Positions 1 through 64,000 of a DNA stretch of 64,000 nucleotides are shown here, piece by piece. The stretch's first letter is position 1, and each line of letters opens with the position of its first letter. A program made the translations under genes and the position numbers. The notes beneath the pieces are model-generated. The model was not told the DNA's origin and made no database searches. It saw only the letters and a list, made by a program, of their open reading frames with translations. The DNA comes from Tubulanus polymorphus (lineage: Eukaryota > Animalia > Nemertea), in the NCBI RefSeq assembly GCF_964204645.1, contig NC_134032.1, positions 7,242,275-7,306,274 on the forward strand, in the 5' to 3' direction.

Positions 1-1832
1 ATTGTCATTATAAATGTTAACTATCCGCTGGTAAACTTACTAACTTTTGGCAACTGACCTTAGATCGTGGAATGGTCTCAGGTGGCCTGCTGATCCACTC
101 TTTATTTATACTACTAAAGAAATATACAGTATAAGACGTAAAAAGTATATGAACATATTATTTATCTTTATATCGCGATAATTCGTGTACGTATGATTGA
201 AAAACGATATTCTATCGAATCTCATGGTACTTATGATTATTGTGTATAGAATCAATAATGAGCAACCCTCCACGGATACGAAGCAGCCTAAGTTTACATC
301 CTACCAAAATTATCCTCGAAACTCTCAGCATTATTTCAAGGGTCGGTCTTAGAAAATATATGAAGGACGTGCTCACAGGTTAACGAGGCCAAAAATCTTC
401 CCCAAAATTTCAAATTTTTACAAGCAAAGATAACATACTTCATGCTTTTGGTGCAGAAAAAAATACATGTCCACAAAATGCAAATTGTGTTTTCAAAGTA
501 AACGATTGAGTGTGGAATTGTTTCGAATTCAATGTTTTCCCATAAACACTCCGGTATTTTTCAATAAGATAAGTCAAACTATTGTTGTGATGGCCAGTTG
601 AATACTTCATCATTATATTGAAAGATATGTTAGACTTAATGCATCTTTTCTTAGGCCTTACAGCTTTCTCTATAGGTTAGCGTTGTGATCACTCAAAATT
701 AACCATAAGTTTGAATTCTCACTGATCTACTACATCTCTATAACAAAAATATATTTCATATCAGGCAATTAGCTTTGATTTGTGGTCAGTGGACAGCAGC
801 TACGAAACATTTCAAACTACTACATTATCATTCCATCTATTCATGTATATATAATATGATATGATATCTTCTTTGTTCAGTTTAAAAGTCTTGATCGTAA
901 AAGTTTGACAAGTCTCGCATGTTGGTACCGATACGCACGTTCACGCGAGTGAAATGTGCACGTTACAGGCTCAAATGCGCACGTTACAATTACAAATGGA
1001 AACGTTGTTCGTTCAAAACCCTACGTAAAAATCTTATGCATTTTAGCGGAATTTCGAAGTTAGTTCGCTACCTACAACAAAAATCGGACAAGACTTTTTC
1101 AAGCGACAAATTTAAATGTAAGAGCTCGTAGTACTAACGAAGGATTCACTAAACATATAAATTACTTATGGGGGTTCTGGTTACCACTGGTAACTGGTCT
1201 GTACTGGTCAAGCATTGGTCAGTAAAACAATTTTTAGTTTAATGCCCACATCATATCTAGTTATTTGACACCAAACAACTTAATTGTTTGCAAACAAATA
1301 ATTTACTATATGGTCAGTACTGGTCATGCATTGGTCAGTTAAAAGACCATGGTCCACGCCACATTTGATACCAAACATGATTGGATTGTGTCGTTTCGAA
1401 AATTTATCTGTTGGGCAATTTGTGGTCAGCCCTGGTTCGTTAGGTTCTTATTTTGCGGGTATTTTATCTCGAACCACCGAAAGACCGAATCACTAATTAA
1501 TTCACCAGATCGTTAATTGCTGAAAATGAAGATTAGTGTTTAACTAATAGTCCTTGTCTGAACAAAATGTCTCTGGTATGGGTGCTATGGAATCATGTCC
1601 TTAAACACCGTACTGTATCTTTGTACTGTATCTTTTTATTTTCACTACTACCGTAATTGACTATGATGTTTTCAAGTGGTCTTAAGTACCGCTAATAGCC
1701 GAAAGTCGTTGATTTATGTGAAATTTACATACAGCGCCACCCGTTGATAGTAAAACTAACCCGAGCAATACGGGTGTTAAATAGAAACGCTAGCAAACCG
1801 GCATTCTCATAATGTGTCGGTCACACCTTCAG

Positions 1833-1887
1833 CTATTCTGACTGCGAATGCAGTATGGCGCAGAATTGGACATGCGACCAGTGTAAT
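1833..1887 (+). repeat. Dispersed repeat, second copy at ~8121-8174
   Basis: ctattctgactgcgaatgcagtatggcgcagaattggacatgcgaccagtgtaat versus ctattttgactgcgaatgcaggtggcgcagaattggacaggcgaccagtctaat. Confidence 0.7.
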
Positions 1888-3947
1888 GTCATCCCCGCTC
1901 GCCAGGGGCCCGGTATCGCTCCCGAACTCGCTTCCACCAGCCCCCTGGCCTCACGAAGCGTGATTTCATTACTGGCGCTGTTGCGCATGACGTCATACAT
2001 CGATTTGCGAAATACTTCCTTGTTCGGTAAAACGTTCGCTGATTGGTCCATTTAACGGGAAAAACCAACAGAAGCCCAATGTCGTTTGTTACAAGCGCTG
2101 TGATTGGTACGACTGGATTCTGGCTAGTAACGACTCCAACGACTCGTGAGGTCAAGATGTTCGGGGAACAGCTTTAGCGTAGTGGGTTCGAATCCTTTGA
2201 CGGGTGAAGATGGTGTATTTTACGATAATTTATTAGACTGGTTGCCGGTCTCTACCTTCAGTTATAGACCGGTTGATCCCATCCTCCATTTTACATTTTC
2301 GATGCATGTCAAACATGTCAGTGTCGAGTTACTTCCAGGTTAGAATGGCGTCTCATCGAACAAGCGAAACTAAGAGTAATATCAAAATCGCACTGGAATG
2401 ATTGATTACAGTAAATCAGCTGATAATCTATGAATCATAAATGTAATCAGCAAAAAACGGAAATTTAAAGACGGAAGAAAAGGCATTAATTGCCGTGAGT
2501 ATCGAATTAATCCGCTGATGTTACTCGGAATTCAAATAGCCACTACTGAATTGATACTTATCAATTTTGTAGGCAAGAAAAAGGGATCAGCTGTGATAGT
2601 CATTCTGAGGGAACATGGCTGAAGGGCGACATGGTTTCTCTGTCAACCATATGTAAAATCACTCAATTGTTGTGTTTCTGATGATGTGAAAATGACGAAA
2701 GTCTGAATAAAGTTTACAATGGATGAACTCCCAGTCAGTTTTTTGATATCAGATATTTGGATCCAACGCGGCATCTCTACATATATTCCTGATGATACAG
2801 ACAGCAAGTTGAAATAGACCAGTAATTCAGATCAACTGGATATTTGCAATATTTTCCTCTCCTCATGGACCATACATGATTTTTGCTAGAAATTGAGTAT
2901 AAAATCCATCACGACAAACCCTTTTTTACTGGCAATTCTATATTTATTGTCCACTTTCTAGTACAAAAATCTTATTCAATATACAGACTGCCTGACAAGA
3001 CGTTGACATACGTATTTTGTGACATGGCAAATTGTGTGACAACAGAATGACACTGATATCTCTAACTTAACTCGAATCACAAAGACCAAGTCTTGACGAG
3101 AAAGTCGGCCTAAATCCAATATCCAATCTCAATTCCAATTGCATGCTCGCTCGTGTGTTATTAATAAATTCCAGCCCTCTAAACTTCATCACTGTATCAG
3201 AACCTAGGAGTTTCACCACTTGTTATTAGGAATCTAATTTCATGATGATTATTGCTGGATTCGTTAATCTCTGATTCGTAAATTTCTGATATTAAACTGA
3301 TATACATATACTAACAATAAAACCTGGATTGACTTTTCAATTCATGTTTCATCCATTTTCAAACTTACCATGATACAACAACAATTCATTCTGTGCATGT
3401 TGAGCTCATTCAATCTAATACTTCAGCTTCCGGTCATCGGGACGTGTGGCCGCGCCATAGCTCTGTGTCTTGCATTAATGTAGTTTTTTACACTCCTACA
3501 CCGTTTTAATGGATTTATACGAGTAGTGTGTTAAAGTTTAAGTGTAGTTGCGTTATGGATTCATATAAGAGGATTTATTTCGTTATGATTATCTAGTATT
3601 TGGTGAGTGTTTTTGATCGTCCTTCTGTCCTAATAGTTTGTTCACGAACTATGTTGGTGTAGTTGTCAACAGCAACGTATAAACAGTGTATTACCATTAT
3701 ATATCACATACTATACTATACCACAAACCATAGAACTGAGTGACTATAAACGTATTCAAGAAAAGAACAAAAGGAAGAAAGCTTCTTCATCTAAAAGAAA
3801 AAAAGTCCCGTCATCCAATACATCGTCCTCATCCTGCGATGTGACTGTAGACAAAAACAAAGAACCGGCACATCTAGCTCAATTGGTGAGGAAGACGAGG
3901 TCTTCACTCAAGAACACAGGAACGAAAAAACGATCGAAGAAGAAATA

Positions 3948-4720
3948 ATGGAAGCCAATGTTATGGAAGCGTTAACTTCAGATAGTGGCAAAAACTTGAT
4001 TTTTGTTATCGTTAAATCAGCTTGTGAACAATTTAAAATCGAAATTAAGGACATTATAGAAGAGAAATTCGATAAACTGAATTCGATGATGTTTGACATC
4101 AACACGGCCTTCGACTCATTAAAAAGCAAAGTCGCAGAAAACGTTGCGTATCTAGAATCAAGCCTGCTAAGATTACTAACAACCTTAAACGTTTAGAGTT
4201 GAATCAAACAGAACTGGAATCGTTTATTAACCGCGTGGACTCGGCTACAGAAGAAATAGAAATGTACAGTCGTAGAAACTCAGTACGTATATTCAATTTG
4301 AAAGAGGACCCGAATGAGGATTGCGCTTCAACAACTATCGAATTTCTAAAATCAAAGTTAGATATTTCGTTGGACTCGTGCTCGTTCGATCGAATACATC
4401 GTGTTGGACCTGCTTCAAAAGACCCGCGAGTTCACAGGCCGATCATTGTGAAATTTATAAGACATAACGATAAAGATACTGTTATAAAAAATCGTAAAAA
4501 ACTTAAAGGGACGAAAATATCAATTAACGAGGATTTAACCAAGCCTAGAGCAGACTTTTTGGAATATCTTCACAAGCATCCGATGGTGAGCGCCTCCTGG
4601 TCATTCGATGGGAAAGTATTTATCAAATTTAACGGCAATGATAGAAAATTTGCTGTCCATGGCCACTATGACTTCGAGCGCATACTGGCGAAACATATTG
4701 AACCGCAAATGAGGATTTGA
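3948..4720 (+). pseudogene. LINE ORF1 (coiled coil + RRM/L1-transposase-like), broken into 3948-4196 and 4199-4720
   Basis: Motifs YSRRNSVRIFNLKE, DRIHRVG, RPIIVKF, KLKGTKISINEDLT, WSFDGKVFIK typical of CR1/L2 ORF1p. Confidence 0.85.
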
Positions 4721-4875
4721 AATGTTTATAACTATAATCATGAACTCCGGATCGTGCCAGTATTAAATCGCGTGACTATTGTTCGACAATGACTGTCTAC
4801 TCGTGTATAAAATCCTATACCGATCAAATTTTAGTATTTTGATCAGTGATTACTTTATAAATCTCTTTATCTTTT

Positions 4876-4919
4876 CTATATATATATATTTTTATTATTA
4901 TAAATATTTTATTATTATA

Positions 4920-4978
<59 letters not shown>

Positions 4979-4996
4979 TTATATATATATATATAC
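4876..4996. repeat. (TA)n microsatellite / AT low complexity between LINE ORFs
   Basis: Long tatatata run. Confidence 0.95.
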
Positions 4997-5099
4997 AATT
5001 TTTATCTCAACAGCCTTCTAGACAACAATAGTGAACTTTGTATCTTTAACAGCCAATGCCCATATCTTGAATTAGACGAACTGGCTGATAGTATAGATG

Positions 5100-7413
5100 T
5101 TAAAAAAGATAATCTCAATATAATGCAACTAAATATTCATAGTCTTAATAACAAATTGGATGAACTCAAATTATTAATTGAAAAAACAACGTGGAGGGGT
5201 GGCATTGTATATCAGTAATAATTTATCTTGTAGCAAGCGTTCGGACCTAGATGTTTTTATTGAGGGTAAAATCGAGTCTTGTTTTGTTGAAGTTGAAATT
5301 GAACATCTTTCGAGTAAAAAGATAATTATTGGAGAACTCTACCGTGTTCCAGGTAGTAGCGACAATGAATTTCTTTCGGTATATCAAAACCTGTTGCAGA
5401 AGATTAAAAATGAAAACAACTGTGAATTAATCATTGGAACCGAATCATAAGAACACCTCAAAATTTCTTGATATCAATCTATCAAACAATCTGTGTCCAA
5501 CTATTTTGCGCCCTACTAGAATTACACACACAACAGCTACATTGATTGACAATATTTATCTTTCCGCTACATTAGCAACTGACCACCAAAGTGCAATACT
5601 TATTTCGCACTTGTCTGATCACCTCCCTTGTCTCGTGACAGTGTCATGCAAACGTAAACTTCCAAAAGAAAGCAACTATTATACTCGGAATTTCAACGCC
5701 AGGAATATTGAATTGATAAACGATAAGCTCTCAACACTAGACTGGTCGTGTGTTGAAAATCTTGACTGTAATGGAAGTTATGAATTTATCATATCTAATA
5801 TTAATTCTGTAATCGAAGAGGTGTCTCCATTAGTAAAGGCGAAGAAAAAAATTAGTATACAAGAACCTTGGATGTCGAAATCAATATTAAAATGTTCCAA
5901 AAAATGCGATAATCTATATAAAAAGTATTAAAATTAGATAGATCTGATCAACGCTATAAAGACTATATCCTTTATAGAAACAATTAAAATTATATTAAGA
6001 GGCGACAGAAAAAAATCTATTACGCAAATAAAATTGAATCATTGTCCAAAAACAGCCGTAAACTTTGGCAATTTTTGAAACAATCGACTGGGAAATTTAA
6101 TGACAAAACCTCTTTTCCTAGTAAATTCATTGTGGATGGAACAATTGTGGAAGATCCTAAATTAATAGGCCAACAATTCAACAACTTTTTTTCCTCTTTT
6201 GGCAGTTCATATGCAAATAGATGCCCCAGGTCAAGTAATAATTTCAGTTACTACTTACCTGAAAGAAATCAACATTCAATTTTCTTAAATCCAATCGAAA
6301 GAGAGGAAATTTTCAAGATTATTAATAACCTAACCCCAAAAGAGACGACTGATGGTAATGATTTACTCAGTAATAAATTACTCAAACTTATATCGACTAG
6401 CATAATAGAACCATTTACCATACTGTGTAACAAATCACTCCAAGAGGGCTTATTCCCGGATAGCATGAAAATCTCGAAGGTAATTCCTCTTTTCAAAACT
6501 GGAAATAAGCAGCTGTTAAACAATTATATACCTATCTCCTTACTCCCAGTATTATCAAAAATACTTGAAAAATTTATCTCCTTTGCAGATGACACAAACT
6601 TATTAATTTCCAACAAAAATATCAACTCACTGATATATAACACCAAATATGATCTAAACATTGTTAGTGATTGGTTCAACGCTAACAAGCTTACCCTTAA
6701 TATCGATAAAACGAAATGTCTATTATTTTGTAAAGACAAAACAATTGTGAAATCAAAATTGCAGATATGTTTTGGCAGTGAAATTCTTAAATTGGATAAA
6801 TCCTCCAGATTTCTTGGATTATGGATAGACGACAGTTTAAATTGGGAGCATCATGTTAAACAGTTGATTAATAAGCTTAACAAAAATTTATATCTATTGA
6901 GATGCTTGAAAAATCTTATTCCAAGTTGGTCGAAAAGACTACTGTATATGAGTTATATTCAAACACACCTTACCTACGCACTTATTATATGGGGTCCTAT
7001 GTTGTCTTCCAGCCAATGTCAAACCATATTCACAATTCAGAAAAAAAGCAATACGACTTATAGATAACGCTACATATAATGCCCCCACAGATCCTATTTT
7101 TAGAAAATATAAAATCCTTAAATTTCAAGATCTAATTAACTTAGAGATTATAAAACTTGGATATCAATATATTATTAACAATCTCCCAATTCCATTACAA
7201 AACATGTTTCAGCAGAACTCTAACTTCCATTATCATAACACCAGACAACTAAATCCCAGAGCTGCTTTTCACAAATACAAACTATATAGCAAATCATTTC
7301 TTGCTCAGATGCCACGCACCTGGCGCAACACTGCCGACTGTCTTCGTACGTCATCCAGCATCAAATCTCTTTCGTATCTGTTCAAGAAACAAACCTTGGA
7401 TAACTACATTTAA
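5100..7413 (+). pseudogene. LINE ORF2 (APE endonuclease + reverse transcriptase), fragmented
   Basis: NIMQLNIHSL, RGGVALYI, ELYRVP, PTRIT..TLIDNI, LSDHLP (APE); KVIPLFK, PISLLPVLSKILEK, FADDT, WFNANKLTLN, FLGLWID (RT); several frameshifts and internal deletions. Confidence 0.9.
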
Positions 7414-9249
7414 TTTAATTATATAGAGAAACTTCGATAGAAATAACAGCAATTCCGTCATCACTGTTTTTCTCGAAAAAGATTCATTGTTGTTCACTAT
7501 TGTACTATTATTACTGATTATGAGAATTATGTTTGTTATTACCATTGATATGACCATTATTATTATCATCACTTAAAATTGTCATTATTGTTATTATTAT
7601 TATTAGTTTTAAAAGACATTGAAGTGAAGTAAATGAAGTAACCTGTCGTATAGGCTAATATTTTCACCACACTGAATTGACTGCTAATATTTAGTGTCAC
7701 ATTCCGCATAATCGATCAGTCATCTTAAGTGAACAAACAAATTGCCGGTGCTGCATGGCTGGTTCAGTTCAGTGAGTAGAAATTGGTTTTTCCATCCCAA
7801 GTTCGTCGGTATTGTTGTCGATTGACGACCGTTCCTTTGAGCAGGGTAGATTTTGATGGTGCTGTATAACGGAGACATATTGCCTTGTATGTCGATATCT
7901 TCGAGGCCACACGCAGTACAGGTTCTCGCAAAAGCGTTACCTGATAGTTTTGGTTGAGTTTCTTTCTTCCATAGATGTAAAGATCGACTTTTAAGAGGTT
8001 CATGGAACGTAAATCGAGACACTCTGGAGGCGGCCATGTTACACTATTCACGTGATGAAATACTGAAATCTGATTGGATCCGTATATTCCGCGGAAGATG
8101 GCGGACGGATTAAACCTGTCCTATTTTGACTGCGAATGCAGGTGGCGCAGAATTGGACAGGCGACCAGTCTAATATTTTATCTAAGTGGAAAGACGCCGA
8201 GTACCAGTATAAATTATGTTCAAATCCCTAATTTCCTTGGGATGCTTTGATCTTAAAATAGCGATTGTCTTTCTCATTGAGAGTCGGTGTCCCTTTAATT
8301 ACTTACACTGCAACTGACCGGGGATAAAAAGGACGTCTTTGATTAAGAATGACGATAACAATTCAGTGTGAATGTTACGAGGTACCGAATCAAATTCCGC
8401 TTCTGAGTGTATTTTATACGGCGAACTCAGTACTAAGAATACATCTCGAAATTATTCTTCACCTCCGTCGAAGGACTCCTCATCCATTGATACTTGATAG
8501 CAATGAAATAAAACAATAAAGTTTTAAAGCTTTTTTTATATCAAATGCAATCTTTTGCTAACATAAACAACATCATTACAAATGACCATATCTCCATCAT
8601 ATGAATTAAATCACCAATGATGAATATTGCGATATAAATTGAATTAGACGTAAAACCAATAAATGAATTTAATTAACATAAAATCATCTTAAAATCCTTT
8701 TGCAAGAACATTTTACATCGCACAATATCAAAAAAATTATTCCAATTGATATATCATAGGACGAATAGCTTAAAGCTACGAGTGTATAACAGGAACAAAA
8801 ATCTATTATCATTTCTATGCAAGTACATTATCATTATCATACATTATCCTATATGTCTATTCAACTTGAATAAGAGCACATCAAAACTGACAAGGCTTGG
8901 CCACCTGCTGATATGCTATGAAGTCAAGTTGAAATAGGCATTAGTCCAAATAACATCTGATCTGCTGGATCCAGCGACAAGTTGAATTCCTTCCGACAAA
9001 CCATTTCTTTTTCGAAAGCAAATCACGACTTCCAAAAATCTGAGGAGCGCGCCGTGAACTTCAACTTCGGAAGAAAGTTGTTGAACAGTGATTGTTTCGA
9101 AAAGCTGTGTACGCTAGACAGTGCGTACTGAACTGAACGCGGCGTCTTCACTTGGAAAAATCGTTGGTTTGACGGATTAGTTCGAATATTTATTACACTC
9201 CAACCATTCCAATGGTATTTGGAGGAAAAAACAGTATTTACAATTATTT

Positions 9250-9685
9250 ACAAAAACAGTAGATAAAAGCACTTTGAAACATAACAAACGTTATTTACAA
9301 CATACTATTTACACACTACTGGAGGGATCTATATACATCTAGACCTAATTTGATAAATTTAGCCAGTTTAAAGGTTGGATTTTTTAAAACATCAAGATTC
9401 CGAAAGGTATTTGAATTTATTTAGCTTTCACGGAATACGGTAAGTAATTTACAGTCAAAAATGAAATGTAGTTCGTCGCGTAAAACGTTTCAGGTGGGAC
9501 ATAATCTATCGGTTCTCGGTAGATGGAGATTTGACAATTTATTTACAGGTAAGAGATAAGACCCAATCCTGAACTGGAATAAAATGGTCTTAAAGTCGTC
9601 ATCAAGCCGATTTATATAGTTGTCAAATTTAATATCCTTCTTATATTGTCTAAAATTAATGTATAACGGATTATCATTTAGCCTA
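9250..9685 (-). pseudogene. 3' fragment of another LINE ORF2 (C-terminal Cys/His region), cut off by the Zator TIR
   Basis: LFQFRIGSYLLPVN...DRLCPT followed by DELHFIFDC-like codons, typical of a LINE RT C-terminus. Confidence 0.6.
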
Positions 9686-11940
9686 GGGACCATTCATTTA
9701 TTACGTACGCACGTTGGGGGGAGGGGGGTCACTTCAAATGCGTAGAGTTATGTACAAATGGGAGGGGGGGGGGGGTTATTCAATGATCGTGTACCTGTAC
9801 GTACGCTTGGTAGGGGGGGGGGGTATTAATTCTATTTCAAGCGTCACTGTCAGATAACGACCTTCCAGCTTCCGTCTACAGCGGGTTTTGAGTTAGTAAG
9901 CGTGATACCTCACAAAGAATAGGAACATATAGGAATGCTCCGAGAACGGGCAGAGTACGGCCGATATCATTAATGAATAGAACGAACGAGTCAACTCAAA
10001 CCGTAGGCAACACGTCTATCGATTTTGTGACGATCATTGTAATTAATGTTGAATAAAAATAAGAACGCATTGAATGCATTTATTTTGTTTTAATTGTTGG
10101 TTGTTGTATGTCTTTTAGGCCTTACTTTCACTAGACGTGTTTACGTTTTTACGGTTTATTCCGGTGAGTGTCTTTTTCACGGAGTTGATGATTGGTATTA
10201 TGGAAACAAAGCATAGGAATATTGTTCAGCTCTATAAAAGGGCAAACAAGAACATAGGCACCCAGAACCAATTGAGTGGTGCACAAAAACTTAAAATTGG
10301 AATAAAATTAAGTCGTCGGAGGATGAGTATAAATCTGCAGTTGATAGTCTGACATCACAAGCACTTACAGCAGAGGCTAAAGTGAATTCATTCTGGGCAA
10401 TGTTCGCGTCTAATAAATCAACTACAAAGCCTGCATCAAATGGTACCAATAATGATGATAAACATGATCAGGATGTTCCGATGCACACAGGTGACAGTTG
10501 AAATTTATCTATTTTTTCAAAATTGACAAGCAGCCCAGTCAGATATTCAAGCACCACCAGTCTCCGAGACATCATCTAGTTCTACGGGTATTAAAGAGGA
10601 TGCAGATAAATTCACTCCTGTTGGTCCCGCACAGGAAAAATTACACTCTAGAATAATTAAGATTGAGAGTTTGATTGTCAAACTCTCTGCAAACTCTCTG
10701 AATTAAAAAATGCTGGCATGGCAACAGAAGATAAACTTTAAAACAATTTGCAAAATGCTTAAAATGAGTTGGGTGTTGATAGACACGCAAGGTGGCTGAG
10801 GCAGAACGTCAGCGTAAACGTCCTAAAGATCAGAAAGAGGTCCTTAAAAATGCTATAAAAAGTTCTCCTAAAGAAAACGCCCAACAACTAGCAAAATTCA
10901 CCTATCAAATGATAAACCTGGTCGGCCACCTCTTGATGAGAAGTATAATGACCTTATCGATGTTATTAGACAAATAGTAAGCCGCGGTGCCAGTGCTCCA
11001 GACCACGATTTCGTGGTGACCGGTTCGCACAAACTCACTCAGTCGGTGTATGCAGCATGCGAAATCAAAGCACCATCTGCAAAGTCTGATTTCGAAATTG
11101 TTTACTCAGGCCCAATGTATGTATCTATCAGAAGTACAAAACATGATTCCAGCAACGCTTTTACACATGGCCGAGATGTTAGGAAAGCCCTGGAGTTAGA
11201 TGAATTTAAATCCGCGTGTCGCATGCCCGACGGTGACGTAAAACCTATCATGGTTTTTTTTACAGACGGTGCCGGGACAGACGAAAACCCTTGATACCCC
11301 AAAACCCTCGCGGTTTCTATCAATCATTTCCGTACCTACAATCTTGACGTCTTTATTACCCTAACGCTAGCGCCTGGGTTGTCGGCATACAATTACGTAG
11401 AAAGGAGGATGGCGCCTCTATCAAAAGAATATGCCGGTATTGTTCTATCCCACGACCATTTTGGTACCCATCTCAACAATTCTGGCCGTACTATTGATGA
11501 AAAATTAGAAATAGAAAACTTCAAAAAAGCTGGACAGGATCTGGCTGGGATATGCGGGAATATGGTAATCGATGGTCACCCGGTATTGGCCGAGTACGTT
11601 CAGAATGAATTAATTGATGTACCCGAGCCTATACAGCAATGGGTAAGGACCCATTGCAGGATGTCTCAATATTTGCTGCAAATTGTAAAGTGTAATGACA
11701 CTAACTGTTGTGGACCGTTACGAACCAACTGGAATAGCATAATTCCCACTAGATTCCTACCTGCACCTGTACCTACCAGGAAATCTTCTATTGGGGTCAT
11801 CATTCCAGACCCAAGTGATGTCCGGCCTTCCGATAAATTTCTGAACCTGTGGGAACGGCAAGCCCTGGCTCCAGTCATTGATTTGCATGGTGGGATTGCT
11901 TACGATAAATTTTGCCCATCTGTCATCAATAATATAGCAA
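9686..11940 (+). mobile_element. Zator-type DNA transposon remnant (5' TIR + broken transposase); 3' end missing
   Basis: 5' end GGGACCATTCATTTATTACGTACGC after CTA/TA; transposase motifs DHDF, HKLTQSVYA, YSGPMYVSIRSTKH, TDG..DENP*YPK, APGLSAYNYVERRMAPLS, HDHFGTHL. Confidence 0.7.
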
Positions 11941-13298
11941 TATATCATTTTATTTGGGTTCGAACTTACCGGTACTAGAGGTCATGAGTTTGGTTAAACA
12001 GTTGAAATATTATTTCACGGTCGTTGAACAGTGACGAGTAAACAATAAGCCTTTTTACAGTTACAGGCGACATTTTTTGGGGTACACGCCAGGTCCGCAT
12101 TGTTGAATTTTTTTTGTCCCTATTTTTGCCCCGTTTGATTTTCAGATTTCGTTCATATCTCTGGATTGGATTAAGATAGAAACAAAGTGAAAATATCGAT
12201 GAACACAGCTGATAAATATAGCTGCAAAGCAGCGATAACGGGTTTTCTGCACAGTCTTAGAATCCTGTTCAACGGTGGATTTTGACGAAGCATTTGATAA
12301 GGCACAACATCAGCCATTACTAAACAGGCTATTAGGAAACAGTATCAATGATAGGTCGCCCAAATGGCTCAGCAGTTATCTCTGAACGAAAACTTGTAGC
12401 TGAAATCAACGGAACGCCTCATCTTGGAATAATTCGGTCAAAATAGTGGAGTCACGCAAGGTAGTATCCTAAGTTGTCTTCTGTTTATTGTCCTGACAAA
12501 TGGCATACACAGTAATCCAACATATACCAGACCGAGTAAATTTCCAAATCGACCTTAACACGCTGTTCGACCAAAAAACTTAATGTTCCAACAAGAAAAT
12601 CTTGTTCGAATGAAAATAATTCTGTTTGATCGAACAATACGCTTTTTGCTTGAACCAAAAATTTTCTTCATTCTGACAAAAAATGTGTTCGAACAAAAAG
12701 CTATGTTATTGTTGAAATGAAAAAAAAATTGGTTGAGCGAAAACAATTATTTTCGAACGAATGTTTGAATGAAAACAATTCTGTTCGATTGAACGAAATA
12801 CTTAATACTTTCGGTTCGGAGAAAAAACTTTTTTCAATATACTTGTTCGAACGAAAAATTTAATGTTCTGACAAGAAAATTCTGTTCAAATTAAAACGAT
12901 TCTGTTCAATTGAATGATTGTTCGAACGAAAAACCTTTCGTTTGGACAAAAAAAGTTTGTTCTAACGATTTTTTCAAATTGGTTCAATTGTATAGAATAT
13001 TGTTGGTTCGAACGAAATAAATTTTGTTCCGACGAAAGAATTTTCAAGCGAAAGGTCTTTTGAACGAAAAAAAAAAGATATTTCTGGTGCTCCGCAGTAA
13101 CTTAAAGCCAGACGTTGGTTGTTCTTGTGACACGATGCGATCCTCGCGTTGCATCGCATGCTTCGATGCAAGTCGCTTGCAATACGATTGTGTGCGACTA
13201 GTTTCTGCCAGTCGCAAGAGCGCGTCGGTTGGTTGTGACAGTCGTGTCGCGTCGCAGAAAGTAGAACACGTACGACTCCATGTGACTGGCGTTGCTGA

Positions 13299-13566
13299 AA
13301 GATGAGGACGCCAGTGATATGACGACTGAGTTTCAAGTCGTCAAAACGTCACGATATGTCGACATATTCATGTCGAATTGATGCGATATATCGACATAAA
13401 TATGGCGACTTGTCGAGTTGGAACGCAACAACTCGACATGAATATGTCGATATATCGTTACGTTTTGACTACATATTTCGTTTTCTTAACCATTTTCCTC
13501 GCAACAAGTCGACATATTCATGACGACTTGAAACTCAGTCGTCATATTACTGGCGTCCTCATCTTA
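13299..13566. mobile_element. MITE with ~45-bp TIRs nested in HINE copy A
   Basis: aagatgaggacgccagtgatatgacgactgagtttcaagtcgtca ... tgacgacttgaaactcagtcgtcatattactggcgtcctcatctt; internal segment repeated at ~13636-13738. Confidence 0.7.
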
Positions 13567-13849
13567 CATTTAGACATGTCTTCAAATGACGGCTTGTCCC
13601 GTGGAAAATGAGCAAATAAGCGAAATTTGTCGTGAAAACGTCACGATATGTAGACATATTCATGTGGACTTGACACGATATATCGCGATATATCGACATA
13701 AATATGGCGACTTGTCGAGTTTGAACGCGACAACTCGAGGCCCTTTATCGCTTCCGTACTATATCAGATTAATCGACTTCAAAATAGGCGAAAGCATAAG
13801 TCTTTATTACGTTATTAATTGGCCTAATTATTCAAAAGCTAACTATGTG

Positions 13850-14345
13850 GGCGACAAAAGCAAAAAAATTAATTGTCGCGGGCGATAAAACCAAAATATT
13901 GAATTGTCGCGGGCGACAAAACCAAAAAAATGAATTGTCGCGGGCGATAAAACCAAAATAATGAATTGTCGCGGGCGACAAAACCAAAATATTGAATTGT
14001 CGCGGGAGACAAATCCAAAAAATGAATTGTCGCGGGCGATGAAACCAAAATCTTAAATTGTCGCTATTGTCGCGTGCGACAAAACCAAAATAATGAATTG
14101 TCGCGGGCGATAAAACCAAAATATTGAATTGTCGGGGCGACAAAACCAAAAAAGAAAATTGTCGTGGGCGACAAAAACAAAATATAAAACCAAAATAATG
14201 AATTGTCGCGGGCGACAAAACCAAAAAGAAGAATTGTCGCGGGCGACAAAACCAAAATAATGCATTGTCGCTGGCGATAAAACCAAAGTTATGAATTGTC
14301 GTGGGCGATAAAACCAAAATAATGAATTGTCGCGGGCGACAAAAT
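13850..14345 (+). repeat. Minisatellite, ~30-bp unit AAAACCAAAATAATGAATTGTCGCGGGCGAY, about 16 copies
   Basis: Direct tandem repeats; each unit contains the palindrome TTGTCGC-GG-GCGACAA. Confidence 0.95.
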
Positions 14346-15384
14346 CAAAATCATTGTTTTCTCGAGTCATTTTAGTTTTGTCGTTTTGTCGTAATGTCGC
14401 CCTCATTTGCATATTCGTGTTTTTGTATCTTATCAGCCACCATACTAAAGCTTTAAGGTCGCGTAAAACTCGATAAACACTTCAAGCGACATAGCGAACG
14501 ATCTCCTTTCCCCCACCGCGAACGCTTACTCCGAATGTCAAGTGTGAGTCCAGCATACGGATAGGAGTGTGTTATATACTTGTATTTAGTAAATACCTTG
14601 TGGATTTGACAATGATCGGTATGTACTGTAGGAAATATAGAGTATTGATGGTATTGATACAGAGGCCCGCGGCCGAATAAAGTAATATATCCTTTTATTT
14701 TGATACCTCGTCGACATAACAGCTTTTCTCCGCTATATCTCCTCGGCGTGTTTAGTTTAGGCCTACGACTCCCCGGTACACTTATGATCTATCTTAGTAA
14801 AAACACGGTAAATTGGGTAAAGAAAAATAGGTATTGCTAAATTAACTGCTTGACGCCCGCAGCCAAATGACTGGTAGTAATAAATTAATTTGTACTCGAT
14901 TTGATTCTCAGAATGAGGAGAAACTCGCAGCTGATTCCCGGAACGACGATGTAGTGACACACGTCGATTTGTCGATGTTTACGGCTCGACAGTGCTTTTA
15001 AAATCTAAAGTAGTAAATTTCCTGTGTATTGGTATTATAATTTGATGAGGAAAATGGGTTATTGTTAAAATTAGTTTTTAAAAACCGCGACAGAATGTGC
15101 AATCTTTCGGTAATAAATTTGTTAATTTATGCTTGAATTGATAATCGATGTGACAAGAAACGTGCGGTAGATTTCGGAAAGACGACTTAGAAAAACATGT
15201 CGGCTCTTTGAATGGGCTCAATTTTCGATGTTTACGGCCCGACAGTGCTTTTGTAACGTTGATTCTTCAAAATTTGCACGGAGTAATTGTAGATTGAAGT
15301 GAGCTGAATGATATCAGACGGATTGTATCGGCAACAGCGGTAATGTAAAAAAGCCTATGTACTTTTGACAAAAAATGTGTGGAA

Positions 15385-15385
<1 letters not shown>

Positions 15386-15436
<51 letters not shown>
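15386..15436. repeat. (AAT)n microsatellite in HINE copy A
   Basis: Perfect aat repeats. Confidence 0.95.
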
Positions 15437-15437
<1 letters not shown>

Positions 15438-15489
15438 GAAACACGTGAATATCAATAGGGTTTTCTGTGATGTAACAGAAAACCCTAAT

Positions 15490-17735
15490 TAGGGTTTTCT
15501 GTTACATCACAGAAAACCCTATTGAGATTCGCGTGTTTCTTCTTATTATTATTTTATGTCACACTATTTTCACTAAAAGAACTAAGGCTTTGTTACCTTG
15601 CCGCTGTTGTCGATACAATCCGTATGATATCGTTCAGCTCACTGAGATCTACAAATACTCCGCGTGTTTTTTCACGAATCATCGTTATAAAAGCACTGTC
15701 GGGCCGTAAACATCGATAATTTAGCCCCATTCAATGGGGCGACATGTTTTTCGAGTCGTCATCCCGAAATCAACCCGCAGGCCGATTGTCACTTCGATTA
15801 TTAATTCAAGTATAAATGAACTAATTTATTGCCGCAGATTTCACATTCAGCCGCGGTCTTCAAACAGTAATTTTAACAATAGCCCATTTTCCTCATCAAA
15901 TCATATTACCGATACACAGGAAATTTACTATTTTAGATTTTAAAAGCACTGTCGAGCCGTAAACATCGACGAATCGACGTGTGTCACTATATCGTCGTTC
16001 CGGGGATCAGCTGCGAGTTTCTCCTCATCATGAGAATCAAATCGAGTACAAATTAATTTATTACTACCAGTGATTTGGCTTTTACTGTCTCAAACAAACA
16101 TAGTATAATTGTTGCGTTTATTAACGGACTCATTGGATTGAACTTCAAAACAAAATTAACGATATTTAGGAGGGTTGTTATTCAATAGGCCTACGACCAA
16201 TCTGTCCGGATGTTAGGCCTACGCATATACATATGCCTACATAGGCTAGTAGCCTCTGCTAGGTTAATGCTAAGTTCACTGTAAAGGAGGAATCAGATTT
16301 ATTAAAATGCATGTTAATTAGTGATTAACTGGCTCTGGCTTGCAACAATTGCAATCACAATTATCAATTTTATTGCCAAAAATGAAGATTTTTTTGAAAA
16401 TTTCGTATGAGCATACAGCTTTATAAGCCAGACTTTTCATTTGAGTTTTTTCATCATAAATGAAACTGGTATTTTTAATTCCTAATGACTTAAGCCGGGC
16501 GTAGGTCGGCCTTGCGACGGCTTGTGACTCACTGCGACGCCATTCACTGCGACTGCCAGTGACGATTGTGTCGCAACGACTCATCGACCTACGCTCCCTT
16601 GCGATGGGTTGCGACTGTCAGCTACGCCAGTCACAAGGAGTCGCACGTGTTCTACTTACTGCGACGCTACACGACTGTCACAATCGACCTACGCGCTCTT
16701 GCGACTGGCAGAAACTAGTCGCACACAGTCGCTGACAATCGTATCGCAACCGACTTGCACAGAAACTTGCGATGCAATGCGAGGATCGCATCGCGTCTCA
16801 AGGCCGACCTACGTCCGGCTTTAAGTTACTGCGGAGCCCCAGAAATATCTTTTTTTTCGTTCAAAAGACCTTTCGCTGGAAAATTCTTTCGTCGGAACAA
16901 AATTTATTTCGTTCGAACCAATAATATTCTGTTCGATTGAACCAATTTGAAAAAATCGTTAGAACAAAGTTGAAGAAACTTTTTTTTGTCCAAACGAATG
17001 GTTTTTCGTTTAAACAATCGTTCGATCGATCAGAATCATTTTCATTTGAACAGAATTTTCTTTTCAGAACATTAAGTTTTTCGTTCGAACAAGTATATTG
17101 TAAAAAGTTTTTTTTCCGAACAAAAGTATCAAGTATTTCGTTCAATCGAACAGAATTGTTTTCATTCAAACATTCGTTTAGAAAAATTGTTTTTGCTCAA
17201 TCAAATTTTTTTGCCGGGACAAAAAAATTTTCATTTCAACAATAACATAGCTTTTTATTCGACCGCACTTTTTTGTCAGAATGAAGAAAAGTTTTGGTTC
17301 AAACAGAAAGCGTATTGTTCGATCAAACAGAATTGTTTTCATTCGAACAAGATTTTCTTGTCGGAACATTAATGGTCAAACAACGTGTTAAGGTCGTTTT
17401 GGAAATTTACTCGGTCTGGTATATTTTGGATTACTGTGTTTGTCATTTGTCAGGACATTAAACAGAAGACGACTTAGGATACTCCCTTGCGTGACTCCAC
17501 TAGTTAGACCTACTTATTCGAACATGAGGCGTTCCGTTGATTTCGGCTACAAGTTTTCGTTCAGAGATAACTTCCGAGCCATTTGAGCGACCTATCATTG
17601 ATACTGTTGTTTCCTAATAGCCTGTTTAGTATGGCTGATATTGTGCCTTATCAAATGCTTTGTCGAAATCCACCGTTGAACAGGATTTTCGAGGACTGTG
17701 CAGAAAACCCGTTATCGCTGCTTTGCAGCTATATT
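15490..17735 (+). mobile_element. Non-autonomous Helentron (HINE/DINE-1-like), copy B
   Basis: TAGGGTTTTCTG-ttacatca-CAGAAAACCCTA 5' stem; 3' CAGAAAACCC-gttatc-GCTGCTTTGCAGC-TATATT; homologous (inverted) to 12215-13295 and ~14870-15487. Confidence 0.75.
16493..16820. mobile_element. Harbinger/Tourist-like MITE with TTA TSD
   Basis: TIR AGCCGGGCGTAGGTCGGCCTT / AAGGCCGACCTACGTCCGGCT, TTA on both sides; partial copies at ~13106-13295 and ~29755-29933. Confidence 0.8.
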
Positions 17736-18109
17736 TAACTTTGTTATGCTATTACTCATTTATAAATTTGATGCTACAATGCGCGCTGGTTAAGTTATAA
17801 ACATTGATATTGTCTTCCCGCTAATTCAACATGAATTATTTATTGCCCATCTCATTCAAAAGTTCATAATTCTTACACATTTTAAAATTGTTGAAATTTT
17901 CAGGATCGATAGACATCTATATGTGATGTTATGTGCTTTTTACCGTTTTCAATTATCTTTATTAGTTTTTAAGTAATTTCTAGTCAAATTTGGACAATAC
18001 ATTTTCTCTAGTCTCATACGCGCAACTTTGTATCAGGAAATTTCAAAATTTTACTGGTTCTTTCTTTGTTAGCCATCAAAATGTAACGTAAATATGGAAA
18101 TAAGAGCAC

Positions 18110-19425
18110 TTGTTTTCGAAAATATTGGGGAAGAAAGATAAATGTTCTGTGAAAAGCTGCCAAAATAAACGAAACAAGCAGGATCATTTGTACAAGGCTC
18201 CTCGTATAAATCAATTGAAATTCCATTCGCTCCCCTGTAATGCTGCATCAAGAGAAAAATGGATAACAGCAATTCGTATTGGTGGTCGTGATTTCGTTCC
18301 AAAATCGAACGATCACATCTGCTCAAACCATTTCGATGAAACTGAACCAGATATTCCAACACTTTTATTGAAAGAAGGTGACAATCTGCCAAGACGGAAT
18401 CTAACACGGAAATATGAGCCATACAAGAAGCGGGAATATAAGAAAACCGTAATATCAACGCAAACGGAGGCAACTGAGGCCGTGGCGATCTCAACGCTAA
18501 CAGTTCAACCGAGTTCGTTATTTGAGGACATATGCAAGGAGTGCAACGTACGGTTTTTCACTGGCTTTGAGAGCCGGGGTGTGTTCGAAATGGTATTCGA
18601 ATGGCTTTTACCAGTTGCTTCAGTGATGAAATACTGGAGGAAGGATGAAAAGTTTGAACAACCTAAGACGAATAGAGGACCACAAAGAAAGTAATCTTGC
18701 GAGCAGGTGTTTTTGATGGTGGTTATGAGACTGAGACTTGGTTTGTTAGTCGAAGATCTAGGATTTCGATTTCATGTGAGGCCAGGACACATTTCAAGGG
18801 TTTTTAATACCTGGATATGTCTAATGTCGAGGGAACTATCATGGATGATTATGTGGCCAACTAAGAGAGACGTGAGGAGAGGATTGCCGGCACCGTTTGT
18901 GAAGTGGTTTCCAAACACCAGATGTATAATAGATTGTACCGAAATTTTTGTGGACGTTCCGTCCGCATTTGATATACAGGCACAGTTGTATAGTGACTAC
19001 AAACACCACTGTACGGTTAAGTTCTTGGTAGCAATGTCTCCAATGGGATTGATAAGCTATATTTCTTCTTGTTATGGAGGTCGCGTGAGTGACAAATTTA
19101 TTGTTAAAGATTGTGGCTTTCTAGATATGCTCGAGATAAACGACCAGATAATGGCAGATCGTGGTTTTAAAATTCAAGAAGAACTCATGTTAGCCAGAGC
19201 TACATTATCGATACCACCAAGACTCCAGTCTGGATCACAGCTGACATCAGATGACGTGACATCTACATCGCGAACACGAGAATCTACGTAGAAAAATGTA
19301 TTGGCAGGATCAAGAACTATCGTATGCTTACTTCAACCATTCCGATTAAAGTATTACCATTGATGGATGATATCATTATTGTTAGTTCGGCATTATGCAA
19401 TCTTCTTCCGCCTCTCTGTGACTGA
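18110..19425 (+). pseudogene. ISL2EU transposase (THAP zinc finger + HTH + DDE_Tnp_4-like); in-frame stop at 18692-94, frameshift ~19275
   Basis: CSVKSCQN..FHSLP..W..AI..HICSNHF (THAP); LMVVMRLRLGL, IIDCTE, YSDYKHHCTVK, YGGRVSD, MADRGF, CNLLPPL. Confidence 0.9.
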
Positions 19426-19533
19426 AGTTCGAAAACAAAAACTTTGACTTTTCAAATTCGCTGTGAAATAATTATTCATTTGTTTTGTGTTTGATTGATT
19501 GATAAATAACAGAATTATAAACTTGTACATAAT

Positions 19534-21677
19534 CTAACAGTAATTTAGTTTTTCTCTACAGACATCACAGTTCCAAGAAATAACAGATTGCTTGACATGA
19601 ACACAACTTGTGTGGAACCATAACTTGCAATTTGTACATTGAATGGATTCATCTTCATCCCCAGCCATTTCTCTTATTTCGACACACACTTTCTTGCAGA
19701 TTGAACAGAAAAATAGCGGCTTAAGTGTCATTGCAGGCAGAACAAAATTCACGTAGAAGTATTCTTAGTTCTCTGCCACTTTGCACCAGAAACTGCGATC
19801 AAATTCAATCTAAAAATAGAAATGTAAGCTTATACACACATTTTCTGCCAGAATCTAAGATCACACCCAAAATGTTTCTAGAGTAAATTCGTAAACGTAT
19901 AATAGCCTACCTTTTCGATAAGTAATTGGTATTGAGCGTAACCAGTCCTAATCACAAAATGCAGATTTCATTTCGTAACACGCGAGCTGGCATTGAATTT
20001 GAGTGTAATGATTATGCGTTTTCTTCAGATTTATATCCATTTTTTTTTATTGAAGATAAGGCAATCGTTCGTATGTTTGATTAATGACCGTATTGTATAC
20101 GACCAGAGGACATTTGATTTCCACCAAACTTGGTTCGCAGCAGGTGCAGAATGTCTTATTATCGGGTGTAGCCCCGATGAATGGTAAATCTGAATGTACC
20201 TGAAAAGATATGGATTTTTTCATGCAAATAGCGCTGCTATCAATAAAGGTTTACGGATAAAGTCTAGTAAGACATAAAAATTGGAAATAAGTATCATTGT
20301 GCTCATTATCTTACCATAAAACCTGTCCACTTTAGCTTGAATTCTTTGTGATGAACGCTGAATCGCACAGTCATACCTTGTCGCGCATCATTTTCATGAC
20401 GAATTCCATGACGTATGGCTGGTAAGTTATCTAATGCATTATGAGCCGTGCCGTAAATGATGTCGCCCACAAGTTGCGATGTTTTAATTGGCCTCTTTTT
20501 TATAGGGACTCGGATTTGGTGTACACTATGTGAGAAATAGAGGCTGTGATCCAGCCGAGTCGTTGCTCTTTCCAAAGTCTGTTGTTGCGTTGATTCCTGG
20601 TTGCTTCTTCTATAATGCGTCTTGAAGTACTAGTGAATGGAGAATATCCGATACAGCCATAGGGATACCTGATGGTAACATTCTGTTGACTGCTTGTGAA
20701 AGATTCAACGGTAGCATTGACGGTCTGGCGAAATCATCAGTTTGGTCAACTATGCCGGTTAAGAATGCTGCATGCGGGCATACTACATGCATCCTCTCCA
20801 TTCTCCCAGCGATATCATCAGTTTGAAAAATAATTGATTTTAACTCTTATTAAAAATACTGCAATATATAAATCAATGGATAAAACGAATTTACATGTCT
20901 GTAACCTACTGGGCGTGGGTCAAATGTTTTGCACGCACTAATCTGATCACCGCTACCCAGATTGTCGCATCGAATTTTTAAGTCCCTGATCTTAACAGGC
21001 GTAATGTCTGATGCCGGTTGGTTCCAGGTGCACGGAATATCATTACAGGCGGGCGATATATTCATGGCTTCGATACTTTCATTTACTTATAAAGACATGC
21101 AGCAACATGATTACACGTTTTTGAAAATCCTGCAAGGCATGAACAACATGCAGCCAATATATCTCCGGATTTACTGAACGCAATCCACGGACATCCAGCT
21201 TATCGAACTCTCTGGGAAGGCGTAACGTCGGCGGAAATAACAGTAGCGTTGGAACACTGGCAATATATTTCATTTTTCCTACAAATCCACTCTTGAAATA
21301 TGAGTATGCCTTGCAGAGTTTATACCTTCCAACATAGTCGACGCCAAATTCTCTATTTCTAATGATAAAAGCAAATATTTTACCTAGGTCAAGGTTCGGT
21401 AGACTTTTTTCATCTGTCACCACATGCCAATGTTTTAACTCAAGTGGATCTTCGTTATTGGTGTTTTTTAGAATCTTCTCATAATCATCGGTAAGCTGTC
21501 TTTGTATATCCGCAGTTTTTAGTTTGAGAGGAACATTTTGCTCCCATGCGGCAAACGACCGCGCAACTAACTCTTCTTTTCTACCTTGAGTGGAGAGTCC
21601 TCTATTACATAAAAAGTTTCTTCAAACACTAGTGCTTGACTCTTCAAAATCTCGTATTTCTGCAAAGTCACTCATTT
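19534..21677 (-). pseudogene. ISL2EU second gene: SAP-like + SWIM + YqaJ (lambda-exonuclease-like) + PHD finger, fragmented
   Basis: RGLSTQGRKEELVAR; CSCLAGFSKTCNHVAA (SWIM); EATRNQ..LWKEQR..ITAS, HGIRHENDAR, LVEIKCP (YqaJ); CSICKK..IQCTNCKLWFHTSCV..WNCDVC (PHD). Confidence 0.8.
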
Positions 21678-22822
21678 TGATCCAAATGATTTCTTTATTT
21701 TAATCAAGATTTCCTCTAAAAAAACGATTTTCATTGTTGAAATTGAAGTTTTTATTTTCTGATTGCTACCGCAACATTACTTAAAAACCAATAAAGATAA
21801 TTGAAAACGGTAAAAAGCACATAACATTACATATAGATGTCCATCGATCCTGAAATTTCAAAAATGTCGATTAAAATTTGTAAGAATTACGAACTTTTGA
21901 ATGAGGTGGGCAATAATTCAAGTTGAATTAGCGGGAAGACAATACCAATAGAAACTCAACCAGCGCACATTGTTGCGTCAAATTTATGAATGAGTAATAG
22001 CATAACAAAGTTAATTATCAGCTGAGATCATCGATATTTTCACTTTGTTTCTATCTCAATCCAGAGATATGAACGAAATAAGAAAATTAAACGGGGCAAA
22101 AATAGGGACAAAAAATTCAACGATGCGGACCCGGCAGGTACCCAAAAATGGCACCTGGAAACTGTAAAAAGTCTTATTGTTGTGTGTCAGATAAATCAGT
22201 TTGACAAAATATATTAAATATGGTGTTGTTGTGTGTGAAATTGGACACAGGCACCCAAGATCATTCTGTCCGCCGTAGTACTTCGTGTCAATCACCCAAA
22301 TAGATTCAAGGCATGTCGAAGACTGAAAGACATTTTTGACAATGTTTTCATTCAGTGAGAGTACATGTAGTTGTGATCACGATAGGTAGAACACAATATC
22401 CGTGTTGACGCGATGAGGAGAGAATCCCACAATGATAATAAAAAGTCCGAAAATGAAACTTCGAGATAGTAGTTTATTTCAACGTTTCGACTATATCCTA
22501 ATAATCATCTTCAGGAATAATGAGAAATTATGAGATATATATACAATCCAGAGACAAAGAGACTAATTCAAGTAATCAGAGATGATACAAACTAAAGGAA
22601 AATTAACGTAGAAACAGTTACACGCTAAAATAGATTAAAGGGAAGCAAACTAAGGGGTGATTATAAACAACAATAGTGAGTATAAATATAAATGAAACTT
22701 AAAGTCAGTAGTAAAAAGAAAGACAAACTAGGGGGCACTTAAATTAAAACAAAGGTGAATACAAGTTAAGTCAGAGACGAAATTGATGAGAGAACAAATA
22801 ACAAATAATCAAAGGGAAAATC

Positions 22823-24502
22823 AAGTGTTGAGTTTAGCCAGTTTACTGAGGAATTTTGATATAAGTTTATTATGGGGTGAAAAACCATTGTTAAGGTTTA
22901 CAACGTTGTTCGAATTTTCAATAATTAATGCAGATTCCAAATTATATGTCTTCTAGTTTTATCGCTGCAAGGGTAAATTAATTCAGCATTAGCAAAATCA
23001 AAATTGTGTGAAGTCTGAAAAACATGACTAGCAACTCCGCTTTCAGGTTTAAAGTTTTTTACATCTAATTTATGCTCTTTTATGCGTTGATTAAGATTCC
23101 GACCTGTTTCTCCTAGATATACTTTGTCGCAAACTTTACAAGGTATTTTATAAATTCCACAGTTTAGGGATTCGGTTTTCGGTTTGTTGTTAATCAATAT
23201 GTTACTAAGTTTATTATTGTATTTAAAGATAAGTTGTTTATTTAGTGACCGAAGAGAAACTTTAGAATTCTCGAGGAAAGGTACATACGGTACAATGATA
23301 GGCTGTTTATCGGTAGCCAGCGTAGGAGTTCTAAGGTTGTTATTTCTAAAATGCGTAGTACGAGCTTTAAGTAGAGCTTTTTTCAATAGGAAATCGGGGT
23401 AGGCAAGTTTTTTGAGAGATTGGTTAATATGGTGAATTTCATCGGGTAGAAATGAGGGGTCGCAAATTCTCAAAGCGCGAAGAAATAATCCTTGAGCTAA
23501 ACCGAGTTTAATATCCGGAGAAGTAAAAGAGAAGTAATGGAGGTAGGATTCAGCGTTGGTAGGTTTCCTATAAACCGCGAATTTCAAAAAGGATCCACAG
23601 TTAAAAATCAAAACATCCAGAAAAGGTATTTTACTATTAGATTCCCATTCATACGTAAAAGCCAGAGACGGGTAAAGGGAGTTTAAATATATAAGAAAGT
23701 TATCAACATTGAAGTCAAAGGGAACCAAAGCCAGAACATCGTCAACATATCTGAGCCAGATTTTAGGGTGAATATCAGTGTAAAGTGGCAATATTTCAGA
23801 TTCAACGTGTTCTAGGAATAAATTAGCTAGAATAGGACTAAGAGGATTTCCCATAGCGATACCGAATGTCTGTTCGTAAAAACAATTGTTGAATTCAAAA
23901 AAGGAGTCCGTCGTACAAATAGAGATAAGGTCGATGATACAATCCGTAGGAATGCCGAAGTTAATGTTAAGTGATGGTAATCAGCGTTTTAAGAAATCAA
24001 GAGTAGGTCCAAGAGGAACATTGGTAAAAAGGGAAGTAACATCAAATGATATAAATTTGTCGTTGCCAGGGATAATATTCTTAATACGTTCAAGTAAGTG
24101 TTGATTATGGCGAAGGTGCGACGGAGAGAACGAACCGAGCACCGGAGATAAATGTTTGGCGAGAAATTTAGATAACCGGTATGTAGGAGAATTACAATTG
24201 GAGACTATAGGGCGCAGTGGAACATTATCTTTATGAATTTTAGGCAATCCATAGATATATGGTAAAGAGGGAAGACGTGAATGGAACTTATTCAGAGTTT
24301 CTTTAGCGGAGGGGAAACGTTTAATAATATCCGAAAGACTTCTGTTGAAATTAGCTTGCATACGAGGAAGAGGATTCGATTTAAGTTTCTTATAAACACC
24401 AGGATTATCCAAGAGAGATTGCATTTTAACATTATAATTATCCAGATCTAAAATCACAATCTTGCCACCTTTATCAGCCTTAGATATTTTAATAGTCTTC
24501 AA
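22823..24502 (-). pseudogene. Penelope RT + GIY-YIG endonuclease (in-frame stop at 23981, frameshift ~22940)
   Basis: KADKG, YGLPKIHK..PLRPIVS, SFDVTSLFTNVP, MGNPLSP, WLRYVDD, PFLDV, VYRKPT, GIYKIPC..YLGETGR..RIKEH. Confidence 0.95.
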
Positions 24503-24579
24503 CTTCCGTATTTCTTGGAGGGCGAGCCGAAATCGACGAGGTAGATATTCAAAAAGGTTCCTAAGGCTGATAATAATTA

Positions 24580-25587
24580 ATATCTAAGGCTGATAAAGGT
24601 GGCAAGATTGTGATTTTAGATCTGGATAATTATAATGTTAAAATGCAATCTCTCTTGGATAATCCTGGTGTTCATAAGAAACTTAAATCGAATCCTCTTC
24701 CTCGTATGCAAGCTAATTTCAACAGAAGTCTTTCGGATATTATTAAACGTTTCCCGTATGAATGGGAATCTAATAGTAAAATACCTTTTCTGGATGTTTT
24801 GATTTTTAACTGTGGATCCTTTTTGAAATTCGCGGTTTATAGGAAACCTACCAACGCTGAATCCTACCTCCATTACTTCTCTTTTACTTCTCCGGATATT
24901 AAACTCGGTTTAGCTCAAGGATTATTTCTTCGCGCTTTGAGAATTTGCGACCCCTCATTTCTACCCGATGAAATTCACCATATTAACCAATCTCTCAAAA
25001 AACTTGCCTACCCCGATTTCCTATTGAAAAAAGCTCTACTTAAAGCTCGTACTACGCATTTTAGAAATAACAACCTTAGAACTCCTACGTTGGCTACCGA
25101 TAAACAGCCTATCATTGTACCGTATGTACCTTTCCTCGAGAATTCTAAAGTTTCTCTTCGGTCACTAAATAAACAACTTATCTTTTAATACAATAATAAA
25201 CTTAGTAACATATTGATTAACAACAAACCGAAAACCGAATCCCTAAACTGTGGAATTTATAAAATACCTTGTAAAGTTTGCGACAAAGTATATATAGGAG
25301 AAACAGGTCGGAATCTTAATCAACGCATAAAAGAGCATAAATTAGATGTAAAAAACTTTAAACCTGAAAGCGGAGTTGCTAGTCATGTTTTTCAGACTTC
25401 ACACAATTTTGATTTTGCTAATGCTGAATTAATTTACCCTTGCAGCGATAAAACTAGAAGACATATTTTGGAATCTGCATTAATTATTGAAAATTCGAAC
25501 AACGTTGTAAACCTTAACAATGGTTTTTCACCCCATAATAAACTTATATCAAAATTCCTCTGTAAACTGGTTAAACTCAACACTTGA
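24580..25587 (+). pseudogene. Second Penelope ORF copy with the RT core deleted (IIKRFP fused to YEWES) and GIY-YIG retained
   Basis: Near-identical to the minus arm apart from the deletion and point changes. Confidence 0.9.
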
Positions 25588-25894
25588 TTTCCCCTTTGAT
25601 TATTTGTTATTTGTTCTCTCATCAATTTCGTCTCTGACTTAACTTGTATTCACCTTTGTTTTAATTTAAGTGCCCCCTAGTTTGTCTTTCTTTTTACTAC
25701 TGACTTAGAGTTTCATTTATATTTATACTCACTATTGCTGTTTATAATCACCCCTTAGTTTGCTTCCCTTTAATCTATTTTAGCGTGTAACTGTTTCTAC
25801 GATAATTTTCCTTTAGTTTGTATCATCTCCGATTACTTGAATTAGTCTCTTTGTCTCTGGATTGTATATATATCTCATAATTTCTGTAGTATCT

Positions 25895-25945
25895 CATTAT
25901 TCCTGAAGATGACTATCAGGATATAGTCGAAACGTTGAAATAAAC
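25895..25945 (+). ncRNA. Minimal type I hammerhead ribozyme motif in the Penelope pLTR (mirror copy at 22471-22520, minus strand)
   Basis: CTGAAGA-t-GACTAT-caggat-ATAGTC-GAAAC-GTT with palindromic AACGTT and ttatt/aataa closing stem; PLE pLTRs are known to carry such motifs. Confidence 0.75.
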
Positions 25946-26469
25946 TACTATCTCGAAGTTTCATTTTCGGACTTTTTATTATCATTGTGGGATTCTCTCC
26001 TCATGTAGTTGTGATTTCTCGGTGCTGGTATGAGTGAATGCTGGCAAACCTCTTTATGACACATATTACTTGCGAAAGCTGGTTACCTTAGCTTTAAAAA
26101 ACAAAGAAGGGTTGCTTCCAAATAGAAAAGTTGCCTGCTGGTCAATATTTCCAAATGAACGCTGCCTGCCGGGTCATTTTCAGGGATTTTGAAAATGAGA
26201 AACAAGGTATCATTTCTTTGCCTAAAACACTTATAAAAATAAATATCAAGTTAGAATTTACAGTTGACTACCAGTAAGATTAATTGCAGGTATACATTTT
26301 ATAATTATATAAGATAAAAAGGAAGAATTGAGTATCACTGAAGCATCCGAAGAAGAAACCACAAGGAAACGAAAAAGAAAAACTTTTGACGACTGTGTTC
26401 TTCATGGCATATAATTCTTTGAAATTCTTTGAATTTCGTCATCCATTTGTTAATAAAAATAGTTGATAA

Positions 26470-27794
26470 CTCGACTTACGTGATGGACGAGTTTTGCGTA
26501 ACTCGTATTTTTACAAGTTACCTATCAGTCGTGGTTTTATACGAATTACGCGAATAACCCGTGAAAATACGATAAACATGTACATGTTTACGATGCTCAA
26601 ATAAGAGCGTGGTCCGTCATATTCCGGACGTATCCTGGGCTGACCGTGCATACATATCCATCCTAAATCGCTGAAATCTACCCTATGTACTACTTACTAA
26701 ATGTGTAAAATAAAGATGTATATCCATTAAACCCATAAATCGTGATGGCTGTTTTTGTACATGTATCACACAATTTAAGAATCGGTTCTGCAAAGCACTA
26801 GTAGCGCAGTGCATTGCCGCATGTTGATCAGCAATCTTCGGCATGAAATGTTTCCCCAACGAACCACGTATCAATGGATAAGTTTAGAAACCATACGTTG
26901 TAGATGTCATCTGGCGCCTTCCTTCAACTTTCCTTCACGCCATTCTTTGACGATGTCCTGGTCCACACGACCTGATTCTCCACCTTTTAGAATCTGTGCA
27001 ATGCCATGTCTGGCCTTAAATCTGTAAATCCAGCTGGTCGAAACGACAGTGGAATCTTCATAACCAAACTCTATAAGCAATCCGTTTGCTTTCTGCTGTA
27101 ATACTTCACCGTCGATTCTCATTTCAGGCAAGGCAGTTTTTTGACGAAACCACAACACCAGAACTTTGTCTACGTCCACAAAAGTACATTTCTTTGCGCA
27201 CTTTACTTTTCTTTTTCGCGCATCCGGATGTTCGATCAAATTGTGTATCTTCTCCTTGTTCTTCACATAGTCATTGAGCGTCTGTGGTTTAACTCTGTGC
27301 TACGTCATTTTTCTTCATGCTTGGATTCCCCTCCGTAAACTTGAGAATAGCATATTTTTCTTTGTATGATTTAGTCTGCAGCTTGCGCTTCGGTATCTCG
27401 GCCATGATTATACTATACCTGCCATCGTAAAATCAATTAAATAAAGCTGCCACGTGCACGGAGAGGACGCAACAATCGGGCCCCAATCGCGCCCTATGCC
27501 ACGCTGTCAACGTCACAAGAAAGTTACATGTAACTGCCTCAAAAACCTATACAGACAATATTGTAGCGTATCTTTAACTGCTGGCGGCATATCGGGCTAC
27601 GACTTACGCGAGGTATTATGAATGGAATCAGAAGATTTGGTTTGTATTTGGTTACGTTAAAATACAACTTATAAAGTACGAGTTATAAGCATTATTTTAT
27701 AAGGGACAAAGAAGAAAAAAATCGGGACCAAAATAATTGTACGAGATATGTGATGGTACGACTAATTCGATGACGACTTATACGGGGTTGACAG
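26470..27794 (-). mobile_element. pogo/Tigger-like (Tc1-mariner) remnant with a CENP-B-type HTH fragment
   Basis: ORF 26907-27266 VDVDKVLVLWFRQ..IDGEVLQQKA..SWIYRFKARHGI..GESG; terminus TA|CTGTCAACCCCGTATAAGTCG on the minus strand at 27794; other boundary uncertain. Confidence 0.7.
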
Positions 27795-28004
27795 TATCGC
27801 AGAACTGTCGACATTTAAAACAAGATGATATTAATTATATCTTTATCATAGAACTATAACGGAAATATTTGCTGTGTTAAAGAATATGGTAAGTTTTATT
27901 TGTGTCAGACCCGTGCCGAGGGGGTTCGAACGAGCGGCCTAAAATTATACATATGAAACTCAGTCCTGATATGCAATCACTATCAGCCCGTTGCTAAATT
28001 TGAG

Positions 28005-28180
28005 CTGTAAAATAGCTGAATTATGAGCGGGAAATGGGCTGAAAATTAGTTGGAAATAAGCAGAAAATTGTCTAGCTGAAAATTAGCTGAAATAAGGAGG
28101 AATTTATAGGTGCCTGAAAATTCAGCAAGATTTCAGCTCAAATTACGCCCGGCAACAATAGGCTGAAAATGAGCTGACAA
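28005..28180 (+). repeat. Degenerate GCTGAAAAT short tandem repeats
   Basis: Multiple gctgaaaatt/gctgaaat units. Confidence 0.6.
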
Positions 28181-28464
28181 ATTATTAGAGTCTTATTTTG
28201 AATTTTAGTCTCAACTGTGGACATTTTTGGGTTGTGAACCCTCGGGCACTGGAATGTAAAAATTATTATTGCCAATAATCTTCTGAAACGTAATGAGCAG
28301 TAGGGATCGAAAATATATGATCCTACCTAGGGTTTGGATATCACGGACCTTTTTCACTAAAGCCACGCAACGCAATTTTCCTCACAAATCCGCCCGTAAC
28401 TCCAAATTTGCGAAAATCTCCGTATTCACCAAAATCCACGCAAATAAGAGGAGGAAAAGAAAAA

Positions 28465-28672
28465 TAATTTTTTCAATTTTTGTTAACACCCTCAACCCGC
28501 TAAGCGCCACGCAGGGCATTATAAGCGTGTTCGAAGTTTTTTTCCCAATGGGAGAGACCAGAGAGGAACCTTCGACCAAGAAACTCAGTCGCCACCAGGG
28601 TTTGAACCCATAAATCCTGGATTGACGAGACCAGTGACCGACGATTTAAACAACTCGGCCACTGCGCCTCTC
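28465..28672 (-). mobile_element. tRNA-derived SINE
   Basis: Minus strand GAGGCGCAGTGGCCGAGTTG (A box) ... GGGTTCAAACCC (B box), unrelated body, A-rich tail. Confidence 0.7.
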
Positions 28673-30494
28673 TAGTAAAATAAAGTAAAAGAGTCTCATG
28701 GGCTTGCTCAACAAATGAAGTAATCCAATCAGTTTTTGTTTTGTTCATCTAGATAAAAAGTATGCAACGCCTTTTACTGAAATTTTCGCGATAGGCAAAT
28801 TCATTGGAAGCATGACGTCATCAGCTAGCAAAAGCGAACCGTAGGTTCACTAAAAATTGATCTGAGGAACTTTTTCCTGCCAACCACTGTTCTTGCTTCT
28901 TATGAGGCATGATGTTCTTTTGCAATCCAAATTACATTCAGCCAGTTATATAGGCCTACCTCACGAAAGTGGCATAATTTGTTTGTAGCAGATGGTCCAC
29001 AGGAATACTCGATTCTTATAAAGTGGATGTTTGACTCGATCTGGTTTTTTTCAAAAACATATTTAGCTTGGTAATGTTTTTTGCGATAGGCAAATGAATT
29101 GGAAGTGTAACAAAATTTCATTTCTCAAGACAGATACCTCCCTCCCCTTGTTTATTAGCGACCTTGCAGAAGATACCTTTCCCCTTACTCCTGCGCCGAC
29201 GATAACCTGTGGCTTCTTAGTCCCGATATTGTTCCCGGTGGTAAATAGTTCCGCCGCTGCATTTATCTCGCCTTTTACACACGAAATAATTATCGAAAGC
29301 TATCATCTACGATACCATTTGAAAGAGGATTATAAAGTCTTTACTCAGTGAAAGTATCTACGAATTTCATCGTTTTTAGGCGACACGAGCTGTAGTTTAT
29401 TAGTTGAGCCGATTTCGCCGGTTTGTTTACTTCCGGTACGAGCTCGACTAGCGGGAGAGTTTAAGTTTCTACATCGACGTCTTACGGCTATCATTATAAA
29501 TTATCACCCTGATTTCTAGTCACAAAGTTAACGTCCTTATATAATCCTCAATATTACAAATCCAGTAGATGATTTCGGCACCTTCATATCCTAAAAATGC
29601 CGAGAATTCGACAAGTAGACGACGTAGTCCGGCAGCAGAGCGACTTGTTGGAAGAATGCGAAGAAGCACATCTACCTCGACGGCCATTGTTGAGCGACCA
29701 GCGAAGCGACGCGGAGTGATGCAACACATCGGAGTCGGCAATGCGTGAATATAAAGCCGGGCGTAGGTCGACCTTGCGACGCGACGCGATTGTCGCGTTG
29801 CGTCACAAGTGGGGGCGTAAGTCGGTTGCGACGCGATTGTTAGCGACTGTGTGCGACTAGTTGCTCCCACTCGCAAGAGCGCGTAGATCGATTGCGACGG
29901 TCACGTCGCGTCGCAGAAAGTAGAACATGTGCCACTAATACGGGATATCGACAAATTCAAGTTCTTGAATTACTCGTTTGATGGCGCTAGTCAGAACCGG
30001 AAATTGGAACCTAAATCCGCCATGTTCTAGTTCATTTGCAATAAATATCTCTCGCTTCAAATTTTTAGTTAGCAATATTTTACTAACTATACATAGGCAA
30101 GCATAATCCTTTAAGTATGATATCCTGACAATGTGCTGAATTCGATAAAACCTCACTTTGAATGCTAAAGATCACTAGAAATGTAAAAAACTACCAAAAA
30201 TCACAAATTTAGCGATGACGCTCGAAGCAGCTAACGGAAGTAATGACTGGCGCCCGGTGTCATCACTCTGTTGTTGAGTTCAAGACTCTAAGGTGAATTT
30301 ATTGCAGGCTACACTGATAAATATGAAATAATATTACGAAATAAAATTGATTTTTGAAGGACTACACTCGTAGATTCATATATGGAGGAGGAAAACAGCA
30401 TTCATTTAGGAGGTAAATGAAACGTATCTTAAAACATAACAAACATTATTTACGGAACACCCGGGAAAACGTGTTTTGGAAGTTTGACTCGCAA

Positions 30495-30866
30495 TTACTT
30501 AAAAACTAATAAAGATAATTGAAAACGGTAAAAGGTATATAAGACCACATATAGATGGCTATTGATCCTGAAAATTTCAAAAATGTAGATTAGTATTTGT
30601 AAGAATTACAAACTTTTGAATGAGATGAGCAATAATTCAAGTTGAATTATCGGGAAAACGATATCAATGCTTATAACCTCACCAGCGCGCATTGTTGCAT
30701 TAACTTTATGATCAATCAATATTTTCACTTTGTTTCTATCTTTATCCAATCCAGAGATATGAACGAAATAAAAATATTAAACGGGGAAAAATAGGGACAA
30801 AAAATTCAACAATGCGGACCCGGCGGGTACCCAAAAAAATGGCGCCTGGAAACTGTAAAAAGGCTT
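30495..30866 (+). mobile_element. Solo copy of the ISL2EU right TIR
   Basis: Direct homology to 21776-22175, ending CTGTAAAAAGGCTT|AT, with a short internal deletion. Confidence 0.8.
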
Positions 30867-31129
30867 ATTCGAACCCATTTGGCTGTGGGAAAAACTACAT
30901 ATCACAAGTCACGCGTACAATCCATCTCGTAGCTTCATACACTCATATCGGAATGATGACGTAGTAGCAGCAGCTGGCAGTTTTTAAAAGGAAAGAAATT
31001 TCCGAGGATTTCGCTTATTTCACAAAACCTTCAATGAATAAAAGAAGATATTTTGAGTTGCTGAGTCAAAGTGCATGTCAACGCTCCGGGCAACGCTCGC
31101 GGTCAGCACACCTGGTTGCGCGATGTGTT

Positions 31130-32370
31130 TAGACGTCTCGATTGGCCTCGTCTCGACTGGTGGTCAAGGTTGCGGCTAGCACTTGAGAGCAGACACCATA
31201 GTTACGCAATCATAACATTTACCTGTCCGCAATAGAGTCGAATCGAATAAGTAGCCAGCTTCACATTTTTGAATTGGGAGCCGGGAACCGGGAGCCGGCT
31301 ACCGGTTCCCGGTTCCCGATTCGGCTCCCGATTGAAAATGATTTTCAAATATGTTGACAATATTTCAATACACATTTCAATAGCCAACTTCATATCGCTG
31401 ACAAAGGTAAACCAATTAACTAACCCGAATTAAGCATTTTCCATTAGAATTATCACCTAAACCGGGCCCAGGGCAGAAGACCTAGCAACATATAACAAAT
31501 TATGCAGTACATCTTTCTCGTATCAGACCGATGATGCTCACATCGCAGTATTCTCCACTGTTGCATTCCCCAGAATTGACGTCATCCGCGTCTCTGTAGG
31601 CAGACAAAATGAAATTAGGTCACCGGCGTCTCTGTAGTCAACGAGCAACAGCTGACGCTCACATCGCGCAAATGTTTGTTTTCATCATCGCGCGCAGTGA
31701 CGTCACGCGGAAAGTCCAAACTTAATGGTAGAAAAGTCTACCTAAACTTTATCCTATCGGCACGAAATCTATTCGTAAACACAGATCAGACCATCCTCTT
31801 TCAATCCATACCACTCAACGCGTAATCGAAGCCACACGAACGGAGATTACGCGCTACAAAGTTAATACGCTATGGCTTAGCCGCTTATAGTATAGAATAT
31901 AGTTGCATAGTAACTGTGTATATTGAAGTCACACGCGTGTTGTTAATTCAGACGTCTCGATTAGCCTGGTGGCCGAGGTCAGGTTGCACTCATTTCAGCA
32001 GACATAGTTACGTAATTATGTTTACCTGCTGTCCGCAATAGAGTCGAATCGAATAAGTAGCCAGCTTCACATTTTGAATCGGGAGCCAAACCAGTAGCCG
32101 GTTCCCGGTTCGGCTCCAGATTCAAAATGGTTTTGAACCGGGAACCGGGAACCAGTAGCCGGTTCCAGGTTCCCGATTCGGCTCCCGATTCGAAATGATT
32201 TTGAATCGGGAGGAAATCGTCACACGCGTGGTGTTAATTCAGACGTCTCGATTAGCCTGGTGGCCGAGGTCAAGGTTGCACTCATTTCAGCAGACATAGT
32301 TACGTAATTATGTTTACCTGCTGTCCGCAATTGAGTCGAATCGAATAACTAGCCAGCTTCACATTTTGCA
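31130..32370 (+). repeat. Three related ~150-290-bp repeats (~31130-31345, ~31930-32219, ~32220-32370) with ggaaccggg/cccggttcc inverted motifs
   Basis: Shared agacgtctcgatt..ccgcaatagagtcgaatcgaataagtagccagcttcacatttt. Confidence 0.8.
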
Positions 32371-32741
32371 ATTGAGACGTCTAAACAACCATCTTATCTC
32401 TGCGCCAATGTTAGTGGTCTCACTGTTTTACCATGCAACCGTGGTAACTATTGGATTAGAATTTTGTGTGCGCTCTCATTTCCAGCTATTTTCGGTTCAG
32501 GGATGAGAAAAATGTTCTTTTATGTTTTCTATGGAATTTGATAGATAGGAAAATATTAAGTTTAATAGAATATTGAAGTGATTGTTTTTTCATCTTTGAC
32601 AATGGATTTACCCTGCGTGAAGGGTGATTTATACGGCGGGCAGAAAGCGTCTGTTTATTATATATCTTATAATTTCATGGGCTTGCAGATATTGTTTTCT
32701 TGGGGATTCGATAACTTTCGTTAGAAACTTTCTCTCTTGTT

Positions 32742-33346
32742 AAACAACGCTAGATAATACAATTTCATTTACAGGAGCAAATGTTATTTCGAATATAACG
32801 TCTTCTTGAATTGCATATTTATATAAAGGCGCATTATTATTTATCAATTCAAAGTCTAATGGAATTTTATATTTGCTTCCATAAATCTGTTTTATCAAAT
32901 TATCTGCGGTACGAGTTACTATTGCGTCATTAGCTCCTGATCTTAATTTATTTTGGTTTTCTGATTGGATGCCTTGAAATATCATATTATTTCTATTTTC
33001 TTTAGTTAACCATAAATCTTTATAATGCATAAATAAATTATAATCATCTAATGAGAAAACTGTTTCTGGACCAATCTTTGTAGTTAATTTTTTAATCAAA
33101 TACCTTCCAACATTATCAACAACATAATTATTATTATTACCGATTACTTTTATATCGGCTGATGAATAAATACTATTTGGAACGTAAAAAGTATTATGTG
33201 TTAATCGAGGAATTCTAACATATAAAGTTTCATCGGGATTAATATTAGAAGGGTTATGAGTAATTAATTATATGATGTGATCTTTCTGCTTTAATAGCAT
33301 TAGATATTCTAGAAATCTTAGAAGAACTTATATAACTCCCACTCAT
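32742..33346 (-). pseudogene. Putative double-jelly-roll major capsid protein, N-terminal part (frameshift ~33265, truncated)
   Basis: HNPSNINPDETLYVRIP..VPNS..DNVGRYLIKK..YKDLW..QGI..YGSKYKIPLDFEL..PLY..FEITF resembles MCPs of invertebrate endogenous Polinton-like viruses (recalled, not searched). Confidence 0.6.
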
Positions 33347-33365
33347 TTATTTAACAAAAAATTAA

Positions 33366-34830
33366 TTATTTATTTTTGATCATGTTCACTAACCCAAAAA
33401 AAATTGCACTTACAACTGTAATTAAAAATAAAATAATATGTTCAGCAGCAAAGTTAATAATGTTTCCTGCAGATTTCAATATAAAACCAACAATTGATGC
33501 AATAATTCCTGGTAATGCTGCAGCAGATTTTTTAGATAGTTCCCATAAATATTTTGCTAATTTCTTTAAACCATCCTTAACTTTATCTTGTATAGAATTA
33601 TTATCATTCGGGGGTTTATCCGGTTTATTTGGAGTAGGAGTAGATTTCAGTGAATTTGATATAGCTAAACCAATTGTTGTAAATAACATAGTTACAGCTG
33701 TTAGAATTGAAAGAATTGTTATTCCTTCAAACTTAAATAATAATTTTATTCTATCTTTTAGTGATATGTCAGAATTTGGTTTTAGTATTAACTCTTTAAC
33801 AACAACTTTTAATCTATTAACACAATAATCATATGATTTTAATAATAATTTCATTTTTTCTTTCTGAAATTCTATGTTATATTCTAAATCATCAATTTCT
33901 TTTTCTAAATATGCATTTCTTTTTATGAATTAAATTTCTTCAATAACTTTAAATTCTCTATCTAATTTTAATTGTTCTAATTCTTTTCTGGTGTCAAATA
34001 ATTCATTTTTTAAAGGTTTAATTTTATTATATCTAATAGTTTTTTCGCGCGCAATTTTATCAGCTTCATTTCGTATACTTATTATTTCTCTAATTGTTTT
34101 TTTTAGAAAACATACTTATAGCTTCTATTTCTTGATCTGTTGCATCAAGTAATCCATTCGGTAAAAGTTTTTCAGTTTGAACTTCGTTTGATTTAAGTTT
34201 ACTAGTTTTGGAAGTTTTATTCTGTTCAGAAGTTGTTTCCGGTTCTAAATTATTATCGATTGTTTCAAATAAGTCATTAATTCTTTGTTTAAATACTCTT
34301 TTATTTTGATTTATTTCTTCTTGTGTTACATCTTCTATTTCATTACTATTATAACTTATTCTTTTAATTCTATCTGGTTCTAATTTTTCCAAAGTTGATT
34401 CTGCAAATATTTTTTCTTGTTTTTTATAAGAGATATCAATATAATAATCATCTTTCAAACGATAATATTATTCACCATCTAAAAACTTTAATTCTTGTAC
34501 TAAAAGTCTAGCGCCTCTATCATTTATATTATATCCAGAATCTTTAAATACACGTTGAAAATCATACATAAATTCAATATTTTCTAAATTTTGTCTTACT
34601 AAATCTGGATTTTCATTTTCAAGAGGTATTCTCGATCTAGTTCTTCTATCAAATTCATCTGTTGATGGGGCTTTAGAACCACTATCTGCTAAATTAGAAT
34701 TATATGCTGATTCATCATCATTATCAATATTAGTTTCATTAAAATCAGGTTGTGGTTCATCAGGTATAAATCCTTCATTATTATTTCCCATTTCTCCCAT
34801 TTCGTAATCTTCTCCACCTTCTACATCCAT
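33366..34830 (-). pseudogene. Large viral protein (acidic N-terminus, coiled coil, C-terminal multi-TM), split into 34468-34830, 34090-34458 and 33366-33854
   Basis: Consecutive same-strand fragments with only one TAAATG start (34830); hydrophobic segments ITILSILTAVTMLFTTIGLAI, ALPGIIASIVGFIL, IILFLITVVSAIFFGLV. Confidence 0.55.
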
Positions 34831-34846
34831 TTACATAATAAAAAAA

Positions 34847-36247
34847 TTAAAATTTAAAATATAGTATTCCTCCGATTACAATTCCTATACAAGTTATAGC
34901 TAATTTAGTATTTTCATGGGATTTATTATCATCATTTAGTTTAATTATTTCATGTCTAATATTATCAGTTTTTATATCTTCTGATGTATTATAATCTTTT
35001 ATTTTAGAATCATTATTTAATTTAATATTATCAGTTTTAGTTTCAGTTGATTGAATATGTTTTTTATTTTTTTCACCTTCCATTAATTTTGGAGCAGTAA
35101 TAATCTTTTTATTTATATCATTCAATCCAAATGAATTATTTATTGTTGCAGTTTAAATTAGATTATTATAACCAATTATGTTTCCCATCTTTAGTACTAA
35201 ATCATTAGAAATAATTAATAGATTAGGGCCTATACAATAATTTAATCTAATATGTGATTTATCTAAATAATTTTGAGATCTTACAATGTTTTCTGGAATC
35301 GATCTATTTTTATCATTATGAATGGAATCTTCAAATAATACTTTGAATTGTTTCTGTGTATCAAATGATGTATTTAAATTTCCAATTATTGGGGATCTTG
35401 TTTCAACTTGCGCACCTAAAATACATATCAAATAAGTTCTAATATATTGATTTATTCGTTGTATACCAGCTTTAGTGAAACCTTCACTATTTTCTAAAAT
35501 AAAATTAACCCAACCATCATTATTTTGTTGTTGTTTGATATAAATATAATATTTTGGTATTTCATTCCATTTAAACGTTTTTGAGTTTGTATTTTTTATT
35601 TCTTTTCTATATTTTTTAGTATAAGGGACAGCAAAACCTCCGATTGGAAATGATGAATTATTCATTGCATCCAAAGCTTTCTCTACTTTAGATAAATCTC
35701 CCCCTGTAACTGTTCCCATCTTTGATCTAAAATCAGAATTATTTATATCTATATTAAATTCATTACATATTTTATAATACTTTGATAAATTAATGTTATT
35801 ATCTAATTCTTTAAAATATCTAGACCCTGGTAAAGGACACTCTAATTCATTTAATATTAATCTTATTTGAAAGTATGTATGAAATCTAAAGAGTGATAAT
35901 ATTAATGGTAAACTTGGTTTATTTAAATGATCATTCCAACTTATTCCGCATCCTGTTGTTGCGCAATAAGCAGCAAAATTTAATTGGTTTTGCCAGAATT
36001 GCATATTTGATTTTAACATCCATAATTTTGCTTTACTTAATTCTTTTTCAAAATTAATTTCATAAACATTGAATATATTTTCCATCTTTACATGAAAATT
36101 ATTACTTTCAGTAACATAAATATATAAATCAATTAATGAATTTAAAACTTCATTTCTATATGTAATATCTTTATTAAAATCTATTGCTGGAATATTATAT
36201 TTAATTGATTTATTATATTGGAAAGCTTTTGGAAAACTATCTACCAT
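34847..36247 (-). pseudogene. Uncharacterised viral protein with C-terminal TM anchor (35153-36247 plus frameshifted 34847-35125)
   Basis: 364-aa ORF with WQNQLNFAAYCATTGCGIS, FRFHTYFQIR, YLICILGAQ; tail LAITCIGIVIGGILYFKF. Confidence 0.6.
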
Positions 36248-36269
36248 TTATATAATTAAAAAATTAATA

Positions 36270-36693
36270 ACTTATTAATTCTTTTAATAATTTATCTTGT
36301 TCTTCAACTGTTATATGGCCATTTAAACTTATTATATAATCTAGTGTATTCTTTAATTTATTAATTTCTATTAGTTTTAATTTTTTCTTTATAACTTTTT
36401 ATATTTAATTTTGAACTGATACCGGTTAAAACACTTGAACTTAATCCTAATACACCAATTGATATAGCTAAAGGTGTTAATGGACTGAATATTGCTAGAA
36501 ATGTTATTACAGAACTAATTGTAACCGAACCACTGATAATAAGATAATATATAATTTTACTTTTTAAATATTTTTTCTTTTTTATCTTTAAGTCACTTTC
36601 AAATTCTAATATTTGTTTTTCTAAATATGTTTTTAATTTAGTTTTATTTATATCATGAGGAATAATATCAATACTATCAACTTTATCTTCCAT
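36270..36693 (-). CDS. Small viral two-TM protein (probably frameshifted near the 3' end)
   Basis: IIYYLIISGSVTISSVITFLAIF and LAISIGVLGLSSSVLTGI; TAAATG start. Confidence 0.6.
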
Positions 36694-36712
36694 TTATTTA
36701 GAATAAAAATTA

Positions 36713-37135
36713 CTAATTAGTAAATTTATAAGCAACAAATATAACAATAACTGTTCCACCTAAAATCCATATTATTTCATATTTCTGTTGTTCTTTACTT
36801 GGGGTATAATAATCTGATAATTTAGGTTTGTATAGATGTAATTTTTCTTTATTGGTTACCGCGTTATATAAACTCATTGCATCATCAACTGATTGAAAAT
36901 CTCTGTGTGAAATCTTCTGATCATATAATTCTTTATTGATGTAATCCATATAGTTTTGTCTCTTTTCTCTATATTCTTCTGCTGCTTTATTATATTTCTC
37001 TAATACTAAGTTATGTCTTTTTTGTTCTGTTAATGAACCATTTTTATCAATATGCTTGAATAAATAACCACCCCCAGTAAATGCTAAAGCGTTAACAATT
37101 GCCGATCCTATAATAGTTATAATTGCAGAAGCCAT
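36713..37135 (-). CDS. Viral protein with hydrophobic N-terminus, coiled coil and C-terminal TM
   Basis: MASAIITIIGSAIVNALAFTGGGYLF..EQKRHN..IIWILGGTVIVIFVAY; intact ORF, TAAATG start. Confidence 0.7.
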   Translation of the reverse strand: MASAIITIIGSAIVNALAFTGGGYLFKHIDKNGSLTEQKRHNLVLEKYNKAAEEYREKRQNYMDYINKELYDQKISHRDFQSVDDAMSLYNAVTNKEKLHLYKPKLSDYYTPSKEQQKYEIIWILGGTVIVIFVAYKFTN

Positions 37136-37149
37136 TTATTTAGTAAAAT

Positions 37150-37380
37150 AATTATGTATTTATATGGGAGGAATATATTTTTGTTTTTCCAAATAATCAA
37201 TAGTTAAATTAGATAAAGTAACTGCTAATGTTAATTTTAAAATATCATTTATATCAAATCTATCAACATTAACACTTCCCATCTTGAATACTTTTTTAAT
37301 ACCATTGAATAACCAGCAGTTCCAACTGATAGTAATGCGCCATTATATAATCCAGTTATTATCCACTTATTATCACTCAT
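37150..37380 (-). pseudogene. Small hydrophobic viral ORF (frameshifted; not in the ORF track)
   Basis: TAAATG start at 37380 (MSDNKWITGLYNGALLSVGTAG...), then DINDILKLTLAVTLSNLTIDYLEKQKYIPP in another frame. Confidence 0.5.
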
Positions 37381-37387
37381 TTATTTA

Positions 37388-37727
37388 TCAAAAAAAATTA
37401 CTATCTTCTAAATATTTAGTTATCTTATTTATGATTAATTCAAAATTTATTTCATTACTAGTTTCATTTGTATATATTTCGATTATTATTTTTTTAATAT
37501 CATCGATGATAAAATCTTCATCGAATTCATAAAATCTTAAAGATTCTCTAATTAAATTAGTAATCTTTTCTACATTAAAAGTTTCTTTATCTATTGTTGT
37601 TTCATACTCAAATGTTGTTTCATTAGAAAATGCAATATTTTTAATATGTGTAATTACACCATTAACGTTAAATTTCATTTCTTTCTCATGTTTAAAAACA
37701 TATACTCGGCCCAACAGTTATATTCAT
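37388..37727 (-). pseudogene. Uncharacterised viral protein (likely start at TAAATG 37727, early frameshift)
   Basis: MNITV joins GRVYVFKHEKE after a 1-nt shift. Confidence 0.5.
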
Positions 37728-37743
37728 TTATATAGTGAAAAAA

Positions 37744-38502
37744 TTACTCTTTACATCTTATAACTAATTCATAAATTACAGGAAAGTTATTCAAATCAAT
37801 TAAATACCCATTATGATTTCTTATTTCTAATTTAAAATTATTAAATTTAGGAATACAAGGTTTGAAAACACATTCTGTTAAATTATAATTTATTTGAGTT
37901 CCAAATTGTGTAACATTTTTTAGCGGTAAAATATTTAGTATACTAGAACTACAAATTGTTTCTTTAGTTGCTTCGAAAGTTTTTGTAGGATCAATTAAAT
38001 TGCAATAAATATAAAAGTGTGTAAAAGGTATTATATTTGAATTACCATCTACGTTTCCTGTAACGGTATCTGGTGCAATTCCTAACAGTTTAGCTATGGG
38101 TTTTTTTACCATAAATGCATGTTGACTTTCATCATATACCTTTATTTTAATTTTATTTGTGCTATCACTTTTTATAAATCTAATTAAGAATTTATCTTCT
38201 CTTCTAATTTTCAACCGTGCTCTACGATTAATTTCTTGAGCTAATGTATCTAAATTATATAATCCTGGTTATAAAATTAGATTAAACCATTTATCTACAT
38301 TTCTAATATGAATTAAAACATTATTATCTTCAATAGTTTTATTCGTTATATTATAAAAAGAATTACATAAACTTATATTAACTAATTTTAAATCTACACA
38401 ATTCTTGAATTCTCTATCTAATTGTACTAGTAAATTATGAGATTTATAATTTGTAAGTTTTCTTGAATCAACAAATATTCTGTATTCTTTTAATTCTACC
38501 AT
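37744..38502 (-). pseudogene. Putative minor capsid (penton, single jelly-roll) protein, split into 38269-38502 and 37744-38214
   Basis: IFVDSR..LVQLDR..LKLVNISL.NSFYNIT; HFYIYCNLID..ILNILP..FKP..FNNFKLEIRNHNGYLIDLNNFPVIYELVIR resembles Polinton mCP. Confidence 0.6.
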
Positions 38503-38519
38503 TTATTTTACATATTTTC

Positions 38520-38873
38520 TTATTCGAAATCTATTTCCTGGTGCCCTTTTTCATTCTTACCTTTGTATACGAAATAGAAATCTCCAGAACATAATTCTTC
38601 TAGATCTTCACTTGATAATCTATGAAATCTATCTGGTAAATATGTTCTGAATTTATGTGTTTTTCCTTTTAATCCTTCATATTCTAAGTGTATAACTAAT
38701 TTATCTCCATAGTTATTAGTAACTGTATCAATATTTGTAATTAGATATTTCTTATGGATTGTTAATTCCGTTAACTTTTTGAATTTATAATCTATAGATT
38801 TTACATTTGTTATATCTTTTATTCTATCTAGAAATAATTTGTTGTTCTCACTGTGTGTTTGTTTACTCTCCAC
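38520..38873 (-). CDS. Putative OB-fold ssDNA-binding protein (start appears mutated, TAAGTG)
   Basis: FKKLTEL..KKYLITNI..V.NNYGDKLVIHL..RTYLPDRF..YFVYKG; position next to polB. Confidence 0.5.
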   Translation of the reverse strand: MESKQTHSENNKLFLDRIKDITNVKSIDYKFKKLTELTIHKKYLITNIDTVTNNYGDKLVIHLEYEGLKGKTHKFRTYLPDRFHRLSSEDLEELCSGDFYFVYKGKNEKGHQEIDFE

Positions 38874-38902
38874 TTATAATACATATTTTTATTAAAATTT
38901 GA

Positions 38903-41900
38903 TTAACACGTTAGAATTCTTTTCATTATCTCGTTCTCTTTTGTTTCTTCTCTTTTAAATTTTAAGTATTCATCTAAATTGCAACCATAAGCAACTGTAT
39001 GAATTCCATCATCTAAAATATATCTTTTATCATCAAATGGGTTTAGACTTATCTTTTCAATTTCTTCAATAAACATTTCATGATCTTTAGATCTTAAACA
39101 TCTCACCTTATGTTTTCTAACTTCTTCATTGAATATAGAATTGATGTAATCTTTGTAATGAATATTCTTTTCTACTACATTTTTGGTTATTCCTTTTAAC
39201 TTTTTAGCTTCATGTTCTTTAGTTTTATATGAATACATTTTAGATCTAATACCTATGAACTCTATCATTTCTTCACCGCCTAATTCATCCTTAAACTTCC
39301 CTGGAACTTTTTTATTATCATTGCTTAACAATTCATGATCTTTAGGATAGTTACTAAAATCAAAATGATGTTTTAATGTTTTTAAATCATCTGTTATGTT
39401 ATCAGTTTTTATCTTTAATATGTAACTGTCGGTATCAAAATATAATATTTCTATATGTTTTTCTCCAAAAAGTGGTTGTAATACATTATAATAGAATTCA
39501 TACATTAGTAATTTTGATAATTCTAAAACTGAAGCGCCAACATAGATTGGTTTATTAAATTTCATTGATGTTCTTCTCATTTTAACTGCGGCTAAATTTT
39601 CATCAAATATTCTGTTACCAATGAACTTAGGGTATGATTGTAAATGTCTAATTCTTTTACCATTACTGACTAACTCAATATCATTTCTATTTCTAATATT
39701 TACACAAGTCTTACCATAGAATGCATTGTTCATTAACTTGAAGAAATCTTTCTCGAAATCAGTTTTAGCTTCAGTTCTCTGTTTGGTGTTATAATCTATA
39801 TATTTTTCTAACCACTTAGATTGACTAAATGAAATATATCTATGTACTTTTTTTAGAACCATTCCTTGATTCAAATAAAACTTTAACATTCTATAATGTA
39901 CTACATAATTATATTTATCTTCTTGAGTTACCATTAACTTTTCTATATGAATATGATTTTCGGGTTTAATTCTTTTTTGGTAATTTGGTAATTTGATAAT
40001 TCTTCATGAGTTACAGTTTTATGTTCGGGGCAGTAAGCTAGATTTCTAGATTTAAATTTTTTATCTTCAGGATATTCTAAGTCTACAACAAAAAACTAAC
40101 CAGTCTCTGAATCATCTGCAATATCTAGAATTCTTTTCTTCCAATCAAATTTATCATTACTTTTCATTCTGTAAAACTTATTTCAAATACTCCATAAGGT
40201 TGTGGTTCCATCATTGCCCAACCATACAAATTATTTGCATCTATATATAATAACTTATATCCAGGGTTATCATTTACATTGAAATATCTATCACCTAATA
40301 CACCTGAAACTCCTCTTATAGATTTTTCAAATAATAATAATTGATCTATATTTGTTAACAAATCCATTTTTATATCTGTAAATTTTAATCCACAATCCCA
40401 TGTTAAACCTGGACTTGAATAACAATGACAAGGATCAATATTGAAATATTTTAGGTTTACATCTCTAAACCTTTCTAATATATCCGATAATAATAATACA
40501 TCTGATTTTAAATATATATCTACTAATTGCCCGTGATTTTCTATTTTGAAATGATTCCAAATATTCAATGTTCTATTATATACTTCATCTTTAACATATT
40601 CATTTTTTAATTCATCATAGAATTGTTCTTTTAATAATTCAGTTATATTGAAATCATTATGATTTTTATAGAAAGAATATGGAATTGCTCCTTTATATCT
40701 CATTAATTTAAAATCATCAATATTTGGGTAATATTCTTTTAATATCTTTAATTCATCATCAACTAATGATTTTGATAAGTTATCTAATGAACTATTTAAA
40801 AATCTATATGAATCTATAAATCTTAGGCAACCAAATTGGAATGATATATAATTCTCAGATGTTTTAGCTAACATTTTAAATTTATAAGTTGGTATTTTAT
40901 CTTTTGATCTATTTGAATTTAATCTTTCTATTTCATTATTGATTTCTTCTATTTTATGGCATAACTGTTTGATGAAAAAATGTGCATCATATCCTGATAG
41001 ATTATGTAATATAACTGGTACAAAATTAATTTTCTTAGCTTGTAAGTTACAATTCTCTTGTGCAGCGCCTCTAAACTTTCCGTTCAAATGATCATGGTCT
41101 CTTACTTTTTTATCTTTATCTGCAAACTCAAATGCTTCTTTATCTTCTTCTGTCATTATAATTTCTATATTTTTATTTAACTTTTCATTAAATCTTATTT
41201 CATATTCAATTAATAAGTCACAAAAATGATTGATAACATTTTCATTTCTATAATGATAATATTCACTTTCAATTAGTTCTGGATAATCAGATTTTATATA
41301 TAACCCGAAAGCTGCAGCTGATTGATGAATCTTTTTAATTGTATTTGTTTTTGGCGGTTCATCTGAAAAATCATTTTCATTAGAATTTAATTTCTTTCTT
41401 TTATAATATATTTCTTTTCTATCTTGATCAGTTAATTCTTTATTTAATGATTCAAAATCTCCATATATTACAAATGGTACTTTATTTTTGTAATCATATT
41501 TTTTGAATTCTAATATTTTATCCTTTTCATTTGGTTAAACTAATTTACAATAATCATGACTTTCACATAATTGTTTATGATTTAATAATGTATTTGCATT
41601 ACTGAATCTATGTAAACATTTTCTACATAGATATATTTTATTATGGTGATCACTTTCTGATTTAAAAAATAAATCTATTTGTTTAATCCACATTCTCATT
41701 CTATAGTATTAATATAGATTCTCATAATATAGTATATCTATAACATCATTTGAATCATAATCTTTTGATAAATATAAAGGTTCTAATGTATAATGTTTTA
41801 TGTTGATACCTTTTGTATTTGGTAATTTGATTAAATCAAATACATTTATCTTTATATTATTATCTCTTTCTATTTTTGGGATGTTTTTAATTCTAACAGG

Positions 41901-44900
41901 ATACTTATCTATCTTATAATTATTTTCAAATTGTTTATAATGAGTTAATCTAAAACTATGTTGTTTATAATCTTCAACTGGGTGCAAACAACTTATTATA
42001 GCCCATAGAAAACATTTATCATCTTCATTTTGTACATTTATAACAGCATTAGTTTTAAATGGTAGTTTAATATAACTCGATGCTTCAATATCTGGTTCTT
42101 TATAATATGATACATTATTTTCATCAATTGGTTTTGATTTAGTTAACTTATTATATTTTGTGTTATAAACATGTAAAGTCATAAATATTATTTCATCAAA
42201 TATTAAACCAGATCCTTCAAAATATTTCTCTTCTATTTTAGTTTTTACTTCATTATAACATTTATCTAATTTATCATCTATATGTTGTTTATATATAATA
42301 TGTTGTGAATGAGAATTTATATTATATATTGGTAGCTTCAGATTTCATAAATTTAACTTTTGATGAAATACTTATTTTAGGATATTCAACATCAGTTATT
42401 ATTTTTATTATTTCTTTCATATTTTCTAAATGTTTTTTATTTTCTTCTAATGTTTTTCCTTAATGAAATTTATACTCAATAGCAGCTGGGCCAATATCAC
42501 TTTTAAATGCTTCTGTTATTTCTATATCTTTTTTATTATCTAATGAATTAATATAATTTCTTACATCTTCCATGTATGGTCTTTTATTGTTTAATTTACT
42601 TTTTATGCTTTTAATTGTCTTCTGTTTCTTATTTTAATGATTCGAAATCTCCATATATTACAAATGGTACTTTATTTTTGTAATCATATTTTTTGAATTC
42701 TAATATTTTATCCTTTTCATTTGGTTAAACTAATTTACAATAATCATGACTTTCACATAATTGTTTATGATTTAATAATGTATTTTCATTACTGAATCTA
42801 TGTAAACATTTTCTACATAGATATATTTTATTATGGTGATCACTTTCTGATTTAAAAAATAAATCTATTTGTTTAATCCACATTCTCATTCTATAGTATT
42901 AATATAGATTCTCATAATATAGTATATCTATAACATCATTTGAATCATAATCTTTTGATAAATATAAAGGTTCTAATGTATAATGTTTTATGTTGATACC
43001 TTTTGTATTTGGTAATTTGATTAAATCAAATACATTTATCTTTATATTATTATCTCTTTCTATTTTTGGGATGTTTTTAATTCTAACAGGATACTTATCT
43101 ATCTTATAATTATTTTCAAATTGTTTATAATGAGTTAATCTAAAACTATGTTGTTTATAATCTTCAACTGGGTGCAAACAACTTATTATAGCCCATAGAA
43201 AACATTTATCATCTTCATTTTGTACATTTATAACAGCATTAGTTTTAAATGGTAGTTTAATATAACTCGATGCTTCAATATCTGGTTCTTTATAATATGA
43301 TACATTATTTTCATCAATTGGTTTTGATTTAGTTAACTTATTATATTTTGTGTTATAAACATGTAAAGTCATAAATATTATTTCATCAAATATTAAACCA
43401 GATCCTTCAAAATATTTCTCTTCTATTTTAGTTTTTACTTCATTATAACATTTATCTAATTTATCATCTATATGTTGTTTATATATAATATGTTGTGAAT
43501 GAGAATTTATATTATATATTGGTAGCTTCAGATTTTATAAATTTAACTTTTGATGAAATACTTATTTTAGGATATTCAACATCAGTTATTATTTTTATTA
43601 TTTCTTTCATATTTTCTAAATGTTTTTTATTTTCTTCTAATGTTTTTCCTTAATGAAATTTATACTCAATAGCAGCTGGGCCAATATCACTTTTAAATGC
43701 TTCTGTTATTTCTATATCTTTTTTATTATCTAATGAATTAATATAATTTCTTACATCTTCCATGTATGGTCTTTTATTGTTTAATTTACTTTTTATGCTT
43801 TTAATTGTCTTCTGTTTCTTATTTTAATGATTCGAAATCTCCATATATTACAAATGGTACTTTATTTTTGTAATCATATTTTTTGAATTCTAATATTTTA
43901 TCCTTTTCATTTGGTTAAACTAATTTACAATAATCATGACTTTCACATAATTGTTTATGATTTAATAATGTATTTTCATTACTGAATCTATGTAAACATT
44001 TTCTACATAGATATATTTTATTATGGTGATCACTTTCTGATTTAAAAAATAAATCTATTTGTTTAATCCACATTCTCATTCTATAGTATTAATATAGATT
44101 CTCATAATATAGTATATCTATAACATCATTTGAATCATAATCTTTTGATAAATATAAAGGTTCTAATGTATAATGTTTTATGTTGATACCTTTTGTATTT
44201 GGTAATTTGATTAAATCAAATACATTTATCTTTATATTATTATCTCTTTCTATTTTTGGGATGTTTTTAATTCTAACAGGATACCTATCTATCTTATAAT
44301 TATTTTCAAATTGTTTATAATGAGTTAATCTAAAACTATGTTGTTTATAATCTTCAACTGGGTGCAAACAACTTATTATAGCCCATAGAAAACATTTATC
44401 ATCTTCATTTTGTACATTTATAACAGCATTAGTTTTAAATGGTAGTTTAATATAACTCGATGCTTCAATATCTGGTTCTTTATAATATGATACATTATTT
44501 TCATCAATTGGTTTTGATTTAGTTAACTTATTATATTTTGTGTTATAAACATGTAAAGTCATAAATATTATTTCATCAAATATTAAACCAGATCCTTCAA
44601 AATATTTCTCTTCTATTTTAGTTTTTACTTCATTATAACATTTATCTAATTTATCATCTATATGTTGTTTATATATAATATGTTGTGAATGAGAATTTAT
44701 ATTATATATTGGTAGCTTCAGATTTTATAAATTTAACTTTTGATGAAATACTTATTTTAGGATATTCAACATCAGTTATTATTTTTATTATTTCTTTCAT
44801 ATTTTCTAAATGTTTTTTATTTTCTTCTAATGTTTTTCCTTTATGAAATTTATACTCAATAGCAGCTGGGCCAATATCACTTTTAAATGCTTCTGTTATT

Positions 44901-45310
44901 TCTATATCTTTTTTATTATCTAATGAATTAATATAATTTCTTACATCTTCCATGTATGGTCTTTTATTGTTTAATTTACTTTTTATGCTTTTAATTGTCT
45001 TCTGTTTCTTATCATTATCTTTATCAAAATAATCTTCACCTAAAATATCGTTATTCATATTTCTAATATGACTTTTAGATTTTAAATGTTCATTATAATA
45101 TCTTTTATCACTGAATGATTGATTACATGTATCACATTTGTATGTTTCTTTTTCATTCTTTAATTCATCTAATTTAGTTTCTAATATATCATCTTCATAT
45201 TCTAATTTCAATTTATTCTCTAAATGTGTTTTAGTTTTATTGTGTCTTGCTTTTTGGGATTTATCTATATTGATATTACATGTTGGGCTGTAGTACTTAT
45301 TTGCTTCCAT
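38903..45310 (-). pseudogene. Protein-primed family B DNA polymerase with N-terminal C2H2 fingers and an endonuclease-VII-like insert; frameshifted, internally triplicated
   Basis: YKCDTCNQSF..HLKSKSH; NVQNEDDKCFLWAI; VIYGDFES (ExoI); VRDHDHLNGKFRGAA; HNLSGYDAHF; FIDSYRF; YLKSDVLLL; YIDANNLYGWAM; KLMNNAFYGKT; YFDTDS; KMYSY; KLKGI. Confidence 0.95.
41443..45012. repeat. Three tandem copies of a 1190-bp segment of the polB 5' region
   Basis: Near-identical 157-aa ORFs at 41709, 42899 and 44089 (period 1190); a few substitutions between copies. Confidence 0.95.
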
Positions 45311-45513
45311 TTTGATATCAAATTTTTTATTAAAATTGATTTTAGAAGTTCAGTGATTTAAATATGTATTATTTCAATCACACTTTACTAACACTTTTAA
45401 TGTTTAAAAATCTAACTCACACAAATATGAATATTGAAATAATGTTGTAAATATATACTTTTATATTGAATAATCTGTCAATTTAAATGTTATTCATTTA
45501 CATGAATATTTTA

Positions 45514-45921
45514 AGAGTAATAGGGATAATGGGCTTTCAGGTTAAAGGTTGAATGGTCGAGTTCATTAAAAACAAATATTAAAAGTAATTTAAAACTATA
45601 ATATATTTTCATAACCGTGTGTATTTCAGTTGAATAATAGAATAATAATTATTATTAAAATATATTTGATTATATGAATTTGTGTATTGTAAATAAATCA
45701 ATTGGTCGCGGAGCGGAGCGGTAGCGAAGCGGAGCGACCAATTGATTTAATACAATATGCTTTTTAAATTATTGATATCTTAGAATAAATATTTAGTTAT
45801 AATATAAAATACGCACGGTTATGAAAATATATTATAGTTTTAAATTACTTTTAATGTTTTGTTTTTTAATGAGCTCGACCGTTCGACCTTTGGCTTGAAA
45901 GCCTATTATCCCTATTACTTT
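45514..45921 (+). other. 408-nt terminal hairpin of the viral element
   Basis: Outer arms ~45514-45627 / ~45807-45921; inner stem 45682-45760 with a GCGGAGC/GCGAAGC-repeat loop. Confidence 0.9.
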
Positions 45922-47827
45922 GGTGGTTTAGACAGCTTGTTTGAAAAACTGTCAATTCCCTGGAGCAACCTTCTTGCAATTCTTATGGATTCGTGCTCTG
46001 TGATGAGAGGTTCGAAAAATGGTCTCGAGGTTAAAATACGTCAGGAAAAGAATCCGTTGCTTCTTGATGTAGATGGGGACATCTGCCACCATCTGCATAT
46101 TGCTGCGAAACAGTTTGCTAAACCATTTGGAGGAAATGTTGAGGGACTTTTCAGTGACGTCCATAACGATTTTAAATGGTCTGCAGACCTCAATGACTGG
46201 CTCAAAGAGATTTGTTTCTTATTAGATGTACCGTATACTGTTCCAGAAAGATTTGTCAGTCATAGATGGCTGTCGGCTTATGACTGCGCTATTTCTACGA
46301 TTAAAATGTGGGATGCCTTCGTAGTTTTCTACTACGCATTTTTAGCGTCTGAAACGGCCACATATACAGATATGATATTGAGTATGTTCCGTAAACGCGG
46401 CACTAGTGTAGAGGCAAGAGCTCGTATCAAATCCATTTGGGAAGAGTTGCGAATTAAAGCCAAAAAGCTGACCGACGATGGCAAACAGCGTAAGAAACGA
46501 ATCGTCGATAAATTATTGTTTAAGCCGAAGGAAACGAAGTTAATCATCAACTTGTATATATCGGTTTATCCGTTGTTATCCAAGTACGTAAAGTTGTTCC
46601 AGGGATCGGATCCTCTCATTCATGTACTTCATGATAAAATCGAAGAACTGTTTAGAGAACTTCTATCATGTTTTGTGAAACAAGAAGAAATCATTGATGC
46701 AGACGTCAATCAGCTGAAATCCATGGATTTGGATGAAAGTAGCTCACGCTTACCGAGGAAAGAGTTTTTCGTTGGTGAAAAAAACACTTATGTAGTAAAA
46801 GACCACGGTCGTGACTCCGTGGTCACGGAGTTTCTGGCCAACACTGAGACGGCATATGTAGAGTGTGGAAAAACACTACAGAGGAAGTGACCATTACAAA
46901 ATTAATTCCTAATGGCAGTTTCAGCCATAGACCCGGCATGCCCAAAGCACCACGCCACGATGAATTGCCTCTTACAGCTGAAGAATTTGGTTGGCATTCT
47001 GGAAGAGTCGGAACTTGAACAGTACGACCTTGAAGTGCGAAGGTAAATTAATTATACGTGTACATCTATAACTATTTTTACGTGAGCTTTGATGCCAATT
47101 TAAAAAGAAATAATTTGTATCCTTGTCCTGGGTCTATGTATTTTTAATAGATGAGTATTCCCGATGTTTTTATTTTGAAAGGTTTCTGGTTGACAAGTCT
47201 TTGCCGTTATATAAGATCGATGAAAAAACTGGAAAACCAACTATGAGAGCGGATGTATGGTGGGGAATGGTAGATCGGTCGAAGTATCCAACACTTTGCA
47301 AGATGGCAACTACTCTGTTGTCTATATTCCACGGACCACAGGTGAGTTTAACATTTAATTTCATTCCATGAATAACTGCTACTAACAAAGTCATTGTACG
47401 AAATCTAATTCAATTTTATTTCTACCGTAGGTCGAGTCCAGCTTTAATATTATTGGTGACATTTTACACAGCAAGGCCAGTAACACTTGTATACGCACGT
47501 ATGCTGCCTATCAAGCAATAAAATATCGCCTTCGTTCTCGTGAAAAAACGGCAATAGAATTCTTCAGAAATGCTCCTCAGCTAGTTGCAACAAACATACA
47601 GAATTCTTCGCGGATTTACAGAAATGAGCTGAAAGAGCTAAGAGGCAAAAGAAAACAGAGAAAAACTACCCACAATAAAGAAGAGAAATCTCGAAACAAA
47701 AAAGACACAAAAAGTTAAATGCCAGGAAGCCGCAAAAAGAGCACGTGAAATACACATCAAAGCCCAGAAAGGAAAAAGTAGGGCGAGAGTGTTGGAAGAA
47801 CTGGCGAAAAAGCTGAAAAAGAACTAG
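45922..47827 (+). pseudogene. hAT-like transposase, 5' part missing; two GT-AG introns (47043-47181, 47342-47430)
   Basis: MDSCSVMRG, DGDICHHLH, HRWLS, DVWWG..YPTLCKMA..LSIFHGPQ|VESSF; both intron junctions restore the frame; possible 3' TIR ending ...AATCCCTCCTA at 48545. Confidence 0.8.
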
Positions 47828-48576
47828 CCTAACTGTAGGCCTACTTCTCGGACTTTCCGTTCATTCGTATTGTGTATTATCTTTTAGTTCAATAAATGTT
47901 CAGCTGGAATTTTTATCAAAATCGCTGAGGAATGATGGTGGGATTAGAATCTGCTGTCTGTCGTTGTGATCCAACTCGCGCTGACCAATCGGCATCCTTC
48001 TTACAGATGAGTCTTACTGTCTGTCACACATGCTCTTCGTTAATAATCGGTTGATCTGTAAATATTATGCATCAATTTGTTCAGTAAGGAATTTGCATTC
48101 AGAAATAAATCATGAACTGGCATAGATTTGTTTGTGTTTTCTTCTATCAGCGATAGTTAACGCTCGCGTAATGCTGAAAAACCGCTTTTATGGCCCGTCA
48201 CGTGGCGCCACCTACTGTATTTTGTTATGCTAATGAGCGGGTGATGACGTCACTGTAATGTTTACGAACGTCCGCGGAGCGGATTTTTCAGCATTACGCG
48301 AGCGTATGCTGAGTAAACTATCGCTCATAAATGAAAACAAAAACAACTTTAGTGAAAATTGTTGTATATTTCTGAATGCGAATTCCTCACTGAACAAATT
48401 GATTGTCTATTTCCTGGTTAGAATCAGGAACATAGTTTTTATCCGAAATGCTCTAAAATCGCTCTTCGGGTCTTGTACCCGTTCGTCTCTGTTCCTTCCT
48501 TCCGAGAAAAAAATCAAGGGCCTTAAGCCCACAGAATCCCTCCTATTGTAAATACGTTATTAGCCTACGCGTTATT

Positions 48577-48908
48577 ATTCGCTAATACTTATGTATTACG
48601 GCGAATTCAATTACTGTTTATTGTGTATATATATATATATGGCCGTAAGCCTTAAGCTTTAAGCATTATAGCTCCCGTCCATACTTATGTATTACAGACG
48701 GGTTTTGGTTGTGTTTCTATTTCGGCTATAGGATCTTTGAACTATAGTCCGTCAATACTTATGTATTAGAGACGGATTGATTCGTATCGTTATGTATTAA
48801 GTCTTTTCTTCTATCCCCGTTCATACTTATAATAAGTATAAGATATAAGTATAAAATATATAAGTATTAAATGAGCATATATATGAGAATATAAGTATTA
48901 AACACGGG
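48577..48908 (+). repeat. Array of stem-loops sharing an ATACTTATGTATTA core
   Basis: attcgc..gcgaat, cccgtc..gacggg, tccgtc..gacgga and cccgt..acggg stems around the same core. Confidence 0.75.
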
Positions 48909-49659
48909 TCTAATAATCGTTTGCTCTTGATATCATTATAAGATATTGTCGTCTTCGTTGTCGTTTTTATCATAGGCCTCCAAGACCAGTTTCTATGTGT
49001 GCGTACTTAAGTTTAAATGAAATTCATATAGGTAACCCTTAAGGTTATGTAATGTCCGCGGTCTATATGTGTTCGTTGTGTGGGGTTAGCAAGTGTCAAT
49101 CGCATAGTCTTGTCCCTTTTGTAAGTATGTAAGCATTTGCGACGTATGTTGATTTCTTGTGGTTAAATAAAAGCTGCTGTCGCAGTACGTGAAATTATAT
49201 CAACGATTTCGTATGAGTATGTTGGGTATTAAAACCGTGGATTTGGTCCATGCGTCCATGGTCTGCGTAGAGGCTCGCTCTCGGAACGGAGTCCAGCGGA
49301 ACGTAGTGCAATCCCGTTCGGGTGACGGGCGGTGTCCGTTTATTCCGTTATCCAATTTAGGCTCAAGCGAGGAAATTCCACGTCGGGGGGTGGGTGACGT
49401 GGTGTGTTTTACGGGTCGACTCGGGTCCATGTATAACCACGAGATCGTGAGTTATTGGGTGGACAGAAGGGTGCGCATCGCTATCCGTAGGTTCTAATAT
49501 AGGGTTGGGCCCGATCCTTAGTTCCCGGAGGGTAGTTTCGAGTTGGCCCAGTCGTTACGTTCCTGGATCTATCAGCAATCTACACCCGGGATTGCGGGAA
49601 ATGCTTACTCGTGTGTTAGGTCGAGTTAAGCCCGAAAGCCATTTGTTATTCTACACACA

Positions 49660-49756
49660 AACATATCTTCCTGTGGTGGTCGTTTACCCCTTCATAAGCA
49701 TCCCTCCAACATATCTTCCTGTGGTGGTCGTTTACCCCTTCATAAGCATCCCTCCC
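49660..49756 (+). repeat. 49-bp tandem duplication
   Basis: aacatatcttcctgtggtggtcgtttaccccttcataagcatccctcc twice. Confidence 0.95.
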
Positions 49757-49828
49757 GTTGTTTACGCGACGCAGGCGAACCCTTAGTAGCGACGCCATTT
49801 TACATACATTATTACATACGTACACGTT

Positions 49829-49881
49829 TACGCACGCGCACGCGCACACACACGCACACGCACACACACACACATATATAT
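49829..49881. repeat. (CA/CG)n-(TA) microsatellite
   Basis: acgcacgcgcacgcgcacacacacgcacacgcacacacacacacatatata. Confidence 0.9.
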
Positions 49882-50514
49882 AATCTGAGGATACAAAAGA
49901 GGATCACGCTACCACGATGATTGAACCTGGTACGAGCGAGTGCACACGCTCGTCCGGTAAGTACCATGTAGATGCAGAGACATGCCAGAGTTTTAATGTA
50001 TACTAACTACGAAACGCTACAGAAGTATGTTGCCATCAAATTTTTGTATTGGTATTGTAGCGCCAGGTTCCTTTACGCATCTATGTTGAGGTTCTTTGAA
50101 CTTTGATATTGAGAAGCCTATCAAATTAATTCTTACAGTGAAATCAATGATAGCGCAGACGTTGATGCCGATGAAGCCGTTGTGTTCAGTGGTAATAAAG
50201 ATGAAGATGGTGATCAAGATGACCGTGATAACGATAGTAATGACATTGACAGTGAACAGTTGCAGGAACCAGTTGACCTGAAAAAGGGAGTGAAACGAAA
50301 AAGCACACGACACAAGTTGTCGTTGAAAAAACTCAATGAAAAAAAGAAATATTTTGTTAAATATCTCGAGAGTGTAATCGCTCCAGACACATTTGCATGT
50401 GAAAAAGCTAAAAAGCTTAGTAAAGCCAATGATGGTGAGTTGCATTTAAGGCAGTCACCTTATCATAAAGAAAATACGCAACATGGACGTAACAAAAAGG
50501 CAATCTTTCAAAAA

Positions 50515-51757
50515 TGTAGTTGGCTCCATTAATGTGAAGAAGACCTTTCTTTAGGATTTATATTGGATTTTAATATCGAGACATAACGAACATGAAATGA
50601 TGAAATGCTGATCTAAAATTAATAACATATAGAATTTAAACTCTGATCTAAAATAAATTTGAACACTGATCTTTGATTAATTTCCTATTTTAAGCATTCA
50701 TTATCAAATATAATAGAATACAAATTAACTGGTTAAACTTACATGTTTTTGACCAATATATTCTCCTAAATACTCGTTTAATTGCATGAAATCTGATCTC
50801 TAAAAAGAATCGACGTGTCGCTCGTTGTATCTACAAAAGTTCTCATCCTAGATTTCGTTGTTACACGTAACTCGTGATGAGGCTCTCGATGAGCTATGCG
50901 TACCTCTAACACCGGCCCCATAAATTTCCAATGCTTCGAAATTTAATTGATTCATACTACTTCTAGATTTAACAACTACTTAAACTAAACTTCTAATGAT
51001 ACCATTCAACTTATGCATAACATTCTTAATTTATCAATTCAAATATCGTTCTCCGACTCAATAAGCCTAGCTAATTTGGTGATGGGTCTCACGTGAGTTC
51101 CATTTTGTGTCTTTACGTGGCATGACCTGGTTCGACCATCGCGACTCGTTTCAACCTTCAAGATTCTCCCATACGGCCAGTAAGCTCGTCCAACGCTGGT
51201 ATCTTGAACAACGACGATATCTCCTACCTGTATGTCAGGATTCTGATGTTGCCACTTTGATCTTTCCTGTAAACGAGTAATATATAGCTTGTGGAAGTAC
51301 TTCCACACTTGTTCAGTGACGAAATTTACTCTTTTCCATCGACCTCTATAGATATCATTTTCGGTCGTTAAGCTTGTGTCGGTTTCAACCGTAGTTAAAC
51401 CCATTAAATGATTCGGGGTAATGGCAACTACTGTTGTGTCTTCACATGACGATGCGGTCAGTGGTCGGCTGTTCATTATCCATTCTACTTTGACAAGAAC
51501 GCTTCTCAGCTCTTCTTCAGATAGTGTCTGTCTATTTATCAGTCCGTACATAATCTTTCGTACAGACCTGATTTGTCTCTCGTAGTGACCTCCCATGTGA
51601 CTAGACAACGGTGGATTAAATTTCCATTCTATGTCATCTTTTGTCAATTTTTCTTCAATGAGTAACTGCTTGTTCATTTCAAGTAAGTCTTTTCGCATTT
51701 CTTTACACGCTCCGATCAAGTTTGTATCATTGTCGGACCGTAATATTTTCGGTCTGC
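50515..51757 (-). mobile_element. BEL/Pao LTR retrotransposon 3' remnant (integrase C-terminus, PPT, putative LTR 50515-50911), interrupted by the Gypsy element
   Basis: SDNDTNLIG, WKFNPPLSSHMGGHYERQIRSVRK, NSRPLT, ITPNHL, WPYGRI..DGRTR..RPITKL; minus strand GGGGCCGG|TGTTAG...CTACA; distal LTR boundary is a guess. Confidence 0.85.
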
Positions 51758-52870
51758 TTTAGCAACACTAATCTGACAGCTAAGCTCTAAAATAGATATT
51801 GAGAAATGGGTATCAAAATAATCGACAGAATCTTGCGATTCTGAATTTTGTATTTATATTCAAGTATTATAAGTTTTATAAATCAATATGTTTGTGTTTT
51901 TTTTTATTAACTAAAATATTGTCTGAACCTATTGGAGTATTAACATTTTCATGCAAGCTGTTACCTTCCTGGCAGGTATGACCAGTCAAGGGTATCGCAA
52001 ACAAGCGAACTTGTCATTTCTTGAGATCGACAATCTGTCGTTCTGAGTAATTATTTATAATTTATAACAATGTGTAATTAACAAGTTTGTACCAACAATT
52101 AGCAGGTTTGGCATTGGTTACCACCAACAAGGGTGATCCAAACCTTAGTTACCGTGGGCAAAGTCACGGAACAGACCAATCAGGGTTATGGTATTTTTGA
52201 GGTATAAATAGTGGACGAAGGGCAGCTGAGGTCACTTTATGATGAACCTCGCTTTAAGGAATAAATCTGTGTATATTTTAATCGTCTGCTCTTCGTCAAA
52301 TTACAGGTATGTGTAATAAGTTTTATAATATTTTATTAAGTCATATTCTATGGAAATATTGACTAGGCCTAGGATGTACTTTATTTAATAATATTACTTA
52401 TTAAGTATGGCCGAATACATGGTGTTTTAATATAATAGTTGAAATAATATTAATCAATTATACTAGAGCAATAGTATGTGTTTAAATAGGTTAGATGTTC
52501 TTGAGCAGTTATGTTCTATTTCAATTAACTTGGCCGCCATTTTTGGCAAGTAATCAATGAGAATTACGGCCAGAATATGCTCGATATCAGAGAACATTAG
52601 TTTCGTATTTAAGTATTATGAAATAAGTCGACAGTATACTAATCATTAAGATAAACACGTTTTATATTTAATCTGTATCATTTATACTCATATATCATCA
52701 CATATCTATTAATGGCACTTTATGATGAACCTCGCTTTAAGGAATAAATCTGTGTATATTTTAATCGTCTGCTCTTCGTCAAATTACAGGGTCTTGCGTT
52801 TGTAGTTGTCTTAGCTAGAACTACCGAAAGTTACTGAGGAATACATCTATCCAAACTTTCTATTATTAAA
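51758..52870 (+). repeat. 5' LTR (TTTA...TAAA termini; TATAAATA at 52203; duplicated 75-bp block 52233-52307 / 52716-52790)
   Basis: Matches 61244-62356 except for at least two substitutions; followed by the PBS. Confidence 0.92.
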
Positions 52871-52871
52871 A

Positions 52872-52892
52872 TGGTGGAGAACCCAGCTTCGA
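52872..52892 (+). promoter_or_regulatory. Primer binding site, probably tRNA-Ala
   Basis: TGGTGGAGAA is complementary to the ...UUCUCCACCA 3' end of tRNA-Ala; repeated at 62358. Confidence 0.75.
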
Positions 52893-52898
52893 ATACCG

Positions 52899-54164
52899 AT
52901 GCCACAACCATCTAACTACCGTACGATCGTAACAAGACAACAAACGAACCAAGTTCGGCAAAACGTTGAAAACCCAGTATTGATTCCGCTATACGAGCCG
53001 CCGAGAGATATTCGACAAATTGTAGTTCGCGAGGAGGACGAGGAGGTACATCTGGCAGAAATCGACCAGGTGGATAACGGTATAGACATTAACGAAAACC
53101 TAGAGGGTAACATGCCTTATAAACTCGACCTTCCGGGTTACGACCACAGTCGGCCTATCAAAAGTTGGCTGAATGACTTTGACCGTTGGGTCCAAGCGAC
53201 AAATATACCGCTCGAGCAGCAAACCACAGCCCTAATACTGCGTTTATCTGGTTCCTCCAGATCCGCCATAGATACATTGACTCTCGAACAACAGAACGAT
53301 TTGGAGGAAGTAAAAAAATGCTTGGAAAATAAATTTAAACCTATAAGAGACCCAATGAGAGGTCTAGATAAACAACAAGCAGGCGAGTCCGTACAGGCGT
53401 ACATGGACCGAGTAGAAAGGGCAGCTAGCCAGTCAGAATTTACGTTGACATGTGCTATCGAACAGGCCATAGATTGCCTAAACGACTCTATTAAACCTTT
53501 GGTCGCAACTCATTGCCCTGATACATTTGATAAATTAAGGAAAATTGCAATGAACGCAGAATCAGCAGCAGGGGGTAAAATTACTGCGACTTGTAGTCTC
53601 ACCACAGCGGTCGACAAACTAACTAGTCATTTGGAAAATGTACAATTGCGACCGGACAATAAGGTGTGTGCATGTCAAGTAAACGCGATAACCGATAGTA
53701 AAAGTGACAATGGATTTAATTATGCGAATAGACAGAATTATCAAACGCATCAACAACAACAACAGTCCTGGTCTCCTCAATTCGTGCCACAGCCACAACA
53801 GTTTTGGCCGCAGCAGCAGTTTTGGGCGCCACAACATCAGCCGCAGTTCCAGCAACCGCATTTCCAGCAGCCGCAGTTCCAGCAGCAGCAGCAATTCCAG
53901 CAGCCGCAGTTCCAGCAGCAGCAGCAGCAGCAGCAGCAGTTCCAACAGCCGCAGTTCCAGCAGCAGCAGCAGCAGTTCCAACAGCAGCAGTTCCGGCAAC
54001 AGCACTACAGGGGACACCAGCGGCATAGAGGGAACAGCAATAGGAGAAATCAATGGTCGCAGCCAAATGGACAAAACAATTCAGGTAAACGGGTTCCATT
54101 ATGTTATACATGCAATACCCCAGGTCATATATCTCGAAATTGTCCGAACTCAGGTCAGAAATAG
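52899..54164 (+). CDS. gag: Gag (capsid, Q/F-rich low-complexity tract, CCHC zinc knuckle)
   Basis: WLNDFDRW..LRLSG.., QQAGESVQAY (MHR-like), CYTCNTPGHISRNC. Confidence 0.93.
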   Translation: MPQPSNYRTIVTRQQTNQVRQNVENPVLIPLYEPPRDIRQIVVREEDEEVHLAEIDQVDNGIDINENLEGNMPYKLDLPGYDHSRPIKSWLNDFDRWVQATNIPLEQQTTALILRLSGSSRSAIDTLTLEQQNDLEEVKKCLENKFKPIRDPMRGLDKQQAGESVQAYMDRVERAASQSEFTLTCAIEQAIDCLNDSIKPLVATHCPDTFDKLRKIAMNAESAAGGKITATCSLTTAVDKLTSHLENVQLRPDNKVCACQVNAITDSKSDNGFNYANRQNYQTHQQQQQSWSPQFVPQPQQFWPQQQFWAPQHQPQFQQPHFQQPQFQQQQQFQQPQFQQQQQQQQQFQQPQFQQQQQQFQQQQFRQQHYRGHQRHRGNSNRRNQWSQPNGQNNSGKRVPLCYTCNTPGHISRNCPNSGQK

Positions 54165-57100
54165 GGGTGCGAGCCTGTCCAAGAGAATCCAACTATGGAC
54201 GGGCACCCGAAGGTTGAAGTTGCGTTCCTGGCGACATTAGAGAAAAATGTTGCCACAGTATTTGTGTCGGGGCACAGAATTAACGCATTGCTTGACACAG
54301 GTGCTGGTATTTCTTGTATATCATTGTCATGTCTGAACAAAACTAAATTTGCTAATGAAACGTTGTCAGCGCCTGAGATAAAAGAAGTAGTTGGCGTGAG
54401 TGGAAGTAAGTTGTCGGTCCTAGGTACGGTAAACCTGCCCTTAATCTTCCCGGGTATAAAGACGCCAGTCGAGCAAAAATTTCATGTATTTCAACATCTT
54501 CATCAACCCCTTTTACTAGGTTTAGATTTCATAACGGAGAAGCAGGTAATAATTGATATACCCAATAAAGTATTTAGTATGACGAGTGTTGAGGATAAAG
54601 TTTTGAGCATGGAGATCCATACTAAGTTTGCACGCACGATTAAACCAATCAAATTGAAAGCTAAATCAGAACTTCAAATTCCTGTGAAAGTTTCTAAAAC
54701 TCTTGATAAACAAACGGTACTTTTGTCACCAATACAAGAATTGATGGCTATGAATTATACAGGTGCCCGTTGCTTAGTAACAGTTAATAATGGTAGAGCA
54801 GTAATGAGATTATTGAACCCAACTAAATCAGTTATAAAAATTCCAAAAGGGCAATCTATAGCATATATATCGGATGTTAAAGAGTCATCAATTATGTCAC
54901 TTGACGCAGAAGAAACTGTTTCTGTAAATAATATTAATGATGAAACACCGGATTATGATACTAGCGAAGCTATGAAGTTCCCTCCTACGGGACACACTCC
55001 AAAAGTTGAAGATTTACAATTTGACTTATCTAATTCGGATCTAAATAATGAACAAAAAGAATTGTTACTAGCTTTCCTTCATAGGAATCGTGATAGATTT
55101 TCTTCCAACTTGAATGAATTAGGGCATACTTCCATATACGAACATACTATTGATACTGGGGATAGTCCCCCGGTTTGCCAGAGGCCATATCGCTGTAATG
55201 GGATAATTAGAGAAGAGCAAGATCGTCAGATAGACGAAATGCTCAAAGCCGATGTTATAACTACATCAAACTCACCGTTTAATTCACCTGTTGTGATGGT
55301 AAAGAAAAAGTCAGGCGAATATCGCTTCGCGGTGGACTATCGTAAATTAAATGCTATTACTAAATCGGTTTCTTACCCACTACCACGAATTGCCGACGTT
55401 GTTGACTCCGTAGCAGAGTCTAAAGCAAAATTATTTACAACTCTCGATATGACCTCCGGTTTCTGGCAAATTAAGTTAGATCCGGCTACTATGCATAAGT
55501 CTACCTTTGTTACTCAAAATGGCGCCTACATGTTTAAAAGACTACCATTTGGTCTTAAGAATTCACCCATGGCATTCCAAATGACCATGAATGAAGTCCT
55601 CCGTGGCTATCATTGGAAATTTTGCTTAGTGTATGTAGACGACATTTTGGTATACAGTAGAGACTTTACAGAACATTTACAGCATTTGCAACTGGTTTTT
55701 AACCGTTTACGACAAGCTAATATGACATTGAAGCCGTCCAAATGTCACTTTGCTCAAAGCAGTGCCCCATATTTGGGATATATTTTCACCAAAGATGGTG
55801 TAAAAGCAGATCCGTCGAAATGTCAGGCAGTACAAACGTTCCCAGTTCCTAGAAACGTGAAAGAACTGCGCTCATTCTTGGGCTTGTGTAACTTCTATCG
55901 CCGTTTCGTCTGGAATTATTCGCATATCGCTACTAAATTGACTCCATTGTTACAGAAAGAATCCAAATTTATTTGGACTGATGAGCATCAGGAAGCATTT
56001 CTACAATTGAAAGAGTGCCTATTATCGCCACCCATTTTAGCCTATCCTGATAATGATAAAGAATACTTACTCTGCACTGATGCGTCTGATACAGCGGTAG
56101 GTTATATACTGGCTCAGCGCGACGATAATGGTCGCGAGCGCGTTATTTGTTATGGCGGTCGTGCTCTTTCTGCCCAACAACGTCGTTGGGATACTAGGGA
56201 AAAAGAAGGTCTAGCTATTGTGCTAGGAGTAGACGCATATAGGGAATATTTGGCCCCTAAAAAGTTTACTATTTATACTGATCACCAGTCCTTGACTTTC
56301 TTAGATAATGCTAAGGATATGACCACGAAAGTTGCTAGGTGGGCAACAAAGTTACAAAATTATGAATTTGACATAATACATCGCCAAGGCAAGAAAAATG
56401 ATAATGCGGATAGCCTATCTAGACGCGAATACCCTACTGTCATTGATACTAGTGAACATGACGACTTCCCGGCGCCTATTGATGTAGTGTCGCCAGGAGT
56501 ACATGAACTATTCGCAGATCTGTTTCAAAAGGATACAGGTGAATCACCGCCGGCCGGTAACCATACATCGTATGGATGGCGGCAAGCTGAGTTTCAGTAC
56601 GATACTAAGGGTTGCGAGACTGAAAGTACACGAGACGATATGGAAGCTGAGGTTCCTGTTTGTGTAGTGGATGATTTAGATATCGCTACCACTCAGCGTT
56701 CTTGTTCAGATTGCTCGCCTATCATTCAATATTTGGAGCATGACATCTTACCCCAGGATCGGAAGTTGGCCATCAAAGTGCAATGGTCGTCTCAATGCTT
56801 TCACATGTACAAAGGAGCGCTTTACCGTAGTTATCAGCGTAACCAGTCTCCTAGAGGTCTACCTTCGGTTACTCAGCTAGTAGTACCGATAAGCTTGAGA
56901 CCAGACGTGCTGTTCGCGTATCATGATTGCAGGGCTGGAGGAGGCCATGTCGGTATCCAGAAAGTATACGATGCTATGAGGCAAAAGTATTACTGGAAAA
57001 ATATGTACCGAGATATTACTCAATATGTTTCTTCATGTATGTTATGTCAGAAAGCTAAAGCTCCTACTCACCAAAAATCACCACCTCTCACTAACATGCC

Positions 57101-58307
57101 TATAACCGACACATTTGCAAGATGGCATATGGATTTCCTCGGTCCACTTCCGGAGGGACCAACTGGTGAGAAGCATATCTTATTAGTCGTAGATAGTTTC
57201 TCTAGGTGGCCCGAAGCCTTTGCGCTTAAAACTCAGGAAGCTTCAGAAGTAGCCAAAGTTTTGTACGATCAGATATTCGCTCGATACGGTGCACCAGGTG
57301 CATTAGTTTCAGATCGAGGTGCAAACTTTCTATCCAAACTGGTAACAGCAGTTTGTGAGCTGTTCCAAGTCACACGTACTCGTACATCAGCTTACCATCC
57401 TCAAACAAATTCTACCTGTGAACGGACCAATAGAACCATCGCTCAGATGTTCCGCACTTACGTCAAAGAAGATCAAACAGATTGGCCCGACGTGTTGTCG
57501 AGTGTTCTTATGGGTCTTAGGTCGTCAGCTAGCCAATCGACGGGATTTTCCCCCTTTCAGGTGTTATTTGGCAAAGAAATGAACCTACCTATTGATACCT
57601 CATTAATACCCAAGGATAACCTCCCTACCACGGTCACGGACCATATAAATCAATTGAAAGATCGCTTGTCTATTGTTAAGGATATAGCTAAATCCCAAAA
57701 TGAGACCGCACAATTACGAAACAAAAACTTACATGATAAGAAATCAGCCACACCTACGTTTAAATTACATGATAAAGTATTGCTTAAGAATAATAAAGTG
57801 GGGAGAGGTAAATCCAAGAAATTTACTACGAAATATAAAGGGCCATACTATATTTCTCAGTATGGTAAGAATTTCACGTATCAATTGCGCTCTTGCGAAG
57901 ATGATGCACCTTATAAGTCGCCACTTAATGCATCACTGCTGAAACCATATGTTGATAGTGGAAAATTTCCACATTTGCGAAAAACCGCAGCGGATGGGGA
58001 TAAGCCACAAACCGATAATACCAATAGTATCCCTGCACCTAGCAGCAACAAAGTTCAGGCCAGGCCCAACACTAATGTCACTGCGAAAGATGGCAAAATG
58101 TACAAAATTGACAAAATATTAGGCACGAAATTCAAAAATAATGTAAGAGTATTCAAAGTTCAATGGTCAGACAAAAACTCAACAAACTCATGGGTCAATG
58201 AGGACGATGTCACTCAACTCGCAATCGACAAATATTTTGAAACCCACACCAGAAAAGGCACAGGCCGAAAAAGAAAAAGACAATCAGTTTTCAAATCGCG
58301 GCGCTAG
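54165..58307 (+). CDS. pol: Pol: protease, RT, RNase H, integrase, chromodomain-like tail; in frame with gag behind a single TAG
   Basis: LLDTGA; RFAVDYRKLN, LDMTSGFWQ, LPFGL, YVDD; TDAS, YTDH; H..H..C..C, MDF, SDRG, ERTN; YKIDKILG..FKVQW..SWVNEDD. Confidence 0.97.
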   Translation, partial: GCEPVQENPTMDGHPKVEVAFLATLEKNVATVFVSGHRINALLDTGAGISCISLSCLNKTKFANETLSAPEIKEVVGVSGSKLSVLGTVNLPLIFPGIKTPVEQKFHVFQHLHQPLLLGLDFITEKQVIIDIPNKVFSMTSVEDKVLSMEIHTKFARTIKPIKLKAKSELQIPVKVSKTLDKQTVLLSPIQELMAMNYTGARCLVTVNNGRAVMRLLNPTKSVIKIPKGQSIAYISDVKESSIMSLDAEETVSVNNINDETPDYDTSEAMKFPPTGHTPKVEDLQFDLSNSDLNNEQKELLLAFLHRNRDRFSSNLNELGHTSIYEHTIDTGDSPPVCQRPYRCNGIIREEQDRQIDEMLKADVITTSNSPFNSPVVMVKKKSGEYRFAVDYRKLNAITKSVSYPLPRIADVVDSVAESKAKLFTTLDMTSGFWQIKLDPATMHKSTFVTQNGAYMFKRLPFGLKNSPMAFQMTMNEVLRGYHWKFCLVYVDDILVYSRDFTEHLQHLQLVFNRLRQANMTLKPSKCHFAQSSAPYLGYIFTKDGVKADPSKCQAVQTFPVPRNVKELRSFLGLCNFYRRFVWNYSHIATKLTPLLQKESKFIWTDEHQEAFLQLKECLLSPPILAYPDNDKEYLLCTDASDTAVGYILAQRDDNGRERVICYGGRALSAQQRRWDTREKEGLAIVLGVDAYREYLAPKKFTIYTDHQSLTFLDNAKDMTTKVARWATKLQNYEFDIIHRQGKKNDNADSLSRREYPTVIDTSEHDDFPAPIDVVSPGVHELFADLFQKDTGESPPAGNHTSYGWRQAEFQYDTKGCETESTRDDMEAEVPVCVVDDLDIATTQRSCSDCSPIIQYLEHDILPQDRKLAIKVQWSSQCFHMYKGALYRSYQRNQSPRGLPSVTQLVVPISLRPDVLFAYHDCRAGGGHVGIQKVYDAMRQKYYWKNMYRDITQYVSSCMLCQKAKAPTHQKSPPLTNMPITDTFARWHMDFLGPLPEGPTGEKHILLVVDSFSRWPEAFALKTQEASEVAKVLYDQIFARYGAPGALVSDRGANFLSKLVTAVCELFQVTRTRTSAYHPQTNSTCERTNRTIAQMFRTYVKEDQTDWPDVLSSVLMGLRSSASQSTGFSPFQVLFGKEMNLPIDTSLIPKDNLPTTVTDHINQLKDRLSIVKDIAKSQNETAQLRNKNLHDKKSATPTFKLHDKVLLKNNKVGRGKSKKFTTKYKGPYYISQYGKNFTYQLRSCEDDAPYKSPLNASLLKPYVDSGKFPHLRKTAADGDKPQTDNTNSIPAPSSNKVQARPNTNVTAKDGKMYKIDKILGTKFKNNVRVFKVQWSDKNSTNSWVNEDDVTQLAIDKYFETHTRKGTGRKRKRQSVFKSRR

Positions 58308-58412
58308 GTGTCATTCGAGCATCTTTGTTGCAACATTGCAATCGCCTCATTTCAACTCCGCTTGGGAGCAATTTAGATCAGAACTTAATTTTATGTTGAA
58401 AGTTTCTGTGCT

Positions 58413-60935
58413 ATGGGTCACCGGCCGGGACCTCTTTTACTTATCAATACTAAATTTTGGCCTCTCTTCTTCTTTTCTCCTGTAGGCGAATCTTCTCAAG
58501 TTGGGCACTGCCTCATAATAGTTGCTTTGTTAACGGTGTTTTCATTAATACCCGCAGCCGCCGCTTTGAATCAGCCCATCAATTATGGTGTAACTTTCGG
58601 AAAAGTGGGCACAGTAAGTCAGTCCAACGAATATTGGCTACATACATTCTGTATTGTATTGCCTCGAGAAATGAACGTGGCCCAATTCGGCGATTGCCAC
58701 GACCAGAGTCCTATATGCGTATTGCGACGCAAAACAGCTATTCACCTAAACGAGTTACAAACGCGACTAAATACTCATGTCCGCTACGTTAACCAGTATG
58801 TTCACGATTTAATTCCGGAACACGTCAGCTTAAATAAATCTAGAAGTCGCCGCGGAGCCCCTTTAGGCTTCATTGGCAGTCTTTCAAAAACTCTATTTGG
58901 TACCGCGACAATGGATGACGTGGAACTTTTAGCCTCGCATATCAATGCTTTGCAGCAACGTTCGTCAGAATTAGCTACTGCTTTAACGCAGCATGGCGAT
59001 CATTTGTCCTCATATACGAGGAACATGCTTAAAAGAACTGATAAGGCGTTCAAGGGTATAAAGGCGAACCATAGAGCGATATCGGATTTATATACGCAAT
59101 TTCAAGCAACCACCAATGATATTATAGCAGCTTCAGCTAGCATTGACAAAATTTACGCGACTTACGCGGAAACTAGCTTAGAAGCAGAACTGCACTTATC
59201 TGAGTTTAAAGCGTCGGTAGCTCAATTATTACGTGGGAAATTATCACCAAGTCTCATTCCTATCCAGGTCCTACAAGACGCCATGAACCAGATAAGCGCA
59301 GTTCTTATTACGAAACATCATAATTTCAAATTAGTCAAAGTAGCACCCACATTTTATTATGACCATGGAAGGCTTTTGATGTCTAGGAAAGGACCAGAAA
59401 TATTTGTTTCGGTTAAGTTTTTAATTACGCCCTTAGCGGCTCCACTTCATATGTTTCGGGTGAATTCATTCCCTATGCCTGTCCATGACACTTCGAAGCA
59501 CTCGACCACAATTGGGAATTTACCAACGTATCTAATTGTATCAGCGGATGCTCAGTATTATTCAGCTTTTACAGTATCTGACGTGGCCGAATGTCGGCAT
59601 TATTATAAGCATTGGCTTTGCCCATTTAATCAAGCCTTGTCGACGGCATCTAGTAAATCTTGTATACTTGCTTTATACTTAGGAGATAAAGATAATATTA
59701 TAAAGTTTTGCGATTTTAGAGTCAATCTGGATTCAGTACGTTCGAAAATTGTCGAATTGGAACCATCCACTTTAGTTTTGTATAACGTACCAAGAATTGC
59801 TTTGAAATGTGGCCTTTCGGAAAAGTACGTCGAGGGTTGTTCCTTTTGTATTAAACACATTCCTTGTTTCTGTCAAGTCAGCGCACCCGGTTTAAAATTA
59901 AGTCCGCGTTTAAATTCATGTAGTCAGGGTAAGAATATTACGACAATTCACCCAGTAAATCTAGCCGTTATACAGTCATTTTTTGATATATCTACGCATG
60001 AAGCTATTTCTAGTGGGTTAGTCTTAGAAAGACCAGTTAAAGTGATACCACCTTCGTTTGATATCTATAATCATTCCATGAACAGTCTTATTGCGGATGA
60101 CGAGAAGCATAGTTTAAGTTTGAAGCGCGTAACTTCTGCAATTAAAAATGATAGTCGTATATTTAGAACTCTTTCTGAATCTGTAATGGCAGGAGAAGTA
60201 GCCATTAACGAGTCATGGCCCAGCAACAGGGACTTAGTTTCGTTACTGGCCCTTATTTTAGCGAGTACCTTGTTAGCTTTAATAATTATTCAACAGTACC
60301 GTATCACTAAGTTAGCGGGTCTAGTTGCAATTTTACAAAATATTCACTCTGCTTCAGCAGCTACTATACCACCGGAATTTCGTTACGTGGGTCCTACCTT
60401 GGCAACCAAGACTGGGCCACTCGGATGGGAACCTCTTATTAGCTACATAACGTCATCTCTTGTCGTAACCTTTACGTTATTAGGCATTTGCACCTTAATC
60501 TATTTATTGTATCGACGCTTCCGCTTTACTCCTCATTCTACTTTAGTCATTGAGCTCTCTGATTCTGTTAGTTGCGTGCAAATTCCCTTAATGAATTTTC
60601 AATTGTGCCCAGTGCATTTGTTGGTTTCGATACCTAGTAAAGTTGATGATGTAGATGTTGAAGGTCACTGCTTTCCCAAATTGATAGGAAAATGGGACAA
60701 TTTTAGAGTAACCAATAGGTTAAGTCAACAATCTTGGCTAGTACCGACTTCTGTTAACTTATCGCTGGCACAAGCAAGGGCAGCACGATGTGCATTAAAC
60801 TGTCCCTTGTCATTTACCATACATTTTGCTTTAGTTCACCATGATCGATTTTATATTTTGGAGAGCCCAGCTATAGCGCCAGGTCCACGTGTTACTTCCA
60901 ATCATGGACAACTACTCCCTATTACCAACGAATAA
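58413..60935 (+). CDS. env: Env, baculovirus-F/errantivirus-type class I fusion protein with an extended multi-TM C-terminus; probably expressed by splicing to the acceptor at 58485
   Basis: Signal peptide LIIVALLTVFSLIPAAAA; furin site RSRR (58842-53) followed by fusion peptide GAPLGFIGSLSKTLFGTATMDD; heptad repeats; Cys-rich region; TM segments. Confidence 0.9.
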   Translation: MGHRPGPLLLINTKFWPLFFFSPVGESSQVGHCLIIVALLTVFSLIPAAAALNQPINYGVTFGKVGTVSQSNEYWLHTFCIVLPREMNVAQFGDCHDQSPICVLRRKTAIHLNELQTRLNTHVRYVNQYVHDLIPEHVSLNKSRSRRGAPLGFIGSLSKTLFGTATMDDVELLASHINALQQRSSELATALTQHGDHLSSYTRNMLKRTDKAFKGIKANHRAISDLYTQFQATTNDIIAASASIDKIYATYAETSLEAELHLSEFKASVAQLLRGKLSPSLIPIQVLQDAMNQISAVLITKHHNFKLVKVAPTFYYDHGRLLMSRKGPEIFVSVKFLITPLAAPLHMFRVNSFPMPVHDTSKHSTTIGNLPTYLIVSADAQYYSAFTVSDVAECRHYYKHWLCPFNQALSTASSKSCILALYLGDKDNIIKFCDFRVNLDSVRSKIVELEPSTLVLYNVPRIALKCGLSEKYVEGCSFCIKHIPCFCQVSAPGLKLSPRLNSCSQGKNITTIHPVNLAVIQSFFDISTHEAISSGLVLERPVKVIPPSFDIYNHSMNSLIADDEKHSLSLKRVTSAIKNDSRIFRTLSESVMAGEVAINESWPSNRDLVSLLALILASTLLALIIIQQYRITKLAGLVAILQNIHSASAATIPPEFRYVGPTLATKTGPLGWEPLISYITSSLVVTFTLLGICTLIYLLYRRFRFTPHSTLVIELSDSVSCVQIPLMNFQLCPVHLLVSIPSKVDDVDVEGHCFPKLIGKWDNFRVTNRLSQQSWLVPTSVNLSLAQARAARCALNCPLSFTIHFALVHHDRFYILESPAIAPGPRVTSNHGQLLPITNE
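58447..58485 (+). promoter_or_regulatory. Env splice acceptor
   Basis: TACTAAA branch-like motif, pyrimidine tract cctctcttcttcttttctcc, TGTAG|G just upstream of the signal peptide. Confidence 0.7.
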
Positions 60936-61243
60936 TTCGTTGTTTTCCTTTTTATATGCTACGATTTTGTACATTATGAATATTATGTAACTTTAAGATA
61001 TCGTACATTAAAAAAGTACGTTTTAAATGTATGTAACTTTTGCATGTTTACGAATGTTGTGTAACTATAAGCTATCACGGAACATTATACATGTATGTAA
61101 CTATATTTCTTTATATTTGATTGTATCACCAACTATATTTGTGTAGGTAATTACGTTTTGCTGGTATTATTTTATATCTCTTACCCATAAGGTAGGGTTT
61201 CATTTTGCTTTTGAGGACAAAAGCCAACCATAGTGTGTGAGGA

Positions 61244-62356
61244 TTTAGCAACACTAATCTGACAGCTAAGCTCTAAAATAGATATTGAAAAATGGGTATC
61301 AAAATAATCGACAGAATCTTGCGATTCTGAATTTTGTATTTATATTCAAGTATTATAAGTTTTATAAATCAATATGTTTGTGTTTTTTTTTATTAACTAA
61401 AATATTGTCTGAACCTATTGGAGTATTAACATGTTCATGCAAGCTGTTACCTTCCTGGCAGGTATGACCAGTCAAGGGTATCGCAAACAAGCGAACTTGT
61501 CATTTCTTGAGATCGACAATCTGTCGTTCTGAGTAATTATTTATAATTTATAACAATGTGTAATTAACAAGTTTGTACCAACAATTAGCAGGTTTGGCAT
61601 TGGTTACCACCAACAAGGGTGATCCAAACCTTAGTTACCGTGGGCAAAGTCACGGAACAGACCAATCAGGGTTATGGTATTTTTGAGGTATAAATAGTGG
61701 ACGAAGGGCAGCTGAGGTCACTTTATGATGAACCTCGCTTTAAGGAATAAATCTGTGTATATTTTAATCGTCTGCTCTTCGTCAAATTACAGGTATGTGT
61801 AATAAGTTTTATAATATTTTATTAAGTCATATTCTATGGAAATATTGACTAGGCCTAGGATGTACTTTATTTAATAATATTACTTATTAAGTATGGCCGA
61901 ATACATGGTGTTTTAATATAATAGTTGAAATAATATTAATCAATTATACTAGAGCAATAGTATGTGTTTAAATAGGTTAGATGTTCTTGAGCAGTTATGT
62001 TCTATTTCAATTAACTTGGCCGCCATTTTTGGCAAGTAATCAATGAGAATTACGGCCAGAATATGCTCGATATCAGAGAACATTAGTTTCGTATTTAAGT
62101 ATTATGAAATAAGTCGACAGTATACTAATCATTAAGATAAACACGTTTTATATTTAATCTGTATCATTTATACTCATATATCATCACATATCTATTAATG
62201 GCACTTTATGATGAACCTCGCTTTAAGGAATAAATCTGTGTATATTTTAATCGTCTGCTCTTCGTCAAATTACAGGGTCTTGCGTTTGTAGTTGTCTTAG
62301 CTAGAACTACCGAAAGTTACTGAGGAATACATCTATCCAAACTTTCTATTATTAAA
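61244..62356 (+). repeat. Middle LTR, shared as 3' LTR of copy 1 and 5' LTR of copy 2
   Basis: Same sequence as 51758-52870; followed directly by PBS and gag. Confidence 0.93.
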
Positions 62357-62384
62357 ATGGTGGAGAACCCAGCTTCGAATACCG

Positions 62385-63650
62385 ATGCCACAACCATCTA
62401 ACTACCGTACGATCGTAACAAGACAACAAACGAACCAAGTTCGGCAAAACGTTGAAAACCCAGTATTGATTCCGCTATACGAGCCGCCGAGAGATATTCG
62501 ACAAATTGTAGTTCGCGAGGAGGACGAGGAGGTACATCTGGCAGAAATCGACCAGGTGGATAACGGTATAGACATTAACGAAAACCTAGAGGGTAACATG
62601 CCTTATAAACTCGACCTTCCGGGTTACGACCACAGTCGGCCTATCAAAAGTTGGCTGAATGACTTTGACCGTTGGGTCCAAGCGACAAATATACCGCTCG
62701 AGCAGCAAACCACAGCCCTAATACTGCGTTTATCTGGTTCCTCCAGATCCGCCATAGATACATTGACTCTCGAACAACAGAACGATTTGGAGGAAGTAAA
62801 AAAATGCTTGGAAAATAAATTTAAACCTATAAGAGACCCAATGAGAGGTCTAGATAAACAACAAGCAGGCGAGTCCGTACAGGCGTACATGGACCGAGTA
62901 GAAAGGGCAGCTAGCCAGTCAGAATTTACGTTGACATGTGCTATCGAACAGGCCATAGATTGCCTAAACGACTCTATTAAACCTTTGGTCGCAACTCATT
63001 GCCCTGATACATTTGATAAATTAAGGAAAATTGCAATGAACGCAGAATCAGCAGCAGGGGGTAAAATTACTGCGACTTGTAGTCTCACCACAGCGGTCGA
63101 CAAACTAACTAGTCATTTGGAAAATGTACAATTGCGACCGGACAATAAGGTGTGTGCATGTCAAGTAAACGCGATAACCGATAGTAAAAGTGACAATGGA
63201 TTTAATTATGCGAATAGACAGAATTATCAAACGCATCAACAACAACAACAGTCCTGGTCTCCTCAATTCGTGCCACAGCCACAACAGTTTTGGCCGCAGC
63301 AGCAGTTTTGGGCGCCACAACATCAGCCGCAGTTCCAGCAACCGCATTTCCAGCAGCCGCAGTTCCAGCAGCAGCAGCAATTCCAGCAGCCGCAGTTCCA
63401 GCAGCAGCAGCAGCAGCAGCAGCAGTTCCAACAGCCGCAGTTCCAGCAGCAGCAGCAGCAGTTCCAACAGCAGCAGTTCCGGCAACAGCACTACAGGGGA
63501 CACCAGCGGCATAGAGGGAACAGCAATAGGAGAAATCAATGGTCGCAGCCAAATGGACAAAACAATTCAGGTAAACGGGTTCCATTATGTTATACATGCA
63601 ATACCCCAGGTCATATATCTCGAAATTGTCCGAACTCAGGTCAGAAATAG
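62385..63650 (+). CDS. gag: Gag of tandem copy 2
   Basis: Translation identical to 52899-54164. Confidence 0.93.
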   Translation: MPQPSNYRTIVTRQQTNQVRQNVENPVLIPLYEPPRDIRQIVVREEDEEVHLAEIDQVDNGIDINENLEGNMPYKLDLPGYDHSRPIKSWLNDFDRWVQATNIPLEQQTTALILRLSGSSRSAIDTLTLEQQNDLEEVKKCLENKFKPIRDPMRGLDKQQAGESVQAYMDRVERAASQSEFTLTCAIEQAIDCLNDSIKPLVATHCPDTFDKLRKIAMNAESAAGGKITATCSLTTAVDKLTSHLENVQLRPDNKVCACQVNAITDSKSDNGFNYANRQNYQTHQQQQQSWSPQFVPQPQQFWPQQQFWAPQHQPQFQQPHFQQPQFQQQQQFQQPQFQQQQQQQQQFQQPQFQQQQQQFQQQQFRQQHYRGHQRHRGNSNRRNQWSQPNGQNNSGKRVPLCYTCNTPGHISRNCPNSGQK

Positions 63651-64000
63651 GGGTGCGAGCCTGTCCAAGAGAATCCAACTATGGACGGGCACCCGAAGGT
63701 TGAAGTTGCGTTCCTGGCGACATTAGAGAAAAATGTTGCCACAGTATTTGTGTCGGGGCACAGAATTAACGCATTGCTTGACACAGGTGCTGGTATTTCT
63801 TGTATATCATTGTCATGTCTGAACAAAACTAAATTTGCTAATGAAACGTTGTCAGCGCCTGAGATAAAAGAAGTAGTTGGCGTGAGTGGAAGTAAGTTGT
63901 CGGTCCTAGGTACGGTAAACCTGCCCTTAATCTTCCCGGGTATAAAGACGCCAGTCGAGCAAAAATTTCATGTATTTCAACATCTTCATCAACCCCTTTT
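63651..64000 (+). CDS. pol: Pol (protease) of tandem copy 2, running off the window
   Basis: Identical to 54165 onward, includes LLDTGA. Confidence 0.9.

Follow-up and report, generated by a model that had tools for sequence, protein, structure and literature searches.

Nearly all genes of a Polinton-type virus integrated in the genome of the nemertean Tubulanus polymorphus start in the sequence TAAATG, mostly behind a T-tract. These two-part signals are probably late promoters on which the pox-type cytoplasmic RNA polymerase of a co-infecting poxvirus or a close relative acts in trans. The recurrence of the motif in two groups of relatives, together with its match to poxvirus promoters, likely reflects gene-reading machinery borrowed from a pox-like helper. 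The element is a decayed, truncated, multi-copy virus integrated in nuclear DNA, and was analysed in a stretch of 64,000 nt of contig NC_134032.1 (the window).

The element, its ends and its decay

That the element is a Polinton-type virus, as proposed in a first-pass annotation of this DNA, was borne out by a double jelly-roll capsid gene and a gene for a protein-primed B-family DNA polymerase (pPolB, PF03175). Its features are listed below in coordinates of the window; relatives are designated by L numbers.

32743..33346, minus strand: major capsid protein (MCP) gene, double jelly-roll; frameshift near the start, truncated by host DNA at about 32743
33366..34830, minus strand: coiled-coil protein with C-terminal hydrophobic segments, fragmented; homologous to a 485-aa ORF of L002
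34847..36247, minus strand: conserved 440-aa family gene with no assigned function, premature stop at about 35153; 168 homologues, 71% to L002
36264..37727, minus strand: four small genes, of which three have hydrophobic segments; the sole intact one is 36713-37135
37744..38502, minus strand: penton (minor capsid) candidate, named from size and position only, interrupted by a stop; 43-47% to ORFs of L001/L002
38520..38873, minus strand: SSB-like small gene, with no ATG start in the window copy; 31% to an ORF of L002
38903..45310, minus strand: pPolB gene with stops and frameshifts (PF03175, E=1.9e-10)
45516..45919, unstranded: imperfect palindrome of about 400 bp at the right end, bounded by AGT...ACT and bordering low-copy host DNA

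The window MCP is 74% identical to the intact protein P0121, whose model (pLDDT 94.7) matches the capsid folds of iridovirus, PBCV-1 and mavirus (against the PDB, E=4.6e-17, TM 0.63), with the mavirus MCP ranking below the other two. At the border of the MCP gene with host DNA, position 32743, 329 loose read ends were counted. A single-sequence fold of the penton candidate reached a pLDDT of 39 and was unusable, and the closest named Atlas cluster to the SSB-like gene, Phi29 SSB at 0.87, is a lead only. Within the PolB gene a segment of 1190 bp stands in three tandem copies (about 41436-45005). As to terminal inverted repeats and a 6-bp target duplication, one element end is present, which begins with AGT and carries the palindrome. 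The rve integrase and A32 ATPase genes are not in the window, which is cut inside the MCP gene; in the close relative L002 both lie downstream of it. PF03175 was also found in L024, L035 and L075. No RNA polymerase gene was found among the ORFs scanned, no protease family was matched among 15 ORFs of L002, 12 of L024 and 12 of L035 (contigs that may be incomplete), and PF21738 gave no match.

The family has spread in this host recently, since the reads that come from sister copies are mostly 90-99% alike. The window copy itself is broken in most genes and therefore cannot protect by making virions. An insect context was not supported: those homologues of the flanking retrotransposon env that carry a name come from molluscs, and an insect helper is unlikely. 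As far as tested, the element would not be a virophage in the taxonomic sense, no protease having been found among the ORFs scanned.

TAAATG and a T-tract at the gene starts

TAAATG was present at all eight minus-strand starts at which it had been noted, the A of the ATG being at 33346, 34830, 36247, 36693, 37135, 37380, 37727 and 38502, and TAAGTG was present at the SSB-like gene (38876-38871, minus strand). The starts and the DNA preceding them are:

33344..33363, minus strand: MCP start; T-tract, spacer and TAAATG, promoter-like
34828..34846, minus strand: coiled-coil/membrane gene start; T-tract and TAAATG
36245..36265, minus strand: 440-aa family gene start; T-tract and TAAATG
36691..36711, minus strand: small membrane-protein gene start; T-tract and TAAATG
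37133..37151, minus strand: 140-aa gene start; short T-tract and TAAATG
37378..37397, minus strand: 75-aa family gene start; T-tract and TAAATG
37725..37745, minus strand: 126-aa family gene start; T-tract and TAAATG
38500..38520, minus strand: penton-candidate start; TAAATG, upstream DNA A-rich, not T-rich
38871..38895, minus strand: SSB-like gene; TAAGTG, upstream DNA A-rich; the L002 homologue starts in TAAATG

TAA stands at -3 in 8 of the 9 ATG gene starts, against 0.83 expected when the 20 nt upstream of each start are shuffled (P=3.4e-8), and the enrichment was confirmed in the relatives. A TAA placed directly ahead of ATG acts as a stop in the same frame, so that every TAAATG will begin an ORF by itself, which could bias the calling of ORFs. 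As a control, in relatives of the TAAATG type TAAATG starts were counted in 25 of 489 short ORFs (20-49 aa) and in none of 21 antisense shadow ORFs. Internal ATGs were discarded as a comparison set, because TAA cannot precede an in-frame internal ATG. Seven window starts coincide with the N-termini of L001/L002 homologues (tblastn), and the start at 37727 fits, on visual comparison, that of the L001/L002 ORF, which opens on identical residues.

One possibility is that the in-frame TAA serves translation, either by stopping upstream read-through or by coupling termination to re-initiation on long polycistronic RNAs, and the tight packing of the genes would suit this. The first-pass annotation had held that the TAA is not the stop of the upstream gene, which proved correct in the window: in all 9 cases that stop ends 7-29 nt upstream of the start. 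Over all scored cases, the TAA is the upstream stop in 6 of 99 but not in the other 93. Moreover, TAG or TGA do not substitute for it (one TAG in 70 second-clade starts), divergently oriented genes have the motif too, and a T-tract at fixed distance is left unexplained. A role in translation is very unlikely.

Alternatively, the motif might be the poly(A) signal (AATAAA) of the upstream gene overlapping the next start, or result from simple AT-richness. At 5 of 8 window starts and at 15 of 31 starts of the window's clade AATAAA lies over -5..+1, and it is in slight excess near second-clade stops (17/67 versus 11.1, P=0.034). However, it lies at only 14 of 68 second-clade starts, the motif keeps its position relative to the start and not to the stop (spacers of 7-29 nt), and the composition-matched shuffles above speak against AT-richness. 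A test for poly(A) signals failed to tell the groups apart, with 6/17, 17/67, 0/18 and 3/86 gene ends against 5.9, 11.1, 0.8 and 2.9 expected. This explanation is largely refuted and we give it next to no credence.

The upstream T-tract had been overlooked in the first-pass annotation. In the window, T is found at -13 in 7 of 8 TAAATG genes. In vaccinia late promoters a conserved T lies 10 nt upstream of TAAAT, i.e. at -13 (PMC11980589). The claim of a poxvirus late promoter is supported by the full two-part architecture: TAAAT(G) overlaps the start codon, and a conserved T lies about 10 nt upstream of TAAAT in a T-tract. The SSB-like gene of L002 has a T-tract upstream, unlike the A-rich region in the window; that the three A-rich regions (those of PolB, the SSB-like gene and the penton candidate) could be 'intermediate-class' promoters is a lead only. 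A splice-acceptor reading of the TAAATG starts was rejected since there is no AG at the site; it may apply to the TATAG starts of L006 and L009.

Conservation of the motif among relatives

Related loci were gathered with the 440-aa family gene as bait, and the relatives are metagenomic elements in 28 clusters. TAAATG was almost all-or-none by cluster: 87 of 93 starts had it in 19 clusters, 0 of 132 in eight and 1 of 2 in the remaining one. In L002 it occurs at 14 of 17 ORFs of at least 60 aa, on both strands. The exceptions are the L002 integrase and 6 of the 93 starts of TAAATG-type clusters. T is at -13 in 93% of the 31 TAAATG starts of the window's clade. In a second clade it is at -14 in 60, at -13 in 48 and at -12 in 52 of 68 starts (background 39%), so that the peak is at -14 instead of -13, which counts against an exact vaccinia match. 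As this peak is present in DNA of 31-39% GC, AT content alone is insufficient to make it. All 70 second-clade starts have T at -3, but in the TAAATG-free group 62 of 88 starts have a purine there.

The promoter might instead be a nuclear one, served by host RNA polymerase II (possibly aided by a factor of the element) or by that of a DNA virus of the nucleus, its likeness to poxviruses being convergence. The element does integrate into nuclear DNA and is multi-copy, and coral polintoviruses were expressed in sampled colonies, with hallmark genes of about 40-60% of 49 elements expressed and no helper named in the account consulted (PMC11131425). Against this, a Pol II 5' UTR would have no space, as the signal overlaps the start codon, the base at -3 is almost always T, the two parts are spaced as in vaccinia, and TATA boxes at -80..-26, the Pol II distance, are not in excess in any group. 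Nuclear reading is rather unlikely. It could also be supposed that the motif was inherited from an ancestor with a pox-type polymerase and survives as a relic in present elements, which are nuclear transposons no longer using it; decay of the window copy and recent spread of the family in the host would fit. But 87 of the 93 starts keep the motif though the proteins have diverged to 35-45% identity, and a neutral 20-nt signal would erode, which makes a mere relic highly improbable.

In quick trees, with SH-aLRT support only, the two main TAAATG groups were compared; a single clade was rejected for them (AU p=0.0022, a test that the skewed composition of AT-rich rows can bias). The TAAATG-free sister of the window's clade, and L009, have a T-tract and TATA instead, a pattern chosen after looking. 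Protein scans of IMG/VR gave no relative, and a scan of prokaryote genomes gave one locus, L081, without a scorable start. The two-part motif occurs in at least 120 scattered stretches of IMG/VR (estimated 3,000), nearly all single matches. Homologues of the L002 nucleoside kinase (38 matches) named no helper.

The start of the polymerase gene

PolB starts in AAAATG at 45310, as the first-pass annotation had it, and the start reads TAAAATG in 1,778 of 1,864 reads. The proposed division into a late structural module and an early PolB was not upheld: in relatives TAAATG also stands at the starts of genes for integrase, ATPase and nucleoside kinase, and the reads give PolB TAAAATG. The upstream sequence put forward as an entomopoxvirus-type early motif is present:

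45367..45376, minus strand: TGAAATAATA before PolB, unsupported as an early promoter

On the sense strand, 10.8 kb of the element contain 30 matches to TGAAAnnnnA, which is chance level. Across the segment containing TGAAATAATA, read depth drops to about 850 from about 1,830, because many sister copies skip 45350-45481/45498. An A-rich core interrupted by TG at a set position, above chance and conserved, was not found before PolB, and the segment is missing from about half of the reads.

Comparison with known systems

In vaccinia and mpox late promoters (PMC11980589, PMC5294985), as here, TAAAT and then G lie over the start codon and the upstream DNA is T-rich with a peak 10 nt before TAAAT. 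Here, in contrast, the motif is on a 13-kb Polinton-type element without RNA polymerase, peaks at -14 in the second clade, and is known from sequence alone. Virophages share the promoter of their helper, with motifs that differ between types (PMC8547959). Mavirus and the EMALEs of Cafeteria, as described there, are likewise integrating viruses with pPolB, rve integrase and a double jelly-roll capsid, with many endogenous copies and one lineage-specific motif before nearly all genes. They differ in the TCTA motif of CroV, in a protist host and in a known helper; scans of the present relatives gave no protease.

Entomopoxvirus occlusion bodies have yielded other Polinton-like viruses (PMC11296320). 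AHEV_PLV1/2, CBEV_PLV1 and Ca_PLV1 are also small animal Polinton-like viruses, proposed to be poxvirus parasites. The basis of that proposal differs, being co-purification and gene exchange; the word 'promoter' does not occur in the main text of that paper. By their description, they have an adenovirus-type protease, lack rve integrase and live in insect hosts. Animal Mavericks/Polintons (Polintoviricetes; bioRxiv 10.64898/2026.06.19.733378) share pPolB, the double jelly-roll capsid and an end starting with AG and, with the relatives, the rve-chromodomain integrase and A32 ATPase. By comparison, no cysteine protease was found in L002, L024 and L035, there are several membrane-protein genes, and PF21738 is unmatched. 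The element may belong among the animal elements that the preprint places outside the main groups.

The ASFV late promoter (PMC5294985, PMC7458399, PMC11788076) resembles the relatives L006 and L009 in its T-tract upstream of a TATA initiator, a likeness fitted after looking. The pacmanvirus transpoviron, described in the same sources, is a satellite with an asfarvirus-type late motif, and its parallel is with these relatives and not with the window element. The yeast cytoplasmic linear elements pGKL1/2 (PMC6211774) also carry pPolB, and their TAAAN initiator produces 5' poly(A) leaders, but they have their own RNA polymerase and no capsid. As TAAAN initiators serve these plasmids too, the motif points to a pox-type polymerase and not strictly to a poxvirus. 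A limited search of the literature on marine-invertebrate poxviruses gave no poxvirus of such worms, and separate literature searches gave no report of the T-tract/TAAATG motif in Polintons.

Discussion

If the gene starts act as pox-type late promoters, transcription would, by analogy to vaccinia, begin within the AAA, and slippage of the polymerase would add a 5' poly(A) leader that replaces the 5' UTR and relieves the start of a Kozak purine at -3. By analogy to Mavirus and CroV, integrated copies would be silent until late transcription factors of the helper appear; the capsid, ATPase, integrase and polymerase genes would then be expressed, and the element would replicate through protein priming and spread together with its helper. 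The window copy would be a dead remnant of such a helper-driven cycle.

More broadly, and tentatively, the protease-less lineage of animal Polintons could be satellites of Pokkesviricetes whose promoters record the helper, TAAATG a poxvirus-like virus of marine or other invertebrates and TATA an asfarvirus-like one. Helpers would have switched along the tree, and intact copies would form an inducible antiviral reserve. This broader scheme is possible but doubtful.

No virion has been seen for animal Polintons, according to the preprint (bioRxiv 10.64898/2026.06.19.733378). What activates them, and whether they are viruses with helpers, are questions for which a pox-type late promoter before nearly every gene would offer a mechanism. 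It would predict pox-like viruses in invertebrate groups from which we found none reported, and with genomes alone, helpers may become predictable from the gene starts.

The element and its host setting

The element (32743-45919) is an island of 21-25% GC within DNA of 33-44% GC, and every one of its genes lies on the minus strand. From its right end the order on that strand is a 400-bp palindrome, pPolB (right part of the element; PF03175 match), an SSB-like gene, a penton candidate, four small genes, a 440-aa family gene, a coiled-coil membrane gene and the 5' half of the capsid gene, inside which the element ends. The features in and around it are as follows.

12338-17608, long inverted repeats, nested and foldback-like, with arrays of 31-bp tandem repeats
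22413-26004, GIY-YIG/RT (Penelope-like) element, inverted head-to-head, 97-99% identical
41436-45005, three tandem copies, 99% identical, of a 1190-bp pPolB piece
45516-45919, 400-bp imperfect palindrome (-120.9 kcal/mol, z=-21)
45844-46890, transposase-like ORF in flanking host DNA, presumably hAT-like, adjoining the element's right end
51758-64000, Ty3/gypsy element with gag, intact pol (54195-58307) and baculovirus F-like env (58413-60935); a second tandem copy lies 9486 bp further on

The palindrome has a GC-rich, asymmetric centre and the borders AGT...ACT; in sister copies the outer ~45 bp are common and the interior differs. Possible interpretations are a hairpin-type end, two terminal repeats joined together, or a foldback element in its own right.

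P0121, an intact homologue of 415 aa, shares 74% identity with the capsid piece; its predicted structure (pLDDT 94.7) matches the double jelly-roll capsids of iridovirus, PBCV-1 and mavirus. Most of the element's genes are broken, and this copy is unable to make virions. That the start-codon motif described below is a relic is a very improbable explanation. In a genomic run under the same species label, read depth was ~550-950 over much of the element body versus ~8 in the flank on the right, reads on the element were mostly 90-99% alike, and ~1,960 reads ran from its right end into mixed sequence. It follows that the element belongs to a multi-copy integrated family. Depth was lower inside 41436-45005, which suggests that the triplication is specific to this copy or to the assembly. 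The flanks contain Ty3/gypsy, BEL/Pao-like and GIY-YIG retroelements. Since the three named homologues among the 13 matches of the flanking env are all from molluscs, an insect setting is not supported, and the host is apparently not an insect.

A two-part signal at the gene starts

Eight genes start in TAAATG and one in TAAGTG, all at the positions first reported. The TAA is not the stop of the upstream gene, which ends 7-29 nt before the start in 9/9 cases. TAA was found at -3 (counted from the A of ATG) in eight of the nine ATG starts versus 0.83 expected from shuffling the 20-nt region upstream of each (P=3.4e-8); overlap with poly(A) or mere composition is the least probable account of the motif. 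Since a TAA placed ahead of ATG terminates the same frame, any TAAATG begins an ORF. Spurious ORFs gauge the extent of this bias, with TAAATG in 25/489 short ORFs and 0/21 shadow ORFs.

The motif is larger than originally described. A T-run starts at -17 to -13 in 7/8 TAAATG genes, and the same seven have T at -13. When the TAAATG starts of the window are pooled with those of its close relatives L001-L004 (31 in all), T stands at -13 in 93% and A at -18 in 90%, and a four-T run falls within -18..-9 in 23 versus 5.2 in shuffles. A pattern fitted afterwards gave four matches in the 64 kb, each of them at a gene start, and none in 100 shuffles. PolB (45310-45335) and the SSB-like gene (38873-38895) have a near-identical A-rich stretch in place of the T-tract, and the penton candidate (38502-38520) a looser form of it; these three possibly make up a second temporal class.

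The PolB start lies within TAAAATG, not CAAAATG, in 1,778/1,864 reads; it is TAAATG in one related locus (L023) but not in another (L024). The 'early' motif proposed upstream of PolB did not hold up: the sense strand has 30 matches to it, and about half of the reads skip the segment that holds the one before PolB.

TAAATG in related elements

With the 440-aa gene as bait, 80 of 224 confirmed metagenome loci were retrieved. ORFs were clustered into families, and the first ATG of full-length members was scored in 14 families. The loci were merged into 47 DNA clusters, 46 besides the window; 18 with fewer than two scorable starts were left out. In the remaining 28, TAAATG was found at 87/93 starts in 19 clusters, 0/132 in eight and 1/2 in one, and its TAA was the stop of an upstream ORF in just 6/99 cases. 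In the close relative L002, TAAATG opens 14/17 ORFs of at least 60 aa, including an A32 ATPase and an opposite-strand nucleoside kinase; the integrase lacks it. In a second TAAATG clade (21 rows, support 100, 31-39% GC) the motif precedes integrase, ATPase and capsid genes as well as divergently pointing genes; T occupies -14, -13 and -12 in 60, 48 and 52 of the 68 starts of this clade (background 39%). The signal is conserved, lineage-wide, all-or-none, two-part and fixed to start codons, and it does not mark the structural module alone, as had first been proposed. That it serves translation is very unlikely. Two genes of these relatives are listed here.

L002 10340-10981, opposite strand, deoxynucleoside kinase gene starting in TAAATG, with three homologues at 60-67% identity
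L035 (a TAAATG-free relative) 941-2218, tail-fibre-like gene, PF03906 match

The window's clade joins L005/L006 (support 97-99), and a tree with both TAAATG groups forced together was rejected (p-AU 0.0022, 24 rows); the TAAATG state requires at least three changes. This is good evidence that TAAATG was gained more than once, or lost, but not final, because the AT-rich rows are compositionally skewed and the trees are quick trees. L006 and L009 are without TAAATG. In L005/L006/L009, ATTT/ATTC is followed 8-13 nt on by TATA at 12/24 starts versus 0.4 in shuffles, a pattern picked after reading these sequences; it occurs at 3/80 in the high-GC group. The T-tract and TATA(G) starts of L006/L009 resemble asfarvirus late promoters, which in ASFV consist of TATTT at -15..-11 and a TATATA at the start (PMC5294985; PMC7458399). 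Alternatively, these TATA(G) starts could be splice acceptors.

Discussion

In vaccinia late promoters, TAAAT and the G after it overlap the start codon, and the tenth base upstream of TAAAT is a conserved T (PMC11980589); in our numbering this is -13, as in 7/8 window genes. TAAATG is also found in an entomopoxvirus late gene (PMC3061580). Pox-type polymerases use TAAAT as their initiator and by slippage give 5' poly(A) leaders (PMC6211774), and endogenous virophages carry the late motif of their helper, other types having other motifs (PMC8547959). On the strength of the motif, the element genes would probably be transcribed by a pox-type polymerase inside the cytoplasmic factory of a helper, both helper and transcript being putative. 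Domain search gave no RNA polymerase family match among the ORFs scanned. Against this reading, the literature searched on poxviruses of marine invertebrates gave no poxvirus of worms such as the host, although pox relatives are wider than known, as egoviruses illustrate (bioRxiv 10.1101/2024.03.23.586382); in addition, the polintoviruses of corals show expression in sampled colonies (PMC11131425). Convergence of a nuclear promoter on the same shape is unlikely.

The lifestyle itself is not new, since entomopoxvirus occlusion bodies had already prompted the proposal that some Polinton-like viruses are hyperparasites of poxviruses (PMC11296320). The word 'promoter' is absent from the main text of that paper and likewise from two PLV surveys of 2026, the coral study and the egovirus preprint. 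The literature searched for a Polinton/Maverick with TAAATG or a late promoter gave protist systems, reviews and unrelated papers alone (see also PMC8906413; bioRxiv 10.1101/2022.07.28.501842; PMC11464507; PMC11788076); most subscription journals, Repbase notes and bioRxiv supplements lay outside its reach, so a prior report of the motif may exist. The element fits Polintons in the broad sense and is not filed in Virophaviricetes; judged from its sequence, it would work like an endogenous virophage.
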